Below, in pieces: positions 1 through 64,000 of a stretch of 64,000 nucleotides of DNA; positions within the stretch are counted from its first letter, which is position 1; each line of letters opens with the position of its first letter. The notes beneath the pieces were generated by a model that saw only the letters and a program-made list of their open reading frames with translations, was not told the origin of the DNA and did not search any database. The position numbers and the translations under genes were made by a program. The stretch covers positions 124,001-188,000 of the IMG/VR virus record IMGVR_UViG_3300032236_000747. One strand, written 5' to 3'.

Positions 1-948
1 TTCAGTATGAATGCTTACACTATCCTGAGCAAATATATCTATCTTACCATTGCTGGTCATTTCAATCCAAGCAGTTCCTTGACTGTTTGTTATGTAAACA
101 AGGTCCTGAGTATTATGTAGTAATATCTGTATACCGTTTCTAGTACGCAATCTTATTAACTCATTATCTCCGTTTACATCACCGTCGTCCATGACAAATG
201 TGTTGCCACCTAATCTACTAGCAGGCAATGTTGATAGAGATTCCCCACCATAACTATCATTTCTCTTTAAGAAGTTATCTGAGTTTACATCAAAAGGACC
301 AGGTGTTGAGATTCCAAAAACAGAACTAGGGCTTTCTCTTCTAGCACTGCTTGATGTTCCACCCCTTACTCGATCATACAATAATCCTTGGCTAGCCAAC
401 TGTATAGCAAATGGATGTATAGGAGGAATGTTGCTTAGACTACCTGTTCTAGCTTTATTAACTTCTGCCACAGGCAAATAGTATGTTGAACTAGTACCAG
501 ACTGCGGGTCACTTCCGTAAAACTGTTGATCAGACTGTGTTAATGCTGTAGAAGGAAGTTCTACTGAACCGATACCAGGTATCATTTGGTTAGCAAATCT
601 ATCTGTTACGCAACCAAACCAATATCCCTGACTTATATATCCTTCGATAAAAAATACCATAACCGTGCTGCCAGGATCAGGCGGAACCATCCACATGCCG
701 TAGCTTTTTTGTGTGCTATTGAATCCTGCGTTATCCTGGTTAAACATTACATTGGTGCTACCTGCATAAGGGCTTACATGTCTAACTTTTACAAGCTGGC
801 CGTCAATGTCATCGGGATTGTCTACATATCCGCGGATAAGGGCAACTTCTAAACGCCCCTGGAATTGAGTGTCAATAGTATTCTTAACAATGGCCAAATA
901 AGGTCCAGGGTGTTTTAATCGTTTAGATGATCTCGTTAACTCTGCCAT
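1..948 (-). CDS. gp5: T4 gp5/VgrG-like baseplate central spike, N-terminal OB-fold part; truncated by the window edge
   Basis: Not in the ORF track. Manual translation from ATG at 948 is open to position 1: MAELTRSSKRLKHPGPYLAIVKNTIDTQFQGRLEV...KSYGMWMVPPDPGSTVMVFFIEG...YWFGC...ESPSSVFGISTPG...GNTFVMDDGD...IRLRTRNG. This is the gp5 OB-fold pattern; the gene abuts the stop of the hub gene. Confidence 0.85.
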   Translation of the reverse strand, partial: MAELTRSSKRLKHPGPYLAIVKNTIDTQFQGRLEVALIRGYVDNPDDIDGQLVKVRHVSPYAGSTNVMFNQDNAGFNSTQKSYGMWMVPPDPGSTVMVFFIEGYISQGYWFGCVTDRFANQMIPGIGSVELPSTALTQSDQQFYGSDPQSGTSSTYYLPVAEVNKARTGSLSNIPPIHPFAIQLASQGLLYDRVRGGTSSSARRESPSSVFGISTPGPFDVNSDNFLKRNDSYGGESLSTLPASRLGGNTFVMDDGDVNGDNELIRLRTRNGIQILLHNTQDLVYITNSQGTAWIEMTSNGKIDIFAQDSVSIHTE

Positions 949-3048
949 TTATTGTCCTTGCTGCGTTGGAGTATTTTGTATGTTTGCTGCATCACGTTTT
1001 ATTAACGCATTGATTTCATCCGATGCTGCTTTATCAACTAAAACGTCTGACGGCTCGCTGTTAATACGTAATACTTTTAGCTTCTGTGTAAAAACTCCAC
1101 TTTGAAAATGATTTATAATCTCAACTATTCTATAAAGACCGCTGAACTCTGCCGAAGTATTATCAAGAGCTAGACCTGTATCTTTACCAACATCAATAAT
1201 ACTGTTAACATTTATTTGAATGTATATATCAGCAGTTTGATGATCGGCATCGCCTGTATCTGTTATTCCTAGATTTTCTGGATCAGCATTAGAAACTATA
1301 TTGCCAATACCACCTTGTATTAGATAATATGGATCGCCCATAATATCAATATCAACATTTAACATATTAACTTCTTCTAGTAATGCTTGATGAACATTTT
1401 TAGCAGATACTGACCAAGGGTCCGAAGGAAGAGGGCCAGTGTTTTCACCAACAACTTCAACATTGGCAGACTTATACAATGTTCGCATGTGTATCGGTCT
1501 AAACTGATTGGTCTTTTTATTTGCTACAGGGTCTATATAAGACTTATCTTTATTAACATCTGATTCTGCTTCAAGTGTAGTAGCACCTTTTAGATTAGAT
1601 AAGTTTTTATTATATCCTTGATTAATAGACTGTGTTTGGAAAAATAAGTTATTATATTTTAGATTAAAAGATAAAACTTCTGTATTTTTACCTGTATAAA
1701 GGTAGTTGTATGTTCTTCTTACTCGTTTTGTAAAATCTGAATAAGCTATTTCTTTTGATTGATATTCAGGCAATCTACTTAAATGAACTTTATAAGGATA
1801 CACACTATAAACGTGATGATTAACTCCTATCCCGTTAACAGTATCATATTGGCTGTTAGGACTAGGAAAACTTTGTATAGATACATAAAAATACTCAAAC
1901 ATGTTATCTTTATCTAGGCCGCCGCCACTTGGTATTTGAGATAATCTTTCTCGTACCAAAGCACAATCTCTTAAAATAGCAGATATACAATCTGATATAT
2001 TTGCTGTTGCTGAAAACTGCACACTTGGTTTTGTAACAATAGTTGTTGGTGGTTTGAAAGAACGTCCGCCATTAACAGCAGCTTGTTTAACTACAGTGCC
2101 TGGTCTAACTAACACACCATTAGGACTTACCATTTCAGTATCCGAGGGTTTTACTGTATTACTTTCGTGATCCTTTTTAGTTGTATCATAAACAAACTTT
2201 GAAGTAAAAAAATCATTTGTATCATTACCGTTTGATCCTGCACTGACTACTACTCCAGTGTCGTCTACTTTAGGAAATCTTATTTCGTAGGTATCGTGTT
2301 TCCAATCATCTTCAGTCTTTCCGACTTTTTTAAGGTATTGATCTTTTACAGTATTATTAATCTTTGTAAAAAAATCTGTTAGTATATCCCCAACAGTGTC
2401 ACCTTCAGAGTTTATGTTAGCCGTTAATCTATTAGAATCAGCAAATGCCATTTCATTACATGGCACTGCTTTTACTTCGTAGACGGTGCCTGCTGAATCT
2501 GCTTTAACATCAATACCGGTTATTTTTATAGGAAAATATCTAGTACCATACTTTCCTATATCAACAGGAGTTTCATCATCGTCATCCGCATATCCAATGA
2601 ACTGAACTCTTAGTGCATAAGTTGCACTTTGGAATGTATCATAACCTGCGTTGTACGATGTTGCCACAAGTGCTTGAAATAAGCCGCCTACACTAAATGG
2701 TTCTGTTAATGTAAAGTTTAAATTGGTTGATTTACTAAAATTAGTTTTTTCATTAAACGCAGGTATCGTAGATATTTCTAGATTATCAAAATAGAAGTCG
2801 TATTGTCCTGCTACCATATCTGCTTGATCAGAAGAGGCTGACCCTTTTCCCGACGACTTTGCTATCATATAAGCAACATTATCTACATCTTGTTGTAGTT
2901 GATCGAGATCTATTCCGCCTGTATTAGGATCAAAACTACCCAGCGTAGAAGGTTGAACAGCAGATAATGTGAATACAGGATTATATACTCTTAAACGATT
3001 TAAAATATTACTATCTCTTGAGATAGTCTTAAAATCTATATCGGACAT
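949..3048 (-). CDS. Baseplate hub protein (gp27/Mu gp44-like), 699 aa
   Basis: C-terminal 'VDIDIMGDPYYL...SGLYRIVEIINHFQSGVFTQKL' hub pattern; lies between the gp53-like and gp5-like genes. Confidence 0.65.
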   Translation of the reverse strand: MSDIDFKTISRDSNILNRLRVYNPVFTLSAVQPSTLGSFDPNTGGIDLDQLQQDVDNVAYMIAKSSGKGSASSDQADMVAGQYDFYFDNLEISTIPAFNEKTNFSKSTNLNFTLTEPFSVGGLFQALVATSYNAGYDTFQSATYALRVQFIGYADDDDETPVDIGKYGTRYFPIKITGIDVKADSAGTVYEVKAVPCNEMAFADSNRLTANINSEGDTVGDILTDFFTKINNTVKDQYLKKVGKTEDDWKHDTYEIRFPKVDDTGVVVSAGSNGNDTNDFFTSKFVYDTTKKDHESNTVKPSDTEMVSPNGVLVRPGTVVKQAAVNGGRSFKPPTTIVTKPSVQFSATANISDCISAILRDCALVRERLSQIPSGGGLDKDNMFEYFYVSIQSFPSPNSQYDTVNGIGVNHHVYSVYPYKVHLSRLPEYQSKEIAYSDFTKRVRRTYNYLYTGKNTEVLSFNLKYNNLFFQTQSINQGYNKNLSNLKGATTLEAESDVNKDKSYIDPVANKKTNQFRPIHMRTLYKSANVEVVGENTGPLPSDPWSVSAKNVHQALLEEVNMLNVDIDIMGDPYYLIQGGIGNIVSNADPENLGITDTGDADHQTADIYIQINVNSIIDVGKDTGLALDNTSAEFSGLYRIVEIINHFQSGVFTQKLKVLRINSEPSDVLVDKAASDEINALIKRDAANIQNTPTQQGQ

Positions 3049-3049
3049 G

Positions 3050-3352
3050 TCATATTCCTAGAGAAGATTTTAGTGTGCTTAGTTGAGGTAAAAATATAAC
3101 GGTACCCGGTACCATATCAAAGATAGGATCTTTTATAACAGTTTTATTTCTTACTGCAAATACCCACCATAACTTGGAATCATTGTATAAGTCATTGGCA
3201 AGCAAGTCAGGTCTATTTTCATACTTAGGAGATATAGTAAATGGCACATCACTAACTGTACTAGGAATATCCCTTAGTGTAAGAACATCCATGTAACCGT
3301 TGGTAATAACTGTGGTGTAATAAGGACTAGATTTATTGTAAGCAGCAGTCAT
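3050..3352 (-). CDS. gp53: Baseplate wedge protein, gp53/LysM (tail X)-like
   Basis: 'YENRPDLLANDLYNDSKLWWVFAVRN...DPIFDMVPG' matches the gp53 RPD...YG...WW motif. Confidence 0.8.
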   Translation of the reverse strand: MTAAYNKSSPYYTTVITNGYMDVLTLRDIPSTVSDVPFTISPKYENRPDLLANDLYNDSKLWWVFAVRNKTVIKDPIFDMVPGTVIFLPQLSTLKSSLGI

Positions 3353-4113
3353 TATAGATATCCTTTTCCTGGTGTTTGTCCTTGGTTAGCAAGATTCCCT
3401 TTTAACAAATCATCAACACTGAACGTCATTTGCTCATACCTTGAATACACAGGAATTAGAGATAATGTAATAGTGCTTACGGTAGGAACCATATTAGATC
3501 CTTGATTAAAATAATCATACGAACCAGTTGTTCCATCAAGCATAGGACTAGTAATATAGTAATCTACATCAGGCGTTAGTTCTGTTTGAAAACTAGCAAC
3601 AGCAACTGGTACATTATCAAGTACAAATCCACCGTAGGCAGATAGTCTACAAATAGGAGGAGGACTACCTGCGTTAGTATCTGTGCCGAATGGCATTTTT
3701 GTTAAAGCATTTAACAATAACATCGTCGACAGGTATATACCTGCATCTGTGTCGTTCTGTACTGTAAACTTTGCTGATAACTTTATACTAGTTACCGCAC
3801 TATTTTTATAAGCATAAAAATTATAGTTAGAATGTATCAACGACTGCGGAGTCCAGGTAGCTGACCTTTCAAAACTTATAGAAGGTGTATAAGGAAAAAC
3901 GATACCACCGTTGTTAAACAGTTCGTTGCGAGGACCAGAAGTCAGTAAGTCCAGATTACAATAATCGTACGGAACAGTTAGTTTAGCTCGTTTATCTTCG
4001 ATTTGGGTTCCAGCCCATGATACAGCAGTGCCACCAGTGGCGCCGGATCCAAACAGTTTTGAAATAGCGTAACCAGCAGCGCCAAGTGCAACAATATTTC
4101 CAAGTTTACCCAT
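3352..4113 (-). CDS. Baseplate tail-tube initiator/cap (gp48/gp54-like)
   Basis: 'GIVFPYTPSISF...Y...PPPICRLSAYGGFVLDNVPVAVASF...VPT...ITLSLIP' tube-initiator pattern; baseplate context. Confidence 0.7.
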   Translation of the reverse strand: MGKLGNIVALGAAGYAISKLFGSGATGGTAVSWAGTQIEDKRAKLTVPYDYCNLDLLTSGPRNELFNNGGIVFPYTPSISFERSATWTPQSLIHSNYNFYAYKNSAVTSIKLSAKFTVQNDTDAGIYLSTMLLLNALTKMPFGTDTNAGSPPPICRLSAYGGFVLDNVPVAVASFQTELTPDVDYYITSPMLDGTTGSYDYFNQGSNMVPTVSTITLSLIPVYSRYEQMTFSVDDLLKGNLANQGQTPGKGYL

Positions 4114-4132
4114 AAATATATTTCCTCAGCAA

Positions 4133-4138
4133 TATTTA
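4133..4138 (-). promoter_or_regulatory. Late promoter core TAAATA for the baseplate operon
   Basis: tattta on + strand, 20 nt upstream of the 4113 start. Confidence 0.6.
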
Positions 4139-4143
4139 CCTAA

Positions 4144-4149
4144 TAAATA
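4144..4149 (+). promoter_or_regulatory. Late promoter core TAAATA upstream of the late sigma gene
   Basis: taaata in the divergent intergenic region; short AT-rich motif, so chance occurrence is possible. Confidence 0.4.
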
Positions 4150-4168
4150 AACTGCATACATAATCCGG

Positions 4169-4198
4169 TTGACATGTATAGCCGAAACAGTCTATACT
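4169..4198 (+). promoter_or_regulatory. Host sigma70-type promoter for gp55
   Basis: TTGACA (4169-4174), 18-nt spacer, TATACT (4193-4198); SD aggag before ATG 4223. Confidence 0.7.
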
Positions 4199-4222
4199 AC
4201 AAAAAAGGAGAAGTCATAATAA

Positions 4223-5131
4223 ATGACCAGTATAATATCACCCACAGGGCGTAAAGTAAAATATCTCAATAACAGAGATTTATTAGCAGAAATACACAAA
4301 AGTAAATGTAGTTTTAGCAGTTTTGTAAAGCCCGATTACAGCCAACACGACATTATTCTTACACACCTAGACAAAGTTAATATTCGCACACTAGCAGATG
4401 CTAAACGAGCTAGGGCAAAAAGACTAGGACTCGAAGCTTTTATGAAAGCAAGAGCAAGCGGAGATAAGAAAAGTAAACTAGCAGACTTTTTGCCAGATTA
4501 CAAAAAAATCCCAAAAACAGATTTGATTATTAGAATCATGACGTTCGATCATGTACCACTTGCTCCTGGACGAAAAAAGACCGTTAAGAGCACAGCAGAC
4601 GGACACGAGAAAGTAAACTTTCCTCCATTCCAGCACTGGAAGTTTGACGACACTGATGAGCTAGTTTGCGTTGGCAAGAGTCACTGGAAAGGCGGAATGA
4701 AAACTGGTAAGTTTACCAAAGATCACGGACGCATTACAGAAAACCTAGGCAAGATGTTTATCAAACTAAGTGAGCGTTACGCACAGCGTAGCAACTGGCG
4801 AGGTTATACCTATGTTGAAGAAATGCGCGGACAGGCTATTCTACAGTTATCACAGATTGGATTGCAGTTCGACGAAAGCAAATCAGAGAACCCGTTTGCC
4901 TACTACACCGCAGCAGTTACCAACAGTTTTACTAGAGTACTTAACCTAGAAAAGAAAAATCAAAACATTCGCGATGACTTGTTAGAATCTGTGGGCTTGA
5001 CTCCGAGTATGACTCGTCAAAACAGTCAAGAGTTTGCCGAAGAGATTGCACGCCAAGCCGAAATGTATAAGAGCCTTAGAAACTCTAAGAGCTCGGCACC
5101 CGCTGTCGAGGAAGATGAAGAAGAAGCTTGA
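4223..5131 (+). CDS. gp55: Late-transcription sigma factor (T4 gp55-like) with a large internal insertion
   Basis: N-terminal 'YLNNRDLLAEI' and core 'LGKMFIKLSERYAQRSNWRGYTYVEEM...FDESKSENPFAYYT...NSFTRVLNLEKKNQNIRD'; adjacent to gp47/gp46 as in T4. Confidence 0.9.
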   Translation: MTSIISPTGRKVKYLNNRDLLAEIHKSKCSFSSFVKPDYSQHDIILTHLDKVNIRTLADAKRARAKRLGLEAFMKARASGDKKSKLADFLPDYKKIPKTDLIIRIMTFDHVPLAPGRKKTVKSTADGHEKVNFPPFQHWKFDDTDELVCVGKSHWKGGMKTGKFTKDHGRITENLGKMFIKLSERYAQRSNWRGYTYVEEMRGQAILQLSQIGLQFDESKSENPFAYYTAAVTNSFTRVLNLEKKNQNIRDDLLESVGLTPSMTRQNSQEFAEEIARQAEMYKSLRNSKSSAPAVEEDEEEA

Positions 5132-5147
5132 TCTGAGCAAATGATAT

Positions 5148-5177
5148 TTGACATCAGTGTGGTTTTTAAGCTACACT
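5148..5177 (+). promoter_or_regulatory. Host sigma70-type promoter for gp47, embedded in an inverted repeat
   Basis: TTGACA (5148-5153), 18-nt spacer, TACACT (5172-5177); arms acatcagtgt 5151-5160 / acactgatgt 5173-5182. Confidence 0.6.
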
Positions 5178-5200
5178 GATGTTAGGAGAATAATAACTAG

Positions 5201-6214
5201 ATGGCTCTATTCAAAAAAGTTGCTTGTTTTACAGACATTCACTTCGGATTAAAATCAAATTCAGGAACACACAACAAAGACTGCGAAGAATTTGTAGATT
5301 GGTTTATCGAACAAGCGCAGAAGGCAGGTTGCGAAACTTGTATTTTCCTCGGCGATTGGCATCATAACAGAAACTCGATCAATCTTATAACTTTGGATAC
5401 CAGCATTAGGTGTCTAGAAAAACTAGGCGCGGCCTTTGATCAGTTCTTTTGGTTTCCTGGCAACCACGATTTGTTTTACAAAGACAAGCGTGACATTCAT
5501 TCTAGTGCGTTTGGTCGCCATATACCTGGTGTTACTGTTGTAGACAGTGTTATGACCCAGGGTGATGTTACCCTAGTTCCGTGGCTTGTCGGGGATGAGT
5601 GGAAGACAATGAAAGACGTTAAGAGCAAATATGTGTTCGGTCACTTTGAACTTCCGTTATTCTACATGAACGCTATGGTTCAAATGCCGGATCACGGCGA
5701 ACTAACTGCCGATCAGTTTAATGGCCCTGACTATGTTTTCAGCGGACACTTTCACAAAAGACAAAACAAAGGCAATATCTTTTACATAGGTAATGCCTTT
5801 CCCCATAACTTTGCTGATACTTGGGACGATGAACGAGGAATGATGGTTATGGAATGGGGCGGAGAGCCCGAGTTTATTAACTGGGACAACTGTCCTAAGT
5901 TCCGCACTGTTAAGTTAAGTGAACTTATTGATAAAAAAGATACTATCCTTAAGAGCAAAATGCATCTCAAGGTACAACTAGACATTGATATATCGTTCGA
6001 AGAAGCAAACTTTATCAAAGAATCGTTTGTAACTGAATACGACATTAGAGAAATCAGTCTTATACAAGAACGAAATAGCATAGAAAGTAACGTAGACGAC
6101 AATGCCGAAGTTAAGTTTGAAAGTGTTGATCAAATCGTTACTGAGCAACTAGTTAACATCGAAAGTGAAACTATCGATAAGTTAGTGCTGTTAGAAATAT
6201 ACAGAGCTTTATAA
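5201..6214 (+). CDS. gp47: Recombination endonuclease subunit, Mre11/SbcD-like
   Basis: Metallophosphoesterase motifs DIHFG, GDWHH, GNHD, GHFE, SGHFH. Confidence 0.93.
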   Translation: MALFKKVACFTDIHFGLKSNSGTHNKDCEEFVDWFIEQAQKAGCETCIFLGDWHHNRNSINLITLDTSIRCLEKLGAAFDQFFWFPGNHDLFYKDKRDIHSSAFGRHIPGVTVVDSVMTQGDVTLVPWLVGDEWKTMKDVKSKYVFGHFELPLFYMNAMVQMPDHGELTADQFNGPDYVFSGHFHKRQNKGNIFYIGNAFPHNFADTWDDERGMMVMEWGGEPEFINWDNCPKFRTVKLSELIDKKDTILKSKMHLKVQLDIDISFEEANFIKESFVTEYDIREISLIQERNSIESNVDDNAEVKFESVDQIVTEQLVNIESETIDKLVLLEIYRAL

Positions 6215-6217
6215 GAT

Positions 6218-6709
6218 ATGTTACTAGATTTATTTCCAACTAAGGTTATTGTGGAAACATTATCAAAAGATATATTTTTAGATCTTGCGGTAAAGTATTC
6301 CTCTAGCGACTCTAAAGATTGGAAAGATTTGCTCGCAGATGATTTAATGATAACAAATATAATGTCTACCTACTATGAAGGAAAATACATTATATGCGAC
6401 GGATGGGTTAGAAGCGGCCATAACAGTTTTAATATTCATTGCGATAACCATTACGGTAATCAATTTGTTTGTATTGTTCAACTGTTTGGAGATCAACAAT
6501 CCGGAGGCGAGCTAGTGTTATATGATCCTTCTTGGAGAAATCCTCAGTGGATGTCTGATAACAAACAAGCAGATTCGATAACACATGTGGTTCCATTTAT
6601 ACCAGGACAGGTTATCATTTTTCCATCAAACGTGTGGCATAGTGTAACAGAATATTCAGGCAATATATCTAGAATAACACTCAACTTAATGATTAGAAGA
6701 GTTGATTGA
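6218..6709 (+). CDS. 2OG-Fe(II) oxygenase superfamily protein
   Basis: HCD (HxD) ... 'GGELVLYDP' ... 'PGQVIIFPSNVWHSV' ... 'RITL' (distal His and Arg). Confidence 0.8.
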   Translation: MLLDLFPTKVIVETLSKDIFLDLAVKYSSSDSKDWKDLLADDLMITNIMSTYYEGKYIICDGWVRSGHNSFNIHCDNHYGNQFVCIVQLFGDQQSGGELVLYDPSWRNPQWMSDNKQADSITHVVPFIPGQVIIFPSNVWHSVTEYSGNISRITLNLMIRRVD

Positions 6710-6716
6710 TTAAAAT

Positions 6717-8498
6717 ATGACATTTAAACTTAAAACTATAACAGTAAAAAACTTTATGAGCGTGGGTGCTCAGACCCAAGCTGTGGCCTTTGACCGCGAA
6801 CACCTAACATTAGTCTTAGGAGAGAACGTAGATCAAGGCGGTGGCGAAGGTGGAGAACGCAATGGTACAGGTAAAACTACTATCATTAACGCACTCAGCT
6901 ATGCTCTGTATGGACATATCATACGTGCCGAGGTAAGAAAAGAGAATCTAATCAACTTGATCAACGGTAAAGGCATGTTAGTTACTGTTGAGTTTGAACA
7001 AAACGGTGTAAAATACAAGATTGAACGAGGCCGTAAGCCCAATATTTTGAAACTTTACATCAATGATCAAGAGCAAAAGAGCGAAGACAGTGACGAAAGT
7101 CAGGGCGATAGCCGAGAAACACAGAAGCATATAGAACAGTTATTGAACATGAGTCACACTATGTTCAAGCATTTAGTGGCTTTAAACACCTATACTGAGC
7201 CGTTTTTAAGCATGAAAGCGGGCGATCAACGCGAAGTTATTGAACAGTTACTAGGTATTACACTATTAAGTGAAAAAGCAGAACAACTAAAACAACTACT
7301 AAAAGAAACCAAAGATTCTATACAAGCAGAGACATTTAAAATCGACGGAATCAAAAAAGCCAACGAAAATGTACAGAAAAGCATTGAAAGTCTAGCACTC
7401 AAGAGTAGTGCTTGGAATAATAAAAAAGACGAAGATCTAATAAAGCTCAGCAGAGCAATAGCAGACCTTGAATCTATAGACATTGAAGCAGAACTAGGAA
7501 AGCACGCAGACCTTAAAGTATATGACGAACTAAGTGCTAGGATTCGTAGTTTGCAAAAAGAACAAGCAACTATAGAATCTGCTATAGGGCAAGCTGACAA
7601 AACACTTAAAAAATATCTAGAAGAGCTTGATAAACTTGCTAATAAGACATGCCATGCGTGTGAGCAAGAACTACATGACCATAAACACGAAGAAATGACT
7701 GAGTTAGCTCAGAAACATGTAGAAGAAGCTCAAATATATTGTACAAAACTGTTAAACAACTTCAATAAAATCAGAACCGAACTAGATGAAATCGGGGATA
7801 TTAACGGACGTCCTAATACGTACTACGAAACTTTAAACGAAGCATTGGGTCACAGAAACAATCTAGCTAACCTAATGAATAGCTTAGAGAATCGTGCTCT
7901 TGAAGAAAACCCATATGATGAGCAGATAGAAGAGTTAAAGAAGACAGCGTTACAACCGTTAGATTGGGAAATAGTCAACACTTTAACCAAATATCGAGAT
8001 CACCAGGACTTTTTACTCAAGCTGTTAACTAATAAAGATAGTTTTATCCGTAAAAAGATCATAGATCAGAATCTAACGTTCTTAAATAAACGCCTAGGCT
8101 ACTATGTTGACAAACTAGGACTACCACATACTGTTGCTTTCCAAAACGATTTAACTGTTATTATTACACAGTTAGGCAAAGACATAGATTTTTATAACCT
8201 TAGTAGAGGCGAAGGTAACAGAGTTATACTTGCTACTAGCTTTGCGTTTAGAGATGTATGGGAGAACTTGTACCAACCTATTAACTTATTGTTCATCGAT
8301 GAGCTGTTAGACAACGGAACCGATGCTAGCGGTGTGGAAAAGAGTCTTGCTATCCTTAAAAAGATGAGCAGAGAGCGCAATAAGAACATATTTGTTATTA
8401 GTCATAGGGACGAACTGCTAGGTCGAGTTGATAATATCTTGCGTGTTGTTAAAGAAAACGGGTTTACAAGTTATGAAAACTCAGCAGAACCGGTTTGA
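6717..8498 (+). CDS. gp46: Recombination ATPase subunit, Rad50/SbcC-like
   Basis: Walker A GERNGTGKTT, coiled coil with CHAC zinc hook, signature LSRGE, Walker B LLFIDE, H-loop VISH. Confidence 0.95.
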   Translation: MTFKLKTITVKNFMSVGAQTQAVAFDREHLTLVLGENVDQGGGEGGERNGTGKTTIINALSYALYGHIIRAEVRKENLINLINGKGMLVTVEFEQNGVKYKIERGRKPNILKLYINDQEQKSEDSDESQGDSRETQKHIEQLLNMSHTMFKHLVALNTYTEPFLSMKAGDQREVIEQLLGITLLSEKAEQLKQLLKETKDSIQAETFKIDGIKKANENVQKSIESLALKSSAWNNKKDEDLIKLSRAIADLESIDIEAELGKHADLKVYDELSARIRSLQKEQATIESAIGQADKTLKKYLEELDKLANKTCHACEQELHDHKHEEMTELAQKHVEEAQIYCTKLLNNFNKIRTELDEIGDINGRPNTYYETLNEALGHRNNLANLMNSLENRALEENPYDEQIEELKKTALQPLDWEIVNTLTKYRDHQDFLLKLLTNKDSFIRKKIIDQNLTFLNKRLGYYVDKLGLPHTVAFQNDLTVIITQLGKDIDFYNLSRGEGNRVILATSFAFRDVWENLYQPINLLFIDELLDNGTDASGVEKSLAILKKMSRERNKNIFVISHRDELLGRVDNILRVVKENGFTSYENSAEPV

Positions 8499-8525
8499 CC
8501 ATATAGAAACAAGGGCATGAGATAA

Positions 8526-8822
8526 ATGTATACGGATGACTACGAAAAATTACATCAAGCGTACATAGCAAAGATGGTAGAATACCATAATGCGTATCAT
8601 GCATACATGTACGGCGCTCGCAGCAAGCCTAAAAACTTTGCTATGCGTGTTGTATTGAAGGAACTTTTAAAGTTGAATAAGGCACTAATAGCAGAATCGA
8701 TTGCTGTTAGGAAGAAAAAGATAGAAGCGTATAGCGATACCTATCAAGGACAACGGAAAAATAGCGGAGACGCTAGTAGATTTTACAAAAATGACGTGGA
8801 CACATCAGGGGACAATAGTTGA
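8526..8822 (+). CDS. Small basic helical hypothetical protein
   Basis: 98-aa ORF, co-oriented, overlaps the start of the GIY-YIG gene. Confidence 0.65.
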   Translation: MYTDDYEKLHQAYIAKMVEYHNAYHAYMYGARSKPKNFAMRVVLKELLKLNKALIAESIAVRKKKIEAYSDTYQGQRKNSGDASRFYKNDVDTSGDNS

Positions 8823-9216
8823 AACACTACCAGAGGACTGTGTGGGCTTCGTTTATCTCATTACAAATATGCTGACGGGCAGGAAATACGTAGGCAAAAA
8901 ACTAGCGAAATTCGCGAAAACAACTTATAAAACTAAAACACTTAAAAACGGCACCAAAAAAAGGCAAAAGATTCGCAGCAAGGTAGACAGTGACTGGCAA
9001 GAGTATTACGGTTCTAGTGTAGAACTAACAGCAGATATTGCTAAGTTAGGTAAAGATAACTTTTCAAGAGAGATCCTATACTACTGTAAGAGCAAAGCAG
9101 AAACAAGTTATACTGAAGCAAGAGAACAATTCGATAGAAAAGTTTTAGAATCAACAGATTATTATAACGGACAGATATCTGTTCGTGTACATGGCTCACA
9201 CATTTTAAAGAAGTAA
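8791..9216 (+). CDS. Stand-alone GIY-YIG family nuclease (catalytic domain only)
   Basis: 'GFVYLITN...RKYVGKK...DWQEYYGSS...FSREILYYC...SYTEAREQ...YYN' gives the GIY-YIG hairpin motifs, helical Glu and terminal Asn; no C-terminal DNA-binding domain. Confidence 0.8.
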   Translation: MTWTHQGTIVETLPEDCVGFVYLITNMLTGRKYVGKKLAKFAKTTYKTKTLKNGTKKRQKIRSKVDSDWQEYYGSSVELTADIAKLGKDNFSREILYYCKSKAETSYTEAREQFDRKVLESTDYYNGQISVRVHGSHILKK

Positions 9217-9575
9217 GCAGTAACGGCTCGCATTGGCCAATTTCGAATGCCCTAGACCTGGATCTCGGATCACAGGGACGGAAGACTCTTCGCTGTACAA
9301 GAGCACTCAACTACTACCCGCCAGGATGAAGATCGTAAACGCCACGATTTAGTTGTTTGAAGATATTAATAAGAGCTGAAAAGAGGGATAAAACCCAGGT
9401 CAAAGCATAGGATTGTATCTATGTTTTTGATTGCCGTCAGAATAAGACGTAGCTAGTGGTACAGGCTGACCGCCACGGTAATGCTATAATACAATGTGAT
9501 TTGCGTACTCGGATAATGTCAAGTTTCTTAGCCCTTTCTGGGCTAAGTGTGACCATTGTATCTGGATAATATATT
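9217..9575 (+). ncRNA. Candidate large structured non-coding RNA, family unassigned
   Basis: No co-oriented ORF. Many stems: cctg-gatc/gatc-a-cagg 9257-9276; ctctt/aagag 9286-9303; caacta/tagttg 9308-9355; gatcgt/acgatt 9331-9349; aaagcatag/ctatgtttt 9402-9427; cttagccc/gggctaag 9527-9547; atacaatg/cattgtat 9489-9561. G-U wobbles favour the + strand. Confidence 0.55.
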
Positions 9576-9577
9576 AA

Positions 9578-9647
9578 GCTTCGCTTTACTATCAAAGTAA
9601 AAATTGCTTCAAGCGATAGCGTAGAAGCAAGTGAACGCAGTTCACTT
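9578..9647. repeat. Cluster of short inverted repeats with GNA/GNNA mini-hairpin loops
   Basis: GCGAAGC on - strand (9578-9584); tttact/agtaaa 9585-9601; ttgcttc/gaagcaa 9604-9630 enclosing GC-GATA-GC; aagtgaac-GCA-gttcactt 9629-9647. Confidence 0.7.
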
Positions 9648-9660
9648 TACTGTATGTGAC

Positions 9661-9666
9661 TAAATA
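9661..9666 (+). promoter_or_regulatory. Late promoter core TAAATA
   Basis: Upstream of ATG 9700. Confidence 0.6.
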
Positions 9667-9699
9667 AATCATCAATATTCCACAGTTAAGGAAAAATAT

Positions 9700-10782
9700 A
9701 TGAAGATTTCTCAGTTAGTACAGTTTAGTTTAGACGAAACAACTAAAAATCCCGCAAGAGCTGCTTCTCAGGAAACAGGGCGTAATCTTGCTAGATCTAT
9801 GGCTAGTGGAGGTTTAACTCCAGATCAACTACAAAGATCTATTCAGGGACAACAGTCTAGGCTAGTTAAAACTCCTAACACTGGAGATACTCTAGGACAA
9901 ACAACTCCTCAACAAAGACTAGCTGCACAGAGACAGACTAATGGCGTTGCTCCTGCTGCTCCTGGTACTCAAGTAGTTCCTGCTAATACTCAAGCAGCAC
10001 CCCAAGCTACAAATACTCAAGTAGCTCCTCAAGGTCCAGTTAATCTAGGTGCTGCTACTCCAGATGCTGGAGAAGAAAGACCAGGTAACGACCTTGCTAC
10101 TACTCAAGAACCTGCTGCTGCACCTGCTGAGAAGGGTAAGCTAGCCAAAGCCGGTGATTGGGTCAAAGGTAAACTATCTAATGCTTCTCTACAAGGCGCA
10201 AGTAATCTTATTCAACGTGGTGCTGCTAATGCCAAGGACAACATTCCGGGCATCGCCGGATATGCTAGTGACCTAGTGGGCAACACAGCTCAAGCAGTTG
10301 CTCCGGGTGCTAACAAAGCTATCAGCGCAGTTGGTGACGTAGGTACCAACCTAGCACAAAACGCAAGTAACGTTGCCAGTGCTGTAGGCGGCGGACTAAC
10401 TAAAACTATCGGAGCCACGCTAGGTGGATTTGGTCAAGGCTATCACACAGCACGTCAAGGCAAGAGTTTTAGAGATGCTGCTGGTGGACTACCGGGTGCT
10501 CCTAGACTAGGTGGCCAATACCAAGGTGATCCATATCAAGGTGGAGATACAGGTAACGCAGGTACCCCAACAAGTTCGGGTACAGATCGTCCAGCTAGTG
10601 GCGGTATTGGTGGAGCCATGCGTCAGGCTGCTGGTGTAGGCGGTCAAGGCGGCGGCGAGGGCACTGATGCTATTAGCGATCTAAAAAATAGACTAGGAAG
10701 AGTTGAGAAAGCCATGGGACTAGCTGAATCTAAGAAGCCCCAAGGCACTATGCTTCCTCATGTTAGAAGAAGGGCAGTTTAG
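9700..10782 (+). CDS. Low-complexity Gly/Ala/Gln-rich protein, putative internal head (ejected) protein
   Basis: N-terminus MKISQLVQFSLDE resembles T4 capsid-targeting/gp21-cleaved leaders; late promoter; largely disordered composition. Confidence 0.5.
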   Translation: MKISQLVQFSLDETTKNPARAASQETGRNLARSMASGGLTPDQLQRSIQGQQSRLVKTPNTGDTLGQTTPQQRLAAQRQTNGVAPAAPGTQVVPANTQAAPQATNTQVAPQGPVNLGAATPDAGEERPGNDLATTQEPAAAPAEKGKLAKAGDWVKGKLSNASLQGASNLIQRGAANAKDNIPGIAGYASDLVGNTAQAVAPGANKAISAVGDVGTNLAQNASNVASAVGGGLTKTIGATLGGFGQGYHTARQGKSFRDAAGGLPGAPRLGGQYQGDPYQGGDTGNAGTPTSSGTDRPASGGIGGAMRQAAGVGGQGGGEGTDAISDLKNRLGRVEKAMGLAESKKPQGTMLPHVRRRAV

Positions 10783-10981
10783 TTTCTTTAGTTGTTTCGA
10801 GATTACTGTCGATTATCTTAGAGATAATCTCTCTGTTTTCAAAGTCTAGTTGGAAGGCTTCTTCAAAGGTAAGGCTTCCCCTCATAAACCAACACATTCT
10901 AAAAAGATCTTTCTTTAAGGCTTTTGTATCTGCTTCCATTTCTTTAACTAACTCTTCGATCTCTGGGATCGTCAGACGCAA
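10763..10981 (-). CDS. gp51: Baseplate hub assembly catalyst (gp51-like); possibly made as a -1 frameshift extension of gp26
   Basis: 'LFRMCWFMRGSLTFEEAFQLDFENREIISKII...TKLPFF' gp51-like pattern; weak TTG start; frame is open upstream through the gp26 stop. Confidence 0.7.
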   Translation of the reverse strand: MRLTIPEIEELVKEMEADTKALKKDLFRMCWFMRGSLTFEEAFQLDFENREIISKIIDSNLETTKETKLPFF

Positions 10982-10986
10982 AAGCC

Positions 10987-11850
10987 TTACGCGAAAAAAT
11001 CTGAGTTATTAAAGTTAATAGGAATCTCGTAGGTAGCAGGAGCACCTTCTGCCTGTTGCTCCTCAGTTGTGTTAGCAGTCAATGGTTTTAGTTCATTATG
11101 TTTCTTTAGTTCGTCTAAGTGATTTTTAATTTTATCAAAAACATCTTTGTCACAGTTACCGATAAACTCTTTAATGTGTTTTGCGTCAGTGACTTCTACA
11201 CCAGTTGAAACTATTTTATAAATGCTTTCGCTGATTAGATCTACGGTAACTTGTGTTAAGTTACCGAAGCTACGATTAAACAATTCTAACTTTTGTTCTT
11301 CACTAAGCGAATCATCGTTGACCATGTTCAATATTTTTTGAGTTTCAAAACTTTTTAAACCAATCTGCGTCATGTGTTTATAAGTTAACGGTCTAACAAA
11401 AACAGTCAAATCTTCGGAAATCTGTATTTGCTCATCCCATCCGACTGAAGTTAACTGTTGATCTAACAAATGCCTTAGGTCTAAATCAAACTCCACTTCT
11501 TCAAGGGTTACTGGTATCTTATATTTGATAGGCATCCGATCACCGTATGTAGCAAGACGTATAGCAATAAGAATGCTATCCAAATCAAGAGTAGGGCACG
11601 CCCAGGCATTTTTAATATTTGGAATACAACTTTGTATAACATCGACCATGGCCTGTCCGTTAAGTAACGCATCTGGAGTTTTAAATATTAACTCATCCCT
11701 AGCAGTCATCGAATATACTGGAAAATCTCCAGTCTCGGTCATTTCTAAACTCTTTGGCGCCCAATATGTACCGTTGGTTGGCAACTTCATGTAGATCTTT
11801 GGTTGCCTCATAAAGTTGGCTAATGGGTTTGGTCTTGCTACTGGTTGCAT
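10987..11850 (-). CDS. gp26: Baseplate hub assembly protein (gp26-like)
   Basis: 'NPLANFMRQPKIYMKLPT...VYSMTARDELIFKTPDALLNG...DLDSILIAIRLATYG' gp26 pattern. Confidence 0.8.
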   Translation of the reverse strand: MQPVARPNPLANFMRQPKIYMKLPTNGTYWAPKSLEMTETGDFPVYSMTARDELIFKTPDALLNGQAMVDVIQSCIPNIKNAWACPTLDLDSILIAIRLATYGDRMPIKYKIPVTLEEVEFDLDLRHLLDQQLTSVGWDEQIQISEDLTVFVRPLTYKHMTQIGLKSFETQKILNMVNDDSLSEEQKLELFNRSFGNLTQVTVDLISESIYKIVSTGVEVTDAKHIKEFIGNCDKDVFDKIKNHLDELKKHNELKPLTANTTEEQQAEGAPATYEIPINFNNSDFFA

Positions 11851-11863
11851 GGAAAATCCTCAA

Positions 11864-11869
11864 TAAATA
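11864..11869 (+). promoter_or_regulatory. Late promoter core TAAATA for the tape measure/portal operon
   Basis: ataaata upstream of ATG 11924. Confidence 0.55.
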
Positions 11870-11890
11870 AAAGTGTATAACTATCGGTAA

Positions 11891-11898
11891 TATTTATA
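11891..11898 (-). promoter_or_regulatory. Late promoter TATAAATA for gp26
   Basis: tatttata on + strand is the exact T4 late consensus on the - strand. Confidence 0.65.
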
Positions 11899-11923
11899 TA
11901 CATACAAAATGGTGATTTAATCT

Positions 11924-14239
11924 ATGAATCCAGCACAAGAAGCTACACTTGCAGAACTAGTACGTATTGCTGCCACAATGGGCAAAGACATTGAGAAGAT
12001 GCGTAAATGGGCTGAAAAAGACCATTCCACTGCTAATGGAAGTGCTTCATCTGGCGGAACAACAGGAGCCACTGCTACTGCCGCAGCCGAGTTAGGCAAG
12101 TTTAGCAAGATAGCTGCTGCTGCAAACATAGCCGTAAAAGCACTAGAGGTAGGTTTTAACATGGTTTCAAGCGTGTTAGGGGGCTTATCCAGCATTGTCG
12201 GCGGCTTAGTAGGTACAGTATCTAAGACAGCAGAAAACTTAATAAAGTTTGCAATCAGTACAACTAGCGGTACAGCCAAGCTAGCCGACTTCTATGATGC
12301 TTTCCGAGACCTTCCTTCGTTGCTAGGTACGTTTGCAGGATATATTGCAGACATCACTAGATATTTTGAAAATATGTTAGGTGATTATCAGGCAATGTCT
12401 AACTCAGGAGCGAGCTTTAGTGGAAGTTTAGCAAACATGCGTGTAGCCGCTGCCGAAGCACAAATGAGTCTAACTGAATTAAAAAATTCTCTTAATCAAA
12501 ATTCTGAAATATTTTCTAGTCTAGGAGGAAACGTTGAGAACGGCATGCGCAAATTTGTTAGTATGCAAAGTGCGTTGCTTGGTCCTAACAGCACATACTC
12601 TAAAGAACTTCTCGGGCTAGGATATACCACAGAACAAGTATCACAAGGACTTCAAACATATATTAGACTGCAAGGTGACATGAACAAACAAGGCATGCAA
12701 AACACCAAACAAGTTGCTGAAGGTGTAATGAATGTTAATAAAGAACTAGACCTATATGCTAAGGCTACTGGTATCAACAGAGAAAAGTTAGAAGCTGATA
12801 TGAAGAAAGCTTCATTTGACGCTAGTTGGAAGCAGTTTACACAGGGTATGAGTCCAGAAAAAGCTGCTGAAGCTACTCTTGCTGTAAGCAAGGCTCTACA
12901 GACAGGCGGTGAAGGAGCTGCTGATTTACTTAAACAAATGTTTATGACTGGAGGGCGTGTATCCACTCCTATTACTGAAGCTAGTAAAGCATTCTTTATT
13001 CAATCTAATGGTATGGCCGAGCAATATACCAGAGGTATGTATAACTCAACAATGAACATGAAAGCTGGTAGTCAAGAGCAACTTGCTGTTCAGTTAGAAC
13101 TGAATAGGCGATTAGGAGCAGAAGGACAAAAGTTTTATAAACAGTTTGGCGACGGTGCAGCAATATTGAATATGCAGAATCATGCTTTGTTTAAGAGTAA
13201 TGAGTTAATGAACCTAGGACAGAAGACGCAAACTCAAACTGTTGCCAGTGCCAAGATCGCTGCTGCCGAAGCAAAAAGACAACAAGAAGAGCAAAAAAAT
13301 GGATCAGCATCAGCATTTGCTAATGTTCAGCAAGGATTTAAAACTTTTGGAAACGCACTAACTTCTGCGGTAGTTACATTCTTAGAACCATTTGCTACTC
13401 AGTTTGCGCAATGGGGACTTTACGTAGCAAACCTAATGAATGATCCGGAAGTAAAAGATGCCATGAATCAAGCTCGTGTTATGTTAACTGACATTATATC
13501 TTGGCTCGGTGGAGCATTTAAATCTATCTCAGCAGAATTTAAGACTGGAGGATTTACAGCGGCGTTTAACGAAGCTATTAAACAAATAGAAGAAGGACTT
13601 AATGAAGTATGGAAGGTTATAGGTCCTCCTATAATTAGAGTTTGGAACGATGATGTTGTGCCTTTTTTAAAGAAAGCGTTTTCATCATTGTTTGAACTGA
13701 TTTGGGTTGGATTTAAACAATGGCTATTCGGCGGACCATCTGTTGAGGAACTTAAAAGGCAAGGACAAGATAAGAAAGATAAAACGGTAGAATCTAAAAT
13801 GTCTGAAGCTGATTATAAAAATAAAGCAACTGATATTTTAATGGCTGAACGTCCAGGAAAAGAAGGAACTATCACTAATGCTGATATTATGCGTAAAGTT
13901 GAAGAACTTAAAGCTCAGTACAATGGAGCACCTGCTAAATCGGAAGAGGTAAATCCAAGAGAACGCAGGGCTAGTGGCACTTGGGGCATGACCGGGCAGC
14001 TAACTGAGCCCAAAACCACAGTTACTCAAGTCGAAGCAGGCGAAACGGTGCTGACTGCTGAGCAGAGGAACGCCATGCTAGCAGCCATGAACGGAGGCAG
14101 CGGAAATAGTGTAGCAGAGGCTATTAATCGCTTAAATAACTTAACAGCACAGTTGCTTCATCACACCCGCGAAGTTGCTCAACATACTAAACGCAATGTA
14201 GATGCAACTAGGGCATTAAACGGAAACTTATTGGCTTAA
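11924..14239 (+). CDS. Tail tape measure protein
   Basis: 771-aa Ala/Gln/Met-rich helical protein; C-terminal 'RRASGTWGMTGQLTEP...EAGETVLT' motif; next to gp26/gp51-like genes. Confidence 0.75.
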   Translation: MNPAQEATLAELVRIAATMGKDIEKMRKWAEKDHSTANGSASSGGTTGATATAAAELGKFSKIAAAANIAVKALEVGFNMVSSVLGGLSSIVGGLVGTVSKTAENLIKFAISTTSGTAKLADFYDAFRDLPSLLGTFAGYIADITRYFENMLGDYQAMSNSGASFSGSLANMRVAAAEAQMSLTELKNSLNQNSEIFSSLGGNVENGMRKFVSMQSALLGPNSTYSKELLGLGYTTEQVSQGLQTYIRLQGDMNKQGMQNTKQVAEGVMNVNKELDLYAKATGINREKLEADMKKASFDASWKQFTQGMSPEKAAEATLAVSKALQTGGEGAADLLKQMFMTGGRVSTPITEASKAFFIQSNGMAEQYTRGMYNSTMNMKAGSQEQLAVQLELNRRLGAEGQKFYKQFGDGAAILNMQNHALFKSNELMNLGQKTQTQTVASAKIAAAEAKRQQEEQKNGSASAFANVQQGFKTFGNALTSAVVTFLEPFATQFAQWGLYVANLMNDPEVKDAMNQARVMLTDIISWLGGAFKSISAEFKTGGFTAAFNEAIKQIEEGLNEVWKVIGPPIIRVWNDDVVPFLKKAFSSLFELIWVGFKQWLFGGPSVEELKRQGQDKKDKTVESKMSEADYKNKATDILMAERPGKEGTITNADIMRKVEELKAQYNGAPAKSEEVNPRERRASGTWGMTGQLTEPKTTVTQVEAGETVLTAEQRNAMLAAMNGGSGNSVAEAINRLNNLTAQLLHHTREVAQHTKRNVDATRALNGNLLA

Positions 14240-14243
14240 TATT

Positions 14244-15983
14244 ATGGCATGGAAACGTTACTTCACACCTGTTAACAAAACAGGTACCCTTAGTCCTATC
14301 AGTGGCAGTGGCACTGGTAGCAGCCTCGGTGCAGGTGTAGGACGCACTAACTACAGCAGTTATCTTCCTGATGTTTACACAGGACATCCTAACAGACTTG
14401 AACGTTATGGTCAATATGATACTATGGACATGGACAGCGAAGTTAATGCTGCCCTAGATATCTTAGCTGAGTTCTGCACGCAAATAAATGACGAAAATAG
14501 CACACCTTTTCAGGTTGCTTTTAAAGAGCAGGCAACTAGCACAGAAATAAAAATTATTAAAAAATATCTGCAGCAGTGGACTAAACTAAACAAGTTTGAG
14601 AAACGTATCTTTAAAATCGTACGCAACGCTTTTAAGTACGGAGACAGCTTTTTTATCAGAGATCCCGAAGATCAGAGCTGGTTTTACGTTGACCCTAGCA
14701 AGGTAGATAAGATTATTGTCAACGAGTCGGAAGGCAAGCTAGCAGAACAATATGTTGTCCGTGACATCAATGTTAACTTTGAAAACTTAACCACTACTCA
14801 GATCAATCCCACCAATCAAAATATGACTCCGGGCAATGTTGCCTACATCACAGGCGGTGCACAGCAACGTGGCATGGTCGGTGGCAGTTCTCAACAAAAT
14901 GGTAGCCGCTTTGCTACTAACATGAACCAATGGGCCATCGACGCAAAGCACGTTATTCATATCAGTCTAAGTGAAGGTTTAGACAATAATTTCCCATTCG
15001 GCAACAGTTTACTTGAAAGTATTTTTAAAGTATACAAGCAAAAAGAATTGTTAGAAGACGCGATTATTATCTATCGTGTTATGCGTGCGCCCGAGCGCAG
15101 AGTATTTTACATCGACGTAGGTAACATGCCTCCGCACTTGGCCATGGGCTTTGTAGAACGTGTTAAAAACGAAGTTAACCAACGCAGACTACCATCGGTA
15201 GCAGGCGGCAGCAGCAGTGTAGTTGACAGTAGCTATAACCCGTTAAGCATCACTGAAGACTACTACTTCCCTCAAACAGCAGAAGGGCGAGGAAGTAAGA
15301 TTGATACCCTTGCAGGCGGTACAAACCTAGGAGAAATTGATGATCTTCGCTTTTTTACTAATAAGTTGTTTAGGGCTCTACGCATCCCTAGCAGTTATCT
15401 ACCTACTGGTCCCGACGACGGTGGAAGCTCATTTAATGATGGTCGAGTTGGAACAGCCTACATTCAAGAACTTAGATTCAACAAGTACTGTGAACGCTTA
15501 CAAAGTCTAATGAACGAGGTCTTTGACCTACAGTTTAAGATGTATATGAACAAGAAAGGAATCAACATTGATCCTAACTTGTTTGACCTAAAGTTTAACC
15601 CTCCGCAGAACTTTGCGGCATATCGTCAAGCTGAAATGGACGGTGCTAGAGTTAACACATTTACCACTATGGCTGGTATTCCACACATTAGTAAACGCTT
15701 TGCCCTTAAACGCTTCTTAGGCCTGAGCCAAGAAGAGATGGCAGAGAACGAAAAGATGTGGAAAGAAGAAAACGTTGACACTAAAACTAATCTATCTGCC
15801 CAAGCAGAACTACGTAGCGCAGGCGTTACACCTAGCGGTATTAGCGGTGATATTGACGCACTTGGACAAAGTGCTGAACCTCCAGAAGGCATGGGAGAAG
15901 AAGGCATGCCAGGTGCTCCTAGCCCAGTAGATGCAGCCGGGGGCGGAGCAGCTCCGGGTGGTGCGCCAACTGGTGGAATGTAA
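14244..15983 (+). CDS. gp20: Portal vertex protein
   Basis: 'LLEDAIIIYRVMRAPERRVFYIDVGNMPPHLA...EDYYFPQTAEGRGSKIDTLAGGTNLGEIDDLRFFTNKLFRALRIPSSYL'. Confidence 0.97.
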   Translation: MAWKRYFTPVNKTGTLSPISGSGTGSSLGAGVGRTNYSSYLPDVYTGHPNRLERYGQYDTMDMDSEVNAALDILAEFCTQINDENSTPFQVAFKEQATSTEIKIIKKYLQQWTKLNKFEKRIFKIVRNAFKYGDSFFIRDPEDQSWFYVDPSKVDKIIVNESEGKLAEQYVVRDINVNFENLTTTQINPTNQNMTPGNVAYITGGAQQRGMVGGSSQQNGSRFATNMNQWAIDAKHVIHISLSEGLDNNFPFGNSLLESIFKVYKQKELLEDAIIIYRVMRAPERRVFYIDVGNMPPHLAMGFVERVKNEVNQRRLPSVAGGSSSVVDSSYNPLSITEDYYFPQTAEGRGSKIDTLAGGTNLGEIDDLRFFTNKLFRALRIPSSYLPTGPDDGGSSFNDGRVGTAYIQELRFNKYCERLQSLMNEVFDLQFKMYMNKKGINIDPNLFDLKFNPPQNFAAYRQAEMDGARVNTFTTMAGIPHISKRFALKRFLGLSQEEMAENEKMWKEENVDTKTNLSAQAELRSAGVTPSGISGDIDALGQSAEPPEGMGEEGMPGAPSPVDAAGGGAAPGGAPTGGM

Positions 15984-15989
15984 TAAATA
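15984..15989 (+). promoter_or_regulatory. Late promoter core TAAATA
   Basis: Ends 5 nt before ATG 15995. Confidence 0.55.
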
Positions 15990-15994
15990 TTGCT

Positions 15995-16258
15995 ATGCTA
16001 CTATTAGAATTCCTTTACTTTGACCAAGAACATGCTGATCCTACGGATAATGATCGCTATGACATTACCAAAGATACCAGCGTGATCAAAAGCAAGGATC
16101 TACGCAAGAGTCGCTTGACACTAGGCATGCTAAATGACCTACGCAAAGCCGGCGATGCTAGAGAAAAAGAGACTAAAGAAGACCTAAGTCTTATCAGAGT
16201 TATGTACGCAACACCTGTCGAAGAAGAAGGTGGCGGAGCAGCTCCAGCTGGATTTTAA
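15995..16258 (+). CDS. Small head-morphogenesis-region protein
   Basis: 87 aa between portal and scaffold; 'RKSRLTLGMLNDLRKAGDAREKE' basic helix. Confidence 0.7.
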   Translation: MLLLEFLYFDQEHADPTDNDRYDITKDTSVIKSKDLRKSRLTLGMLNDLRKAGDAREKETKEDLSLIRVMYATPVEEEGGGAAPAGF

Positions 16259-16342
16259 TCATAGCAGATAACTTTTCTAACTAGAAACTTAAATATTTTA
16301 GAGAAGAAAGTCAAAAAGAGGTAAAACTCTGTCAATCGAAGT

Positions 16343-16360
16343 CAAAAACGGCCGTTTTTG
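16343..16360. repeat. 18-bp perfect palindrome caaaaacggccgtttttg
   Basis: Self-complementary, in the 180-bp gap before the scaffold gene. Confidence 0.85.
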
Positions 16361-16392
16361 GCCTGTTTCACGCACCATATCTTAATACACGT

Positions 16393-16398
16393 TAAATA
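16393..16398 (+). promoter_or_regulatory. Late promoter core TAAATA for the scaffold/protease/capsid operon
   Basis: Upstream of SD aggag and ATG 16440; a second copy is at 16290-16295. Confidence 0.6.
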
Positions 16399-16439
16399 CT
16401 CCTGATAGCCTTGCCGATCTAACACAGGAGATAAACGCA

Positions 16440-17510
16440 ATGTCAAAAAAGATGCAACAGCTCTTAGACTTAATCGTTAACGAAGAAACTGAAAAAGCCA
16501 ACGAACTTTTTCATGAGATCGTTGTCGAAAGATCTAGAGAGATTTATGAAAATTTAATAGCAGAAGAAGAAAATCAAGAAATGGATGAAGACGATTCTAT
16601 GGATGAAGACGATTCCGTTGAAGAAGATACAGAAGACGACCTAGAAGAAGGTTTCGGAGATATGGATGACGGCGATGACGCAGAAGCTGATCCAGCAGAT
16701 AAGTTTGTTGGTGATGTAAGCGCAGACGACGACATGGACGGTGGCGACGAGTTTGGTGGTGATGACATGGGCGGTGAAGACGGCTCTGCTCCAGCTACTA
16801 AAGATGACGTACAAGATTTAGAAGACGCACTAGCTGAACTAAAAGCTGAGTTTGAAGCTCTAATGGGCGGAGACGGCGGCGAAGAAGACGAGTTTGGTGG
16901 TGATGACATGGACGGCGAAGACGACGGCGAAGAGAACCCATTCGGCAGCGAAGATGATGATCAAGAAGATGATGATCAAGAAGACGATGACGAAGAAGGC
17001 GAAGAAGAAGCTGACGAAAGCATGGGTCTACGTGAATATCGCGAAACAGTTGGTCACAACTACGGTGGTAGCACACAAAAAGCTCAAGGTGTTAACGTAG
17101 GCGGACACACTGGCGAAAACTACCCAGCTCCAAGAGAAGGTTCTAGCACAGTAAACACAAATGCTAAATCTACAATGCCTAACAGCAAAGCTAACGCTAA
17201 AAACATCGCGCAAGGTGGCACAGGCGTAGGCGAAATGACTGGTACAAGTACTAATGCTGACAAAGGCTCACGTGGTTTAGTTGGTGCTACTAAAGGCGAG
17301 TTCACTACAGGTGTAACAAAGAACCTAGCAAGTAGCTCTAAAGCTAAAATGAAAGACGGTGCTGCTCTAGACTCAGTTAAAAAGGGTCACGGCGCAGAGA
17401 AGAAAGGCGGAGCTCCGGGCCCAGTAGGTTCGGGTACAGGCGAAAAAGCCGGCCAAACTAGCGGTGCAGAAGGCGCTAAGAAGCCATTCTTACAACCATA
17501 TAAGAAATAA
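16440..17510 (+). CDS. Highly acidic prohead core/scaffold-like protein (positional analogue of T4 gp67/68)
   Basis: Asp/Glu-rich central region, Gly/Lys-rich C-terminus; between portal and protease. Confidence 0.65.
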   Translation: MSKKMQQLLDLIVNEETEKANELFHEIVVERSREIYENLIAEEENQEMDEDDSMDEDDSVEEDTEDDLEEGFGDMDDGDDAEADPADKFVGDVSADDDMDGGDEFGGDDMGGEDGSAPATKDDVQDLEDALAELKAEFEALMGGDGGEEDEFGGDDMDGEDDGEENPFGSEDDDQEDDDQEDDDEEGEEEADESMGLREYRETVGHNYGGSTQKAQGVNVGGHTGENYPAPREGSSTVNTNAKSTMPNSKANAKNIAQGGTGVGEMTGTSTNADKGSRGLVGATKGEFTTGVTKNLASSSKAKMKDGAALDSVKKGHGAEKKGGAPGPVGSGTGEKAGQTSGAEGAKKPFLQPYKK

Positions 17511-17514
17511 TTAG

Positions 17515-18144
17515 ATGAAACTTTCCTATCTAAGAGAGCATTTAAGTTTTGACCAAGCCCGTGTGGTAATGGAGTCTGACGATAAAGATGGTAAAAATCT
17601 TTATCTAAAAGGCATCGCTATCCAGGGCGGCATCAAAAATGCTAACCAACGTGTTTATCCAGTAAGTGAGATTACTAACGCAGTAAAAACACTTAATGAT
17701 CAAATACAAAATGGTTACAGTGTCCTTGGGGAAGTTGATCATCCGGATGACTTAAAAGTAAATTTAGACCGTGTATCACATATGATCACTGACATGTGGA
17801 TGGACGGCCCTAACGGTTACAGCAAGATGAAAATCTTGCCTACGCCAATGGGTAACTTAATTCGTACTATGCTTGAAGCTGGTGTAAAACTTGGTGTTAG
17901 TTCTAGAGGCAGCGGCAACGTTGATGATAGAACTGGTCAAGTACAAGACTTCGAGATTATCACAGTTGATATAGTTGCTCAGCCAAGCGCACCAGGAGCG
18001 TATCCTACTCCCGTATATGAACATTTGATGAACACACGCGGTGGGAACAGAGCATTCTTAGTTGCACAAGAAGTAAAAGAAGATCCAAAGGCCCAGAAAT
18101 ATCTTAAGGAATCCCTCCTTAATATTATTAAAGGTCTAAAATAA
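17515..18144 (+). CDS. gp21: Prohead core protein protease
   Basis: 'GIAIQGGIKNANQRVYP...LGEVDHP...NLDRVSHMI...LGVSSRGSG...DIVAQPSAPGAY'. Confidence 0.95.
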   Translation: MKLSYLREHLSFDQARVVMESDDKDGKNLYLKGIAIQGGIKNANQRVYPVSEITNAVKTLNDQIQNGYSVLGEVDHPDDLKVNLDRVSHMITDMWMDGPNGYSKMKILPTPMGNLIRTMLEAGVKLGVSSRGSGNVDDRTGQVQDFEIITVDIVAQPSAPGAYPTPVYEHLMNTRGGNRAFLVAQEVKEDPKAQKYLKESLLNIIKGLK

Positions 18145-18160
18145 GCCCGAGGAGAAATAG

Positions 18161-19252
18161 ATGTTGGACGCATTCAAACAGTTAGTTGAGTCAGGTGTAA
18201 TGACAGAGGAAACTCAGTCAGTTATCGAATCTGCCTTTGCTGCTAAAATTCAAGAGAATCGCGACCAAGTCACAGCTGAACTACGTGAAGAGTTTGCTGG
18301 CAAGTATGAACACGATAAAGGTGTCATGGTTGAAGCAATCGACAAGTTGTTGAGCGAGAGATTGGCCGCAGAGATGGCTGAACTTGCTGAAGATAAAAGA
18401 GCATTAGCAGAAGCTAAGGTTGCTTATCAACGCAAGATGGCAAGTGATGCCCAGATGATGGAATCATTTGTTATTAAACAGCTAACAAAAGAGTTGGGAG
18501 AGTTCCAAAGCGATCGTAGAACGGTTGCTGAAAACTTTGCCAAGCTAGAGGGTTTCATTGTACACGCCCTAGCTAAGGAAATACGAGAGTTTGCAATCGA
18601 CAAGAAAGCTGTAGTGGAAACTAAAGTTAAACTTGTTCGTGAAGCAAAAGACCGTTTTGAAGTTATTAAGAAACAATTTATACAACGTAGTGCTAAGGTA
18701 GTTGAAGCAGCAGTTACAGCTAAGTTAACATCTGAAATCAAGCAATTGAAAGAAGATATCGATTCAGCTCGTACAAACAACTTTGGACGTCGTATATTTG
18801 AAGCATTTGTTCAGGAATACAACGGTTCCTATCTAAACGAAAAATCTGAAACAAATAAATTGTTAAAGGTTATCGCGCAGAAAGATGCCGCACTTGCTGA
18901 AGCAACCAATGCGCTATCACAAAAAGAAACTATCGTTGAATCTAAAGAACGCGAACTCCGTGTTCAGAAAGATTTAATGGAGCGTAAGGCTGTGATGAGC
19001 GAGTTGTTATCACCTTTAGGTGCTGACAAGAGAGAACTCATGAAAGATTTGTTAGAATCAGTACCAACTAAGAAATTGAACGAGAGTTTTGAGAAATACC
19101 TACCAGCAGTAATGGAAGGCGAGACAAAGCGTGTAGTTAAAAAAGCTACACTAACTGAAGGTACCGCTGTAACAGGAGATCGTGGAGTAGTTACTCCCGA
19201 GGTAGGCTTAGATAACATCTTAGATATCCGCAAACTAGCGGGTCTAAAATAA
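18161..19252 (+). CDS. gp22: Prohead core scaffold protein
   Basis: Long coiled coil between protease and MCP; 'GRRIFEAF' motif; C-terminal 'IRKLAGL'. Confidence 0.85.
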   Translation: MLDAFKQLVESGVMTEETQSVIESAFAAKIQENRDQVTAELREEFAGKYEHDKGVMVEAIDKLLSERLAAEMAELAEDKRALAEAKVAYQRKMASDAQMMESFVIKQLTKELGEFQSDRRTVAENFAKLEGFIVHALAKEIREFAIDKKAVVETKVKLVREAKDRFEVIKKQFIQRSAKVVEAAVTAKLTSEIKQLKEDIDSARTNNFGRRIFEAFVQEYNGSYLNEKSETNKLLKVIAQKDAALAEATNALSQKETIVESKERELRVQKDLMERKAVMSELLSPLGADKRELMKDLLESVPTKKLNESFEKYLPAVMEGETKRVVKKATLTEGTAVTGDRGVVTPEVGLDNILDIRKLAGLK

Positions 19253-19272
19253 TATATTCAAGGAGACTATAA

Positions 19273-20454
19273 ATGTCACAATTATTAAATGAAAGATGGT
19301 CAGAGACCAAAGAAGCTCTGCTTGAAGGCCTACAAGGTAACCGCCGTGCTTCTATGCAAGTTTGCTTAGAAAACACACGTAAGTACCTAGCAGAAGCCGC
19401 TACAGCAGGCGCAACAAGTTCTGGTAACGTTGCAACACTTAACCGTGTTATCCTTCCAGTTATCCGTCGTGTAATGCCAACAGTTATTGCTAACGAAATC
19501 ATCGGTGTACAACCAATGACAGGTCCAGTAGCTCAAATCCATACTCTACGTGTTCGTTATGCTGACACTAGTGCTGGTGATGGTATCGTAGCAGGTGAAG
19601 AAGCTCTAAGCCCATTCAAGATTGCTAGTGCTTATTCTGGTAACAGCAATGACACTTCTCCAAAGGCTGCTTCAACAAGCCAACTAGAAGGTCAACCAGG
19701 TAAGCGTATGAGCATTCAAATCTTGAAGGCTCCAGTCGAAGCTAAGTCTCGTAAACTAAGCGCACGCTGGACTTTCGAGGCTGCACAAGATGCACAAGCC
19801 CAACAAGGTATTGACATCGAAGCAGAAATCATGGCTGCTCTAGCTCAAGAAATCACAGCTGAAATCGACCAAGAGATCCTAACATCTCTACGTTCTTTAG
19901 CTTCAGTTGAACAGACTTACGATCAATCGTTGGTATCTGGTACAGCTACATTCGTTGGTGATGAACACGCTGCTCTAGCGATTCTTATCAACCGTGCTGC
20001 TAACTTGATCGCTCAACGTACACGTCGTGGTGCTGCTAACTGGGCAGTTGTTTCTAACCAGGCTCTAACGATCCTACAAAGTGCAACTACTTCAGCTTTT
20101 GCTCGTACTACAGAAGGTACATTCGAAGCTCCAACAAACACCAAGTTCGTTGGTACATTGAACGGCGCAATGCGTGTTTATGTTGACGCATACAAGTCTG
20201 ACACAGACAACAACAACCAGATCCTATTGGGATACAAAGGTGCTAGCGAAGCAGATGCTGCTGCGTTCTATTGCCCATATATTCCGTTGATGTCTTCTGG
20301 TGTTGTTCTTGACCCAGCTACATTCGAACCAGTAGTTGGCTTCCTAACACGCTACGGCTATGTTGAACTAAGCAACACAGCTAGCAGCTTAGGTAATGCC
20401 GCTGACTACTTGGCTAAAGTAGCTATCAATAGCTCAACAGTTAGCTTCCAGTAA
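19273..20454 (+). CDS. gp23: Major capsid protein (T4 gp23-like)
   Basis: 'VILPVIRRVMPTVIANEIIGVQPMTGPVAQIHTLR...VEAKSRKLSARWTFEAAQD...EIDQEI...FYCPYIPL...FEPVVGFLTRYG'. Confidence 0.97.
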   Translation: MSQLLNERWSETKEALLEGLQGNRRASMQVCLENTRKYLAEAATAGATSSGNVATLNRVILPVIRRVMPTVIANEIIGVQPMTGPVAQIHTLRVRYADTSAGDGIVAGEEALSPFKIASAYSGNSNDTSPKAASTSQLEGQPGKRMSIQILKAPVEAKSRKLSARWTFEAAQDAQAQQGIDIEAEIMAALAQEITAEIDQEILTSLRSLASVEQTYDQSLVSGTATFVGDEHAALAILINRAANLIAQRTRRGAANWAVVSNQALTILQSATTSAFARTTEGTFEAPTNTKFVGTLNGAMRVYVDAYKSDTDNNNQILLGYKGASEADAAAFYCPYIPLMSSGVVLDPATFEPVVGFLTRYGYVELSNTASSLGNAADYLAKVAINSSTVSFQ

Positions 20455-20472
20455 TATCGGACTATCAGTAAC

Positions 20473-20502
20473 AAAAAGGACTCTTCGGAGTCCTTTTTCT
20501 TT
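20473..20502 (+). terminator. Rho-independent terminator with UUCG loop after the MCP gene
   Basis: aaaaaggactc-TTCG-gagtccttttt followed by more T. Confidence 0.9.
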
Positions 20503-20508
20503 GGGTGC

Positions 20509-20516
20509 TATAAATA
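20509..20516 (+). promoter_or_regulatory. Late promoter TATAAATA
   Basis: Exact T4 late consensus right after the terminator. Confidence 0.75.
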
Positions 20517-20588
20517 ACTTGTCCAAAAGGATTGTTGCGGTGCCAACCGCGCAGTGGATAGAACCCACACATTTAAAGGAGAAATAAA

Positions 20589-21131
20589 ATGGCAAAAGGA
20601 ATGAAAATAGCAAAAGGGAATTCGATTCAGATCGATTCTCAAATTGGTCCACAACTAGTAACATGGGCAAACAGCACCAACACTAATACATTTACAGCAC
20701 TTGGTGGTGTAGGTGGTAATCCTGTTGTAGCAGCGCCACGTACTATTCAAGTACACTACAAGACAGCCGCTGGCGTACAAAAGAATGATGGTTTCATTGT
20801 TAAGCAGCGCGGACGTAAACAGTTTGATGTTCAAAGTGTTTCTGGAGGAGTAACATCTCGCACACGTTGCACACTTGTAGAAGGCAGCTCATTAGCAGCA
20901 AATCAAATGTACATTACACTTGGTTATAACGGCGGTGGCGCACAATATGCTTTTAGAATCACTAACAGATATGTTTGGACAAACAGTAGTTCACCTGTTC
21001 GTTATCAATATACACTAGGTCTAAGCGCAGAAGTTGCTTATATTCAAGCAACAGCCGGCGTGGGATTCTATGACTATGAAACAACAACAGCACAATATCC
21101 AGCATTGGCAGTTGTAGAAGCACAAAATTAA
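20589..21131 (+). CDS. Hypothetical virion protein (possible head decoration)
   Basis: 180 aa; own late promoter, SD aaggag and terminator; directly after MCP. Confidence 0.6.
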   Translation: MAKGMKIAKGNSIQIDSQIGPQLVTWANSTNTNTFTALGGVGGNPVVAAPRTIQVHYKTAAGVQKNDGFIVKQRGRKQFDVQSVSGGVTSRTRCTLVEGSSLAANQMYITLGYNGGGAQYAFRITNRYVWTNSSSPVRYQYTLGLSAEVAYIQATAGVGFYDYETTTAQYPALAVVEAQN

Positions 21132-21146
21132 TTTTTAAGCATCTAT

Positions 21147-21171
21147 AAAAGGCTCTTCGGAGCCTTTTTTT
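21147..21171 (+). terminator. Rho-independent terminator with UUCG loop
   Basis: aaaaggctc-TTCG-gagcc-ttttttt. Confidence 0.9.
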
Positions 21172-21176
21172 ATAGG

Positions 21177-21182
21177 TAAATA
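21177..21182 (+). promoter_or_regulatory. Late promoter core TAAATA
   Basis: After the terminator; ends 5 nt before ATG 21188. Confidence 0.6.
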
Positions 21183-21187
21183 ATCTT

Positions 21188-21697
21188 ATGCCCACACCTT
21201 GGTTCTATCCTACAGTAATAACACAGTTCGCAGAAGATGATCGACATACCCCTTGGTTGGGAGTAGGTGATGATTTTACCACAATCGTACAAGTTAGAAC
21301 AGTTACTGATCTAACAACTATAGCCAACGATCTTCAACTTAACAATATGAAAACTAAATCATATTATTTGTTGTTACAAGGCTTTGATATATATAATGTT
21401 CCTAATCCTATAAGTGGTATAGAACTATATGTTGATGTTAGAAGGGGCGGAAGAATAACAGATGATTCAGTTATACTTTGGTATAATGGTGACAACATAA
21501 GTTCAAATAGGGCAACAGGCGAGTTAAGTGATTTAAAAATTTACGGTGCTCCGGATGACCTTTGGGATACTGTTCCTATGATCAACAATCTAATCACTAG
21601 CCCGCAGTTCGGAGTTTTATTAAGATACCAAAGCAATGTATTTTGGCCGCATAAAACAACTCCTAATCTACAACACGTACAGTTACGCTTCTGGTAA
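21188..21697 (+). CDS. Hypothetical structural protein (beta-rich)
   Basis: 169-aa ORF in the late cluster. Confidence 0.65.
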   Translation: MPTPWFYPTVITQFAEDDRHTPWLGVGDDFTTIVQVRTVTDLTTIANDLQLNNMKTKSYYLLLQGFDIYNVPNPISGIELYVDVRRGGRITDDSVILWYNGDNISSNRATGELSDLKIYGAPDDLWDTVPMINNLITSPQFGVLLRYQSNVFWPHKTTPNLQHVQLRFW

Positions 21698-21700
21698 CAA

Positions 21701-21706
21701 TAAATA
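21701..21706 (+). promoter_or_regulatory. Late promoter core TAAATA
   Basis: Upstream of ATG 21724. Confidence 0.55.
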
Positions 21707-21723
21707 CAATAAAGGAAAAATAA

Positions 21724-22734
21724 ATGGTAACCGACGTTGTCAGAGTTAATGGAAGTTATGTCATACAGGCTAACAATGGTAATATAACATTAACCAGCCC
21801 CAACACGGTTGTTAATGGCAACCTAACAGTTTACGGAACACAGACCAGCGTTGAAAGTGTTGACGTAACTGTAACTGCTACTATTGTAATTTTAAATCAA
21901 GGTGAACCAGGTCCTGGAGTTACAAGGATCACTCCGGGTTTTCCGGCCAACAGCGCAGGTCTTATGGTTTCAAGAGGACACAGCGACAGTACTAGCTACG
22001 GCGCTTTCTTACTCTATGATGATTCTGTTGTTAGTTCAGATGGAACTAACTCTATACAAGGTATATGGCGCTTTAATGGCACTACAGCAGACCCTAGTAA
22101 TGAAATAGGTAGTGCTATCCAAGTTCAATCTATTCGTACACCCAACGGTGCTACGTTAAACTTGCTAGGAGCAGAGAATCCTAATGCTAAGGTAACCGTA
22201 AAAGGTGCTAGTACAGTAACTACCTATGCTAGCCGTATCACAGATGACGATGATATTCCTAACAAAGCATATGTTGATCAGTTCTATGCTCGTGGTACGA
22301 CTATTACACAACGAGTACAGGTTGGCAATAGTTATATTCAAATATATGACAACAGCATAAACACAGCTAGTCAATATTATAATCCAACTAATCAAGTTCA
22401 AGTTGCGCTAGGTACAGCAACTAACGTTGTGTTTACACTAGCCGATGCATCGGCACAAATTCAAAATCTAACTGTCGTTGGTAGCTCAATACAAGTAAAC
22501 AACTCAGCTGTTGATACTGATATTTCTATTTCACCTTCAGGAACAGGAAACTTGGTTGTTAATAGTGCTGTGACATTATTAAACATATCTTCTGTTCCTC
22601 CTCTTAGCAATCACACTTCAATATATTCTTCAAATCCACAGGGCGGCGGTAGCGGCTTGTATTTTGTAAATAACACTTATCAAGACGAACTAGTTAGCCG
22701 TAAGAGAGCAATCGTCTACGGTATAATATTTTAA
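21724..22734 (+). CDS. Structural fibre/baseplate-associated protein
   Basis: 'VNGNLTVYGTQTSVES...VILNQGE' fibre-shaft motif; 'IPNKAYVD' coiled-coil motif; C-terminal 'ELVSRKRAIVYGIIF'. Confidence 0.6.
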   Translation: MVTDVVRVNGSYVIQANNGNITLTSPNTVVNGNLTVYGTQTSVESVDVTVTATIVILNQGEPGPGVTRITPGFPANSAGLMVSRGHSDSTSYGAFLLYDDSVVSSDGTNSIQGIWRFNGTTADPSNEIGSAIQVQSIRTPNGATLNLLGAENPNAKVTVKGASTVTTYASRITDDDDIPNKAYVDQFYARGTTITQRVQVGNSYIQIYDNSINTASQYYNPTNQVQVALGTATNVVFTLADASAQIQNLTVVGSSIQVNNSAVDTDISISPSGTGNLVVNSAVTLLNISSVPPLSNHTSIYSSNPQGGGSGLYFVNNTYQDELVSRKRAIVYGIIF

Positions 22735-22744
22735 GGTAACCAAT

Positions 22745-23053
22745 ATGGCTTTAACAAATACGCTTATATCATCTACAACAACTACAGCAATATTTTCATC
22801 AGCAGGAAGTAATGCTATTACTACTATGATATTTTGCAATACAGGCGGAGTAGATGGAACTCTAACAGTTTATGCTGTAGCTAGTGGTAATGTAATCGGC
22901 ACAAGTACTACAATACTTTCTGCTGTGCCGTTGCCTTCTACTGAAACTTTTACTCTAGATACTGAAAAACTTATTTTAGGCCAAGGCGATGTTATATATG
23001 CCCAAGCCAGTGTTGGCACTGTTGGGGTTACTGTAAGTAGTGTGGGAATATAA
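22745..23053 (+). CDS. Small beta-sandwich virion protein
   Basis: 102 aa; '...TMIFCN...TLTVY...ETFTLDTEKLILGQGDVIYAQAS'; resembles 29612..29995. Confidence 0.6.
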   Translation: MALTNTLISSTTTTAIFSSAGSNAITTMIFCNTGGVDGTLTVYAVASGNVIGTSTTILSAVPLPSTETFTLDTEKLILGQGDVIYAQASVGTVGVTVSSVGI

Positions 23054-23784
23054 TGAAATATACAAAAAGATTAGTCCTTAATCGTTTTAGGCCAACTGAT
23101 AATACCTTTGCTGTTCAGCAAGATGGTACTATTGTTACGAATACAAAGAAAGCCCTAGAAACTCCTTCTGGACTTACTTCTCAAAGACCTGCTGCTCCAG
23201 TAAATGGTGAAATACGATATAATCAAACTATATCTGATTTAGAAGCATATAACATCAGCGGCCAGGGCACAGGGTGGGAAAGAATCAAAACAAATAGACA
23301 AACTCCTGTAACAGCACAAAATCTTGGAGTTGGCAACTATCAAAATACATTGTTTGGACCTTTATCTTATAATGTTAGTACCACTGCTCCTCAAAACGTT
23401 TTAGTATTTGTTGATAACGTATATCAAATTCCTAACACTAACTATACTTTGGTTAGTGGGGCAGGAGCAACTACTTCTACAACACTAACTAGCACTGCTT
23501 CTACAGGATCAAATACATTAGTTGTAGCAACTACTACTAATATATTGCTAGGCATGATTGTTACAGCCAGTGGTGGTCTAGCAAATGGAACTACAGTTAC
23601 AAACATCACTACAGCAACCAGGACAATAACTATTAGTCCTAATACTATTGCTAGTATACCCGCAAGTAGCACCGTAACCTTTTCTGAAGGTGCTGGAACA
23701 TTTGTTAATTTTACTAGTGCTGTGCCAGCTAAGCCTGTGTTTGTGTTACTGGGGCTTGACGGCTACTCTCCTCCTAATAGTTAA
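23053..23784 (+). CDS. Structural protein with fibre-type motifs
   Basis: 'PSGLTSQRPAAPVNGEIRYN' and 'NVLVFVDNVYQIPNTNYTL' motifs typical of phage fibre/baseplate proteins. Confidence 0.6.
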   Translation: MKYTKRLVLNRFRPTDNTFAVQQDGTIVTNTKKALETPSGLTSQRPAAPVNGEIRYNQTISDLEAYNISGQGTGWERIKTNRQTPVTAQNLGVGNYQNTLFGPLSYNVSTTAPQNVLVFVDNVYQIPNTNYTLVSGAGATTSTTLTSTASTGSNTLVVATTTNILLGMIVTASGGLANGTTVTNITTATRTITISPNTIASIPASSTVTFSEGAGTFVNFTSAVPAKPVFVLLGLDGYSPPNS

Positions 23785-23800
23785 TAAATCCAAATATCGA

Positions 23801-23806
23801 TAAATA
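23801..23806 (+). promoter_or_regulatory. Late promoter core TAAATA
   Basis: About 95 nt upstream of ATG 23903. Confidence 0.6.
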
Positions 23807-23811
23807 ACTTT

Positions 23812-23907
23812 GATGCCATGCATTAGAGGCAGAACATACTGTGGTAAACCCGCAATGAAAGGTGGTTATCCGTGAAACTCGGTGGTTTAGGAGCTTGTTC
23901 GCATGGC
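23812..23907 (+). promoter_or_regulatory. Candidate structured 5' leader (cis-regulatory RNA)
   Basis: gccatgc 23815-23821 pairs with gcATGgc 23901-23907; gaaca/tgttc; taaacc/ggttta next to the SD; ggtggtt occurs twice. Confidence 0.5.
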
Positions 23908-26900
23908 TGTAGGTCGTATATCCGGTCCGTTATTACAACAGAATTTATTTCGTGATAATGTACCACTGGCCTTTTATAACACAAGCAGCCAGACCGAGAA
24001 CCCAACCTTATACTTAGATGTTACTGCCGGCTTTGTTGGCGTGCAAACATCATCTCCTGCCTACGAACTCGATGTAGCAGGTACTATAAACTCTACTAAT
24101 CTTCGAGTTATTCCAGGTACAAGTACACTTGGAAACATAACAGTAAACGGCAATACTATTGCTACAACAGTTGGGCCTATAACAGTTAAGCCAACCGGGT
24201 TAAACAATATTGTTTTAGATAGTACTGTATCTGCTACAGGCGTAACAACATTTAGCGCAGGTCTAGAATCAACTACATCGACTGGGGGCACCGTATTAGT
24301 TCAAGGCGGTCAAGGTATCACTGGCAACTTATATGTCGGCGGAACAGGTTCTTTTAATACACTAACATCCCAGTATGCGTCAATAAACGGAGATGTTAAC
24401 TCTTCTGATTTTACTAACGGAACATTGGTAGTAAAAGGTGGAGTGGGTGTTAGCCAAGACCTACGAGTAGGTGGAACTATTTACGGTAGTATTAGTACAG
24501 CAAGTATTGCTAACTTCTATTTTACTGCTACTACTATTTCTGTAGATAATACGCAAACTTCGGGGGTATACTACCCTATATTTGCTTCTACTAGCACCGG
24601 ATTCTCTTATCCTAAAACTAATACAAGATTATCTTATAACGTAACTACTGGTATTTTATTCAGCCCTCTTGCTTATATTACTACAACTACAGAAAGCACA
24701 ACTTCTACAGGCGGCGCATTAGTTGTATCAGGCGGCGCAGGAATACACAGTAACTTGTATGTTGGTGCTACAGCTTATGCTAATACTGTTACTGTTGGAA
24801 ATGTTTTAATAACACCAAACCTATCGGCTACTAATGCTACTGTAACTAAGTTAACCGCAACTAACTTTATTGTATCAGCAGTAACCGCATCTAACCTACT
24901 AGTACAAAATACAGCCACCGTTGGAAGAGATTTAAACGTTGGTGGAAATATTGTTGCTCAAGGTAATATCATTGCCAACGGTAATATTGTTTTAGGTAAT
25001 AATACAAGTACTGATACATTAACTATTGATTCAGAGATTCTCAGCGATCTTATTCCTGCTACTCCTAGCAAATATAATATAGGCTCACAAACAAACACTT
25101 GGGCTAAAAGTTATGTAGACACACTATATTCTAATATATTAGCTAGCCAGACAGGCAATGTTACCATTAATCCTGCTAGCAGTTTATTAGAAATCAATGC
25201 TAACATAAAAGTAAACGGTGACAAACCTTTTGGTACTGCGCCAGTTGTTACAAACGTTTTATATGTAACCATGGATGGAGATGATACCAATGATGGTCGT
25301 GCCCAAGACGCAAGCCGTGCTTGCCGTACTATCGGTGGCGCTTTAAAGAGTCCTTATTACGGTCCAGGCACTAGTATCAAAGTTTCTCCTGGTCATTATT
25401 TTGAAAACAATCCGTTGTTACTACAACCGTATACAAGTATTATTGGTAGTGACTTAAGAACAACTAGTATTGAACCAATCAATAAGACACAAGATTTATT
25501 CCACTTACAAAGCGGATGCTATCTAGCACAGATGCAGTTTTTAAATGGACGTAGTGGATTATTGCCAGGAACATACGCAAATGGTTACAATAGAGGTGCA
25601 TATGCCACAGCATTCCCTCCGCAGGTAAATGGCGTAGCTATTGACGTATACCATTCTCCATACATTCAGAACTGTACAAATCAAAGCGGTCCGTGGTTAT
25701 ATGATGGTACCTTGTTTGTTCCTAACCAAACTATTCAAATACCTAGCGCAGTATCAACTGGTACATGGGCAGGTAGTTCAACATCTATCACAGTAACAGT
25801 TAGCACAGGTACTATTGTCGCTGGGATGAGTATCAACGGTGGTCATCAAAACCCGGGTTATTTTAATGCTCGTACATTATTGCTAGCAAACAAAAAGTTC
25901 ATCCAAGAACAAGTTGTTGCTTATGTAAATCAACAGTATCCGTCATTTAGTTACAATCAGGCCCTATGCTTTAGAGACGTTGGTATTATTGTAGAAAACA
26001 TTTCATATGATGCTGCATTTGGTGGCAATCAAAATAGTGTAGAAGCAGGTCTTGCTTACTGGAACGGAGTAGCCAGTGTTATCGCAGGAGAAATTACACA
26101 AACTGTGGCTGCTATTAACTATATCAATAGTTTAACACAAAAGATAATAGTTAACTCAACTGTAACAAACTTATTGGGCTCAGGCAGTACATATACACAG
26201 GTTATTAATACAGCATTAACTGATGGTAGCATAGCTAGCAATAGCATTACAACTAACATCGGAACTATTGTTAACATTATTAACAATGGCCCAAGCAGCG
26301 CACCTGCAATGTATTATAGCGCAGCAGTTGATAGTAGTTTCTTGAGCGCAGAAGTATTGTTACAAGCAAATAGAACATTTATTCAGAATGATACTATTGC
26401 TTGGATTACAAATACATATCCGTCGTTTGTTTATAATCAAGCATTGTGTTTTAGAGATGTTGGATTAATCGTTGATGCTGTAAGTCAAGATATTATTTTA
26501 GGTGGAAATACAAAAACTATCGAAGCTGCCGTGAGTTATTGGAAGGGTGGTTATCCTCAGGTAGTAGGTCAAGAATCTACGACTACACAGGCTATTAATC
26601 ACGCAAGAGACATAGCACTAAAGATTATCAATAATCAAACAGTTACACCCCAAGCAGGTAATGCTAGTACACAAACTGTTAATACATTCTTTAGTGGAGG
26701 CAATGTTGCTGCTCAAGCCGTAGCAAGAAACTTTAATATTATTACCAGCGTTATAATACAAGGCCCCGCAGTTGCACCTCCTGTATTCCAGGGAGCTTCT
26801 GTATTTGCTCCTACTGGTATATCTGGAGATGATGTAAGAACACCTCCAACAGTATTAAGCGTTACACCTGTATCTGGAAATACGTATAACTTAACTATTA

Positions 26901-29608
26901 GTAGTCCAACAGTAAGTAGCGCAACAAATGCAGCTTTATACTTTGGATATACCGCAGTATTCCCTGCGCAAGACGCAGCGGTTCCTGATCAGTGGCAACA
27001 AAGACGTGTTGATCCTATAGGTGCTATGGGCGGAAGTCTTGTTGACGGTGGTGTTGTATCAAAACGCAGTCCTATTCAATCTTTTGTTTATGATGCGTTT
27101 ACACAAGTTACACAAGGTGGCAGAGGCATTCATATTATTAACAGCGGATACGCACAGTTAGTATCTGTGTTTACTATCTTCTGTTCAACTGCGGTTGAAG
27201 TCGACACCGGCGGCATCGCCTCTATTACAAACAGTAACAGCAACTTTGGTAACTACTGTTTAATAGCTAAAGGCTACGGTAATAGAGAGTTCAGCGGAAC
27301 TGTTTATAATCCAGCTAGCCCTTGGTTTATTACCAACGGTGAATACTATCCTACTGGTTATTTCCCAAACAATGGAAGCGTACTAGTGTTTGTTCCCGAC
27401 ACTGCTAATAGACCACACATAGCACAGTTAATGGAAGTTATACCTCCTCAAGGATACATTAACACACAAGGTTTCTCTGGATTCTTAGGAGCACAGATTA
27501 ACATTGGAACATTAACCACTGGTTCAATAACAATATCAGGAGTTAGTAACTCCGGTGTTTCTATAGGTCAAACAGTATATGTAAGAGACCAATATGGCAG
27601 ATCGGGAGTTGATGGTGTTCCTTATCTTGCCACAGGTACAGTAGTAACTGATGTAAGTTTCCAAACGATTACATTAAATCAAGCTATCTTACAAGGTGGC
27701 GGCGATCCTAATAATAATAATTACTTCAATGTTTATACTTGCGGCAATGCTTATTATACTGTATTAAGTAGTACACCTTACCCTAATCCAATACCTGTAG
27801 GACAGTCAATGATCCCACAAATACAAGGTAACGAAGTAGCTGCTCTAAACTTTATTAGTACATTGACTCAAAAAGTTGTTGCTAATAATACAGGAACACA
27901 TTATTCGACTCTTACACAGACTACAATAGCAGGGGTAGCAGGTGGAGGCAACGCAAATAGTTTCATAACAGGATTCTTCAATACTATTAGTAATATAGTC
28001 ATTAACGGAGTTAACTCTGCACCCCAAGTAGTCACCACTGGGACAGTGCCTAGTGGTTCAGGAAGTGCTATTACATTGATCGAATCTAATATAGAATATA
28101 TTACACAAGAAACTATCTCGTATCTTGCTTCTATTCATCCTTCTGCAAACTATAATAAAGTGAAGTGTGCTAGAGATACAGGCTTGATTGTAGAAGCACT
28201 AATACAAGATTTAATATTTGGCGGAACAAGCCAAAGTACATTCGCAGGTTTACAATATTGGAACCAAGGTGCTCTTACTGGAAATATTCCCAGCGAAATA
28301 ACAACTACTACTGCTGCTATCAACTATCTAAGTATACTAGCTCAAGAAGTTATACAAAATGAAACCGGCGGCACAAGGTATCAAAACGTAGTACAGCAAG
28401 TAATAAATCATATACCTGCTACAGCAGCAGAAGCAGCTATTCTTGCTGCTGATTTTAATGTTATAACCAATATACTAACACACGGAACAGCGGGCGTAAC
28501 TGATAATATTGTAGCTAATGGTTTAACATCTAGCACTGTAACAACAGTTCAAAGTGCTTTCTATATCTTACAATCAAACAAGGCTTATCTAGAAGCAGAA
28601 GTAATAGCGTTTATTAATAATGTATATCCCGGATTTACATATAATCAAGCAACATGCATTAGAGATGTTGGCTATATTATTGACAGCGTAAGTTTTGATT
28701 TAATATATGGAGGCAATAGACAAGCAATACAGAGCGGCGTATATTATTATTCATACAGCACAACATCGTCTGCTATAACAAACGAAATAACACAAACTGC
28801 CTCGGCTTATCAATATCTAGGTCAACTAGTTCCTTATATTATTAAAGGAATAACAACTGCCACTGTTCAGAATAATGTACATCAAGTAATACCATCCTCG
28901 ATTGCTACCGATGCCGAAGTGACGATATTACAGAATGAAATTAATACGATAACTAATATTATAACAAATGGACCTAGCGTAGCAGGACCAAAAGTTCCTA
29001 TAGGTTTAACTGCAAGTACTTCTACATCTGTATTAAATGCTGCCAATGCTCTTATAGCTAACCTTCCATTCTTAAAAGCAGAGTTAATGGCATATGTTGA
29101 TAGTTTCTTTGATCTAGGAACTTATCAAACAAAATGTGCTAGGGATGTAAGACTAATATTACAGCAACTGATTTATGATTTACAAAACGGAGGAAACTAT
29201 AACGCAGTTTATTCCGGATTAAGCTATTGGTCTAGAAACGGTACATACCATTTAGTTAATCTAGAAGAGATTGTAACAGACCCGAACTTATTCCCGGATG
29301 GGTGTGTAGTTAACTTCTATCAACGTAGTTATATTAGTGCGTCTGGTTATACATTTGAATATGTAGGAGCAGGAGTTAACTATGGATCACTACCTCAAGT
29401 GGGAGTAGCAGATCCAGTACAGGCACAGGAAGTTATTATGTTAGATGGTGGAAAGGTATTCTATACATCAACAGACCAAAACGGAGATTTTAGGATTGGA
29501 CCAGAGTTGGTTATTAGTCAAGCAACAGGTGTATTGAGCGGTAGAACATTTACTAAATCGTTGTTTGCTAACCTAACACCGTTTATATTAGCGATTGAGG
29601 CAGGATAA
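23903..29608 (+). CDS. Giant virion protein (1901 aa): fibre-like N-terminus, right-handed beta-helix (pectin-lyase-like) segment and five helical C-x-R-D repeats
   Basis: TGALVV-GG-GI shaft repeats; 'VLYVTMDGDDTNDG...ACRTIGGAL...IKVSPGHYFENNPL' beta-helix cap; repeated 'Y...C.RD.G.I......D...GG'. Confidence 0.8.
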   Translation: MAVGRISGPLLQQNLFRDNVPLAFYNTSSQTENPTLYLDVTAGFVGVQTSSPAYELDVAGTINSTNLRVIPGTSTLGNITVNGNTIATTVGPITVKPTGLNNIVLDSTVSATGVTTFSAGLESTTSTGGTVLVQGGQGITGNLYVGGTGSFNTLTSQYASINGDVNSSDFTNGTLVVKGGVGVSQDLRVGGTIYGSISTASIANFYFTATTISVDNTQTSGVYYPIFASTSTGFSYPKTNTRLSYNVTTGILFSPLAYITTTTESTTSTGGALVVSGGAGIHSNLYVGATAYANTVTVGNVLITPNLSATNATVTKLTATNFIVSAVTASNLLVQNTATVGRDLNVGGNIVAQGNIIANGNIVLGNNTSTDTLTIDSEILSDLIPATPSKYNIGSQTNTWAKSYVDTLYSNILASQTGNVTINPASSLLEINANIKVNGDKPFGTAPVVTNVLYVTMDGDDTNDGRAQDASRACRTIGGALKSPYYGPGTSIKVSPGHYFENNPLLLQPYTSIIGSDLRTTSIEPINKTQDLFHLQSGCYLAQMQFLNGRSGLLPGTYANGYNRGAYATAFPPQVNGVAIDVYHSPYIQNCTNQSGPWLYDGTLFVPNQTIQIPSAVSTGTWAGSSTSITVTVSTGTIVAGMSINGGHQNPGYFNARTLLLANKKFIQEQVVAYVNQQYPSFSYNQALCFRDVGIIVENISYDAAFGGNQNSVEAGLAYWNGVASVIAGEITQTVAAINYINSLTQKIIVNSTVTNLLGSGSTYTQVINTALTDGSIASNSITTNIGTIVNIINNGPSSAPAMYYSAAVDSSFLSAEVLLQANRTFIQNDTIAWITNTYPSFVYNQALCFRDVGLIVDAVSQDIILGGNTKTIEAAVSYWKGGYPQVVGQESTTTQAINHARDIALKIINNQTVTPQAGNASTQTVNTFFSGGNVAAQAVARNFNIITSVIIQGPAVAPPVFQGASVFAPTGISGDDVRTPPTVLSVTPVSGNTYNLTISSPTVSSATNAALYFGYTAVFPAQDAAVPDQWQQRRVDPIGAMGGSLVDGGVVSKRSPIQSFVYDAFTQVTQGGRGIHIINSGYAQLVSVFTIFCSTAVEVDTGGIASITNSNSNFGNYCLIAKGYGNREFSGTVYNPASPWFITNGEYYPTGYFPNNGSVLVFVPDTANRPHIAQLMEVIPPQGYINTQGFSGFLGAQINIGTLTTGSITISGVSNSGVSIGQTVYVRDQYGRSGVDGVPYLATGTVVTDVSFQTITLNQAILQGGGDPNNNNYFNVYTCGNAYYTVLSSTPYPNPIPVGQSMIPQIQGNEVAALNFISTLTQKVVANNTGTHYSTLTQTTIAGVAGGGNANSFITGFFNTISNIVINGVNSAPQVVTTGTVPSGSGSAITLIESNIEYITQETISYLASIHPSANYNKVKCARDTGLIVEALIQDLIFGGTSQSTFAGLQYWNQGALTGNIPSEITTTTAAINYLSILAQEVIQNETGGTRYQNVVQQVINHIPATAAEAAILAADFNVITNILTHGTAGVTDNIVANGLTSSTVTTVQSAFYILQSNKAYLEAEVIAFINNVYPGFTYNQATCIRDVGYIIDSVSFDLIYGGNRQAIQSGVYYYSYSTTSSAITNEITQTASAYQYLGQLVPYIIKGITTATVQNNVHQVIPSSIATDAEVTILQNEINTITNIITNGPSVAGPKVPIGLTASTSTSVLNAANALIANLPFLKAELMAYVDSFFDLGTYQTKCARDVRLILQQLIYDLQNGGNYNAVYSGLSYWSRNGTYHLVNLEEIVTDPNLFPDGCVVNFYQRSYISASGYTFEYVGAGVNYGSLPQVGVADPVQAQEVIMLDGGKVFYTSTDQNGDFRIGPELVISQATGVLSGRTFTKSLFANLTPFILAIEAG

Positions 29609-29611
29609 TAT

Positions 29612-29995
29612 ATGGCAACATTACCATTAAACACGTTTAAAACGAAGACAGCAATACTAGGATCAAATACAGGTACCGTAGTTTATACAGCACCGGTTGG
29701 TGTAACAGCCATTGTTCTTATGGCTAACATAGCCAACATAACAAACGCAACACAGTATGTTACTTTATCGCACTATAGAAACTTGCCAGTATTACCGGAT
29801 AGTCAAGGTAACGGTGGACAGATAGGAAACGTAGTTACAGAAGTTGTAAAAAGTTTTGGGTTACCAGCAAATGACAGTGCAAATATTATTAGTGGGAAAA
29901 TGATTGTTGAAAGTTTAGATAGTGTTCAAGCGTATACCAATAACACAGGAACATGCAAATTGATCTTAAGCATATTAGAAACAGCTAACTCGTAA
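29612..29995 (+). CDS. Small beta-sandwich virion protein
   Basis: 127 aa; 'VVYTAPVGVTAIVLMANIAN...LPANDSA...GKMIVESLDSV'. Confidence 0.65.
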   Translation: MATLPLNTFKTKTAILGSNTGTVVYTAPVGVTAIVLMANIANITNATQYVTLSHYRNLPVLPDSQGNGGQIGNVVTEVVKSFGLPANDSANIISGKMIVESLDSVQAYTNNTGTCKLILSILETANS

Positions 29996-30009
29996 GATAG
30001 AGATATATA

Positions 30010-33000
30010 ATGCCAAAAATACTTAGTGGTGCCGTTCTCCAAACAGGTAGTAGTAGTAGTTTTATTACACTATCGGAAGCTCAGCCGGCCCTACAAATTA
30101 CACCAAGTACTGCTACTGGCTTTACTCTTATAGTTAATACTTCTAGTAATGTTGAATATTCTAATATTCTAGGTGATATAACATTTGATGCAGGTAGTCT
30201 TACAAACTATACATCATATCAAGATATTGCTATCTACAATGTAGGTAACGGATATTTTCAAGTATACACTTCTACATTCCTTAATAGTCCTTCGTTAGTA
30301 ACAGACAGTACAAACTCTTTTGGAACAACACAAGGAGCATTTACTGTTGCCGGCGGCGCTGGTATTGGTAAGAACTTATGGGTAGGCGGCTATACAAATA
30401 TTTCAGCTAACATAGCCAGCACAGGTACACAAACTGGAAGTTTAATAATACAAGGCGGAGCAGGTATCAGCGGCGATATCTATCTCGGTGGAAACTTAAT
30501 ATTCACTAATGCTAAACAAGGTACATTAACTGCGGCAAAGATAACTGTAATAGGTACATTTACATCTACATCTACTACAACTGGCGCCATAACTGTAGCA
30601 GGCGGCCTAGGAGTACAAGGTAATGTATACGCAGGAAATATCTACGACAACGGTCGTAGAGTTATTAGTAGTTTAATAGCCGGTAAAGGTATCGCAGTTT
30701 CAACTAGTACAGGACCAACTGTAGTTGTAACCAACACCGGCGTAACAAGTATTAATGCCGGTACCGGTACTGTAATAAGCAGCACTAGCGGTGATGTTAC
30801 TATATGGATTAATCCTAGTGTTACTAATCAAACACTACAACAAGTTACCAATGCAGGTAACAATACTACTAACGCAATATACTTTAACAACCCTACAAAT
30901 GCCGTATCAACACTTACCGGTGGTGCCATATTTGCAGGTGGCGTTAGTATTGCTAGAGATGTATATATTGGCGGAAACATAAACGCTAAAAGTTTAAATG
31001 TTACAAATGCCATAGACAGTACTATATCAGCAAACAACGGTGTATTTAGAACACTTGTTGTAACATCAACAAACTATAGTACAACAACATTTACTAGCAA
31101 TGCTTTGTATGTTGCTGGAGGAGTAGGCGTAGGCACTGATCTAGCTGTTGCCGGCGATGCTGTTATATATGGAAACTTATTCGTTGCCGGAACATATACT
31201 AGTGTTATCTATGAAACTACAGCGATTGCTAGAAGCGTAATAGCATTATCAACGGCATCTGGCCCAGCAGTATTAACAAACGGTAGCGGTATAACTGTAG
31301 GACCTCCTTCTGGAATATACGCAAGTCTATTATTTGACGGAGTGAGTGCTTGGAAGAGCATGGCAAGTGTAGAACCGTCAGTTGATCTAGGTTATAACCT
31401 AGGCACAAGCGGACTAAGATGGGGAACTGTTTACGCAGGTAATGCTGTGTTCAGCAGTGGAGCAAACAGTATCAATCCTCAAACCGGAGCACTAGTTGTT
31501 CAAGGCGGAGTTGGTATTAGCGGAAACTCTGTAATAGGCGGTCAAACATTAATATCTAATGGTACACCGTCTAGTTCAACTGGCACAGGTGCGTTAGTTG
31601 TTCAGGGCGGAGTTGGCGTAGCAGGAAACATATATGCTGGAAATATTTACAGTAACGGAGTATTACTAACCGCAGGTGGTGGTGGTGGTGGCACAGGTTC
31701 CGGTGTAGTAACTTTATTTGCTGGAACTGATACTGCGATTAGTACAGGAACACTAGGTACAACAATATGGAATACCAGTAACCTACAATCTATAACTGAC
31801 AAAGGTAACACAACGGTTAATCCTATTGTTATTACAAACGGTAACAATAGTAATGATCAGAACTCGGGTGCGTTGATTGTATATGGCGGTGTAGGTATAG
31901 GAGAAAATATATTTGTTGGCGGAAGTTCAATACTTAACGGACAAGCTACTAGTATATTATCTACAAATACCTACATATCTGATAATATTGTAGATCTACA
32001 TTATAATGTTAATGATTGGGATCACGATGACGGTAAAGATATTGGATTTAAATTTGATCATTATGCTTCTACAGCAACATCGGGATTTTTAGGAAGAGCA
32101 GATAGCACTGGACATTTAGTTTGGTACAGTACTGGAACTGAAACACCAAGTGGAACTTTTGTTGGCTCGTTTGGTGTATTTGAAACAGGTGTTCTACAAC
32201 TAAACAATACCGGTACAAGTATATATTCACAGGGCGGAATGTCTGTTAACGGATCTGTAAAGATTTTTAACTCTGCAACTATAACAGGAACCATATACGC
32301 AGGCCCGATATATTCTCAAGGCGCACCTATACTTACATCAGCTAACCTAAGCTCTTTTGGTGTTGCTGATATTATCGCAGGCACAGGCACAAGTGTTAGT
32401 ACACAAACAGGTAATGTTACTATTTGGAACTCAGCAAATCTACAAATAGTAACAGGTAACGGAAATACAACAAATAATCCTATTATCATTACTAACACAA
32501 CACCTAGCGTTAGTACACAAACAGGTGCGTTGATTGTATCAGGCGGCGCAGCAATACAGAAATCTTTGTATGTTTCTAATAATATTACAAGCAACTCATT
32601 AACAGCTAATAGTGCTAATATTACTGATCTTTTAGTATATGGAGAAACCATAACCAAAGGACTAGCAGTTAACAGTACAGTGCCGTTCCCTATTAGTGTT
32701 AGTGGATCATATAGTACAACAGGATCAGTATTTGTAAGTAACAGCAATACAGGCACTGATGCCCACACCGGTTATATATTACAAAACGATGTTCATAGTT
32801 TTGTAGAACTAGGAATAAACAGCAGTGGTAGAACTTTTGGACATTATTCTACAGGTTCTGGATATCTATATACAAGTCCAAGCCTTCCTAGTCTTAATAT
32901 TGGTAATAATAGTGTTATAAACTTCTACACACAGGATATAACTTCTCCAAATCCTGCGGCAATGAGCATTGGAAGTACAACTACTACAATCATCAATAAC

Positions 33001-33813
33001 TTGTTTATTGAAGATAACTTTTACTCAAATCATCCTAGCGCAGGATTGATTGTACAGTCAAATGCTAACTCAAGTTATGGTAGTTTTACAATTAGAAATG
33101 CCAACATTGATGGTCAGAGTTATACATTTGATGTAGGCGGAAACAATAGAGCAGGACAAGGCGGAGCAGCTATCAACGAAGGTAGCTTGACATTACGAGA
33201 TGATGTAGCTAATGCCTATAGATTTATTGTTGCCAAAGGCACAGGAAACATTTTAATTAATAAATCTGTTGACGACGGACTACATAACTTACAAGTCAAT
33301 GGCGGCATTATTTCAAATAATTTAGTAGTTACTACAAGTGCTACTATTGCCCAGAGTTTAACTGTAGGAGTTACAACTTTTAACGGGCTAATAACTGTTA
33401 ATACTAGCAGCGTTTTTAACGGATATGCGGTTTTTAACGGTTCAGCAACATTCAACGGGCCCACTGTTTTCAGCGGAACTGTGGTTGTAGGCAGTAGTGC
33501 GCTACAAACTTCGATAACAATGGTAAATACAACGGATCCAACATCGATTGATAGTTTTGATTCTACGTTGTATAGATCTGCAAAAAGTTTGGTGCAGATA
33601 GAAGATGGGAACAGCTTTTACATGGTAGAAGTTGTACTGCTAGTTGACAATGCGGGCACTGTTTATATAAGCCAATATGGTATTATAACAACAGATTCAC
33701 CATTAGGTGATTTCTCAGCTAGCTTAGTAGGAAGATATGTGACATTGTATTTTACAGCATACGAGGCCACAAGTAAACGAATCAACGTAGTTCAAACAGC
33801 AATAGGTGTTTAA
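30010..33813 (+). CDS. Tail/virion fibre protein (1267 aa)
   Basis: Many 'TGAL(V/I)VxGGxGI' repeats; C-terminal 'IDSF...YRSAK..VQI...EV.L......Y.SQYG' domain shared with the next gene. Confidence 0.8.
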   Translation: MPKILSGAVLQTGSSSSFITLSEAQPALQITPSTATGFTLIVNTSSNVEYSNILGDITFDAGSLTNYTSYQDIAIYNVGNGYFQVYTSTFLNSPSLVTDSTNSFGTTQGAFTVAGGAGIGKNLWVGGYTNISANIASTGTQTGSLIIQGGAGISGDIYLGGNLIFTNAKQGTLTAAKITVIGTFTSTSTTTGAITVAGGLGVQGNVYAGNIYDNGRRVISSLIAGKGIAVSTSTGPTVVVTNTGVTSINAGTGTVISSTSGDVTIWINPSVTNQTLQQVTNAGNNTTNAIYFNNPTNAVSTLTGGAIFAGGVSIARDVYIGGNINAKSLNVTNAIDSTISANNGVFRTLVVTSTNYSTTTFTSNALYVAGGVGVGTDLAVAGDAVIYGNLFVAGTYTSVIYETTAIARSVIALSTASGPAVLTNGSGITVGPPSGIYASLLFDGVSAWKSMASVEPSVDLGYNLGTSGLRWGTVYAGNAVFSSGANSINPQTGALVVQGGVGISGNSVIGGQTLISNGTPSSSTGTGALVVQGGVGVAGNIYAGNIYSNGVLLTAGGGGGGTGSGVVTLFAGTDTAISTGTLGTTIWNTSNLQSITDKGNTTVNPIVITNGNNSNDQNSGALIVYGGVGIGENIFVGGSSILNGQATSILSTNTYISDNIVDLHYNVNDWDHDDGKDIGFKFDHYASTATSGFLGRADSTGHLVWYSTGTETPSGTFVGSFGVFETGVLQLNNTGTSIYSQGGMSVNGSVKIFNSATITGTIYAGPIYSQGAPILTSANLSSFGVADIIAGTGTSVSTQTGNVTIWNSANLQIVTGNGNTTNNPIIITNTTPSVSTQTGALIVSGGAAIQKSLYVSNNITSNSLTANSANITDLLVYGETITKGLAVNSTVPFPISVSGSYSTTGSVFVSNSNTGTDAHTGYILQNDVHSFVELGINSSGRTFGHYSTGSGYLYTSPSLPSLNIGNNSVINFYTQDITSPNPAAMSIGSTTTTIINNLFIEDNFYSNHPSAGLIVQSNANSSYGSFTIRNANIDGQSYTFDVGGNNRAGQGGAAINEGSLTLRDDVANAYRFIVAKGTGNILINKSVDDGLHNLQVNGGIISNNLVVTTSATIAQSLTVGVTTFNGLITVNTSSVFNGYAVFNGSATFNGPTVFSGTVVVGSSALQTSITMVNTTDPTSIDSFDSTLYRSAKSLVQIEDGNSFYMVEVVLLVDNAGTVYISQYGIITTDSPLGDFSASLVGRYVTLYFTAYEATSKRINVVQTAIGV

Positions 33814-33825
33814 GGATAAAAAATT

Positions 33826-36800
33826 ATGTCAATAACAAAAGATTTTATAGTCAAACAAGGGTTAACGGTACAAGGTACAGCAACTAGTGTTAGTACCAGC
33901 TCAGGAGCCTTGTTAGTAGGCGGCGGCATTGGAGCAGGCGGCAGCGTCTACGCTGGCGGCATTGCTAGTTTTGGTACAAGTGTTCCAGGAACTGGATCAA
34001 CATCTACCGCTGCTCAACAAACCTTGCGTGTAACAGCAGGTGGTATTGGCGTAGTCGGCGACAGCTATATTAACGGTCAGTTAGCTGTAACTAACAATAC
34101 CTACATTCTTAGTACAACTACAGCAGTTTCGACAAACAGCGGCGCACTTCAAGTTCAAGGCGGATTAGGTGTCGGCGGCGCAGCATACTTCGGCCAACCG
34201 TCATATGTTGCTGGTAGTCAAATCTTAACTATTGCTACACTAGGTTTAAATGCTGTAACCAGCATAACAGCTGGAACAGATACTTCAGTTAGTACATCAA
34301 CCGGTGCGGTAACCGTATGGAGTACTGCTACTTTTGCTTCAGTAAGCGGCAGAGCAGGCGCAGGATATGCAGCAGGTGTAACACCTAATGCTATTACTAT
34401 TCAAAACTACACACCAAGCGTAAGCACAAACAGTGGAGCATTGATTGTTGCCGGTGGTGTCGGTGTATGGAACACATTAACAGTTGGTGGAGCAGTTAAT
34501 GCCAACGGAACAATTTCAAGCGGTGCTAATTTAAGCGTTGCTACAACAGCAGGTTTCTATAGCACAACAGATGCATCATCTATTAGTGCTGGTGCTGTTA
34601 CAATGGCAGGTGGCCTAGCAGTTGCTAAAACCATTTACTCTTTAAATGAAGTTATTACTAGTGCCAATGCTAGCGTAACAACAACAGCGTCAAACGCATT
34701 GGTTTTATCGTCGGGTGGTTTAGGTGTACAAGGTACAGCATTAATCGGCGGTAATACTGTAATACAAGCAGGTACAAATAGCGTTAATACAAACAGCGGT
34801 CAAGCATTATTGGTATCAGGTGGTGTTGGTATTGGCGGCAACCTAGCAGCAGGTATTGTTAAAACTGTAGATTCTACAGCAGCCACAGTTGGTGGAGCAG
34901 GAAGTGTACAAGTAGCAGGCGGCGTTTATATTGCTAATAACATTGTTATTAACGGAACAGCAGCTAGCACAGGAACAACAACAAGTAACGCATTATATGT
35001 AGCAGGTGGCGCAGGTATTGCTGGTTCATTATATGTAGGCGGTCCAGTAACATTCTCTAGTCCAGTAACATTTAACGGTACTGCTACCTACGTTTTATCA
35101 ACAAACACTTTCTATACAGATAACATCATTGAACTACACGTTCCTCAAGGAGGCGTAAGCGGCCAATGGACATCAGACGACGGTAAAGATGTTGGTCTAC
35201 GTTTCCACTATTATAATAGAGCACTAAGCACCGACTCGAATGCTGCGTTGGTGCTAGCTGATGACAGCCAACTACTAGAATGGTATGGCACAGGTGCTGA
35301 AGCTATTAGTAGCGGAACATTTATTAATTCTAACTACGGTGGATTTAAGACTGGTTATATCCAGTTAATGACTGGTACAAACGCAACATCAACCTTAACT
35401 GGTGCGTTGCGTGTACAAGGCGGTATTGGTATTGGTGGTGGCAGTTATTTTGCAGGCTACAATGCTACTGCTAGTTCAAGCACAGTTGCTTCACAAGGTA
35501 TTGTAGTAGCAACCAACGGTGTTGGTATAACCGGCGACAGCTATTTTGCTAACAACTTAGGCGTTGGCGGCAGTCTTGGTGTAACACTAGGCGCTAGTGT
35601 TGGTACAAGATTGTTAATCAGTGGCAGCGGCGCTACAGGCAGCACAGGATCAGTAAGCCAACAAGCATTACAGATCACCGCAGGCGGCCTAGGTGTAACA
35701 GGTGATAGTTACCACGGTGGTAACTTATCTGTAACTGGTTTAACACAGGTAACAAATACAACCAACTCGACAGCGGTAGGCAACGGCGCCCTAACAGTTG
35801 CCGGTGGAGCAGGTATCGGCCAAAACTTATATGTTGGTGGTACAATATTTGGTAACCTAACCGGTGTAGCTACTACAGCAACTAACCTAACAGGCGGTAG
35901 CCCTGGTGCTATTCCTTACCAAATCACCACAGGTACTACTGGTTATATTGGTATTGGTGCTAATAACTACATTCTACAAAGTAATGGTAGTACAGCAACT
36001 TGGCAGAACCCAAATACACTAACAATCGGTACTGCGGCTCAGTCACAGTTAGTAGCAGTTACTGGTACTAACGCTGCTGTAGCATATTATCCTGCTATTG
36101 TTGCTGCTGTTAACCCGGCTGCATACTACGAACAGATTTATAGTACTGCTACAATGAGCATTGTACCTAGTACAGGTGTAACAACCTTTGCTGGTACTGT
36201 AGACGCAACCACTGGCACAATCGGTACAGTTGTGGTATCTGGTGGTGTTGCTGTTGGTAAGAGTGCTGTTATTGTTGGCACATTGACTAACTTTGGTCCT
36301 CACGTAATATTAAACAACTCGGCAGCTAGTACAACTACCAACAGTGGTGCACTACAAGTTGCTGGTGGCGCAGGCATTCAAGGTTCTGTATATGCTGGTA
36401 ATATCTATGACAATAATAACCGTGTTGTAACAAGTGTAATACCACAAGGTGGTACAGCTATCAGCGTTAGTTCAATCTCTACTAGCGGCGCACAAGTTAT
36501 ATTCACTATTAACAACACTGGTGTAACAAGTGCTGTTGGTACAACTTATCTAGGTGTAAGTGGCGCAACTGGTGCTGTAACATTTACTAACCTAGGCGTA
36601 CAAACATTAACCGCAGGTACTGATACCGCAGTAAGTTCTAACACAGGTACTATCACTGTTTGGACTACAAGTACACTACAATCTATTACTAACAGAGGTG
36701 CATCGACAAACAATGCTATCAGCATTGCTAACGGTACACAATCAGCTAGCACAGGTACTGGCGCATTAACTGTAGCTGGTGGTGTAGGTATTGGTCAAAG

Positions 36801-37596
36801 TTTATATGTTGGTGGCACATTACTAAGAACAGGTAACGTAAACAGCTCAAGCTGGGGCGTTAGCGGTGTTGCTCTAGTAAGCTCAACCGCTACATTCACT
36901 GACACTGTATTAACAGGCGCACAAGGTCTAGTATCTATTAACGCAATAGGTGTTCCGACACTTGCTGCTACTAACACACCTACATTCTCTGATGCGGCAT
37001 CGTTATATATTGCTGGTGCTCCTGCTGCTGGCACAAACGTAGCTATCACCAACCCATGGAGTTTATTGATTCCTAACGGTAACGTTAAGTTCGGTGCTAC
37101 AGCAACAAGTATTAGTACAAGTACTGGCGCTCTAGTAGTTGGTGGTGGTCTAGCAGTTGGCGGTAACCTAAGAACAGGTGACACAATCACTATCGGATCT
37201 GCCCTAACAGGTGCTCCAGTAACTGGATTTGTCAGCAACAATGCTACAATCGCTAGCTATACCAGCGCAGCATTAAGTTCTGCTAACACAAGTACTGCCC
37301 AGTTGTTAGACGTATGGAGCACAAGTTCATATCGTTCAGCACGTTACAGCGTACAGCTAGTTGATACAGGATTTACTCCAAACCGTATCCATTACACTGA
37401 GATTGTATTGATGCACGACGCAGCAGCAAACGTATACAAGAGCGAATATGGTGTTATTACCAACGTTGGTGAACTAGGAACATTTGATGCTCAAGTAACC
37501 GGTAACGGTGTACAGTTGACATTCCAGCCAACATGGCAACTATTCCAGCCTAGCGCTCTAACAGTTAAAGCATATAGAACTACAATCAGCCTGTAA
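33826..37596 (+). CDS. Tail/virion fibre protein (1256 aa)
   Basis: N-terminal 'KDFIVKQGL'; GAL-V-GG-GI repeats; 'TDNIIELH...DDGKDVGLRFHYY' module; C-terminal YRSARY domain. Confidence 0.8.
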   Translation: MSITKDFIVKQGLTVQGTATSVSTSSGALLVGGGIGAGGSVYAGGIASFGTSVPGTGSTSTAAQQTLRVTAGGIGVVGDSYINGQLAVTNNTYILSTTTAVSTNSGALQVQGGLGVGGAAYFGQPSYVAGSQILTIATLGLNAVTSITAGTDTSVSTSTGAVTVWSTATFASVSGRAGAGYAAGVTPNAITIQNYTPSVSTNSGALIVAGGVGVWNTLTVGGAVNANGTISSGANLSVATTAGFYSTTDASSISAGAVTMAGGLAVAKTIYSLNEVITSANASVTTTASNALVLSSGGLGVQGTALIGGNTVIQAGTNSVNTNSGQALLVSGGVGIGGNLAAGIVKTVDSTAATVGGAGSVQVAGGVYIANNIVINGTAASTGTTTSNALYVAGGAGIAGSLYVGGPVTFSSPVTFNGTATYVLSTNTFYTDNIIELHVPQGGVSGQWTSDDGKDVGLRFHYYNRALSTDSNAALVLADDSQLLEWYGTGAEAISSGTFINSNYGGFKTGYIQLMTGTNATSTLTGALRVQGGIGIGGGSYFAGYNATASSSTVASQGIVVATNGVGITGDSYFANNLGVGGSLGVTLGASVGTRLLISGSGATGSTGSVSQQALQITAGGLGVTGDSYHGGNLSVTGLTQVTNTTNSTAVGNGALTVAGGAGIGQNLYVGGTIFGNLTGVATTATNLTGGSPGAIPYQITTGTTGYIGIGANNYILQSNGSTATWQNPNTLTIGTAAQSQLVAVTGTNAAVAYYPAIVAAVNPAAYYEQIYSTATMSIVPSTGVTTFAGTVDATTGTIGTVVVSGGVAVGKSAVIVGTLTNFGPHVILNNSAASTTTNSGALQVAGGAGIQGSVYAGNIYDNNNRVVTSVIPQGGTAISVSSISTSGAQVIFTINNTGVTSAVGTTYLGVSGATGAVTFTNLGVQTLTAGTDTAVSSNTGTITVWTTSTLQSITNRGASTNNAISIANGTQSASTGTGALTVAGGVGIGQSLYVGGTLLRTGNVNSSSWGVSGVALVSSTATFTDTVLTGAQGLVSINAIGVPTLAATNTPTFSDAASLYIAGAPAAGTNVAITNPWSLLIPNGNVKFGATATSISTSTGALVVGGGLAVGGNLRTGDTITIGSALTGAPVTGFVSNNATIASYTSAALSSANTSTAQLLDVWSTSSYRSARYSVQLVDTGFTPNRIHYTEIVLMHDAAANVYKSEYGVITNVGELGTFDAQVTGNGVQLTFQPTWQLFQPSALTVKAYRTTISL

Positions 37597-37614
37597 TAGC
37601 CACTTGAGTTTACC

Positions 37615-37622
37615 TATAAATA
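37615..37622 (+). promoter_or_regulatory. Late promoter TATAAATA
   Basis: Exact consensus; SD aggag and GTG start at 37640. Confidence 0.7.
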
Positions 37623-37639
37623 TCTGATAGGAGATATCA

Positions 37640-40432
37640 GTGGCAGCAATTCAGCAAGATTTTATTGTTAAAAATGGTATGGTGGTCCGTAATACGGCCA
37701 CCTTTTCCGCCACTGACAATATAGTAACTACTGGCACACAAGCAGCAACGGTATTACCAACACTTAATCTAAACTTTGCTGCTTCTAGTATATTAGATCC
37801 TCGTATAAGTTTTAATAGACCCAGCGGCGCTACTTATGTAGGTAAAAATGGTTACATACAATACGCAGCCAATGATGTTCCTAGATTTGACTACGACACA
37901 GTTAATACCGGAACCATTCGGGGTTTATTAATAGAAGAGCCTCGTACAAATCTTGTAATAAATTCAAACTCTATAGGAATCGGCGGATGGAATTATCAAA
38001 CCGGTGCAAATGATTCAGCTTATATTTTTAATGCTGATATAGCACCCGACGGTACCAGAACTGCCACGCTAATCTACGCCACTACAACAACATTAACATA
38101 TCCGAACTTTTTGCAGTACCTCAACGTTAATACTGCTACAACCTATACGGGTTCTTTTTTTGTTAAACCTACTAATGGTAAAGCAACAGTTAGTTGCACA
38201 TTGTATGACGGTGCAACAAATTTAAACTGTTTGTCTATTGTTTATAACTTTTTGACAAATAGTTTTAGCACAAGTACAACTGGAAATACCACTACATTTG
38301 TAGTAATTCCAACAGTTCAACAATATCCTAATGGTTGGTACAGAATACAATCAGGCTGGTCATTTAACAGTGGCCCGACAAGGAATATTCAATATAAATT
38401 AAATCTAGATTCGTCAGGATCGCCTGCAGTTGGATCGGGATTATTGCTTTGGGGTGCGCAGATTGAAGCAGGTACATCTGTTACTAGCCTAATACCTACA
38501 AACACAGTTAGTGCAACTAGGGCAGGTGATTCAGCCAGTATGGTAGGACAAAACTTCTTAAGTTGGTTTACACAAGCTCAAGGAACTGTTTACGCAGAAT
38601 GGTATCAATATACAGGTGGCGGTGGCAACGTTTATACAACTCCGGGAGTTTGGGGAGTTACTGACACTAATCTAGGAGTATACAATGGTTATGGCATTAG
38701 ACTTGACTACGGAACAATCAATGATCAAAACATATCCTTTATATCAAGGCAAGCGTTAAACGGAAATGCTGCACTAACGTTTGGTTATGTAGGCCCAAAA
38801 CTTGGAATAACAACCGGCACATATAAATCGATAGCAGGCTGGGATGTTAATAATCAAAACGTAACTATACAAGGATATAATACCATTACACTTGGTTCTA
38901 ATCCAGCGGCTAAAGTGCTTACACAAATGAATACCTTATTAATAGGAAATCAAAATATTGGAGGTGGCCCTACGCAGATAAACGGTGCCATTCGTAGATT
39001 AATATTTTGGCCTCAACTATTATCCCCTAGCCAGTTTCAGGCTTTAACTACATCAACGGTTTTTCTTGGATCTAATCCAGTCAACTCACAAAGCCCTACA
39101 AGAAATGCCAATACCAGTGATTTTATCGTACAACAAGGTGTGCAGATTAGGGGTAACTTTGAGGTTCCTGATGTCGATAAGTTATATGCAACTACATTAA
39201 CAAGGCCGATACAACAGCCATCGTTAAATCTAAACTTCTTAAAAGGAACATTGGATCCTAGAATACAGTTTACTCGAACCAGCGGTGCTACTTACATAGG
39301 ATCTGACGGATATATCAAATATTCTCCTAATAATACTCCGCGTTTCCAATATAGTTCTACATCAACTGGAACCTGTTTAGGACTTTTAATAGAAGAACAA
39401 CGTACAAATTATTACACATCTAGCACAGATTATTTCCAATCTTTATCAGGAGGATATACCTTTTGGGACGGTAGTTTTGGATTTAGGAATATACTAACAG
39501 GTATTAACACAACTACGGTCTACGCATTATCTCTGCACCTTAAGGTTAATCAATACTATACTGGCCATACTATAATGGTTGATCTAGGAGACGGTCCTAC
39601 AACATTAAACAAGGCATTGTCTACGTTTACTACAGGAACCTGGGTTAGATTTGCAGGTACCGGCCTTTGTGTTAATACAGGACTGTTTGCTGATATAAGA
39701 CTACAAAACCTAGGACCGGGTGTGCTCGCTGCTGGAGTATTTGTTGGTCCTCCTGGTACAACAACTCCTATGACACGCAACTACGGTGTTTCTCCGGACG
39801 GTAATAGAACTTCTACTAGGATTATTGTTAATAATACACAAACTGGTGCCCTGATGACTGATATAGAACTTTGGGGATTCCAAGTAGAGCCCGGACAATA
39901 CTCCACTAGTTTCATACCCACCGGGTCTGGTTCAGTAACCAGGGCTGCTGATGCTGCGGTTATATCTGGACAAAACTTTTTAAACTGGTATAATCCTAAA
40001 CAAGGTACTATCTATACAGAAGGCGCAGTTAGTCCGGGATTTTCAGGATTTAGTCCTATATTAACCATAGAAGACGGTCCAGGTAATAATGTAGTGGGTA
40101 TGTATCAATATACAGGATTATTCGGAGCAACAATTAGATGGGGATCAGGCACACAACTAGGAGACCCGTTGGCTAGTATTTCTGGGGGTTCTGTAACAGG
40201 AACAAACTTTAAACTAGCTACTACTGTTGCTGCAGGCAACTATTATTCTATATGGAACAGCGTAGTTGGTAGCTCAACAACCGATCAACGTGTTCCTACA
40301 AGTGTTGACCGTATGCTTATAGGTGCCAGCAACAGCGGATATTTAAATTCTACGTTGAAACGTATCGTCTATTATCCAGAACAACTGTCAACATCAACTC
40401 TGCAGATTCTTACTACTGCTTCAATCTACTAA
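37640..40432 (+). CDS. Fibre-associated carbohydrate-binding-like protein with two tandem domains (930 aa)
   Basis: Two copies of 'P.LNLNF....LDPRI.F.R.SGATY.G..GYI.Y.....PRF.Y...T....GLLIEE.RTN...LWG.Q.E.G...TS.IPT...TRA.D'. Confidence 0.7.
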   Translation: MAAIQQDFIVKNGMVVRNTATFSATDNIVTTGTQAATVLPTLNLNFAASSILDPRISFNRPSGATYVGKNGYIQYAANDVPRFDYDTVNTGTIRGLLIEEPRTNLVINSNSIGIGGWNYQTGANDSAYIFNADIAPDGTRTATLIYATTTTLTYPNFLQYLNVNTATTYTGSFFVKPTNGKATVSCTLYDGATNLNCLSIVYNFLTNSFSTSTTGNTTTFVVIPTVQQYPNGWYRIQSGWSFNSGPTRNIQYKLNLDSSGSPAVGSGLLLWGAQIEAGTSVTSLIPTNTVSATRAGDSASMVGQNFLSWFTQAQGTVYAEWYQYTGGGGNVYTTPGVWGVTDTNLGVYNGYGIRLDYGTINDQNISFISRQALNGNAALTFGYVGPKLGITTGTYKSIAGWDVNNQNVTIQGYNTITLGSNPAAKVLTQMNTLLIGNQNIGGGPTQINGAIRRLIFWPQLLSPSQFQALTTSTVFLGSNPVNSQSPTRNANTSDFIVQQGVQIRGNFEVPDVDKLYATTLTRPIQQPSLNLNFLKGTLDPRIQFTRTSGATYIGSDGYIKYSPNNTPRFQYSSTSTGTCLGLLIEEQRTNYYTSSTDYFQSLSGGYTFWDGSFGFRNILTGINTTTVYALSLHLKVNQYYTGHTIMVDLGDGPTTLNKALSTFTTGTWVRFAGTGLCVNTGLFADIRLQNLGPGVLAAGVFVGPPGTTTPMTRNYGVSPDGNRTSTRIIVNNTQTGALMTDIELWGFQVEPGQYSTSFIPTGSGSVTRAADAAVISGQNFLNWYNPKQGTIYTEGAVSPGFSGFSPILTIEDGPGNNVVGMYQYTGLFGATIRWGSGTQLGDPLASISGGSVTGTNFKLATTVAAGNYYSIWNSVVGSSTTDQRVPTSVDRMLIGASNSGYLNSTLKRIVYYPEQLSTSTLQILTTASIY

Positions 40433-40437
40433 TAGCA

Positions 40438-40443
40438 TAAATA
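40438..40443 (+). promoter_or_regulatory. Late promoter core TAAATA
   Basis: Upstream of ATG 40487. Confidence 0.55.
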
Positions 40444-40486
40444 CCTTACAAACTGTAACTAGCCGTTACGTGGAAAGGGAAGCTTA

Positions 40487-41842
40487 ATGGCGATCAATAA
40501 TGACTTTATAGTCAAAAGTGGCCTCGTGGTCAAGGCTAACACGACTATACCTGCTAAGGATTCTTTGGTAACTACCAATGTTGTCCGCACGATCGCCAAC
40601 CCCACACTAGATTTTAACTTTATACGTTCTAATAATCTAGATTCTCGATTTACCTTTAGCCGGGCAAGTGCTGCGACTTATACAAATAGTCGAGGATATA
40701 TCTCTTATGCAGTTAACAATCAACCTAGATTTGACTATGATCCAGTAACTGGACAAAGCAAAGGTTTATTGATGGAAGATCAGCGTACAAATATGTACTC
40801 TTATTCTAATCAAGCAAGTTTTTGGTCAACAAATGGTCAAGGCAGCGGAACACTTACAATAAACACAGCATCGGTATTATCGCCCGATGGAGTTAGTTAC
40901 GCTGATGTTGTAATCAACACACCTAACATTAATAGTTACGCTAGGGTAGCACAGTCTGCTTATCTTACTTCTTCTACATATTATACTAGATCCGTATACG
41001 CCAAAGGGCTAGGTGGAAATAATCTTTTAATCATGGAGTCGCAGTTCAATGGCGGCCAATATACAACAAAATTTGACCTAGGCGCAGGAACAATACCGCA
41101 GATAGGAACAGGAACTGCAACTATTTCGTATGTAGGAAATGGGTGGTATAGATGCGCTGCCACTATGCTAAGTTCTAGCAGCACCACAGATACCATGCAG
41201 GTACTTTACATAGGTGGTTACGGATCAACTTCTTTAACTGTACCTATAGCACTATGGGGAGCACAACTTGAAGCAGGGCAGTTTGCTACTAGTCTAATAC
41301 CAACAGGATCTGCATCGGCTACCCGCATAGGCGATTATCTAGTAATGTCTGGGTCTATAGTATCTAATGCTATCAATCCAGTTAGCGGAACAATCTACAC
41401 AGAGTTTGATACCATATGCAATGGTAAAACAGCTACAGGTGGAAATGATTTTCCGTTTATCTACGATTTTGATAATCAAACTTATCAAAATGATGGATAT
41501 CGTTGTTTATTATCTGCAGGCTACGGTCCAGGTGTGTATACGGAAGTTGCTGCCAATGGATTAAATCCTAATAGACAAATCGCAACAACACTAGGTGATC
41601 AGTCTGTGAAAAAACTTGCCACAGCATTTCAACTAGGCGATGCTTCGGCTGTTTTAAACGGAGGAACTGTTTATTCAGTGACCCCTGTAACAACACTACC
41701 AACAGGTATAGATAGAATCAGTATCGGAACACAGAGCTATGTGGGGGGTTTTGGTAACTTCTTTACTGGGCATATGAGAAGACTAACCTATTGGCCACAA
41801 AGATTATCAAACACACAAATATCAACATTAACAGCGAGTTAA
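40487..41842 (+). CDS. Single-domain paralogue of 37640..40432 (451 aa)
   Basis: 'NDFIVKSGL' start; 'LDSRFTFSRASAATY...PRFDYDPVTGQSKGLLMEDQRTN...LWGAQLEAGQFATSLIPT'. Confidence 0.75.
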   Translation: MAINNDFIVKSGLVVKANTTIPAKDSLVTTNVVRTIANPTLDFNFIRSNNLDSRFTFSRASAATYTNSRGYISYAVNNQPRFDYDPVTGQSKGLLMEDQRTNMYSYSNQASFWSTNGQGSGTLTINTASVLSPDGVSYADVVINTPNINSYARVAQSAYLTSSTYYTRSVYAKGLGGNNLLIMESQFNGGQYTTKFDLGAGTIPQIGTGTATISYVGNGWYRCAATMLSSSSTTDTMQVLYIGGYGSTSLTVPIALWGAQLEAGQFATSLIPTGSASATRIGDYLVMSGSIVSNAINPVSGTIYTEFDTICNGKTATGGNDFPFIYDFDNQTYQNDGYRCLLSAGYGPGVYTEVAANGLNPNRQIATTLGDQSVKKLATAFQLGDASAVLNGGTVYSVTPVTTLPTGIDRISIGTQSYVGGFGNFFTGHMRRLTYWPQRLSNTQISTLTAS

Positions 41843-41844
41843 AC

Positions 41845-42150
41845 ATGCAAGATTATTATTTAAAATTTACATCAGAACAACACCTATGGAATACTTTAGA
41901 AAGAGTAGGCCTAGCTGTGTTTCGTGAAGAACAAGGAAAACATATTCCAATAAATACTAATTTAGACGTTATCGGAACTATATACAAGGCCACAGGACAA
42001 ATGCTAACAGGATTAGACGGTTTTCCATATCCAGAAATGTTGCCCGTAGATGGATATCACGCCAACCTAAGAGGAAGTTTAACAGAAGAACAAAAGGCCC
42101 AACTACCGTTAATCGCGGCACCAGCTACTCCTAGTAGAGTTTGGGCATAA
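41845..42150 (+). CDS. Small fibre-associated protein (possible assembly chaperone); start reassigned to ATG 41845
   Basis: MQDYYLKFTSEQHLW...LDVIGTIYKATG...DGYHANLR; the ORF-track start at 41791 overlaps the previous gene. Confidence 0.65.
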   Translation: MQDYYLKFTSEQHLWNTLERVGLAVFREEQGKHIPINTNLDVIGTIYKATGQMLTGLDGFPYPEMLPVDGYHANLRGSLTEEQKAQLPLIAAPATPSRVWA

Positions 42151-42160
42151 GGAATAAGAG

Positions 42161-45100
42161 ATGACATATAAGTTAGTCGGGCAAGAAGCATATCAAATAC
42201 CAACAAACGCTGATCTAGGCACGCTTGCCTATCAGAATAGTGATGCCATCAACGTTGGTTTAGTTAACGTTTCTAATACATTAACTATCAGTGGTTTAGT
42301 CGCTCCGCTAACTATTGGTTATTCTCAGGCAACCGCCGGCACATATATATTATTAAATCAAGTTCCCACTAACTTAATGGTCGGTGGTACTGTAAGTGGA
42401 AATAACATCCCTGCCGGTACAACAATTTCAAGTTTTGGTTCCGGTTTTTCTACAGCTCAACCTACCTATACTAACACAACCGCTACAACAATAGTGGCAA
42501 TGACAAGCACCTATGGTATTAGTGTTGCTATGGGAGTTGGCGGCAATGGATTAACCTATGGTACCAGTGTTTCTAGTATCAGCAATACAGGTCTGCCTCA
42601 AACCTATGCTGCTACATCTAGCACAACAGCAGCTAATACAATCTGGGTAGGTACAACAACTAACCTAGCAGTTAATCAACTAGTATATGGAACTGGCATT
42701 GCTACCGGTACCGTTGTTACTAGCATTTTAGCCAACACCTATGCTGTTATTAGTCCGCCTGCTAGCATTACATCCGGTCAAGCAGTTACCTTTGCTCCTA
42801 CAGTTACGCTAAGTGCTGCCATAGCGGCTAATACACTAACGCAGAATATTTTATTCTTCCCTGCTCTTAGTTTAAGTCAGGCTACTAGTAGCGCCCTAAC
42901 ACAAGGCTCTGTACTCAACGCATATTACAACCCAACATCTGCAGGATCTGCTGCTGTTGTTGTACAGAACGGCGGCCTAGGTGTTACAGGAAATACATAC
43001 TTTGCCAACACGGTTACAATAACTTCGTCAGCACAATCATCGTCTACTGCTACCGGTGCACTAGTAGTCAATGGGGGCATGGGCGTAAGTGGTGCACTAT
43101 ACGCTAGTAGTTTTGTTAATCCTACATTTACAGGTGTTCAATACGCTCTTAACAACAGCGGACAGTATTGGGGCGGAATAGGAAGTTTATCTTATGCTGC
43201 TGGTTCTAACTATCAGCAATGGTTTCTAGGTTGGGGACCGAGCACTGGTACTCCCGTAGGAACATCTCTGGTTTGGACCAACAGCGGCACAGTTTTTGTA
43301 ACTTCTACCAACGTATGGACAGTATCAAACTCAACAACTACTGGTGCGCTAGTAGTAGCAGGCGGTGTCGGTATTGGTCAAAACTTAAACGTTGGCGGCA
43401 ACTTAACTGTATTAGGTTCAATCAACGCTACAGTCAATGGTACTATTACATCAGCTACTAACATAGCAGGCGGCACTACTGGTGATATACTTTATCAAAT
43501 ATCAGCAGGCCGCACAGGATTTATCAACATAGCTACAACCAGCGGATGGGTACTAACATCAAACGGTACTACTGCTACATGGGCACCAGCAGCAACACCA
43601 ACAGTAGCAGCTACAGCAACCACAGCTGGCCTAGTCTATGCCGTAACTACTGGTACATTGGCTAACGTATCTAACGTAGCACTAGGATGGCAGGCTGGAC
43701 AAAGCAATACCATAGGCAACTATAATCTTGCTGTTGGTTATCAAGCACTTAAATGCAATACAACTGGGGTTAATAATACAGCTCTTGGCTCTTATGGGTT
43801 AACTGCTAATACTACTGGTTGTGGAAATACAGCCGTTGGTTCTTTTGCTTTATTTCAATCATCAAGTGGATGTAATAACGTAGCTGTAGGTGCTAATGCA
43901 TTAAGAAGCAATACTATAGGTACTGCTAATATAGCGATTGGTAACTCAGCACAATGGTGCACTTGTGGTGCCGCAGCCAGTAACATAGCCGTTGGCGATC
44001 AAGCACTCTATAATAATAGGACAGGTTGCAACAACATTGCTATTGGTTGCTGTGCTTCATACAGCAACTCATACGGCGGCTGTAACTTTGCCGCTGGTCT
44101 AGAAGCATTAAAATTTAACGTAAGTGGATGTAATAACATTGCTGTTGGTAGAGGCGCTTTATTCTTTAATACAGCATCTAATAACACTGCACTAGGTTAC
44201 AGATCGCTCTACGGTAATACTACTGGTGTTAATAACTTTGCCGCAGGCAGTTCAGCAATGGTAAACAACTCCGTTGGTGTTAATAACTTTGCTGCTGGCT
44301 ACCAAGCTATGTGCGCCAATACCGCCGGTAGTTGGAATATTGCTATAGGTCAATGTGCCTTAGTGGCTAATACCACTGGTAACTATAACGTTGCTCTAGG
44401 CTGTAACGCATTGTATGGTAATACTATTGGTAGTTGTAATATTGCTCTTGGTCCTTTTAGTCTGCGAAATAATATATCCGGCAATGACAACTTTGCTGCC
44501 GGCTGGGCCGCACTATCCTCAAACACCAGCGGAAACAATAATACAGCTATTGGACATTGTGGCCTAGCTAAAAATACCAGCGGTATTAATAACGTTGCTA
44601 TAGGTGCATATAGCCTTTATGGAAATACTATCGGTTGTAATAACTTTGCCTCAGGTAATACTGCTCTCTATAATAATATTTCAGGCAACAACAATATTGC
44701 TGTGGGCACACAAGCACTTTATTGTAATACTATCGGGTGTAACAATACCGCGTTAGGCTATGGTGCTCTTAAATGTAATATCTTTGGATATAACAACGTT
44801 GGTATTGGACAATACACACTTGCTGCCAATACTGGCGGTAACAATAGTATCGCTATCGGTCTATGTGCCCTAACTGCTAATATCACAGGTCAATCTAATA
44901 TTGCGCTAGGATGGCTAACCTTATGTAATAATACTATAGGAAACGATAACGTTGCTATTGGATGTAATACGTTGTTATGTAATATATCAGGTTGCGGTAA
45001 TATTGGTATTGGTAATGCTGCTTTACGTAGCAATATTTCGGGCATAGGTAACATCGCGTTAGGTAGTTCCTCATTACAATCAAACTGCGGCGGCAACTAC

Positions 45101-48100
45101 AACGTATCACTTGGTACTAGTGCTTTACAGGCTAACACAGCAGGTAGCTATAACGTAGCACTTGGTGTTAATGCTTTAATGTGTAATACAGTTGGCGGAT
45201 TTAACTTTGGTGCTGGTATATATGCAGGTCAATGTAATCAAAGCGGTAATGGCAACGTTGCTATTGGTTTCTGCACACTATACAACAACACAGTAAGTAA
45301 TAATATTGCCATTGGCTGTTTGTCAATGGTCAACAACAGCACTGGTTACAATAACGTAGCTATTGGTGCAGGTGCGCTTTGTGCTAACATCAGTGGCTTT
45401 CAAAACACTGCTATCGGTTATGGTGCATTAAAAACTAATACTTATGGTCAAAATAACTTTGCTGCTGGCGCTTACTCAATGTGTGCGGCTGTTACAGGTT
45501 GCGATAATATTGGTATTGGATTTGCTAGTCTTAAAGTTAACAACGGTCCAAGTAACGTAGCTCTTGGCAGTTACGCTATGTGCTGTAACGGGACTGGCCA
45601 AAACAACATTGCCATTGGTTGCTTGGCTATGTTTAAAAACACATCAGGTAGTTGTAACGTAGCGTTAGGTAATAACGTGCTGTGTAGCAACACCTACGGT
45701 AACAATAACATAGCATTCGGTGCATCCGCATTGAGAAATAACAACACTGGATCATATAACTTTGCCGCTGGAAACAGTGCTTTGTTTAACAATATCAGCG
45801 GTAACTACAACATAGCTATTGGTCAAAGTTCTCTAAACTGCAACGTCACTGGTATCAGTAACGTTGGTCTCGGACTTAATACACTTTACTATCATGTAGG
45901 TAGTATTCGAAATGTAGCTATTGGACAGTATGCTATGCAAGGTGTATCTGGTCAAAGTTTAAACTGCGATAACTTCGGTGTCGGCTACGGTGCATTAAAA
46001 AATAACTTAACTGGTTGCTCAAACGTAGCTATCGGTCTCAATACTCTACAGTCTAATCAAAATGGACACCATAACCTAGCATTTGGTTGTTCGGCAATGT
46101 ATGCTAACACAGGCGGTTGTTATAATACAGCCATAGGTCCATATGCACTTCTTTGTAATACTACTGGCTCTTTTAATATTGCTATTGGTCCAAACGCACT
46201 ATGCTGTAACACATATGGTCAAAATAACTTTGCTGCTGGCTATAACGCACTGTTAAGTAACACCACCGGTAGTAATAATATTGCTATTGGTTGCTGTGTA
46301 CTAGGATTAAACTCTAGTGGTAGTCAAAATATTGGTATTGGATTCACTTCTCTACGTAATAACACCACCGGTAGTAATAATATTGCCATGGGACGTGCTG
46401 CCCTATGTCAAAACCTTGTTGGTTCAAACAACGTTGCTCTGGGATTTTGTTCGTTAACCTATAATACATATGGTAACTGTAACGTTGCCATTGGACAAAA
46501 TACATTATATTGTAACACCGCTGGTAACTATAATATTGCACTAGGACTAAGTGCGCTTTACTGTAATACTATTGGTAACTGTAACGTAGCATTTGGTATA
46601 AACGCACTATATGCTAACACTACAGGTGTTAATAACTTTGCTGCTGGTGCTAACGCTCTTAATAATAACACAACTGGTTGTGGAAATACTGCCATAGGTT
46701 GTGCTTCGTTGTGTAAAAATACCGGAGGTATGAATAATACTTCAGTGGGTTCTGGCGCATTAGCTAGCAATACATATGGATGTAATAACGTAGGCATAGG
46801 ATTCTTTGCTCTACAAAACAACTTAACAGGTGTTAACAACGTTGGTATTGGTTGTGCAACCATGCAGTACAACACAGGATCACATAACTTTGCCGTTGGA
46901 GGTTATACTCTACGCGGAGTTACCGGTCAACTTAACTGTGGCGGATGTAACATTTCTATAGGCCTATGTTCTATGTATTTCAATACATACGGTAACAATA
47001 ACGTAGCACTAGGAGCAAGTACTTTACTATGTAATAGTAGCGGTTTTAATAACGTTGCCATTGGTCCGTTGGTAATGAACTCTAACACTGTTGGATACAG
47101 CAACGTTGCCTTAGGCAATACTACACTATATGCTAATACAGGCGGAACTTATAACGTAGCACTAGGTGCAAGAGCAATGTATGGTAATATTACCGGCGCT
47201 GGTAACATTGCCATGGGCTGTCAATCATTATATTGTTCGTTTGGTGGCAATAACAACCTCGCTCTAGGCGGCCAAACATTATACAATAACACCACAGGCA
47301 GCAATAATATTGCCTTAGGTCAAACAGCACTGTTCTGCAATACAATAGGCTGTAATAACGTTGCGATTGGTTTAAACTCACAGGGTTATAACACTATAGG
47401 TTATCATAATATATCGATAGGCCGAGATACATTATATTGCAATATTTCTGGTAACTATAACGTAGCACTAGGATACTGCGCCCTTTACCTTAATACTATC
47501 GGTTCTAATAATATAGCAATAGGTATTTGTGCGTTATATTGTAATACAAGTGGCCTTAATAACTTTGCTGCAGGATATGGAGCATTAAAAACAAACACCA
47601 CAGGGCAGAATAATATTGCTATTGGGTGTACAGCATTAGGCAATGCTAATACTTTAGGTTCAGCTAACGTGGCATTAGGTTATGCTGCATTAAGAGCAAA
47701 CTTTGTAGGTTGCGGTAACTTTGCTGCTATCACTGGTTCTTTATTAGCCAATGCCTGCGGTAGCAATAATATAGGTATTGGCTGTAACTCACTAGGAAAT
47801 AACTTAACTGGTGTTAATAATATTGCCTTAGGTTATACTGCTTTATATAATAGTACTTCAAATAACAACATAGCAATAGGTTATCAATCTGGTTGTTCTA
47901 TTACCAGCGGCGGCTATAATGTTATTATAGGTTCGTATACTGGTGTTGATATTCCGACAAATACTGGTACAGTTGTTTTATCCGACGGTAATGGCTCTAT
48001 TAAAGAGTTTTACACATCAACTGGTGCGTTGTCATTTGGTTCTACTAATAACTTTGGTTCTCCTGGACAGGTACTGGTAAGTTCTGGAGCCTCAGCTTCC

Positions 48101-49126
48101 CCTTATTGGGCATTGCCTGCATTTGCTAATACATCAACTACTGCTACTAATACTATTAACGTTGGTGTAACCGACGATCCTAGCACAGCTACTCCAGAAT
48201 ATGTAACATTTGTTAATGCCATAGGCACAAGTACAAATCTACGCACCAACAGTGGCGCATTTACATATCAACCTAATCCAGGACGATTAACTGTTCCGTC
48301 GTTATTCTTGTCTAGTACTTCGGCTAACACCAGTACTACAAGTAGTAACGCACTGTATGTAGCAGGCGGAGCATACTTAAACAGTTTATATGTTCTAAAT
48401 CAAACAACATTCGGCGGACCAGTAGTATTCAACGGTACTGCTACCTATGTATATTCTACCAATACTGTATACACAGACAACATTATCGAAATGCATGTAC
48501 CGCCGGGGGGCATTAATACTCCTTGGACCTACGACGATGGCAAGGATATCGGCCTACGCTTCCACTATTATAATAGAACAGCAAGCACTGACAGTAACGC
48601 AGCACTGGTACTAGCTGATGATAGTCAAGCATTAGAGTGGTATAGTCAAGGCGCTGAATCCAATACTGGTACATTTACCAGTGCTACCTACGGTGTATTT
48701 AGAACTGGATCTATTAAACTATTAACAGGAACCAGTAGCACCAATGTAACCACAGGCGATTTAACTGTAGCAGGTGGTGTGGGCATTGGTAAGAACTTGT
48801 ATGTTAACGGTAGTATTGTATTAAATGGGTCACCATTAACTACACAACAAGCCCTTAATCAACAAGAGTTTACTGCTAGTCAAGGACAAACAATCTTTAC
48901 AGTAACTGGCGGTTACACAGTTGGACAAATATTTGTTTTTGCCAACGGTGCCTTAATGAATAATGGAGATTACACAGCGTCAAATGGTAGTACGGTGGTG
49001 TTTAACGCAGCTAGAAACGGTGGAGATTTAATATCAGTTCGTGCTTTCTCTACATTTAGTGTAGCTGCTAGTACAATGGCAAGTAAAGCCTACGCAACTG
49101 CAATATCTGTGGCAATGGCAATGTAA
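42161..49126 (+). CDS. Giant Cys-rich fibre/adhesin with YadA-head-like 14-aa beta-roll repeats (2321 aa)
   Basis: About 1400 aa of N-x-A-(I/L)-G-x-x-A-L-x-x-N-x-x-G repeats; DDGKDIGLRFHYY module; C-terminal 'FTASQGQT.F...Y..G...VFANG.L....DYTA.NG' domain. Confidence 0.85.
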   Translation: MTYKLVGQEAYQIPTNADLGTLAYQNSDAINVGLVNVSNTLTISGLVAPLTIGYSQATAGTYILLNQVPTNLMVGGTVSGNNIPAGTTISSFGSGFSTAQPTYTNTTATTIVAMTSTYGISVAMGVGGNGLTYGTSVSSISNTGLPQTYAATSSTTAANTIWVGTTTNLAVNQLVYGTGIATGTVVTSILANTYAVISPPASITSGQAVTFAPTVTLSAAIAANTLTQNILFFPALSLSQATSSALTQGSVLNAYYNPTSAGSAAVVVQNGGLGVTGNTYFANTVTITSSAQSSSTATGALVVNGGMGVSGALYASSFVNPTFTGVQYALNNSGQYWGGIGSLSYAAGSNYQQWFLGWGPSTGTPVGTSLVWTNSGTVFVTSTNVWTVSNSTTTGALVVAGGVGIGQNLNVGGNLTVLGSINATVNGTITSATNIAGGTTGDILYQISAGRTGFINIATTSGWVLTSNGTTATWAPAATPTVAATATTAGLVYAVTTGTLANVSNVALGWQAGQSNTIGNYNLAVGYQALKCNTTGVNNTALGSYGLTANTTGCGNTAVGSFALFQSSSGCNNVAVGANALRSNTIGTANIAIGNSAQWCTCGAAASNIAVGDQALYNNRTGCNNIAIGCCASYSNSYGGCNFAAGLEALKFNVSGCNNIAVGRGALFFNTASNNTALGYRSLYGNTTGVNNFAAGSSAMVNNSVGVNNFAAGYQAMCANTAGSWNIAIGQCALVANTTGNYNVALGCNALYGNTIGSCNIALGPFSLRNNISGNDNFAAGWAALSSNTSGNNNTAIGHCGLAKNTSGINNVAIGAYSLYGNTIGCNNFASGNTALYNNISGNNNIAVGTQALYCNTIGCNNTALGYGALKCNIFGYNNVGIGQYTLAANTGGNNSIAIGLCALTANITGQSNIALGWLTLCNNTIGNDNVAIGCNTLLCNISGCGNIGIGNAALRSNISGIGNIALGSSSLQSNCGGNYNVSLGTSALQANTAGSYNVALGVNALMCNTVGGFNFGAGIYAGQCNQSGNGNVAIGFCTLYNNTVSNNIAIGCLSMVNNSTGYNNVAIGAGALCANISGFQNTAIGYGALKTNTYGQNNFAAGAYSMCAAVTGCDNIGIGFASLKVNNGPSNVALGSYAMCCNGTGQNNIAIGCLAMFKNTSGSCNVALGNNVLCSNTYGNNNIAFGASALRNNNTGSYNFAAGNSALFNNISGNYNIAIGQSSLNCNVTGISNVGLGLNTLYYHVGSIRNVAIGQYAMQGVSGQSLNCDNFGVGYGALKNNLTGCSNVAIGLNTLQSNQNGHHNLAFGCSAMYANTGGCYNTAIGPYALLCNTTGSFNIAIGPNALCCNTYGQNNFAAGYNALLSNTTGSNNIAIGCCVLGLNSSGSQNIGIGFTSLRNNTTGSNNIAMGRAALCQNLVGSNNVALGFCSLTYNTYGNCNVAIGQNTLYCNTAGNYNIALGLSALYCNTIGNCNVAFGINALYANTTGVNNFAAGANALNNNTTGCGNTAIGCASLCKNTGGMNNTSVGSGALASNTYGCNNVGIGFFALQNNLTGVNNVGIGCATMQYNTGSHNFAVGGYTLRGVTGQLNCGGCNISIGLCSMYFNTYGNNNVALGASTLLCNSSGFNNVAIGPLVMNSNTVGYSNVALGNTTLYANTGGTYNVALGARAMYGNITGAGNIAMGCQSLYCSFGGNNNLALGGQTLYNNTTGSNNIALGQTALFCNTIGCNNVAIGLNSQGYNTIGYHNISIGRDTLYCNISGNYNVALGYCALYLNTIGSNNIAIGICALYCNTSGLNNFAAGYGALKTNTTGQNNIAIGCTALGNANTLGSANVALGYAALRANFVGCGNFAAITGSLLANACGSNNIGIGCNSLGNNLTGVNNIALGYTALYNSTSNNNIAIGYQSGCSITSGGYNVIIGSYTGVDIPTNTGTVVLSDGNGSIKEFYTSTGALSFGSTNNFGSPGQVLVSSGASASPYWALPAFANTSTTATNTINVGVTDDPSTATPEYVTFVNAIGTSTNLRTNSGAFTYQPNPGRLTVPSLFLSSTSANTSTTSSNALYVAGGAYLNSLYVLNQTTFGGPVVFNGTATYVYSTNTVYTDNIIEMHVPPGGINTPWTYDDGKDIGLRFHYYNRTASTDSNAALVLADDSQALEWYSQGAESNTGTFTSATYGVFRTGSIKLLTGTSSTNVTTGDLTVAGGVGIGKNLYVNGSIVLNGSPLTTQQALNQQEFTASQGQTIFTVTGGYTVGQIFVFANGALMNNGDYTASNGSTVVFNAARNGGDLISVRAFSTFSVAASTMASKAYATAISVAMAM

Positions 49127-49129
49127 ATA
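49124..49129 (+). promoter_or_regulatory. Late promoter core TAAATA overlapping a stop codon
   Basis: atgTAAATAt; next ATG at 49149. Confidence 0.5.
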
Positions 49130-49148
49130 TAGGATAGGAACTTAGTAA

Positions 49149-51899
49149 ATGACAACACCTTCAAACCCATTATCGTTATTTTTTAATAATAATGGTCAAG
49201 CCACTATCTACAATACCACAGCTAGTGTATCAACAACAACTGGTGCCCTAGTTATCGGTGGCGGCCTGGGCATCGGAAATAACTTGTTTACTGGTGGTAA
49301 TATTTCTCTTGCGGCCACTGGAACAGCAACTACATCTACAGTTAGTTACGGTAGCCCCAGCATTAACCTAAATAGTTCAGTATGGGACCAAGCATCGACA
49401 GCAACATTCAATACTGGATTTCAAATACAAGCACAGACTCCTGCTCAAAATCAAGCCCTGTTGCTAATACAGAGTAACAACGCTACTAGAACACCAAACG
49501 GCAGTGATTATACATTTGTAAGAGTAAATGGTCAGAACTCTCAGCTACAGGTTATGAACTCCAATGACAACCTAGGCGTTCAGTTCATGGAAACTTATTA
49601 TGCTGGTTGGATGGGACTAGCAAATACGTCGCCTTCGATATCCGGTTCTGTACCGGCTAACGGATATCTTAATATGTTTGCCATGGCTAACACAGGTACA
49701 GTGGGTAGTGTTGTATATACAACTGGTATTATTGCTCCTACATTTAGAACAGTTATTGACGACGGTGCAGGTAACGTAACTGTTGGAGCAAATACGGGAA
49801 CTACTACCGGTAGATTATTAGTTAAACACACTACATCAGCAACCTCAACGACTACAGGTGCACTGCAAGTTGCCGGTGGTGCTGGCATTGGCGGCAGTTT
49901 ATGGGTTGGAACAACTGCTACTATTGGCTCAAACTCAACCAACTATTTCCAAATATACGGCGGCCAAAGCGGGTCTAGTGCTACTATTGCTACAGTCGGC
50001 AGCGACTCCAACATAGATATTAACGTGTTATCTAAAGGTCTTGGCTCTATTAACTTTGGTAACGGTGATGGATTATCATTAAAGTTGGTCGACAGCGGTG
50101 CTTATGATTCTAGTTATCTAACAATAGCAGGATCTGTTACTAGTCAAGGTCAAGGTTATATTGGACCTACTATTGCTGTTGCTGGCACAGACACTAACAT
50201 TGGTCTGAATATCTATACAGTAGGCGGCGGCATAATGAACGTAAACGCAGGCGGCCTCGGCAGTACCGCCACTGGTACTAGTATACGCATGGGCGTTAAT
50301 GGAAAAGAAGTATTGCGGGTTCAAGGCTCATATAGTATAGTTAACAAATTTAGTATGCAAGGCGGCGGCTTGGGATCATCTCCTCAGTTTATTGTTAGCA
50401 CCACAGGCGGCGTTGATCCTAACGTAGGTGTAGATCACGGAACACAAGGCACTGGTGCATTTAGATTTTATACTGGAAACGTAAACGCAGGTTTTGGTTG
50501 GCAACAACTACAAATTAGTCATAGCACAGCCACAACCGGTTATGTAAACATCACTGGTGGAACAGCCAGTTTAAGTACTACACCTACACTAAGCACAACA
50601 GGTACAGATGCTTTAATAAATCTTAATATAACAACTAGAGGTGCAGGATCAGTTGTTGTAACAAACACTACAACTGCTGTGAGTACACAGACAGGAGCAT
50701 TGATAGTTAATGGTGGCGTTGGTATTGGTGGTAATTTATGGGTGGGCGGTACTATTAACGGTACCGCTAACACAGCAAGTAATGCTACAACTTCTAGTAA
50801 CTTAGTTGTTTATAATAATACAACATCTGCCGCTATTCAATATCTAACATTTGTATCAACTAGTACAGGTAGTGCAGTACTACAAACCGCGGCAACTAGT
50901 GGTATTGTATATCAACCAAGCACAGGATTTATGGGTATAGGTACTACAAGTACTCTTATATCTCCACTACATGTATCTCTAGCATATCCTAATCCGGTAG
51001 CAGAACAACTAACTCCTAGCCCGTATATTGCTCTTACATTAGATTCACCTGATACAAATCCTAATTCTGCAGTTGGTATGGATTTTAGAAACTTCTATCC
51101 AGGCTATGGTGCTAATGGTCTTACAACATCGACTATTATATATGACTTCCAAGGCGGCGCATTGAACGCTGGCGGCATTAGTGGACCAGGTCCAACAACT
51201 GGCCCGGGATCTTGGGGTATGAATTATATATCAGGGCGCAGCGGTTTTGCTCATCACTGGTTTAGAGATAGTAGTTATAACGTACAGTTTTCTATTGTTA
51301 ATAACGGAACAGTGGCTTCTGGTTATATGTTCCAAAACTATAGTGCGCCAGCATATAGTCACTTGATACAAGGATCTGTAGGTATCGGTACTACGGTTAC
51401 AAACGCAGCATTAACAGTCTTAGGCGGCCAAACTATCACTGGTATTTTTACATCTACCAACGCTACACAATCAAACAATACTGTTACTGGTGCCTTGATA
51501 ATCGCCGGCGGTATAGGTGTTGGCGGTAACGTTAACGTTAACGGGTCGTTAAACGCGATTACTAAATCTTTCGTTATTACTCACCCAACTAAACCAAACA
51601 TGAAACTACGCTACGGTAGTTTAGAAGGTCCAGAAAACGGTGTATATGTAAGAGGTAGATTAAAAGGTTCTACTACAATACAACTTCCGGATTATTGGAC
51701 CAAGTTAGTTGACCCTGATTCTATTACAGTAACACTAACACCGATCGGCAAACACCAAAAACTTTATGTTGAAGCCATCAAAGACAACACGGTCATTGTA
51801 GAAAACGATGCCATGTTTGGCGGTAGTATCGACTGCTATTATGTGGTATTTGCTGAACGTGCTGATACTGATAAACTAGCTGTCGAGATATCTGAATGA
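49149..51899 (+). CDS. Tail fibre protein (916 aa) with a conserved C-terminal domain
   Basis: TGAL-V-GG repeats; C-terminal 'TKSFVITHPTKPNMKLRYGSLEGPENGVYVRG...LPDYWTKLV..DSITVTLTPIG', seen at the ends of many phage fibres. Confidence 0.8.
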   Translation: MTTPSNPLSLFFNNNGQATIYNTTASVSTTTGALVIGGGLGIGNNLFTGGNISLAATGTATTSTVSYGSPSINLNSSVWDQASTATFNTGFQIQAQTPAQNQALLLIQSNNATRTPNGSDYTFVRVNGQNSQLQVMNSNDNLGVQFMETYYAGWMGLANTSPSISGSVPANGYLNMFAMANTGTVGSVVYTTGIIAPTFRTVIDDGAGNVTVGANTGTTTGRLLVKHTTSATSTTTGALQVAGGAGIGGSLWVGTTATIGSNSTNYFQIYGGQSGSSATIATVGSDSNIDINVLSKGLGSINFGNGDGLSLKLVDSGAYDSSYLTIAGSVTSQGQGYIGPTIAVAGTDTNIGLNIYTVGGGIMNVNAGGLGSTATGTSIRMGVNGKEVLRVQGSYSIVNKFSMQGGGLGSSPQFIVSTTGGVDPNVGVDHGTQGTGAFRFYTGNVNAGFGWQQLQISHSTATTGYVNITGGTASLSTTPTLSTTGTDALINLNITTRGAGSVVVTNTTTAVSTQTGALIVNGGVGIGGNLWVGGTINGTANTASNATTSSNLVVYNNTTSAAIQYLTFVSTSTGSAVLQTAATSGIVYQPSTGFMGIGTTSTLISPLHVSLAYPNPVAEQLTPSPYIALTLDSPDTNPNSAVGMDFRNFYPGYGANGLTTSTIIYDFQGGALNAGGISGPGPTTGPGSWGMNYISGRSGFAHHWFRDSSYNVQFSIVNNGTVASGYMFQNYSAPAYSHLIQGSVGIGTTVTNAALTVLGGQTITGIFTSTNATQSNNTVTGALIIAGGIGVGGNVNVNGSLNAITKSFVITHPTKPNMKLRYGSLEGPENGVYVRGRLKGSTTIQLPDYWTKLVDPDSITVTLTPIGKHQKLYVEAIKDNTVIVENDAMFGGSIDCYYVVFAERADTDKLAVEISE

Positions 51900-53293
51900 C
51901 TATAAGTTATAATCCTAGTGCTGTTATTAACGGGTTATTGCTTAATGTAGATTTTGCTAACCCTAAAAGTTACTCAGCGCAAGAAAACTTATTCAACAAC
52001 AGCGAAGACCCAACCGGTTATTCTGCTGCTACTAGATTTGCTATTTTTGTTAATACAGCAACTACTCTCAGTCCGGTAGGTAATACAGGCAGTAGTTTAA
52101 TTGTAGGCATAGACGGTAGTACAAACTACGCAGCTATTAGCAGTACATATGCTAGCAGTGCCACTGGTTATTATACCATGTCATATTACATGAAGGCTGC
52201 GAGTACTAATACTATATCTATGATATTAGGAACACAGGGCTACGATACTACTCAGGCAGGCGGTCTTTATTTTAGGACAGTATTAAATCTTAATAATCGA
52301 TCATTTAGTCTTCCTCAGCTTGTAACTTCAACAACAGCAAGTACTACTACAGTTATCACTGACATAGTCTACGGTGCCACTGATGCAGGTAACGGTTGGT
52401 CTAGGTGTTATATTACTGCTAACTTCACTACTGCTACTGCATTTACGCAAGTTGTTGGCGGAATATATGTAGGCACCTACGGATCAACTGCTGCTACAAC
52501 TGGCACTGGTGTGTATTCTTGGGGATGGCAACTAGAAAATAGTGCTTATGTAAACAACTATACATCAACAAAGGGAGCATATATTCCAAAGACCCTTTCA
52601 GTTGTTGATATGATCAGCAAGAACCGTTTTCAAAACTATTATCAACCTAACTATTTGTCTACAACTCCTAGTGGATATTTACAATTTAATCGTTATCCAG
52701 CAACTACGTCTACTCAACTAGCAGGAGGAAACCTACAAATAACCAATCCACAAGGTGCTCTATCAGTTACAAACTTCTTATATTATGATCATACATGGGA
52801 AATTTGGTTTAGGCTAGATGATATAAATCCGGTATCTTATCCAGGAGACCCGACGCAAGGTACCAGTGCGCTGGCAATATACAACGGATTCCATGCAGGA
52901 TTTTATTATAGTAACAGTCAAATGTCATATCTGATTTGGTCAAGTGCTACTAATAACGTAGTGTTCGGTTCTTGGAGTGTAGGAACGGGTGCTGCTCAAA
53001 TAAATCAAGGTAACTGGTATCAAATAGCACTTACTAAATCAGGAAACACGGCAACGACCTATCTTAATGGTGCACAAGTAGGCACAGGTAACTCATTTGC
53101 TCTACAAACAACTAATGTACCTACTAATAATAATATTAATATAGGCGCTGCTTATCCAAATAATCCCGGAGCTGCTGGTTATGTGTGGTATGGAAAAAAC
53201 TCTATTTCTATAATGCGTATGTACAATAGGTCTCTAAGCGCCAGTGAAATAAATCAAAACTTCAACGCACATCGCGGGAGGTATGGAATATGA
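51896..53293 (+). CDS. LamG/concanavalin A-like lectin-fold protein
   Basis: 'NGLLLNVDFANPKSY...TWEIWF...WYQIALT...TYLNGA...RMYNRSLSASEINQNFNAHRGRYGI'. Confidence 0.8.
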   Translation: MTISYNPSAVINGLLLNVDFANPKSYSAQENLFNNSEDPTGYSAATRFAIFVNTATTLSPVGNTGSSLIVGIDGSTNYAAISSTYASSATGYYTMSYYMKAASTNTISMILGTQGYDTTQAGGLYFRTVLNLNNRSFSLPQLVTSTTASTTTVITDIVYGATDAGNGWSRCYITANFTTATAFTQVVGGIYVGTYGSTAATTGTGVYSWGWQLENSAYVNNYTSTKGAYIPKTLSVVDMISKNRFQNYYQPNYLSTTPSGYLQFNRYPATTSTQLAGGNLQITNPQGALSVTNFLYYDHTWEIWFRLDDINPVSYPGDPTQGTSALAIYNGFHAGFYYSNSQMSYLIWSSATNNVVFGSWSVGTGAAQINQGNWYQIALTKSGNTATTYLNGAQVGTGNSFALQTTNVPTNNNINIGAAYPNNPGAAGYVWYGKNSISIMRMYNRSLSASEINQNFNAHRGRYGI

Positions 53294-54078
53294 GTCTAGG
53301 ACACGGTCCCTCTATTGTTACCAACGGCATTGTAAATGTACTGGATCCATATTATTTTAATGGCAGCACAAGTACAACAGTAAGCGACAGAATCAGCGGA
53401 ACTAGCTGGACTGCTAATAACTTTACTAAGGGTACTAGCACAGTTATTACTACTTTTGCTAGTGCTGTTAACGCAGCAGGTACAGGATCTAGTATATTAA
53501 CAGTTGCACCAAATGCACAACTAGCTTCAGGTAGCATTACTATTATTGCTTGGTTTAATCTAAAAGGCCTGCCCATTGCTCCACCGGATGCTAATAACTA
53601 TTGGAGAACATTTTTATGTCCTAACAATGCTGGCTTTAGCCCTCCTGTTATGTTTATCTTAGAAACCAACGGATTAATGAGTTGTACTGCTTATTTTACT
53701 GACGGAGTGGCTCGAAGAAACGTTAATAACGTGTTTGGTTCCTACACCTATAGTACAAGTACATGGCAGATGTTTGCTTATACCTATGATCAAGGCACTG
53801 GCATAGCAACTACATATAAAAATGCTGTTGTACAAAATCAAGGACCGCAGACCACAGGTACCAACGCACAAGCAACTACTCCGGGGCTAGGATTGAGTTA
53901 TACAGGTTATGCTACTAATGGATGGCAGGTATATGGAGGAGGAATCTCAGTGTCTACAAGTTCAGGAGGAGGCGGCTGTCCAGGTGAACTAGGTAACTTT
54001 ATGACTTATAATCGTGCATTATCGGCCATTGAAATACAACAAAACTTTAACGCACATCGCGGGAGGTATGGACTATGA
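53290..54078 (+). CDS. LamG/concanavalin A-like lectin-fold protein
   Basis: 'GPSIVTNG...ITIIAWFNL...WQMFAYTYD...TYNRALSAIEIQQNFNAHRGRYGL'; ATGA stop/start overlap. Confidence 0.8.
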   Translation: MSLGHGPSIVTNGIVNVLDPYYFNGSTSTTVSDRISGTSWTANNFTKGTSTVITTFASAVNAAGTGSSILTVAPNAQLASGSITIIAWFNLKGLPIAPPDANNYWRTFLCPNNAGFSPPVMFILETNGLMSCTAYFTDGVARRNVNNVFGSYTYSTSTWQMFAYTYDQGTGIATTYKNAVVQNQGPQTTGTNAQATTPGLGLSYTGYATNGWQVYGGGISVSTSSGGGGCPGELGNFMTYNRALSAIEIQQNFNAHRGRYGL

Positions 54079-55307
54079 CCATAGTTGTTGGACCAAGTAT
54101 TGCGTCATCATTGATATTTTACATAGATGCTGCTAATCCTAAAAGTTATCAAGACGGGGAAAATCTATTTCTTTACAGTACAAACTATAATTCAGGATAT
54201 TGGAATACATCGGGTGCCACAACAACACTTATGACCGGAATTACTGCCCCTGACGGTACCAATAATGGCGTATATAAACTAATAGGTACTCCTGGAAACG
54301 CTGGTAGAAAAAGTGTTTATCAACCAGTGAATGTTACTTCAGGCACACAGTATGCATATAGCGTGTATATGAAAGCTGCTGAGTTTACATCAACTACGAT
54401 GTGGTTTGATACTACTGCTGTTAGTCCCGGAGCATATTGGGGAGCCAGTGCACTTTATGATTTAACCAACGGAATTACCAGTAACCCTGCCCACGGTACT
54501 ATAACCAATGTAGGCAATGGATGGTATAGATGCCAGGTTATTGCTACTGCTACCATAACCGGTCCTATAAATCTGCAGACTAGCCAAGGAGATGCCAACG
54601 GTGCGGGTACTCCTGCAGGCACAGGAACCAGCGGAGTATTTCTCTGGGGCCCTCAGATAGAAATAAAAAGCAGTCCGTCAACATATAGACCGACCGGTTT
54701 AACTTCTTCTACTAGAGCAATCAACGTCTTTGACCTAAGTTCAAGTCAAATAGTGGGTAAACTAAACACAAGCAGTTATGTATCAACAAATAGTGGTGTA
54801 TTTTCCTTTAACGGAACCAGCAGTTATATTTCTACATCAATAAATCCAACAACTAGTTCTCAGCTAACAGTGGAAGCCTGGGTAAATGTACAGTGGGTAA
54901 CCACCCAAACCACTGCATTTATTGTAGGAAGATCAAATTCTTATCGTATGATATACGCACCTAGTAACTTTACATGGGTGTGTGCAACTTCTAATAACGG
55001 ATGGTATACTGCAGGAACCGCAATCAGTATAAACGTACAAACCACTACTACAGGTTGGTATCAAGTAGTAGGGGTTTATAACGGTGTACAAAATCTTTTA
55101 TATTTAAACGGAAAGCTATCAGTTACAGGCACTAATATTTCTGGATTTGTATCAGGTGGTGCTAACCTACAACTAATGCAAAGTGATGCCTTAAACGTTG
55201 ATTATGGTTCGGGATACCTATCTGTGTGTAGAATATACAATCGAGGCCTAAGTGCTGACGAAATACAGCAAAACTTCAACGCTATGCGCGGCCGATATAA
55301 CTTATAA
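54075..55307 (+). CDS. LamG/concanavalin A-like lectin-fold protein
   Basis: 'LIFYIDAANPKSY...FSFNGTSSY...LTVEAWV...WYQVVGVYNG...LYLNG...RIYNRGLSADEIQQNFNAMRGRYNL'. Confidence 0.85.
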   Translation: MTIVVGPSIASSLIFYIDAANPKSYQDGENLFLYSTNYNSGYWNTSGATTTLMTGITAPDGTNNGVYKLIGTPGNAGRKSVYQPVNVTSGTQYAYSVYMKAAEFTSTTMWFDTTAVSPGAYWGASALYDLTNGITSNPAHGTITNVGNGWYRCQVIATATITGPINLQTSQGDANGAGTPAGTGTSGVFLWGPQIEIKSSPSTYRPTGLTSSTRAINVFDLSSSQIVGKLNTSSYVSTNSGVFSFNGTSSYISTSINPTTSSQLTVEAWVNVQWVTTQTTAFIVGRSNSYRMIYAPSNFTWVCATSNNGWYTAGTAISINVQTTTTGWYQVVGVYNGVQNLLYLNGKLSVTGTNISGFVSGGANLQLMQSDALNVDYGSGYLSVCRIYNRGLSADEIQQNFNAMRGRYNL

Positions 55308-55310
55308 ATA
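55303..55310 (+). promoter_or_regulatory. Late promoter TATAAATA overlapping a stop codon
   Basis: Exact consensus; next ATG at 55331. Confidence 0.65.
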
Positions 55311-55330
55311 CTAGATAACTGATACTCTAA

Positions 55331-58300
55331 ATGGCCTACACTGATCAAAATCTTGTCATAATCCCGAATATAGGTAGTAGTACCGACGTCCCTAAGATAG
55401 TTTTTACGGCGTCTAATACCACTACCACTGCTACAATCACACTGAGAGCCTATCCTATCAACAGCGGACAGCTGAGTTTTGAAGGTAGTGCTGGACAGTT
55501 ATTCAGCATCAATAATACACTAGCCGGTAATATTTTTAGTGTCAACGATATATCGGGTATACCTAGTATTACTGTATCTGATACAGGTACTGTGGCTCTT
55601 GCTCCGTATAACGGATATGTACAAATCGGAGTAACTACATCTGCTACTTCAACTTCTACAGGCGCTCTAGTGGTTACAGGTGGTCTTGGTGTCGGTGGCA
55701 GCATTTATGCGGGAAACATTTACAGTAATGGTACATTAATTACTGCCGGTGGCGGAACTACTGCTACTAACACAGCCAGCGGATCGTTAATAGGTTATAC
55801 AAATACTGCAACATTTAACATTGGTTTAGGTTATCAGTCGGGTAACTTGACCATGACTGGCGCTAATAACCTAGCTATTGGTCGGTGTGCTCTATGTAGT
55901 AATACTACTGGTATTAATAACTTCGCTGCCGGTGCGTTTGCTCTTAAATCAAACATAACAGGTGTTAACAATATAGCCATAGGATGTAACGCTTTATTCA
56001 ATAACACAGGCGGCGGCAATAACTTCGCGGCAGGTTACGGTGCTCTATGTTGTAATACTACATCTTATGGCAACACTGCTATCGGTTTTAGTGCCCTTAA
56101 ACTTAACACTTTTGGCGCAAATAACACTGCCATTGGACAACAAGCTCTTGGATTTAACACTACTGGTAACAACAACGTAGCAATTGGCCGTAGTTCTATG
56201 TTCTGCAACTCTAGCGGAACTGATAATACTGCAATCGGATACGGTTCATTATATCAAAATACCACTGGGTGCTATAACGTAGCAATCGGTTGCTGTGCCT
56301 TAACTTTTAACAGTAGTGGAATAAACAACATAGCTATTGGTGGCCAAGCTTCTTTAAACATATCAACCGGATCGTACAACGTTGCGATTGGTGACAGAGC
56401 GCTTCGCGGTACTTCATACTACGGCGTTGGTATAACTTCAGGATGCTATAACGTAGCGTTAGGCTCTCAAGCATTATACAGTATATCTACTGGTAGCTAT
56501 AACTTTGCTGTTGGATTATGTGCTTTATATAGTAACGTTACTGGATGCAATAACATTGCCTTTGGTCAATGTGCCGGACGATTTATTACTGGAGGAAGTA
56601 ATAACGTAGTTGTTGGCGGATACGGCCTAGCTAACTTTGCCAACAGCAATAGCAACATCATCTTGGCAACTGGTGCTGGGGTAGTTCAACAACTATTCAA
56701 TGCCACCGGTGCTGTAAGTTTTGGTTCAACAAGTTCATTTGGTACAGCTGGTCAGGTATTATGTAGTCAAGGACCTGGATTACCTCCTGCTTGGGCAGCA
56801 GCCAGCGGCGGCGGCTCTAGCGCAGCAGCTACTCCTACAGCACAAGGTTTAGTATTCGGATGGACTACTTCTACAGTTAATACCTGTAACGTAGCACTAG
56901 GCTATAATGCCGGTAATACGTCAATGACTGGCTCTAATAACGTAGCTATAACTGCGGGCGCCCTACAATCTAACACAACTGGTGCAAATAATATCGCAAT
57001 CGGTTATACAGCTTTACAGGTTAACACCATTGGATGTAATAACGTTGCTATTGGTTGCAATACTCAACGTACCAGTACCACTGGAGTTGGTAACGTAGCT
57101 GTTGGATTTTTAGCCTCTGGCAATCTGTGTGTTACTAGCTGTGATGTAGCCATAGGATTTGGCGCTCTTAATATATGTCAAGGATGTAGTTGCCGTAACG
57201 TAGCAATAGGACAGTGTGCTGTTAGTGGCGGACTTGGTCCATGGACTGGAACTGTTGCTACAGGTAACGTTGGTTTAGGTTACTGGGCAATGATGTGCAG
57301 TACAGGCACAGTTAGCTTGAACGTGGCCATAGGACCAAGCACTCTTTATTGTACAAATAATATTAATAGTAACGTGGCCATTGGTTCTTATGTTATGCAG
57401 TGTGTAAGCACTAGCTGTTACAACGTAGGTCTTGGTTATCAAACCATGTCTGCGTCTACTGCTAATAATGCTTTTAACTTTGCTGTAGGTTATGGTGCGT
57501 TGTTTGCATCTAACAACTCGTGTAATAACATTGCCATAGGATGCACAGCAATGTGTAAAAACCTGAGTGGTAGTTGTAATATTGCTCTTGGTCCTCAAAG
57601 TTTATTCAACAACTTAACTGGTAACCAAAACATAGCACTGGGACAGTCTTCTCTAAATAATAACCTAGGTGGTACTAACAATATTGGACTAGGAACCTGT
57701 GTACTTTATTGCAATACCGGCGGTTGTTATAATACAGCCATAGGTACAAACGCTTTATCTAGAAATACCACTGGTAACTGTAACCTTGCCATAGGTCCCG
57801 GCACACTATTTTTTAATACTTATGGTAGCTATAACATAGCATTAGGCAGTTCGAATACTTTATGTAATAATACTATTGGCTGCAGTAATATTGCTGTTGG
57901 TTATTATTCATCATATCAAAATATTAGTGGCAGTTATAACATTGCCCTTGGACAATTTAGTCTATCTAACAATACTACTGGTAACCTTAATATTGCCATA
58001 GGATGTAGCGCAGCGCAGTGTATTACTGGTTGTAGCAACGTTGCCATCGGTACATCAGCTATGTGGTTGGGCACAAATACCTGTGGTAGTATAGCGATTG
58101 GTCCAAGTTCTGGCGCTAAGTTTTCAGGCTGTTCTAACCTTGCGATAGGTAACTGTGCCGCTTATGGAACAACTACCGGTATAGATAACATTGCTATAGG
58201 TACCTGTACACTAAACTTTAACCGTAGCGGTAGTTTCAACATAGCCGTTGGAAAACAGGCACTTTATTGGAATACAGCTAGTTGTAATATTGCCATCGGC

Positions 58301-61300
58301 GTAACAGCCCTTTACGCTAATACCACTGGTGTTAATAATATAGCGTTTGGAGCAAACAGTCTTTATAATAACCAAGTTGGCTGTAACAACATAGCCGTGG
58401 GTTGTGGTGCGATGTATGGTGCTACCTCCGGCGGAGGATTTTTCAATAACGGCAATGATAACATAGCACTCGGTTGCGGTGCGCTACATTGTCTGTATTC
58501 CGGTTGCAGTAATATTGCTATCGGTTCCAACGCCCTAGGACTTAGCACAGGTACTAGTAATAACATTGCCTTGGGATGTGCTGCCCTATCTAGCAATACT
58601 ACTGGTTGCGGTAACTTTGCCGCTGGTTACCAAGCTATATATTCCAACACCACTGGTTGCGGAAATATTGCTGTTGGTTATGTTACTATGTGCTGTAACC
58701 TCATTGGTTCTGATAACGTTGCGTTAGGCTACGGTACACTAGCTAAGAATACTGGTAGTCAAAACATTGCTCTTGGATATAAAGCACTATGTGGAGCTAG
58801 TTATGGTTGTCGAAACGTAGCTATCGGCGGTTGTTCGCAATACTTTGCCACCTGCGCGGGTTATGGAAACGTAGCCGTGGGTTTCAATACGCTAGGCGGA
58901 GTGTCTGGCAGTGGTAACGTGGCTATTGGCTCTGGTGCTATGGGCACCACTCAAGGCGGCGGAGGCAGTGTTAATATTGCTATAGGTTGCAATGCGATGT
59001 CCACCTGTGTTGCGGGTACTAGCAATATTGCTATTGGAGACCATGCACTTCAAGCAGGACGTACTACTGGTTGTCATAACATTTCTATGGGTAGTTTTAG
59101 TCAATACTACGGGGGAGCCGGTTCTCATAATATTGGACTTGGGCAAACTGCACTTTACTGCAACACAGGCACTGGCTTTAATATTGCCCTCGGACAATGT
59201 GCATTAAGGTGTAGTACTACTGGAAACTTTAATATAGCCATTGGTGTATTATCAATGGTTTCAAATCTATACGGAAGATGTAATACAGCTCTGGGACATT
59301 GTACACTTTTCTGCAGCAGTGGCACTGGAAATATAGCTCTAGGTTACTATGCTGGACGTTGTATTACTACTGGTTCAAGCAACGTTATTATTGGCAGCTA
59401 CGGTGCAGCTGGCTTTGCTAACAGCAACAGTAACATCATCTTAGCCACCGGCGCTGGTGTAGTTCAACAACTATTCAACGCCACTGGTGCTGTTAGCTTT
59501 GGATCAACTAGCTCGTTTGGTACTGCTGGGCAGGTATTATGTAGTCAAGGACCTGGTTTACCACCTGCTTGGGCCGCAGCAAGTGGCGGTGGCGGATCTA
59601 GTGCAGCAGCTACACCCACAGCACAAGGTTCAGTATTTGGCTGGACTACAGCTACTACCTTTAATACAGCACTAGGTTATTGCGCAGGCAATACATCAAT
59701 GACCGGTCTATATAACATAGCTATCGGTAACTGTGCTCTGGTATCAAACACTACAGGTTGTAGCAATATTGCCATAGGCACCGGTTCGTTGGCGGCAAAC
59801 ACAATAGGGTACGGTAACATTGCTATGGGCCGTATTGCGCTCGCAGCTAATACCACCGGTGTTTGGAACGTTGCTATTGGACAATGCACGTTACGTGATA
59901 ATACCACAGGGCAGGGTAATATATCTATCGGCCAAGCATCTCTTCTACGTAATACTACTGGCATTAATAATACAGCAATAGGAACATGTAACCTTGCTCA
60001 AAATGCCGGCGGCAGTTATAATATTGCTATTGGTTATCAGGTCTTGACTTGTAATGTTAATGGATCTAATAATGTAGGCATAGGAAATTGTGTGCTTAGT
60101 GCAGCCAACTCAGGACAAAATAACACAGGTATAGGTTGTTTTGCTCTTCGTTGTAATGGCGCCGGTAGTGATAATACTGCTATAGGTGCGTTTGCCCTTT
60201 ACTGTAATACAACTGGTAATAATAACATAGCAATTGGAAATCGGGCCCTATGCCTTAATCTATACGGAAGCAATAACCTTGCTCTGGGATGTGGTTCTCT
60301 TTTTGCAAACAGTAGTGGAAATCATAATACTGCTATCGGATATAATGCGCTATGTTCAAACACCACAGGTTGTAATAACATTGCCATAGGTACTGGCACA
60401 TTGGCTTTAAACACAGTAGGCACTGACAATATTGCCATGGGATATTCAGCACTAGGTGCTAATATCACTGGTATTAATAACTTTGCTCTTGGTTGCAGAT
60501 CACTAGCTAGTCTAACTTATGGATGTAACAATACAGCTATCGGTCTATGTGCAGGAGTTAATTTAACTGGTTCATGTAATAGTATTGCTATAGGTCAAGG
60601 TGCATTATTTGGATCTGGCGGAAATAATAATATTGCTTTAGGATATGCGACATTAAACTTTACCAGGACCGGTAATAGTAATATTGCCATTGGCTGCGCC
60701 GCAATGAACAGTGCTGGAGGTAGTAATTGTAGCGTAGCTATTGGCAATAATACACTGCAAAATAACTGTGGCTCTTATAATGTTGCCATTCTTTCGTGTT
60801 CGTTGAATAGTAATACCACAGGTTGTAATAACATTGCCATAGGTACTGGCACATTGGCGTTAAACACAGTAGGCACTGATAACATTGCCATGGGATATAA
60901 TGCTCTTGGAGCTAATACTAGTGGTACTAGTAACTTTGCTGCAGGTTGTTTAGCGTTATCTAATAATACTGCCGGCAACTACAATACTGCCATTGGATTA
61001 TGTACATTAACCTGTAATTCATCTGGTAACCAAAACACTGCCATTGGCCTCTATGCGTTATTTTGTAACAGTTACGGATGTAATAACGTTGCTATTGGTG
61101 CCCAAGCACTTAGATCAAATTCTTCTGGATCAGATAACTTTGCTGTAGGATGCAGCGCTCTTACATCTAATCGAGTTGGATCTTATAACACAGCAATAGG
61201 TAAAAGTAGCCAGGTTGCTAACTGTTGCGGCAACAATAATATAAGTATCGGAGCCTGTGCATTATTTTGTAATTTAAGTGGCTCTAGTAATATTGCGCTT

Positions 61301-62749
61301 GGTCTTGCTTCTTTAAACAATAACCTTGCTAGCAATAATATAGCTATTGGAGACAATACTTTAAATAAAAATACAACTGGGGCTACTAACGTAGCACTAG
61401 GATACTGCGCTCTTTATTGCAATACTACTGGCATTTTAAATATTGCTATCGGCCAGTCAGCTGCTGCAAATGCTCCATCTGCTAGTTGTAATATAGCAAT
61501 CGGACAGTGTACATTATATTTGAATACCGGCGGTGCCAACGTTTCTATTGGCCCTTCACAAAATATGACCTTGTCTATCTGTGGATACAGTAATGTATCC
61601 ATAGGAACACAGACCATGTGCGCCCACGTTAGCGGTAGTAATAATACTGCTGTTGGCTCAATGGCCATGTTCTGTAATACAACAGGTAATAAGAATACCG
61701 CAATCGGTTATCAGGCATTAAGAAATGGTACAGGTAGTTGTAATCTTGCCCTAGGATACGGTAGTTTATATTATACCAGCGGCGGATGGAACGTCGGGGT
61801 AGGTCATTTGGTCATGGGCGGCGGCAGCGGCTCTGGTAACTTTAACATTGCTATGGGTTATCAGTCGGGATACGCATTATCTTCTGGATGTAATAACATT
61901 CTTATTGGCTACTGTGCGGGATGCGCTATCTTAGCTGGCTGCAACAACGTTGTTATTGGTGGTTACGGTCAAGTTAACCTTATTAACAGTAACAGTAATA
62001 TTGTCTTAGCCTCAGGCAATGGAGCAAATATTGGATTATTCTTTAATGCCAATAGTGCTGTAAGTTTTGGTTCATCAACTGGTTTTGGTATTGCTGGTCA
62101 ATCATTAATAAGTAACGGACCAAGCGCACCGCCAAGTTGGAGTTCTGCAGCCAGCGGTAGCTTAACCACTGGTACATTAAACATCAGTGAACAAACAGTT
62201 ATAGCAACCACAAACACATTCAGCGTTGTTGGCGGATATGTTCCCGGACAAATACAGGTATTTGCCAACGGTATTTTACTAGGTTCAACTGATTATACAG
62301 CGTCAATTAGTCCAACTGTTGTAACAAATAGATCTAGAAATCCAGGCGATGTCATGCGCTTCCAAGCATTGACAACAAACTTCTACAGCACTACAACATA
62401 TGCTTATAGTGTAAAAGAAATAACTGCTAGCTCAAATAATCAAACGGTGTACACAGTAAGTGGCGGTTACAACACAGGAACTAGCCAAATATTCTTAAAT
62501 GGTATTCAGCTACACAGCGCAGATTATACAGCAAATGATGGTTCTACCGTGGTATTAACTACTGGAACTGGTATTACCATAGGATCTATAGTGAGAGTTA
62601 TCAGTTTTAATAGCTTTAACGTATCAGGCGCACTACCACTCAGCGGCGGAACTGTTAACGGGGTAGTTAATGTACAAGGTACAATCAGACAAAATAACGT
62701 TCCTATCATAGCATTGAATGCTGCCATGAGCGTAGCACTGGGTGCGTAA
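55331..62749 (+). CDS. Giant Cys-rich fibre/adhesin with three YadA-head-like beta-roll segments (2472 aa)
   Basis: N-terminal 'LSFEGSAGQLFSI...IFSVNDISGIPSI' module; 14-aa NxA(I/L)G repeats split by 'SNIILATG...GAVSFG...FG.AGQVL.S.G...PP.W' connectors; two C-terminal '..Y..G..Q.F.NG..L...DYTA' domains. Confidence 0.85.
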   Translation: MAYTDQNLVIIPNIGSSTDVPKIVFTASNTTTTATITLRAYPINSGQLSFEGSAGQLFSINNTLAGNIFSVNDISGIPSITVSDTGTVALAPYNGYVQIGVTTSATSTSTGALVVTGGLGVGGSIYAGNIYSNGTLITAGGGTTATNTASGSLIGYTNTATFNIGLGYQSGNLTMTGANNLAIGRCALCSNTTGINNFAAGAFALKSNITGVNNIAIGCNALFNNTGGGNNFAAGYGALCCNTTSYGNTAIGFSALKLNTFGANNTAIGQQALGFNTTGNNNVAIGRSSMFCNSSGTDNTAIGYGSLYQNTTGCYNVAIGCCALTFNSSGINNIAIGGQASLNISTGSYNVAIGDRALRGTSYYGVGITSGCYNVALGSQALYSISTGSYNFAVGLCALYSNVTGCNNIAFGQCAGRFITGGSNNVVVGGYGLANFANSNSNIILATGAGVVQQLFNATGAVSFGSTSSFGTAGQVLCSQGPGLPPAWAAASGGGSSAAATPTAQGLVFGWTTSTVNTCNVALGYNAGNTSMTGSNNVAITAGALQSNTTGANNIAIGYTALQVNTIGCNNVAIGCNTQRTSTTGVGNVAVGFLASGNLCVTSCDVAIGFGALNICQGCSCRNVAIGQCAVSGGLGPWTGTVATGNVGLGYWAMMCSTGTVSLNVAIGPSTLYCTNNINSNVAIGSYVMQCVSTSCYNVGLGYQTMSASTANNAFNFAVGYGALFASNNSCNNIAIGCTAMCKNLSGSCNIALGPQSLFNNLTGNQNIALGQSSLNNNLGGTNNIGLGTCVLYCNTGGCYNTAIGTNALSRNTTGNCNLAIGPGTLFFNTYGSYNIALGSSNTLCNNTIGCSNIAVGYYSSYQNISGSYNIALGQFSLSNNTTGNLNIAIGCSAAQCITGCSNVAIGTSAMWLGTNTCGSIAIGPSSGAKFSGCSNLAIGNCAAYGTTTGIDNIAIGTCTLNFNRSGSFNIAVGKQALYWNTASCNIAIGVTALYANTTGVNNIAFGANSLYNNQVGCNNIAVGCGAMYGATSGGGFFNNGNDNIALGCGALHCLYSGCSNIAIGSNALGLSTGTSNNIALGCAALSSNTTGCGNFAAGYQAIYSNTTGCGNIAVGYVTMCCNLIGSDNVALGYGTLAKNTGSQNIALGYKALCGASYGCRNVAIGGCSQYFATCAGYGNVAVGFNTLGGVSGSGNVAIGSGAMGTTQGGGGSVNIAIGCNAMSTCVAGTSNIAIGDHALQAGRTTGCHNISMGSFSQYYGGAGSHNIGLGQTALYCNTGTGFNIALGQCALRCSTTGNFNIAIGVLSMVSNLYGRCNTALGHCTLFCSSGTGNIALGYYAGRCITTGSSNVIIGSYGAAGFANSNSNIILATGAGVVQQLFNATGAVSFGSTSSFGTAGQVLCSQGPGLPPAWAAASGGGGSSAAATPTAQGSVFGWTTATTFNTALGYCAGNTSMTGLYNIAIGNCALVSNTTGCSNIAIGTGSLAANTIGYGNIAMGRIALAANTTGVWNVAIGQCTLRDNTTGQGNISIGQASLLRNTTGINNTAIGTCNLAQNAGGSYNIAIGYQVLTCNVNGSNNVGIGNCVLSAANSGQNNTGIGCFALRCNGAGSDNTAIGAFALYCNTTGNNNIAIGNRALCLNLYGSNNLALGCGSLFANSSGNHNTAIGYNALCSNTTGCNNIAIGTGTLALNTVGTDNIAMGYSALGANITGINNFALGCRSLASLTYGCNNTAIGLCAGVNLTGSCNSIAIGQGALFGSGGNNNIALGYATLNFTRTGNSNIAIGCAAMNSAGGSNCSVAIGNNTLQNNCGSYNVAILSCSLNSNTTGCNNIAIGTGTLALNTVGTDNIAMGYNALGANTSGTSNFAAGCLALSNNTAGNYNTAIGLCTLTCNSSGNQNTAIGLYALFCNSYGCNNVAIGAQALRSNSSGSDNFAVGCSALTSNRVGSYNTAIGKSSQVANCCGNNNISIGACALFCNLSGSSNIALGLASLNNNLASNNIAIGDNTLNKNTTGATNVALGYCALYCNTTGILNIAIGQSAAANAPSASCNIAIGQCTLYLNTGGANVSIGPSQNMTLSICGYSNVSIGTQTMCAHVSGSNNTAVGSMAMFCNTTGNKNTAIGYQALRNGTGSCNLALGYGSLYYTSGGWNVGVGHLVMGGGSGSGNFNIAMGYQSGYALSSGCNNILIGYCAGCAILAGCNNVVIGGYGQVNLINSNSNIVLASGNGANIGLFFNANSAVSFGSSTGFGIAGQSLISNGPSAPPSWSSAASGSLTTGTLNISEQTVIATTNTFSVVGGYVPGQIQVFANGILLGSTDYTASISPTVVTNRSRNPGDVMRFQALTTNFYSTTTYAYSVKEITASSNNQTVYTVSGGYNTGTSQIFLNGIQLHSADYTANDGSTVVLTTGTGITIGSIVRVISFNSFNVSGALPLSGGTVNGVVNVQGTIRQNNVPIIALNAAMSVALGA
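56636..56848 (+). repeat. Connector module copy 1 (71 codons)
   Basis: Protein-identical to copy 2 apart from one extra Gly in copy 2. Confidence 0.9.
59414..59629 (+). repeat. Connector module copy 2 (72 codons)
   Basis: 27 synonymous and 0 non-synonymous differences from copy 1 by manual codon comparison. Confidence 0.9.
60362..60898 (+). repeat. 84-nt direct repeat, copies at 60362-60445 and 60815-60898
   Basis: 81/84 identical; encodes TTGCNNIAIGTGTLALNTVGTDNIAMGY. Confidence 0.9.
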
Positions 62750-62755
62750 ACAACA

Positions 62756-62761
62756 TAAATA
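62756..62761 (+). promoter_or_regulatory. Late promoter core TAAATA
   Basis: Upstream of SD ggag and ATG 62787. Confidence 0.6.
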
Positions 62762-62786
62762 GACAATATCGGAGATCTAAGAACAA

Positions 62787-64000
62787 ATGGCCAAGCAACT
62801 ACAACGGATTTATAGTTTCACCCCAGGAATAGCGGGTGCTGGAACGATTCAGATTCCCGGAAAAGTAGATTTAAATCAACTATTATTGATCACTAATGCT
62901 ACGACTAACGGATTTTTATACAACTTCGCAGATCCCACATATGCAGGAACTACAATAACCTTTACTAGGGGTAATAGCACAGCTTTTCCGCAGACTGTTC
63001 AAAACACCGATGGTTATACAACCATCACCCTAGCTGTTGATACTAGTTCAATGTTGTCTAGCCACAACATTCAGATCTTTACAGAACGTCCTGAGATTAT
63101 CACACGCCCCTGGGCCATGGGCACAGACGCCTTTGAACGTACTCGTGTTGCAGCTCCACAGTCCATGCTTGACGCTGACTTTGAATATGGACTACAACCA
63201 ACCAAATGGCAACAGATTGAAACCATGCGTGGTTATCCTAGTATCTATGAAGTTCCGGGTACTGACCAGACTATTCTTAGTATTACCACTGACGCTAGCG
63301 GCGGCGGGGGTAATGATATACAAAGTTTGATTACAATTACCACTCAGTTCCCTCATAACCTAACGGTTGGTGGTGCTGTTACTGTTAATAATTTACAATC
63401 AACTATCACAGCATATGCTAGAGCACAAGGCAACTTTATTATCAATAGTACACCTAGTCCTAACACGTTGACCTACTATGCCAAGGGCAAGGTAGGTGTT
63501 AACAACGGTGATAGATTAGACAACGTCTACACTATTGTACGTAAAGGATTGTTCTACACTGGTTCTAGTATCGGAACTAGCACGTTTGTTACTGCTGGCA
63601 GTGGAGCAAGTACCACGGGTACAATAACCGTTACATTTGCTGCTAACCACGGATTAATACCTGGCGAAACGATTATCACTATTATTAACTCAGACAACGG
63701 CAGTAATAATCATAACCTATGTCAAGGTAGTTTTTACATTACATCAACACCTACTCCTACCACACTAACATATAATGCTCGCAACGTGGGTACTATTACC
63801 GGTACTCCTATCGGCGGAATATATGCTCGTCCTGATGCGTTCTTTGTACATAGACCCCTCGATGGCGGTGTTATGTTAGGCACAGGCGGTCCAAGTCATG
63901 GCTATCATGCGATACGTATGAGTAAGAAGTACATACGTTATCAGTCTGGTAAAGCAGTTAACTATAATACTGCGGCTCTGTTTGCTCCTAACTATGACCT
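62787..64000 (+). CDS. Large virion structural protein, truncated by the window edge
   Basis: Not in the ORF track. Manual translation is open to the end: MAKQLQRIYSFTPGIAGAGTIQIPGKVDL...DAFERTRVAAPQSMLDADFEYGLQPTKW...HNLTVGGAV...NHGLIPGETI...HRPLDGGVMLGTGGP. Confidence 0.8.
   Translation, partial: MAKQLQRIYSFTPGIAGAGTIQIPGKVDLNQLLLITNATTNGFLYNFADPTYAGTTITFTRGNSTAFPQTVQNTDGYTTITLAVDTSSMLSSHNIQIFTERPEIITRPWAMGTDAFERTRVAAPQSMLDADFEYGLQPTKWQQIETMRGYPSIYEVPGTDQTILSITTDASGGGGNDIQSLITITTQFPHNLTVGGAVTVNNLQSTITAYARAQGNFIINSTPSPNTLTYYAKGKVGVNNGDRLDNVYTIVRKGLFYTGSSIGTSTFVTAGSGASTTGTITVTFAANHGLIPGETIITIINSDNGSNNHNLCQGSFYITSTPTPTTLTYNARNVGTITGTPIGGIYARPDAFFVHRPLDGGVMLGTGGPSHGYHAIRMSKKYIRYQSGKAVNYNTAALFAPNYD

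What the first reader, a model, noticed from the sequence alone, without database searches (positions are those of the whole stretch)
8791..9575. Minimal GIY-YIG nuclease followed directly by about 360 nt of densely structured non-coding RNA candidate: possible ribonucleoprotein system
Seen: the 141-aa GIY-YIG protein is catalytic-domain only, with a very basic insertion (AKTTYKTKTLKNGTKKRQKIRSK) and no DNA-recognition domain. Right after its stop begins the largest non-coding gap of the window (9217-9699), filled with nested stems (9257-9276, 9286-9303, 9308-9355, 9331-9349, 9402-9427, 9527-9547). There are long-range options: acctgg 9256-9261 with ccaggt 9395-9400, and atacaat 9489-9495 with either copy of the direct repeat attgtatct (9412-9420, lying in a hairpin loop so a pseudoknot, or 9555-9563). 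G-U pairs indicate the + strand, co-transcribed with the nuclease. Known: phages carry large structured RNAs (GOLLD, ROOL), and nuclease-plus-adjacent-RNA pairs define HEARO/omegaRNA systems. Inference: the RNA could scaffold or guide the nuclease, or be an independent large ncRNA.
Basis: partly seen in the sequence, partly recalled or inferred. Interest (0 to 1): 0.8.

Follow-up and report, generated by a model that had tools for sequence, protein, structure and literature searches.

The report
Orphan structured RNA beside small nuclease
The non-coding stretch is a full-length, roughly 350-base copy of an already catalogued RNA family of unknown function (Polynucleobacter-1), and it lies next to the small DNA-cutting enzyme gene through shared gene order, not as the enzyme's partner, although two always-identical sequence boxes in the RNA remain unexplained.

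Summary
ORF 8791-9216 is a catalytic-domain-only GIY-YIG nuclease, and 9217-9699 is the largest non-coding gap of the window.

The RNA is not new. Positions 9225-9358 match Rfam RF01718 (Polynucleobacter-1 RNA) at 109 bits, and conservation continues to about 9575. That extension corresponds to the 'tail' in the 2010 discovery alignment, whose authors also noted the same upstream gene family.

The ribonucleoprotein or guide-RNA reading is not supported.
- The pair sits at one fixed position (gp47, gp46, nuclease, RNA, then a convergent baseplate module) in a clade of T4-like phages.
- About a fifth of close GIY-YIG loci have no RNA.
- Six RNA loci carry a PD-(D/E)XK nuclease in place of the GIY-YIG gene.
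- Freshwater Burkholderiales carry the whole RNA in genomic islands with no such nuclease nearby.
- No guide-like variable segment exists.

The best reading is an autonomous structured non-coding RNA gene at the 3' end of an operon. Its function is unknown.

New here:
- the family is placed in phage genomes;
- the partner gene is identified as a GIY-YIG nuclease that is widely mislabelled 'NAD synthetase';
- two boxes flanking the last hairpin keep identical 7-nt cores in 118 of 120 RNAs, and this is unexplained.

The parts
8791..9216 (+). 141-aa GIY-YIG nuclease with a catalytic domain only (PHROG 447, often mislabelled 'NAD synthetase')
   Evidence: Pfam PF19835, E 4e-33. PHROG 447, E 2.5e-37. 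Fold matches I-TevI, EndoII and UvrC. Invariant residues Y22, Y33, E109 and N126.
8908..8988 (+). Basic insertion, residues 40-66, modelled as a long beta-hairpin
   Evidence: AF2 strands 40-50 and 56-66 with pLDDT above 95. The insertion is also present in relatives whose loci lack the RNA.
9225..9575 (+). Full-length structured RNA: Polynucleobacter-1 family, 5' domain plus 3' 'tail'
   Evidence: Conservation in 49-122 homologs runs from about 9225 to about 9575 and then stops.
9225..9358 (+). 5' domain, the part covered by the Rfam RF01718 model
   Evidence: cmscan 109 bits against a gathering score of 37, model positions 1-141 of 141, E 1e-24.
9225..9250 (+). P0 (9225-9227 with 9236-9238) crossing P1 (9230-9234 with 9246-9250): a small 5' pseudoknot
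   Evidence: P0: 88% standard pairs, 2 of 3 pairs with compensatory changes. P1: 99%, 4 of 5.
9258..9275 (+). P2 hairpin
   Evidence: 96% standard pairs. The three distal pairs covary; the proximal pairs are invariant.
9284..9304 (+). P3 hairpin (9286-9290 with 9299-9303), plus the covarying 9284/9304 pair
9308..9355 (+). P4 (9308-9312 with 9351-9355), which encloses P5 (9318-9319 with 9324-9325) and P6 (9331-9336 with 9344-9349)
   Evidence: 96-100% standard pairs; 4 of 5 and 4 of 6 pairs show compensatory changes. Extra covariation at 9314/9328, and U-C to C-U exchange at 9317/9327.
9385..9396 (+). P7, only 3 bp in this copy. Most relatives have 5-6 bp closed by a GNRA-type loop.
   Evidence: Seen in the alignment. 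Pair counts on the MAFFT columns are unreliable here.
9402..9427 (+). P8 hairpin. Its loop 9412-9418 forms pseudoknot PK1.
   Evidence: 9 of 9 pairs show compensatory changes.
9412..9495 (+). PK1: 9412-9418 pairs with 9489-9495
   Evidence: 98% standard pairs, 7 of 7 compensatory. Kept in the bacterial copies with a different sequence.
9436..9486 (+). P9 (9436-9440 with 9466-9470) crossing P11 (9450-9453 with 9483-9486) and P12 (9456-9459 with 9473-9476): a second tail pseudoknot
   Evidence: 96-99% standard pairs; 3 of 5, 4 of 4 and 2 of 4 pairs compensatory.
9507..9518 (+). Twin box 1 (core 9511-9517)
   Evidence: Its core is identical to that of box 2 in 118 of 120 distinct RNAs, across at least 14 core variants.
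9527..9547 (+). P13, the terminal hairpin. It is not followed by a U run.
   Evidence: 97% standard pairs, 3 of 8 compensatory. No terminator call.
9560..9571 (+). Twin box 2 (core 9564-9570), at the 3' edge of conservation
9600..9676 (+). Conserved leader of the next gene (o360). Not part of the RNA.
   Evidence: Retained at 90% identity in relative L002, where the RNA cassette is replaced.

Best explanation
Two separate things lie side by side.

(1) Positions 9225-9575 are a full-length gene for the Polynucleobacter-1 RNA (Rfam RF01718), about 350 nt. The RNA has a 5' domain (P0-P6) and a 3' domain (P7-P13) with pseudoknots. In this phage it is most likely transcribed as the 3' end of the rightward gp47, gp46, nuclease operon. 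This step is inferred from the 8-nt gap, the absence of a terminator, and the absence of room for a promoter. It then most likely acts as an autonomous, stably folded non-coding RNA. It is an accessory cassette that T4-like freshwater phages share with genomic islands of their probable hosts (Polynucleobacter, Limnohabitans).

The mechanism I favour is inferred and weakly supported. The folded RNA is a scaffold that presents two identical single-stranded boxes, either side of its last hairpin, to a two-fold or duplicated partner that is not encoded next to it.

(2) ORF 8791-9216 is an independent small GIY-YIG DNA nuclease of a large phage family. Its place here follows the recombination genes gp46/gp47. 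Close relatives put it after nrdB, which is where T4 keeps denA. Its adjacency to the RNA is clade-level gene order, not a functional pairing.
For: RNA identity:
- Rfam hit of 109 bits, full length.
- Conservation and covariation extend to 9575.
- The 2010 raw alignment already holds a 'tail' and a 'tailpknot' subfamily.

Autonomy of the RNA:
- 26 bacterial loci show the RNA (27 matched the search pattern) and none has a GIY-YIG, gp46 or gp47 gene nearby. The RNA sits between DUF6641 and a 188-aa tyrosine recombinase in islands with an integrase. Six of these show the whole architecture by profile search, and PK1, P13 and the boxes are visible in aligned copies.
- Six phage loci have a PDDEXK_15 nuclease 9-12 nt upstream in place of GIY-YIG, and four have unrelated ORFs inserted.
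- About 17 close GIY-YIG loci lack the RNA by HMM; the 13 of them that were scanned with Rfam are also negative.
- L002 and L003 are 96% identical through the nuclease gene, and then the RNA is cleanly swapped for other DNA.

Not a 5' leader: in 47 of 99 distinct loci the next gene is convergent and less than 150 nt away.

One gene order.

Nuclease independence:
- 2273 representative clusters, mostly 130-165 aa.
- 516 phage isolates carry the gene in other contexts without the RNA.
- Copies 76-79% identical sit after nrdA-nrdB, mirroring T4 nrdB-denA.

Twin boxes.
Against: - 125 of 139 RNA loci do have the GIY-YIG gene about 10-60 nt upstream.
- Every phage locus has some ORF ending within about 20 nt of the RNA.
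- All six GIY-less loci carry another nuclease, so a nuclease-RNA link is not formally excluded.
- No transcript ends were mapped. No RNA run was listed for the phage. The only metatranscriptome evidence is thin: two 151-nt exact contigs over the 5' 280 nt of a bacterial copy and none on its flanks.
- The function and the partner of the boxes are unknown. No complementary partner was found in the RNA or in the loci.
Confidence: 0.7

Rival explanations
1. Ribonucleoprotein system. The RNA binds the domain-poor GIY-YIG nuclease through its basic hairpin and scaffolds or guides it, in the manner of HEARO/omega-RNA systems.
For: Tight adjacency in 125 of 139 RNA loci. The nuclease has no DNA-recognition domain and carries a basic beta-hairpin. 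When GIY-YIG is missing, another nuclease takes its slot.
Against: The RNA occurs in bacteria with no such nuclease in the 8-kb loci. About a fifth of close GIY-YIG genes lack the RNA yet keep the basic hairpin. 516 isolate phages carry the protein; the RNA found no match in that collection by blastn, and an Rfam scan of the nearest isolate's locus found none. All co-occurrences share one gene order. The variable positions are paired or lie in the 7-nt twin boxes, so no guide-length free segment exists. The box cores differ in 16 of 37 pairs of loci whose GIY-YIG proteins are 95-98% identical.
Confidence: 0.06
2. Homing-endonuclease landing site. The GIY-YIG and PD-(D/E)XK genes are selfish free-standing homing endonucleases that insert beside the conserved RNA gene because they cut within it in genomes that lack them.
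For: Two unrelated nuclease families occupy exactly the same slot. The nearest fold is the I-TevI catalytic domain. The same GIY-YIG gene, 76-79% identical, also sits next to nrd genes, a classic homing-endonuclease neighbourhood in T4. A highly conserved RNA gene would be a good target.
Against: No empty site was found among 139 loci. The protein lacks any DNA-binding domain. It is conserved as well as or better than gp46 and gp47 (62-88% against 48-84%). It stays in place where the RNA is absent. The replacing nuclease is annotated as a Holliday-junction resolvase type, which fits a required DNA-processing role after gp46/gp47.
Confidence: 0.1
3. Cis-acting mRNA element. The RNA works only in cis, as a 3' structure that stabilises or terminates the upstream operon transcript, or as a leader that regulates the downstream gene. 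The discovery paper's table tentatively marked the motif as cis-regulatory.
For: It starts 8 nt after a stop codon and lies at the end of a transcription unit that faces a convergent one. The discovery table marks it cis-regulatory 'y'.
Against: 47 of 99 loci have no co-directional downstream gene within reach. P13 has no U run and no terminator was called. About 350 nt with three pseudoknots and invariant loops is far more than a 3' end needs. In bacteria the RNA stands after a divergent gene, with its own upstream intergenic region.
Confidence: 0.07
4. The 3' part is a DNA-level site. The twin boxes that flank P13 are protein-binding or crossover sites in DNA, such as iterons of an origin or core sites of a site-specific recombinase, for which identity of the two copies is what matters.
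For: The two boxes stay identical while their sequence drifts. In bacterial islands the locus is followed by a small tyrosine recombinase and an AAA ATPase.
Against: The surrounding helices show RNA-type covariation with many G-U pairs on one strand. No recombinase gene lies near the phage copy. No deleted or duplicated form was seen among 121 RNAs. The bacterial neighbours have no homologs in the phage loci.
Confidence: 0.07

Closest known systems
Polynucleobacter-1 RNA motif (Rfam RF01718; Weinberg et al. 2010, PMC2864571)
   Same: Positions 9225-9358 match the full model at 109 bits. The discovery alignment also has a 3' 'tail' with a pseudoknot. It notes a location downstream of the GOS11034 / PSSM2_218-like gene. 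I confirm that this gene is the same GIY-YIG family (37% identity, E 6e-21).
   Different: The authors found no copy in any sequenced purified phage and tentatively called the motif cis-regulatory. Here it lies in a 354-kb T4-like viral contig and about 140 related viral loci, often with no downstream gene. The Rfam model covers only the first 134 nt. The twin boxes flanking P13 are not mentioned in the parts of the paper and supplement I read.
I-TevI / Seg-type GIY-YIG homing endonucleases (Pfam SegE_GIY-YIG PF19835; PDB 1ln0)
   Same: Same catalytic fold and motifs.
   Different: There is no linker or DNA-binding domain. A 27-residue basic beta-hairpin is inserted after the YIG strand. The gene has a fixed position with no empty sites in the clade.
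T4 endonuclease II (DenA; PDB 2wsh)
   Same: A small phage GIY-YIG enzyme (144 aa as annotated) with a catalytic domain only. Close relatives of the window's gene sit directly after nrdA-nrdB, exactly where T4 has denA. Fold match Z 5.4.
   Different: No significant sequence relationship beyond the GIY-YIG motif (hhalign E 0.15). A role in host-DNA degradation is not tested.
HEARO / omega-RNA systems (IscB, IsrB, TnpB)
   Same: A nuclease gene with an adjacent, conserved structured RNA.
   Different: Co-occurrence is not obligatory, there is no guide segment, the nuclease family differs, and no transposon ends are present. Knowledge of these systems is from memory.
Large orphan phage or prophage ncRNAs (GOLLD, ROOL)
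   Same: An elaborate, conserved, pseudoknotted RNA carried by phages and mobile elements, with no known function.
   Different: No Rfam match to either family. It is smaller (about 350 nt). Multimer formation is untested.
RNA templates with terminal identity (telomerase RNA template repeats; DRT2 ncRNA template jumping); from memory, a lead only
   Same: Two short direct repeats in one RNA must stay identical to each other whatever their sequence.
   Different: No reverse transcriptase was seen among the annotated neighbours of the phage or island copies. Here the repeats are 53 nt apart around a hairpin.

Membership tests
Polynucleobacter-1 RNA (RF01718) | Covariance-model score at or above the curated gathering score, over the full model | tested here: met
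   109 bits against 37; model positions 1-141 of 141.
Polynucleobacter-1 RNA (RF01718) | The model's helices are kept by compensatory changes in homologs | tested here: met
   P1-P4 and P6: 94-100% standard pairs with 3-4 covarying pairs each.
Polynucleobacter-1 RNA (RF01718) | The 3' 'tail' with pseudoknot, as in the discovery alignment | tested here: met
   P8 plus PK1 at 7 of 7 compensatory pairs. The discovery file lists 'tail' and 'tailpknot' subfamilies.
Polynucleobacter-1 RNA (RF01718) | Location downstream of the GOS11034 / PSSM2_218-like gene | tested here: met
   PSSM2_218 aligns to the window ORF at 37% identity, E 6e-21.
GIY-YIG nuclease superfamily (SegE_GIY-YIG PF19835) | Profile match above the curated cut-off | tested here: met
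   114.6 bits against 25.
GIY-YIG nuclease superfamily (SegE_GIY-YIG PF19835) | GIY-YIG alpha/beta fold | tested here: met
   The top four VIA-align matches are all GIY-YIG nucleases, Z 8.4 to 5.2. Foldseek itself found nothing.
GIY-YIG nuclease superfamily (SegE_GIY-YIG PF19835) | Catalytic residues (two Tyr, Arg, Glu, Asn) | tested here: inconclusive
   Y22, Y33, E109 and N126 are invariant in 62 sequences. I could not assign the equivalent of the catalytic Arg with confidence; R93 is nearly invariant and K37 is invariant.
Free-standing homing endonuclease (Seg / I-TevI type) | A separate DNA-binding domain that recognises a long target | tested here: not met
   The catalytic domain spans residues 3-129 of 141. 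Family members are mostly 130-165 aa.
Free-standing homing endonuclease (Seg / I-TevI type) | Sporadic presence, with empty sites in close relatives | tested here: not met
   0 of 139 RNA loci have an empty slot: 125 GIY-YIG, 6 PD-(D/E)XK, 4 with an extra ORF, and 4 where no ORF was called although tblastn finds GIY-YIG just upstream.
RNA-guided nuclease systems (HEARO / OMEGA-like) | Obligatory co-occurrence of the nuclease and its RNA | tested here: not met
   The RNA occurs without the nuclease in 26 bacterial loci and 6 phage loci. The nuclease occurs without the RNA in about 17 close loci and in isolates.
RNA-guided nuclease systems (HEARO / OMEGA-like) | A variable guide segment next to a conserved scaffold | tested here: not met
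   The variable columns are helix partners or the duplicated 7-nt boxes. No free hypervariable stretch of guide length exists.
Group I intron with a GIY-YIG ORF | Intron core structure and a split host gene | tested here: not met
   No Rfam intron match down to E 1. The flanking ORFs are complete and unrelated to each other.
Cis-regulatory 5' leader or riboswitch | A co-directional gene immediately downstream in most members | tested here: not met
   In 47 of 99 distinct phage loci the next gene is convergent and less than 150 nt away.
Intrinsic terminator (for hairpin 9527-9547) | A G+C-rich hairpin followed by a U run | tested here: not met
   The hairpin is followed by purine-rich sequence, and no terminator was called in 8300-11100 apart from an unrelated site at 8762.
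GOLLD / ROOL large ncRNAs | A match to the family covariance models | tested here: not met
   RF01718 was the only hit in the window.

The most novel reading that the evidence does not exclude
The twin boxes (9507-9518 and 9560-9571) mark a process in which only the identity of the two copies matters. Candidates are realignment or template jumping on an RNA template, a crossover between two sites, or binding of a strictly two-fold partner whose specificity drifts. On this reading the Polynucleobacter-1 RNA is the working core of a still unrecognised mechanism shared by T4-like phages and genomic islands of freshwater Burkholderiales, possibly used in competition between them.
Probability: 0.15. 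Interest if true: 0.8.

Novelty: new member of a known kind. Interest (0 to 1): 0.4.

Why it matters
The proposed new nuclease-plus-RNA system turns out to be a catalogued orphan RNA sitting next to an unrelated gene, and this is the main result. The work also adds usable facts about that orphan.
- The RNA is about 350 nt, not 140 nt, and has three pseudoknots.
- It is carried by many T4-like freshwater phages. The discovery paper found no phage copy.
- In half the phage loci it cannot be a 5' leader.
- The same RNA sits on integrative islands of culturable hosts (Polynucleobacter, Limnohabitans), which makes genetic experiments possible.
- The neighbouring gene family, labelled 'NAD synthetase' in hundreds of phage records, is a GIY-YIG nuclease.
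- The same-sequence covariation of the two boxes is an unusual constraint. Standard covariation tools, which look for complementarity, would miss it, and it may point to the mechanism.

Tried and rejected
- **blastn against isolate phages and plasmids.** The phage locus and the bacterial RNA found no match.
- **Sequence search of the nuclease against PDB, and Foldseek against PDB and Swiss-Prot models.** Nothing significant. Only the non-Foldseek aligner found the GIY-YIG fold.
- **Single-sequence folding energy.** Uninformative.
- **RNA-seq for the phage locus.** No run was listed. Contigs laid on a bacterial copy were mostly from DNA-like libraries, and only one metatranscriptome gave a weak hint.
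- **Promoter and terminator scans.** Nothing above chance near the RNA.
- **tRNA and tmRNA scan of the window.** None found.
- **Pattern-only viral hits with no profile match.** These were chance matches. None of the 31 scanned has an RF01718 hit, and two are HIV-1 records; they were not pursued.
- **A third strand complementary to the twin boxes.** None inside the RNA (mutual information scan), and none within several kb at a consistent offset.
- **Pairing of box 1 with box 2.** Considered and rejected by my own reading of the box sequences: the best-pairing combination (A in box 1 with G in box 2) never occurs.
- **Deleted or duplicated forms between the boxes.** None among 121 RNAs.
- **DUF6641.** No literature, and only a faint MobI-like lead.
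- **T4 DenA as a sequence homolog.** Rejected.
- **The count of structure pairs and a covariance model of the tail.** Not used. Pair counts were done in my own scripts so that I did not have to type long structure strings.
Full report
**What is there.** The window is part of a 354,680-bp viral contig (IMGVR_UViG_3300032236_000747) with T4-like genes. These include an Mre11-like gp47 (5201-6214), a Rad50-like gp46 (6717-8498), and a T4 baseplate protein on the minus strand (10987-11850).

ORF 8791-9216 encodes 141 aa that match Pfam SegE_GIY-YIG end to end (E 4e-33). The 483-nt gap that follows (9217-9699) is the largest non-coding stretch in the 64 kb.

**The RNA is a known family.** An Rfam scan of the whole window gives a single hit. 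RF01718, Polynucleobacter-1 RNA, matches 9225-9358 on the + strand at 109 bits against a gathering score of 37, over the full model.

The discovery paper (Weinberg et al. 2010, PMC2864571) describes 16 sequences from fresh water and one Polynucleobacter genome. It states that most lie downstream of genes of family GOS11034, 'with possible homology to PSSM2_218 in cyanophage P-SSM2'. It also states that no copy was found in any sequenced purified phage. Its raw alignment carries a 3' 'tail' and a 'tailpknot' beyond the part that became the Rfam model.

I fetched PSSM2_218, which is annotated 'NAD synthetase'. It aligns to the window ORF at 37% identity, E 6e-21.

**Extent and structure.**
- A protein-based scan found more than 586 viral loci with the nuclease gene.
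- A DNA pattern from the RNA core found at least 118 viral stretches.
- BLAST, a 49-sequence alignment and a profile HMM show continuous conservation from about 9225 to about 9575, after which similarity stops.
- Pair counts on that alignment, and an unbiased mutual-information scan on 122 distinct full-length copies, recover the Rfam helices.
- In the tail they recover hairpin P8, the pseudoknot of its loop with 9489-9495 (7 of 7 pairs compensatory), a second pseudoknot (P9 against P11/P12), and the terminal hairpin P13. A small 5' pseudoknot (P0 against P1) is also supported.
- G-U pairs outnumber A-C by 509 to 85 in the helices, which fixes the + strand.
The pairing 9256-9261 with 9395-9400 has no covariation and competes with P2.
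- The single sequence folds no better than shuffles. Only comparison with homologs shows the structure.

**Is the RNA tied to the nuclease?** In phages the pair sits in one fixed order: gp47, gp46, a variable stretch, nuclease, RNA, a variable stretch, then a convergent 72-aa gene and the baseplate gene. These co-occurrences are therefore not independent.

Of 139 RNA loci with enough upstream DNA:
- 125 have the GIY-YIG gene directly upstream;
- 6 have a 171-aa PDDEXK_15 nuclease 9-12 nt upstream instead (PHROG label 'RusA-like Holliday junction resolvase');
- 4 have unrelated ORFs inserted between the nuclease gene and the RNA;
- in the remaining 4 my ORF caller found nothing, although tblastn places GIY-YIG just upstream.

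In the other direction, about 17 of the 80 closest GIY-YIG loci have no RNA by HMM, and the 13 of them scanned with Rfam are also negative. Eleven of these are in the same gp46 context. Of the other six, the two I examined (L047, L080) have the gene directly after nrdA-nrdB. L002 and L003 are 96% identical through the nuclease gene. The roughly 380-nt RNA cassette of L003 is then replaced in L002 by about 680 nt that include an 85-aa ORF, and homology resumes at the leader of the next gene. The L002 nuclease keeps the basic insertion.

516 isolate phage genomes (cyanophages, the OM43 phage Melnitz, phiN3, ACP17 and others) carry homologs at 51% identity or less, in other contexts. No RNA is found in the Melnitz locus.

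**The RNA in bacteria.** A pattern taken from the Polynucleobacter-type sequences found 27 places in genomes of Polynucleobacter, Limnohabitans and other freshwater Burkholderiales, sometimes twice in one genome.

None has a GIY-YIG, gp46 or gp47 homolog within the 8-kb loci. The neighbours of the bacterial copies have no homologs in the phage loci either.

The bacterial context is conserved: a divergent DUF6641 gene, the RNA, a 188-aa tyrosine recombinase, two unknown genes and an AAA ATPase. An integrase and metal-resistance cargo lie nearby, so this is an integrative island. The profile search spans the whole RNA in six bacterial copies, and the aligned copies keep the pseudoknot (with a different, still complementary sequence), P13 and the boxes.

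The RNA is therefore a self-contained unit found in two unrelated genetic settings. This is the strongest argument against an obligatory RNA-nuclease complex.

**Other constraints on function.**
- In 47 of 99 distinct phage loci the next gene is convergent and 45-150 nt away, so the RNA is not a 5' leader there.
- P13 is not followed by a U run, and no terminator or convincing promoter is called.
- The RNA starts within about 20 nt of the stop codon of whatever ORF precedes it. In phages it is therefore probably made by read-through of the operon. This is an inference.
- No RNA run was listed for the phage. In one library labelled metatranscriptomic, exact-match contigs cover only the 5' 280 nt of a Polynucleobacter copy and not its flanks, at very low depth. 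This is a hint, not proof.

**The nuclease.**
- AlphaFold2 gives a confident model in which the basic insertion forms a long beta-hairpin.
- A Foldseek-independent search puts I-TevI's catalytic domain, a 5hmC-specific GIY-YIG restriction enzyme, T4 EndoII and UvrC at the top.
- The family is large (2273 representative clusters) and almost always 130-165 aa.
- Within the clade it is conserved at least as well as gp46 and gp47, and its slot is never empty, which does not fit a selfish homing gene.
- Three observations point the same way: it follows the recombination nuclease genes, it is replaced by a resolvase-type PD-(D/E)XK protein, and relatives place it after nrdB, where T4 has denA. Together they suggest a required DNA-processing nuclease. 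This is inference.
- Sequence similarity to DenA is not significant.

**An unexplained feature.** Two 12-nt boxes, 53 nt apart on either side of P13 (9507-9518 and 9560-9571), share a 7-nt core.
- Across 122 distinct RNAs the core takes at least 14 forms. The two copies are identical in 118 of the 120 RNAs where both align.
- Mutual information between equivalent positions is 0.94-1.0 bit, as high as for the best helices. The relation is same-base, not complementary.
- No third, complementary segment covaries with the boxes inside the RNA or lies at a consistent place nearby.
- The cores differ between phages whose nucleases are 95-98% identical.
- I could not explain this. Twin sites for a two-fold partner, sites where identity itself is required, or template realignment all remain open.

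**Verdict.** The headline interpretation is not supported. The object is a phage-borne, full-length member of a known orphan RNA family next to an independent GIY-YIG nuclease.

Noticed in passing
window 9507-9518 and 9560-9571: Two direct-repeat boxes flanking hairpin P13 keep identical 7-nt cores in 118 of 120 homologous RNAs, while the core itself takes at least 14 forms. The covariation is same-base, about 1 bit at three positions, and no complementary partner was found.
   Followed up: partly
window 8791-9216; L229:26712-27149 (P-SSM2 PSSM2_218): This GIY-YIG family (PHROG 447) is labelled 'NAD synthetase' in many of the 516 matching phage records. Profile and fold evidence show it is a nuclease, so the label looks like a propagated annotation error.
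   Followed up: yes
L126, L158, L164, L171, L181, L191 (for example L164:4127-4642): In six related phages a 171-aa PDDEXK_15 nuclease replaces the GIY-YIG gene in the same slot, ending 9-12 nt before the RNA. This is a non-orthologous replacement of one nuclease by another.
   Followed up: partly
L047:2338-2766, L080:3998-4423: Copies of the same nuclease gene, 76-79% identical, sit directly after nrdA-nrdB with no RNA. This is the position of denA (EndoII) in phage T4 (L234:4518-4952).
   Followed up: partly
L199-L225, L230 (for example L230:4443-11468): The bacterial copies of the RNA lie in an island backbone: integrase, AAA ATPase, two unknown genes, a 188-aa tyrosine recombinase, the RNA, then DUF6641. 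Chromate and arsenic resistance cargo lies nearby. Some genomes hold two copies.
   Followed up: partly
window 9317/9327, 9314/9328, 9284/9304: Extra covariation outside the Rfam helices: a U-C to C-U exchange at 9317/9327 next to P5, and standard pairs at 9314/9328 and 9284/9304.
   Followed up: no
window 9600-9676: A conserved segment with two small hairpins just upstream of the 360-aa low-complexity gene (9700-10782). It is kept at about 90% identity in a relative whose RNA cassette is replaced, so it is probably that gene's promoter or leader.
   Followed up: no
L181:6007-7922: Two genes lie between gp46 and the PD-(D/E)XK gene in some relatives. One has radical SAM and SPASM domain matches; the other has no Pfam match. 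The stretch between gp46 and the RNA is a hot spot for inserted cargo.
   Followed up: no
L082, L154: Two of the chance matches to the DNA pattern in the viral collection are HIV-1 records, recognised by their Rfam elements. They are unrelated to the finding and were not examined further.
   Followed up: no
L223:3420-3698: In one freshwater metatranscriptome, exact-match contigs cover only the 5' 280 nt of a Polynucleobacter copy of the RNA. They end at its predicted 5' end, with nothing on the flanking genes, at very low depth.
   Followed up: partly

What the first reader, a model, noticed from the sequence alone, without database searches (positions are those of the whole stretch)
10763..11010. 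Programmed -1 ribosomal frameshift candidate fusing gp26 to gp51 (lambda G/GT-type tail chaperone in a T4-like phage)
Seen: gp26 ends ...TCA GAT TTT TTC GCG TAA (- strand). T_TTT_TTC (10999-10993) is a canonical X_XXY_YYZ slippery heptamer in the correct frame, one codon before the stop. The -1 frame continues TTT CGC GTA AGG CTT TTG CGT CTG..., which is exactly the frame of the gp51-like ORF; that ORF otherwise has only a TTG start with a poorly spaced SD. The predicted fusion is ...NNSDFF-RVRL-LRLTIPEIEE..., 362 aa. Known: most long-tailed phages make two tail-assembly chaperones (lambda gpG/gpGT) by such a frameshift next to the tape measure gene, and here the tape measure gene is the divergent neighbour. 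Inference: gp26/gp51-like proteins of this lineage are G/GT equivalents, which I do not recall being described for T4-like phages.
Basis: partly seen in the sequence, partly recalled or inferred. Interest (0 to 1): 0.85.

Follow-up and report, generated by a model that had tools for sequence, protein, structure and literature searches.

The report
Conserved -1 frameshift in gp26 hub gene
A giant T4-related phage very probably makes a short and a long form of its baseplate-hub assembly protein from one gene by a programmed backward ribosome slip; the signal is conserved but unannotated in every relative examined, and the two forms mirror the separate gp26 and gp51 genes of phage T4.

Summary
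The gp26-type gene (10987-11850, minus strand; Pfam PF12322) ends GAT TTT TTC GCG TAA. The heptamer T_TTT_TTC (10999-10993) is in the zero frame, and the 72-codon ORF downstream is in the -1 frame.

Comparative evidence for a programmed -1 frameshift is very strong:
- All 90 distinct homologous junctions carry the in-frame heptamer. They include Atu_ph07, PA5oct, 121Q, RaK2, GAP32, SCTP-2 and XacN1.
- The third base before the heptamer is always T, although seven different codons occur there.
- The -1 peptide FF-R-x-R-L-L is conserved upstream of any start codon, and 19 of 90 junctions have no start codon.
- A stem starts 3-6 nt after the heptamer and shows compensatory base changes.
- A sister lineage encodes the long form as one in-frame ORF beside a short paralog. 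In four of five such loci that paralog has no slippery heptamer.

T4 gp51 is itself a gp26-like core plus a C-terminal domain. The 362-aa frameshift product therefore has the gp51 architecture, and the 287-aa product has the gp26 architecture.

The lambda G/GT comparison holds as logic only. Gene position differs, no sequence-family similarity was found, and a fold search of the short form against PDB found none.

No inspected record and no searchable paper reports this site. No experiment was possible.

The parts
10987..11850 (-). Zero-frame gene for the short form (287 aa), a gp26-type baseplate-hub assembly protein
   Evidence: ORF. Pfam PF12322 T4_baseplate E 2.8e-14. PHROG 150 'baseplate hub' E 7.5e-14. 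4441 homologs of 273-297 aa. AF2 model pLDDT 84.
10993..10999 (-). Slippery heptamer T_TTT_TTC (X_XXY_YYZ) in the zero frame, over codons GAT-TTT-TTC (D284 F285 F286)
   Evidence: Present in 90 of 90 distinct homologous junctions. The T run, C19 and G20 form the only invariant block of alignment A6; the other invariant columns are isolated.
10987..10989 (-). Zero-frame stop TAA, one codon after the heptamer, lying inside the base of the stem
   Evidence: In relatives the stop lies 1-10 codons after the heptamer.
10973..10989 (-). 5' arm of the stimulatory stem. The conserved, covarying part is 10986-10974 and starts 6 nt after the heptamer.
   Evidence: strand folding: MFE -22.1 kcal/mol, z -3.04. 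The count of structure pairs: 83.5% of cells paired against 33-57% when slid, covariation 0.205 against 0.035-0.087.
10916..10932 (-). 3' arm of the stem (...CAGAUACAAAAGCCUUA). The conserved part is 10931-10919, which also encodes S/T-K-A of the extension.
10763..10999 (-). -1 frame extension: 78 codons from the heptamer (FF + 76 new residues) plus stop 10765-10763. With residues 1-286 it gives the 362-aa long form.
   Evidence: The family has 128 close hits and 468 profile hits. The same domain forms the C-terminus of single-ORF long forms of 319-351 aa.
11891..11898 (-). T4-type late-promoter motif TATAAATA about 40 nt upstream of the gp26 ATG, followed by GAGGA 7 nt before the ATG. No comparable signal precedes the 72-codon ORF.
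   Evidence: The motif count in the window is not above chance, so only its position is suggestive.
11924..14239 (+). Divergent neighbour: 771-aa candidate tape-measure protein (context)
   Evidence: No Pfam, PHROG or NCBIfam hit and no BLASTP similarity to T4 gp29. Nearest Atlas clusters include 'minor tail protein' and 'tape measure' (0.94-0.96). The RaK2 ortholog carries a note of similarity to a tape measure protein. PA5oct and CBB orthologs are virion proteins by MS.

Best explanation
This is a programmed -1 ribosomal frameshift site at the 3' end of the gp26-type hub-assembly gene. Most ribosomes read GAT TTT TTC GCG TAA and release a 287-aa protein. In a fraction of ribosomes, the two tRNA-Phe on UUU (P site) and UUC (A site) slip back one base onto UUU UUU. 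The slip is helped by an RNA stem whose conserved G+C base sits 6 nt after the heptamer. Those ribosomes then read CGC GUA AGG CUU UUG..., pass the UAA stop and add 76 residues, giving a 362-aa protein. The long form has the architecture of T4 gp51 (PF12322 core plus a small helical C-terminal domain). The short form has the architecture of T4 gp26. One gene therefore supplies, at a fixed ratio, the two related hub-assembly proteins that T4 and a sister lineage of these jumbo phages encode as two genes. Shown here: the signal, its conservation, the RNA covariation, and the existence of natural in-frame long forms. Inferred: that slippage occurs, its efficiency, and that the pair acts on hub or tape-measure assembly as lambda G/GT does on the tape measure.
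For: (1) Heptamer. It is present in the same register in 16 of 16 IMG/VR loci at 38-100% protein identity. It is also present in Atu_ph07, Phosso, PA5oct, 121Q, RaK2, GAP32, CBB and SCTP-2 (XacN1 has T_TTT_TTT) at 25-35% identity, and in 79 of 79 further loci. That makes 90 of 90 distinct junctions.
(2) Synonymous-site signature. The codon supplying the first T is GAT, ACT, AAT, AGT, CAT, CGT or GCT, so it always ends in T, while the codon before it varies freely at its third base.
(3) Frame switch at the heptamer. The base after the heptamer is G in 88 of 90 junctions, which keeps Arg (CGN) in the -1 frame, while the zero-frame residue varies over 18 codons. The -1 frame is closed 0-9 codons upstream of the heptamer.
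(4) Start codons. Nineteen of 90 junctions have no ATG, GTG or TTG within 12 codons, and 11 have none within 30. RaK2 and PA5oct annotators called no downstream gene.
(5) RNA. The helix of A6 columns 26-39 with 80-93 is 83.5% paired against 33-57% when slid. Pair 34/85 reads AU 37, UA 22, UG 6, CG 4, and pair 35/84 reads CG 37, AU 16, UA 4. None of 500 shuffles reached the observed value. At least 8 of the 13 pairs checked are in the MFE of 68 of 76 sequences, and the other 8 pair the same 5' arm with a nearer 3' arm. Atu_ph07 has z -6.7 and XacN1 z -3.0. The window has z -3.0.
(6) Natural in-frame long forms of 319-351 aa have the junction xF-R-x-K/R-L/I-I, which aligns with the trans-frame FF|R-x-R-L-L. 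One is identical on three independent contigs. As a tblastn query, such a protein hits Atu_ph07 and Phosso as two pieces (core and extension) joined into one place.
(7) Natural control. In five two-gene loci the short paralog ends with TTC TTT, TTC ATT or TTC TTG. The one that has TTT TTC runs into a -1 stop after one codon.
(8) U_UU.U_UU.C belongs to the efficient H_HH.U_UU.Y class in E. coli and is used by IS elements (PMC4066793).
Against: There is no protein, ribosome-profiling or reporter evidence, so the efficiency is unknown. RNAalifold predicted no consensus structure on alignment A6, so the helix was named by me and then tested. In the window the stem has a C-A mismatch, and a 70-nt fold that cut off the 3' arm gave z 0.0. 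In RaK2, 121Q and GAP32 the downstream structure is weak (z -0.6 to -0.9). About 80% of junctions do have a TTG or ATG near the start of the -1 ORF, so some independent initiation cannot be excluded. Both stem arms are coding, so part of their conservation is a protein constraint.
Confidence: 0.88

Rival explanations
1. The 72-codon ORF is a separate small gene. It is translated from its own TTG (10981-10979), or by termination-reinitiation after the gp26 stop, and no fusion protein is made.
For: TTG lies 5 nt after the stop, with AAGG 3 nt upstream. Seventy-one of 90 junctions have ATG, GTG or TTG at codon 3-6 after the heptamer, and 18 of those are an ATG overlapping a TGA stop (ATGA), a common coupling arrangement. 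Gene callers predict it as a 58-75-aa protein.
Against: Nineteen of 90 junctions have no start codon within 12 codons. Residues upstream of the putative start are conserved in the -1 frame. This model does not explain the synonymous conservation of the heptamer. The candidate start lies inside the conserved stem. The SD spacing is 3 nt. The domain occurs as the C-terminus of single-ORF long forms.
Confidence: 0.07
2. The frame change is made by RNA polymerase slipping on the T6 run, so a subset of mRNAs carries an extra U, and not by the ribosome.
For: A homopolymer run is present. Transcriptional slippage yields two-product genes in some bacteria and IS elements (PMC5009743).
Against: The run is only six T (seven in XacN1) and is never longer in 90 lineages. 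From my own knowledge, efficient slippage usually needs about 8-9 identical bases or more. The run keeps the exact X_XXY_YYZ register and is followed at 3-6 nt by a covarying stem, which is the hallmark of ribosomal -1 frameshifting.
Confidence: 0.03
3. The arrangement is an accident: a sequencing or assembly indel in a homopolymer, or a decaying gene.
For: Homopolymer indels are common. The unverified CMSTMSU record has T5 instead of T6 at this place.
Against: The same arrangement appears in 90 distinct junctions from independent metagenomes and from cultured, viable phages. Both frames are under purifying selection.
Confidence: 0.01

Closest known systems
Lambda gpG/gpGT and the conserved -1 frameshift of tail assembly chaperones (P2 E/E' and others; Xu, Hendrix and Duda 2004, as summarised in PMC5009743)
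   Same: Two products with a common N-terminal part are made from a late tail-morphogenesis gene by a -1 slip near its 3' end. The gene lies next to a candidate tape-measure gene. T4 gp26 and gp51 are listed as hub-assembly chaperones (PMC3004832). The gp26 homolog is not among the virion proteins listed for CBB, and the PA5oct record gives it no MS note.
   Different: The protein family is unrelated (PF12322), and the short form is 287 aa, not about 100-150 aa. The gene is divergent from the tape-measure candidate and not between the tube and tape-measure genes. The heptamer is U_UUU_UUC with a strong downstream stem. The short-form model has no fold match to any PDB entry. Binding to the tape measure or tube has not been tested.
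T4 gp26 (208 aa) and gp51 (249 aa), with the internal-start product 26'
   Same: Both T4 proteins hit PF12322 and PHROG 150. gp51 equals that core plus a C-terminal domain (PF28602), which is the short/long relation produced here by frameshifting. T4 gene 26 also gives two products (26 and 26').
   Different: In T4 these are two separate, divergently transcribed genes with no frameshift. In a quick tree the T4 pair groups together, apart from all jumbo-type cores (SH-aLRT 99, on long branches), so the duplication may be independent. Homology of the two C-terminal domains is only suggested.
E. coli dnaX (tau/gamma) and IS3/IS911 transposase -1 frameshift signals
   Same: Each has a tandem-slippage heptamer plus a downstream stem or pseudoknot a few nucleotides away. 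U_UU.U_UU.C is among the motifs found in IS elements.
   Different: No upstream Shine-Dalgarno-like stimulator is visible here. The frameshift extends the protein, whereas in dnaX it truncates it. The stem is long-range, with a loop of about 40 nt.
Two-gene sister lineage of uncultured jumbo phages (loci L028, L032, L113-L115)
   Same: In four of the five loci the synteny is the same: portal, then a 765-824-aa protein, then, divergently, the hub genes. The short core is the same, and so is the extension domain.
   Different: Short (287-312 aa) and long (320-359 aa, with a four-Cys motif) forms are separate tandem genes, and the slippery heptamer is not maintained.

Membership tests
Programmed -1 ribosomal frameshift site | X_XXY_YYZ heptamer in the zero frame of the upstream ORF | tested here: met
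   T_TTT_TTC at 10999-10993; 90 of 90 homologous junctions.
Programmed -1 ribosomal frameshift site | The -1 frame is open from the heptamer onwards, is coding, and is conserved as protein across the overlap | tested here: met
   The -1 ORF runs 72-81 codons from the heptamer and is closed 0-9 codons upstream. FF-R-x-R-L-L is conserved. Arg CGN follows the heptamer in 88 of 90 junctions.
Programmed -1 ribosomal frameshift site | The heptamer is conserved at synonymous positions in homologs and relaxed where it is not needed | tested here: met
   NNT TTT TTC in 89 of 90 junctions (XacN1 has TTT TTT), with 7 different NNT codons. It is absent in 4 of 5 two-gene loci, and the fifth has a -1 stop after one codon.
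Programmed -1 ribosomal frameshift site | Stimulatory RNA structure about 5-9 nt downstream | tested here: met
   The conserved helix starts 6 nt after the heptamer and shows covariation. It is in the MFE of 68 of 76 sequences. The window has z -3.0. It is weak in the RaK2/121Q/GAP32 group, and RNAalifold did not find it de novo.
Programmed -1 ribosomal frameshift site | Trans-frame protein is made; efficiency is measurable and depends on the heptamer | not testable with these tools
   No proteomic or reporter data are available. Published jumbo-phage papers do not mention it.
Lambda G/GT-type tail assembly chaperone pair | Located between the major tail or tube gene and the tape-measure gene, on the same strand | tested here: not met
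   The gene is divergent from the 771-aa candidate tape measure, and its downstream neighbours are unrelated.
Lambda G/GT-type tail assembly chaperone pair | Sequence or fold similarity to known chaperone families | tested here: not met
   Pfam, PHROGs and NCBIfam return only PF12322 / 'baseplate hub'. Foldseek against PDB gave a best E of 1.1 for the short form. The PDB sequence-profile search found nothing. The long-form model could not be searched because it was lost on the server.
Lambda G/GT-type tail assembly chaperone pair | The common part binds the tape measure, the extension binds the tube protein, and both are absent from virions | not testable with these tools
   Indirect only: the gp26 homolog is absent from the CBB virion MS list shown, while the neighbour CBB_251 is present with 29 peptides. 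PA5oct 0147 carries no MS note, while 0148 does.
T4 gp26 family (Pfam PF12322 T4_baseplate / PHROG 150) | Significant match to the family profile | tested here: met
   E 2.8e-14, 53.8 bits against a cut-off of 24.5. PHROG 150 E 7.5e-14.
T4 gp51 architecture (PF12322 core + Gp51_C) | C-terminal domain homologous to Gp51_C (PF28602) | tested here: inconclusive
   PF28602 is not in the local Pfam copy. Long forms against the gp51 family: E 9.2e-5, probability 59%, aligned to both C-termini. Extension alone: probability 3-4%. Atlas: the only Pfam family near the extension is Gp51_C, at score 0.89.

The most novel reading that the evidence does not exclude
PF12322 proteins would be the T4-superfamily counterpart of the G/GT tail-assembly chaperone pair. 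A short and a C-terminally extended form would both be required at a set ratio for hub and tape-measure assembly. The pair would be produced by -1 frameshifting in the RaK2/121Q/PA5oct/Atu_ph07-type jumbo phages, and by two paralogous genes (gp26 and gp51) in T4 and in a sister jumbo lineage. This would remove T4 as the stated exception to the conserved tail-gene frameshift (PMC5009743) and give the long-obscure gp51 a defined role.
Probability: 0.35. Interest if true: 0.8.

Novelty: new variant of a known kind. Interest (0 to 1): 0.72.

Why it matters
Three reasons.

First, annotation. Every cultured member of a large jumbo-phage group carries this signal, including candidate therapeutic phages of E. 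coli, Klebsiella and Pseudomonas. None of the ten records inspected annotates a joined CDS, and two annotate nothing downstream.

Second, T4 biology. A standard review describes the tail-gene frameshift as conserved in long-tailed phages 'except T4'. The roles of gp26 and gp51 are still unclear. A frameshift-linked short/long pair of the same protein family, matched by two-gene versions, gives a testable model: both forms are needed, in a fixed ratio.

Third, recoding. This is a clean bacterial example of U_UUU_UUC with a covarying long-range stem. About 90 natural variants are available to relate structure to efficiency.

Tried and rejected
- Extension family against T4 gp51 and T4 gp26 as single sequences: not significant (hhalign probability 4% and 0.3%).
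- Pfam, PHROGs and NCBIfam on the extension alone: nothing meaningful.
- Rfam on 10700-11200: no relevant family.
- RNAalifold on the 76-sequence alignment: no consensus pairs. The helix was therefore named by hand from single-sequence folds and tested with pair counts and slid controls.
- First folds with a 70-nt window cut off the 3' arm and gave z 0.0 for the window.
- Foldseek of the short-form model against PDB: no match.
- Foldseek of the long-form model, and of either model against BFVD: could not be run because the models were lost on the server.
- PDB sequence-profile search with the long forms: nothing.
- 771-aa neighbour against T4 gp29: no similarity.
- tblastn with T4 gp51 and with a long form did not reach cyanophages. 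Whether cyanophage gp26/'gp51' pairs use the same device was therefore not tested.
- One profile hit, P0324 (2476 aa, 8 stretches), is a Listeria-Bacteroides repeat protein and was dismissed as spurious.
- An upstream Shine-Dalgarno-like stimulator was looked for by eye and not seen.
Full report
**What is at the coordinates.**
On the minus strand, ORF 10987-11850 (287 aa) ends ...AAT AAC TCA GAT TTT TTC GCG TAA. It belongs to the T4 gp26 family (Pfam PF12322, E 2.8e-14; PHROG 150 'baseplate hub'). T_TTT_TTC lies at 10999-10993 in the zero frame.

The gene has a T4-type late-promoter motif (TATAAATA, 11898-11891) and a GAGGA ribosome-binding site upstream. The small ORF has only AAGG 3 nt before its TTG.

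The window is part of a 354,680-bp IMG/VR contig. The neighbours are a divergent 771-aa protein followed by a T4-type portal (E 7e-109) on one side. On the other side lies a gp46-like nuclease subunit about 2 kb beyond the small ORF, past several other ORFs.

**Is it more than chance?**
Within the window alone, no. Four in-frame T_TTT_TTY occur in 19,424 codons.

Across relatives, yes:
- All 16 loci from a first IMG/VR scan (38-100% identity) have the heptamer in the same register, with the downstream ORF in the -1 frame.
- So do the cultured jumbo myoviruses that tblastn finds at 25-35% identity. These are Atu_ph07, Phosso, PA5oct, 121Q, RaK2, GAP32, CBB and SCTP-2, plus XacN1, which has T_TTT_TTT.
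- So do 79 of 79 evaluable loci from a second scan.
- In total, 90 of 90 distinct junctions have it.

The codon that supplies the first T is GAT, ACT, AAT, AGT, CAT, CGT or GCT. The amino acid changes, but the third base never does. The preceding codon varies freely at its third position.

The base after the heptamer is G in 88 of 90 junctions. This keeps Arg (CGN) in the -1 frame, while the zero-frame codon takes 18 forms. The reading frame under selection therefore changes at the heptamer.

The -1 frame is closed 0-9 codons upstream of the heptamer, and the zero-frame stop lies 1-10 codons downstream.

**Independent start?**
Nineteen of 90 junctions have no ATG, GTG or TTG within 12 codons of the heptamer, and 11 have none within 30. 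RaK2 and PA5oct annotators called no gene there at all. The conserved peptide FF-R-x-R-L-L precedes the candidate starts. Independent initiation cannot be excluded where a TTG or an ATGA overlap exists, but it cannot explain the family.

**RNA structure.**
Single-sequence folds showed a stem starting 3-7 nt after the heptamer. In the window's clade its 5' arm (GGCUUUUG...) pairs with ...CAAAAGCC about 60 nt downstream.

On a gapless 76-sequence alignment (A6), the named helix (columns 26-39 with 80-93) gave these results:

| Measure | Named helix | Control |
|---|---|---|
| Cells paired | 83.5% | 33-57% when the partner is slid |
| Covariation score | 0.205 | 0.035-0.087 when slid |
| Shuffles reaching the observed value | 0 of 500 | - |

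Two positions carry many double changes: AU 37, UA 22, CG 4 at one, and CG 37, AU 16, UA 4 at the other.

At least 8 of the 13 pairs checked are in the MFE of 68 of 76 sequences, with a median pair probability of 0.91. The other eight sequences pair the same 5' arm with a nearer 3' arm.

In the window the stem spans 10989-10973 and 10932-10916 (-22.1 kcal/mol, z -3.0).

Caveats:
- RNAalifold found no consensus.
- Both arms are coding.
- The structure is weak in the RaK2/121Q/GAP32 group.
- No Rfam family matches.

U_UU.U_UU.C belongs to the efficient class of heptamers in E. coli (PMC4066793).

**Natural fusions and a natural control.**
A profile of the extension found 468 proteins. Most are 58-98 aa, but about 20 cluster representatives are 319-351 aa. 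These carry a PF12322 core followed in frame by the extension. Their junction, xF-R-x-K/R-L/I-I, aligns with the trans-frame FF|R-x-R-L-L.

One such protein is encoded identically on three independent contigs. Used as a tblastn query, a long form hits Atu_ph07 and Phosso as two pieces (core and extension) joined into one place.

In the lineage that has these long genes, each long gene is preceded by a short PF12322 paralog of 287-312 aa. In most of these loci the portal and large-protein synteny is the same as in the window.

The short paralogs end in ...NFF...DFF...SSF or ...SNF. Their codons there are TTC TTT, TTC ATT or TTC TTG. The single case with TTT TTC meets a -1 stop after one codon. 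Where a separate long gene exists, the slippery site is not kept.

**Relation to T4.**
In T4, gene 26 is followed by gene 25, and gene 51 is divergent.

However, T4 gp51 residues 1-201 match PF12322 at E 3.9e-52. Its homologs carry PF12322 plus PF28602 (Gp51_C). gp26 and gp51 share PHROG 150. So gp51 is a gp26-like core with an added C-terminal domain.

Evidence on whether the extension matches that domain:
- The long forms align with the gp51 family over their whole length, including the C-termini (E 9.2e-5, probability 59%).
- The extension alone is not significant, though it aligns in the same register.
- The only Pfam family among the extension's nearest Atlas clusters is Gp51_C (score 0.89, a lead only).

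A quick tree places the window-type cores with the short paralogs (SH-aLRT 92). It places T4 gp26 and gp51 together on long branches. The history of duplication against frameshifting is therefore unresolved.

**Function.**
T4 gp26 and gp51 are listed as hub-assembly chaperones of unknown mechanism (PMC3004832).

The 771-aa neighbour is plausibly the tape measure:
- Its Atlas neighbours include 'tape measure' and 'minor tail protein' clusters.
- The RaK2 ortholog carries a curator's note of similarity to a tape measure protein.
- The PA5oct and CBB orthologs are virion proteins by MS.
- At 771-798 aa it is in rough proportion to a 136-nm tail, judged against T4 gp29 (590 aa). The T4 tail length used for that comparison is from my own knowledge.

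Nothing establishes this, however. No family profile matches, and there is no similarity to gp29.

The AF2 models are confident: short form pLDDT 84, and a natural long form pLDDT 90.7 with pTM 0.87, in which the extension forms four helices. The short form has no PDB fold match.

The resemblance to lambda G/GT is therefore one of logic: two nested products at a fixed ratio, next to the tape-measure candidate. It is not one of family.

**Novelty.**
None of the ten inspected GenBank or RefSeq records annotates a joined CDS. Full-text searches that combined frameshifting with these phages or with 'baseplate hub' found nothing describing it. Neither did the CBB, phAPEC6 and PA5oct papers. The searchable library omits most subscription journals.

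A major review states that the tail-gene frameshift is conserved in long-tailed phages 'except T4' (PMC5009743).

**Verdict.**
- This is a real, deeply conserved and so far unannotated -1 frameshift signal in a new gene family (confidence about 0.88).
- The long product is gp51-like in architecture.
- The G/GT-like role is a reasonable but untested inference.

Noticed in passing
L032:3818-6709; L114:1-481; also the NCBI contig: The T4-type portal genes of the two-gene sister lineage carry an intein (PF14890, plus a faint HNH hit), giving products of 961-1015 aa. The window's portal (14244-15983, 579 aa) has none.
   Followed up: no
window 10763-10782: The extension ORF and the convergent plus-strand ORF 9700-10782 overlap by 20 nt at their 3' ends. 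The plus-strand ORF is 360 aa, rich in Gly, Ala and Gln, and has no Pfam or PHROG hit.
   Followed up: no
window 10766-10777 and 10990-10998: Both isoforms end in a Phe-Phe motif: the short form in ...SDFFA and the long form in ...KLPFF. Most long forms also end in a hydrophobic pair after Pro (PFF, PII, PIL). This may be a shared C-terminal docking motif. T4 gp26 ends ...EFFELL.
   Followed up: partly
L027 (MH494197.1, Escherichia phage CMSTMSU, UNVERIFIED) about 3300-3348: This record has five T instead of six at the frameshift site, and its gp26 homolog is split into two CDS further upstream. This is most likely homopolymer sequencing error in a low-quality record.
   Followed up: partly
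MT409116.1 (Acinetobacter phage Octan) 119583-120332: The T4 gp51 homolog of this phage is annotated 'tape measure protein assembly chaperone'. I found no paper that justifies this name, but it matches the functional idea tested here.
   Followed up: partly
window 8791-9216 (+): A 141-aa ORF contains a GIY-YIG-like motif (...YLITN...GRKYVGKK...), which suggests a Seg-type homing endonuclease. SegE_GIY-YIG genes also lie near the hub genes in L032 and L115.
   Followed up: no
window 11891-11898 (-): The T4 late-promoter consensus TATAAATA sits about 40 nt upstream of the gp26 ATG. It occurs only four times in the window, which is fewer than in shuffles. At least one other site (37615-37622, 18 nt before the plus-strand ORF starting at 37640) also lies just upstream of a long ORF.
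   Followed up: partly
P0324 (profile hit): A 2476-aa protein matched the extension profile in eight stretches. It is a Listeria-Bacteroides repeat / dockerin protein, so the match is taken as spurious.
   Followed up: yes

What the first reader, a model, noticed from the sequence alone, without database searches (positions are those of the whole stretch)
23801..23907. Structured, possibly switchable 5' leader hiding the RBS and AUG of the giant virion gene
Seen: a late promoter at 23801 is followed by a leader of about 90 nt, much longer than most late leaders here. Its first bases gccatgc (23815-23821) are perfectly complementary to gcATGgc (23901-23907); gaaca 23832-23836 pairs with tgttc 23896-23900. 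ggtggtt occurs twice, 20 nt apart (23861, 23881), and aaacc 23846-23850 can pair with either copy; the second copy abuts the SD (aggag 23889-23893). A ccg/cgg hairpin with a GAAA-containing loop lies between. 'GGTAAACC...GAAA...GG' loosely recalls P2 of GEMM (c-di-GMP-I/cGAMP) riboswitches, but the GACGCAAA element is missing. Inference: a translational control element (protein- or ligand-responsive).
Basis: partly seen in the sequence, partly recalled or inferred. Interest (0 to 1): 0.6.

Follow-up and report, generated by a model that had tools for sequence, protein, structure and literature searches.

The report
Conserved pseudoknot leader of phage fibre gene
The leader of this jumbo phage's 1901-residue fibre-like gene holds a strongly conserved RNA pseudoknot plus hairpin that matches no Rfam family and precedes every checked homologue of the gene in uncultured phages, so it is a real but still unexplained control element.

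Summary
Taken singly they are chance-level: the fold is no better than shuffles, and the 7-bp stem and the 7-nt repeat each occur in 13-15% of shuffles. Comparison with relatives changes the picture.

The same leader precedes all 80 homologues that were retrieved through the protein alone. More than 590 relatives exist in IMG/VR. Across 110 distinct leaders two crossing helices covary without a single unpaired exception, which defines an H-type pseudoknot (window 23840-23867). It is followed by a hairpin, P3 (23870-23882), a short spacer (7 nt in the window) and a strong SD. It is preceded by an ATAAATA late-promoter box and a 5' hairpin, P0.

Its outer stems, which would hide the AUG, are specific to the window, and the SD is not sequestered. 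GEMM membership fails and no Rfam family matches. A covariance model finds exactly one copy per genome, always before this gene family.

The most likely function is a cis-acting translation or stability element read by a trans factor. Whether that factor is a protein or a ligand is unresolved. This is a new RNA family of a known kind.

The parts
23799..23806 (+). Late-promoter-like box GATAAATA (family consensus NTAAATA)
   Evidence: The box lies 28-45 nt before the pseudoknot core in 119 of 127 distinct leaders and 9 nt before it in a clade without P0. The search pattern missed it in four leaders that read GTAAATA. An ATAAATA motif is the predicted late promoter of the related jumbo phages CBB and GAP32 (PMC5259590). 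Nine other box-to-ATG leaders in the window measure 17-73 nt. The transcription start was not measured.
23808..23831 (+). P0, the 5'-proximal hairpin. The family-consensus stem is UGCC 23814-17 with GGCA 23828-31. A longer window-specific alternative pairs 23808-16 with 23820-28.
   Evidence: A local hairpin sits at this place in nearly all clades with quite different stem sequences, for example UGCCAA/UUGGCA, UGCUAG/CUAGCA and long GUAAAG-type stems. It is absent in the L013/L017/L091/L096 clade.
23832..23839 (+). Linker ending in the conserved AC (C23839 is invariant)
23840..23842 (+). Pseudoknot helix S1, 5' strand (UGU), pairing with 23852-23854
   Evidence: A4 pair 5-20 reads UA 89, AU 17, CG 4 with 0 unpaired. 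Pair 6-19 is GC in all 110. Pair 7-18 reads UG 108, UA 2.
23843..23846 (+). Loop L1 (GGUA). The GG is nearly invariant. A23846 faces A23868; this position is a Watson-Crick pair in other clades.
   Evidence: A4 columns 8-10 are at least 90% conserved. Pair 11-62 reads CG 12, UA 11, unpaired 87.
23847..23851 (+). Pseudoknot helix S2, 5' strand (AACCC), pairing with G23862 and 23864-23867
   Evidence: A4 pair 14-60 reads AU 105, GC 5. Pair 16-58 reads CG 107, UA 3. Pair 17-56 reads CG 90, AU 15, GU 3, GC 1, UA 1. None is unpaired. S2 crosses S1, which makes the fold an H-type pseudoknot.
23852..23854 (+). S1, 3' strand (GCA)
   Evidence: It follows the S2 5' strand directly, so there is no L2.
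23855..23861 (+). Loop L3 (AUGAAAG), the site of optional insertions in relatives
   Evidence: Relatives carry zero, one or two extra hairpins here, several of them with GAAA loops and compensated stems such as AGCCG/CGGCU versus AACCG/CGGUU.
23862..23867 (+). S2, 3' strand (G, bulged U23863, GGUU).
   Evidence: The bulged base varies among U, C and A in relatives.
23870..23882 (+). Hairpin P3: CCG/CGG plus G23874-C23878, with a U23873.U23879 mismatch.
   Evidence: A hairpin is present in all 110 leaders with five different stems: CCGUG/CACGG, CGGUG/CACCG, GGGUG/UACCC, GGCA/UGCC and GGGA/UCCC. The window carries the weak variant (-2.0 kcal/mol).
23883..23893 (+). Spacer (7 nt, 23883-89) and Shine-Dalgarno GGAG (23890-93). 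The second ggtggtt overlaps the spacer.
   Evidence: The spacer has no conserved sequence. GGAG is at least 90% conserved. The SD is predicted unpaired with probability 0.82 in the window and a family median of 0.55.
23903..29608 (+). Gene of 1901 residues: a fibre-like virion protein with a conserved N-terminal domain of about 100 residues
   Evidence: PHROG tail-fibre and virion-structural families match, best E 6e-77. The N-terminal domain is shared by proteins of 349 to more than 3989 residues.
23896..23907 (+).
   Evidence: They are present in the window and form part of its MFE. They are not conserved. The 4-nt-longer SD-to-AUG spacer exists only in the window's clade. In L002 the partner reads gccgtgt, which keeps the pairing through two G.U pairs.

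Best explanation
Window 23799-23905 is one member of a widespread RNA family that I could not find described. It forms the 5' leader of a late mRNA. In order it contains an ATAAATA-type late promoter, a 5'-terminal hairpin (P0), and a compact H-type pseudoknot. The pseudoknot has S1 of 3 bp and S2 of 5-6 bp with one bulged base, a nearly invariant GGU in loop 1, and an A-rich loop 3 that tolerates inserted hairpins. After it come a hairpin (P3), a short spacer (7 nt in the window) and a strong SD.

Shown: the RNA fold, its strand, its strict linkage to one gene family, and one copy per genome.

Inferred: it acts in cis on this mRNA as a docking site for a trans-acting factor. Bound next to the SD, that factor would set translation initiation, and with P0 it would affect mRNA lifetime. 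I consider a conserved protein the likelier factor, either of the phage or of the host translation machinery. One candidate is the fibre's own invariant N-terminal segment acting in autogenous control. A small ligand is less likely. The window's extra 7-bp pairing of the 5' end with the AUG may add local repression, but it is not part of the family design.
For: Retrieval through the protein alone (pattern MA[VI]GRI[ST]G) gave more than 599 IMG/VR stretches, of which 590 are relatives. All 80 loci that were kept carry the motif.

Across 110 distinct leaders the two crossing helices have compensatory changes and no unpaired cell at the varying pairs. No shuffle out of 500 reaches the observed covariation, and slid controls collapse to 33-56% paired against 86.7% observed.

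Pair states change at least 3 to 19 times on a tree of the downstream protein. P3 has five different stems. Loop 3 carries optional hairpins with compensated stems.

A conserved U.G pair (108 of 110) fixes the sense strand. Covariance model R1 finds one hit in the 354,680-bp genome (72.6 bits, E 7e-16) and exactly one hit in each of 100 loci (43-91 bits).

The pseudoknot core and the GGAG are far more conserved than the spacer between them. The RNA core is nearly invariant, while the N-terminal domain is only 39-58% identical to the window's outside its nearest relative. This argues for a conserved partner.

T4-type phages are known to use translational operators, for example on genes 32, 43 and regA. 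That last point rests on my own knowledge.
Against: No expression platform is visible. Neither the SD nor the AUG lies in a conserved helix, so an effect on translation is inferred from position only. No transcript data exist: no RNA run holds this DNA. No binding partner was identified. A purely constitutive role as stabiliser or enhancer fits the same anatomy. Many covarying sequences are related, and the tree used to count events is short and noisy.
Confidence: 0.5

Rival explanations
1. An orphan riboswitch. The pseudoknot plus P3 would be an aptamer for a host metabolite or nucleotide second messenger, tuning fibre synthesis to the state of the host.
For: The features are typical of aptamers. 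The fold is a compact H-type pseudoknot with nearly invariant unpaired bases. Peripheral hairpins of variable length sit in loop 3, and some carry GNRA loops. Sequence conservation exceeds that of the adjacent protein. The element lies directly before the SD.
Against: It is associated with a single structural gene family and not with metabolic or transport genes. No terminator and no conserved anti-SD alternative is present. No Rfam riboswitch family matches even at E <= 10. No copies were seen among the bacterial loci that were screened, although that scan was truncated.
Confidence: 0.15
2. A constitutive element with no sensing. P0 and the pseudoknot would protect the 5' end against host RNases and/or present the SD for efficient initiation of a highly expressed late mRNA.
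For: P0, or the pseudoknot itself in the clade without P0, sits about 6 nt after the promoter box, that is at the predicted 5' end of the transcript. The SD is strong and predicted open. No alternative fold is conserved.
Against: Simple stabilisers need structure, not sequence. Here loop bases and junctions are nearly invariant across clades whose P0 and P3 sequences differ completely. Other late genes of the same window manage with leaders of 17-73 nt.
Confidence: 0.2
3. One reading: a switchable long-range helix in which the 5' end pairs with the AUG region, and aaacc chooses between two ggtggtt copies, to hide or expose the start site.
For: In the window the 7-bp outer stem is part of the MFE, and the AUG is predicted paired (unpaired probability 0.0007). 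In L002 both substitutions in the 5' arm keep the pairing as G.U. Across the family the P0 region is somewhat more complementary to the initiation region than its shuffles are (mean z -0.59, and 13% of leaders below -2). In other clades the P0 loop GACCNA matches UN'GGUC of codons 3-5, with N/N' as A/U 43 times, G/C 12 times and U/A once.
Against: The outer stems, the tgttc spacer and the second ggtggtt are absent outside the window's clade. The 5' arm is used by the covarying local hairpin P0. For the window the duplex z is only -0.3. The loop-to-codon match has 11 exceptions and few independent events, and 49 leaders lack GACC, the window's among them. The SD is predicted open.
Confidence: 0.08
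4. A self-cleaving ribozyme or RNase processing signal that trims the late transcript.
For: Small pseudoknotted ribozymes are common in phages (PMC10879173, listed). Conserved unpaired purines are present.
Against: No Rfam ribozyme family matches. The strand order S1-S2-S1'-S2'-hairpin fits none of the HDV-like, pistol, twister or hatchet topologies, as far as I know them. The gene's own promoter directly upstream makes processing unnecessary.
Confidence: 0.03

Closest known systems
Autoregulatory pseudoknot of the T4 gene 32 mRNA leader (own knowledge)
   Same: Both are H-type pseudoknots near the 5' end of a leader in a T4-superfamily phage, upstream of the ribosome binding site, and both are conserved among relatives. 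The T4 element is a translational operator bound by a phage protein.
   Different: The gene 32 element is followed by a long unstructured A/U-rich tract for cooperative binding, and it controls an early single-stranded-DNA-binding protein. Here a hairpin and a short spacer (7 nt in the window) precede the SD, the gene is a late structural one, and there is no sequence similarity.
Small pseudoknot riboswitches (preQ1-I/II, SAM-II/V, fluoride, guanidine-III)
   Same: They share a compact H-type pseudoknot of about 30-50 nt with conserved loop bases, placed immediately before the SD.
   Different: In those classes the SD, or its pairing partner, is part of the pseudoknot, and the genes they control relate to the ligand. 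Here the SD lies outside the fold and the gene encodes a virion fibre. No Rfam model matches.
   Same: There is a short local resemblance: GGYAAACC, then a purine-rich loop, then GGUGG.
   Different: GEMM is two adjacent hairpins joined by a tetraloop-receptor contact. This RNA is a pseudoknot. cmscan gives no hit at E <= 10.
Orphan cis-regulatory motifs of freshwater metagenomes (Polynucleobacter-1 RF01718, freshwater-2 RF02980)
   Same: They occur in the same kind of uncultured freshwater phage DNA. Polynucleobacter-1 lies in this very window, and freshwater-2 lies in a motif-bearing contig. Both are conserved structured RNAs of unknown function near genes.
   Different: They have different sequences and folds and sit at different loci. 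The present motif reaches no Rfam threshold.

Membership tests
GEMM / c-di-GMP-I or -II, cGAMP riboswitches | Match to the Rfam covariance model | tested here: not met
   An E-value scan of 23300-24400 gave no hit in the leader at E <= 10. Eight other members gave none at E <= 1. The window at gathering thresholds gave none.
GEMM / c-di-GMP-I | Two tandem hairpins with a GNRA tetraloop and its receptor, and the conserved ACGCAAA-type junction | tested here: not met
   Covariation supports crossing helices, not tandem hairpins. The junction element is absent.
Any Rfam 15 family | Score at or near a family's gathering threshold | tested here: not met
   The only hits lie elsewhere: Polynucleobacter-1 at 9225-9358, and freshwater-2 in L078.
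H-type pseudoknot (structural class) | Two helices whose strands interleave as S1a-S2a-S1b-S2b, each supported by compensatory changes | tested here: met
   The S1 pair reads UA/AU/CG. The S2 pairs read AU/GC, CG/UA and CG/AU/GU/GC/UA. None is unpaired in 110 leaders, and 0 of 500 shuffles reach the covariation score.
Pseudoknot riboswitches with SD sequestration (preQ1-II, SAM-II type) | The SD is contained in, or pairs with, the aptamer's 3' strand | tested here: not met
   A variable spacer (7 nt in the window) separates the SD from P3, and the SD lies in no conserved helix.
Riboswitch (general) | Direct, selective ligand binding by the RNA | not testable with these tools
   This needs in-line probing, ITC or a similar assay.
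T4 gene 32-type translational operator | A pseudoknot followed by a long unstructured tract reaching the RBS, bound by the gene's own product | tested here: not met
   P3 and a 7-nt spacer follow the pseudoknot. The product is a fibre-like protein, not an ssDNA-binding protein. Binding could not be tested.
T4-type late promoter | A TATAAATA box about 6 nt before the transcription start | tested here: inconclusive
   GATAAATA lies at 23799-23806. An NTAAATA box sits at a fixed distance in nearly all members. An ATAAATA motif is predicted as the late promoter in related jumbo phages. No transcript start data exist.

The most novel reading that the evidence does not exclude
The pseudoknot plus P3 is the aptamer of a new riboswitch class, or the operator of a new autogenous circuit read by the fibre's invariant N-terminal peptide. 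Through it, jumbo phages would gate synthesis of their receptor-binding fibre on a host signal or on the pool of unassembled fibre. In many clades the P0 loop would serve as the effector arm that pairs with codons 3-5.
Probability: 0.2. Interest if true: 0.85.

Novelty: new member of a known kind. Interest (0 to 1): 0.62.

Why it matters
Translational control of late structural genes is little explored. This motif is among the most conserved sequences of a whole clade of uncultured jumbo phages of roughly 330-360 kb. It marks the single gene whose product changes most in length, from 349 to more than 3989 residues, and that product is a fibre-like virion protein that may contact the host. The RNA is short (about 45 nt) and its sequence is well defined, which makes it an easy target for structure probing, ligand or protein pull-down and crystallography. 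It could reveal how these phages dose or time their fibre. It is also a sharp marker for finding this gene and this phage group in metagenomes, and it is a candidate new Rfam family.

Tried and rejected
- The single-sequence fold was not informative (z +1.06).
- Rfam gave nothing at the locus.
- GenBank phages gave no match, either to the DNA (blastn) or to the N-terminal 130 residues (tblastn). No cultured phage could therefore be used as an anchor.
The covariance model scored its 120 loci at 24 bits or less, against 43-91 bits for true members. Absence from cellular genomes is therefore not shown.
- RNAalifold, which handles nested structures only, proposed an extended S1 hairpin (columns 8-16, 9-15, 10-14) that competes with S2. 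Its extra pairs never change on both sides, and its closing pair would leave a 2-nt loop. I treat it as permitted but unsupported.
- No upstream ORF is conserved. The AUG inside loop 3 is missing in many members, and indels in P0 shift the frame.
- A CsrA-type reading of the CAGGAU loop applies only to one form of P3.
- A link to the phage-encoded ribosomal protein bS21 is a lead only. The gene is present in G000 and in 4 of 5 other records of 265 kb or more, but these genomes are related to each other.
- No RNA sequencing run holds this DNA.
- The AlphaFold model of the N-terminal 100 residues was poor (pLDDT 66, pTM 0.31), so it was not searched against structure libraries.
- Complex prediction was not used, because no protein pair is claimed to bind.

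Full report
**Context.** The window is bases 124001-188000 of a 354,680-bp IMG/VR virus record. Its major head protein (19273-20454) is 68-71% identical to those of the Rak2/GAP32/CBB group of T4-related jumbo phages. In that group an ATAAATA motif before structural genes is taken to be the late promoter (PMC5259590). The gene after the flagged leader (23903-29608, 1901 residues) matches PHROG tail-fibre and virion-structural families. It lies in a structural module.

**The observation.** The promoter-like box reads GATAAATA (23799-23806). The distance from box to ATG is 96 nt, against 17-73 nt for nine other box-to-ATG leaders in the window. Taken alone, the sequence proves nothing:
- The MFE of 23810-23925 is weaker than the mean of its dinucleotide shuffles (z +1.06).
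- A 7-bp perfect complement turns up in 15% of shuffles of the leader, and a 7-nt direct repeat in 13%.
- Rfam gives no hit in the leader even at E <= 10.

**Relatives.** The nearest relative (L002, 65% protein identity) has a leader that is more conserved than the end of the upstream gene. An exact 19-mer from the centre of the leader occurs in 45 IMG/VR contigs. All but one lie just before an ATG that opens MA(V/I)GRI(S/T)GPLL.

A looser pattern found many more. Its true hits again all lay before that gene start, and its other hits were coding or chance matches.

To avoid circularity I then retrieved loci through the protein alone. The peptide pattern matched more than 599 stretches, of which 590 are relatives. 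All 80 loci that were kept carry the RNA motif upstream, in more divergent forms.

The downstream proteins share only an N-terminal domain of about 100 residues. Their lengths range from 349 to more than 3989 residues.

**Structure.** I aligned 110 distinct leaders (A4). Two helices that cross each other are supported by compensatory changes with no exception at the varying pairs.
- S1 (window 23840-42 with 23852-54): the outer pair reads U-A in 89 leaders, A-U in 17 and C-G in 4. A U.G pair is kept in 108 and becomes U-A in 2.
- S2 (23847-51 with G23862 and 23864-67, U23863 bulged): the three varying pairs read A-U 105 / G-C 5; C-G 107 / U-A 3; and C-G 90 / A-U 15 / G.U 3 / G-C 1 / U-A 1.
- A further pair (A23846 facing A23868 in the window) is C-G or U-A in 23 leaders.

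No shuffle out of 500 reaches the observed covariation score. Sliding the 3' partners drops pairing from 86.7% to 33-56%. On a tree of the downstream N-terminal domain the pair states need at least 12 changes (S1), 19 changes (S2 closing pair) and 3-5 changes (inner S2 pairs). That tree is short and noisy, so these counts are rough.

The conserved U.G pair shows that the sense strand is the functional one. The fold is therefore an H-type pseudoknot with no loop 2. Loop 1 carries a nearly invariant GGU. Loop 3 is A-rich and accepts zero, one or two inserted hairpins, some with GAAA loops and with compensated stems.

Hairpin P3 follows in every leader, with five different stem sequences. The window has the weak variant, with a U.U mismatch (23870-82). 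After P3 come a spacer without conserved sequence (7 nt in the window), a conserved GGAG and the start codon.

Upstream, an NTAAATA box sits at a fixed distance. It is followed after about 6 nt by a hairpin, P0, whose stems differ completely between clades. One clade lacks P0, and there the pseudoknot begins 9 nt after the box.

**Specificity.** A covariance model built from A4 (R1) finds a single hit in the whole 354,680-bp genome (72.6 bits, E 7e-16). It finds exactly one hit in each of 100 member loci (43-91 bits). A distant homologue (L003, 29% identity) and a weak paralogue elsewhere in the genome (L137) lack the motif.

Screening 120 bacterial loci from a truncated pattern scan gave nothing above 24 bits. 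That leaves cellular genomes essentially untested. I found no description of the motif in Rfam 15 or in the paper library.

Its aaacc/ggtggtt pairing is S2, shifted by one base, and its ccg/cgg hairpin is P3. Its two outer stems are not family features.
- The 5' arm belongs to P0.
- The tgttc lies in a 4-nt-longer SD-to-AUG spacer that exists only in the window's clade.
- The second ggtggtt is not conserved.

In a nested thermodynamic ensemble the window's AUG is almost always paired (unpaired probability 0.0007). The value is 0.71 in L002 and the family median is 0.40. The SD is mostly open (0.82 in the window, family median 0.55).

The outer stem may still act locally. In L002 both substitutions in the arm keep pairing as G.U. 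Across the family the P0 region is mildly more complementary to the initiation region than its shuffles are (mean z -0.59, and 13% of leaders below -2).

In clades whose P0 loop reads GACCNA, that loop matches UN'GGUC of codons 3-5. N and N' pair as A/U in 43 leaders, G/C in 12 and U/A in 1. There are 11 exceptions and few independent events, and 49 leaders lack GACC, the window's among them. I record this as a lead, not as a finding.

**Mechanism.** Four things are shown: the fold, its strand, its position between a late-promoter box and the SD, and its exclusive one-per-genome linkage to this gene family.

What it does is inferred. Its unpaired bases are much more conserved than the adjacent protein, which is 39-58% identical to the window's outside its nearest relative. 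They are also much more conserved than P0 and P3. This points to recognition by a conserved partner rather than to a merely stable structure.

No conserved helix takes in the SD or the AUG, and there is no terminator. The usual riboswitch expression platforms are therefore missing.

I favour a cis-acting operator bound by a protein next to the SD. Autogenous control by the fibre's invariant N-terminal segment is one concrete possibility. Recognition by the translation machinery is another; the genome encodes a ribosomal protein bS21, as do four of five other large motif-bearing records. P0 would contribute 5'-end stability.

An orphan riboswitch and a constitutive stabiliser or enhancer remain live rivals. 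A ribozyme is unlikely.

**Limits.** No transcript data could be found. The host is unknown. Many members are related to each other. The motif's absence outside phages was not established.

Noticed in passing
window 9225-9358 (+): A strong match to the Rfam Polynucleobacter-1 RNA (RF01718): 109 bits, E 1e-22. This is an orphan motif known from freshwater Burkholderiales and from fresh water and estuaries (PMC2864571). Here it sits inside a jumbo phage, after ORF 8791-9216 and about 340 nt before ORF 9700-10782.
   Followed up: partly
L078 2526-2598 (+): An Rfam freshwater-2 RNA (RF02980, 58.4 bits) lies in a contig that also carries the pseudoknot motif at 6230-6299. These phages therefore hold several orphan RNA motifs.
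   Followed up: no
G000:C1:347482-347634 (+), outside the window (locus L339): The phage encodes a ribosomal protein bS21 homologue (PF01165, 43.1 bits, above the cut-off). The same family is found in 4 of 5 other motif-bearing records of 265-356 kb. A possible link to leader-dependent translation was not tested.
   Followed up: partly
window 20517-20588 (+): A second long late leader: 72 nt after a TATAAATA box, before gene 20589-21131. It contains a GC-rich hairpin (GCGGUGCC/AACCGC region). The fold is not better than shuffles (z -0.87), and it was not compared with relatives.
   Followed up: partly
P0 loops of many members (e.g. L008, L029, L146, L169); not in the window: The loop sequence GACCNA is complementary both to UN'GGUC of codons 3-5, with partial covariation of N/N', and to the invariant UGGU of pseudoknot loop 1. 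This hints at a kissing or competing interaction.
   Followed up: partly
P3 of one group of members (e.g. L149, L157, L159): The stem-loop GGCA-CAGGA-UGCC resembles the CsrA consensus binding hairpin (own knowledge), with the SD's GGA about 12-15 nt downstream. The window's form of P3 has no GGA.
   Followed up: no
window 55331-62749 (+) and 30010-33813 (+): There are two further very large structural genes, of 2472 and 1267 residues. The first has repeated matches to virion-structural and tail-spike PHROGs and a short 20-nt late leader.
   Followed up: no
IMG/VR records behind L042, L109, L060, L040: Motif-bearing contigs of about 150-166 kb are rated only 42-46% complete. This suggests that most carriers of the motif are jumbo phages of roughly 330-360 kb.
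   Followed up: partly
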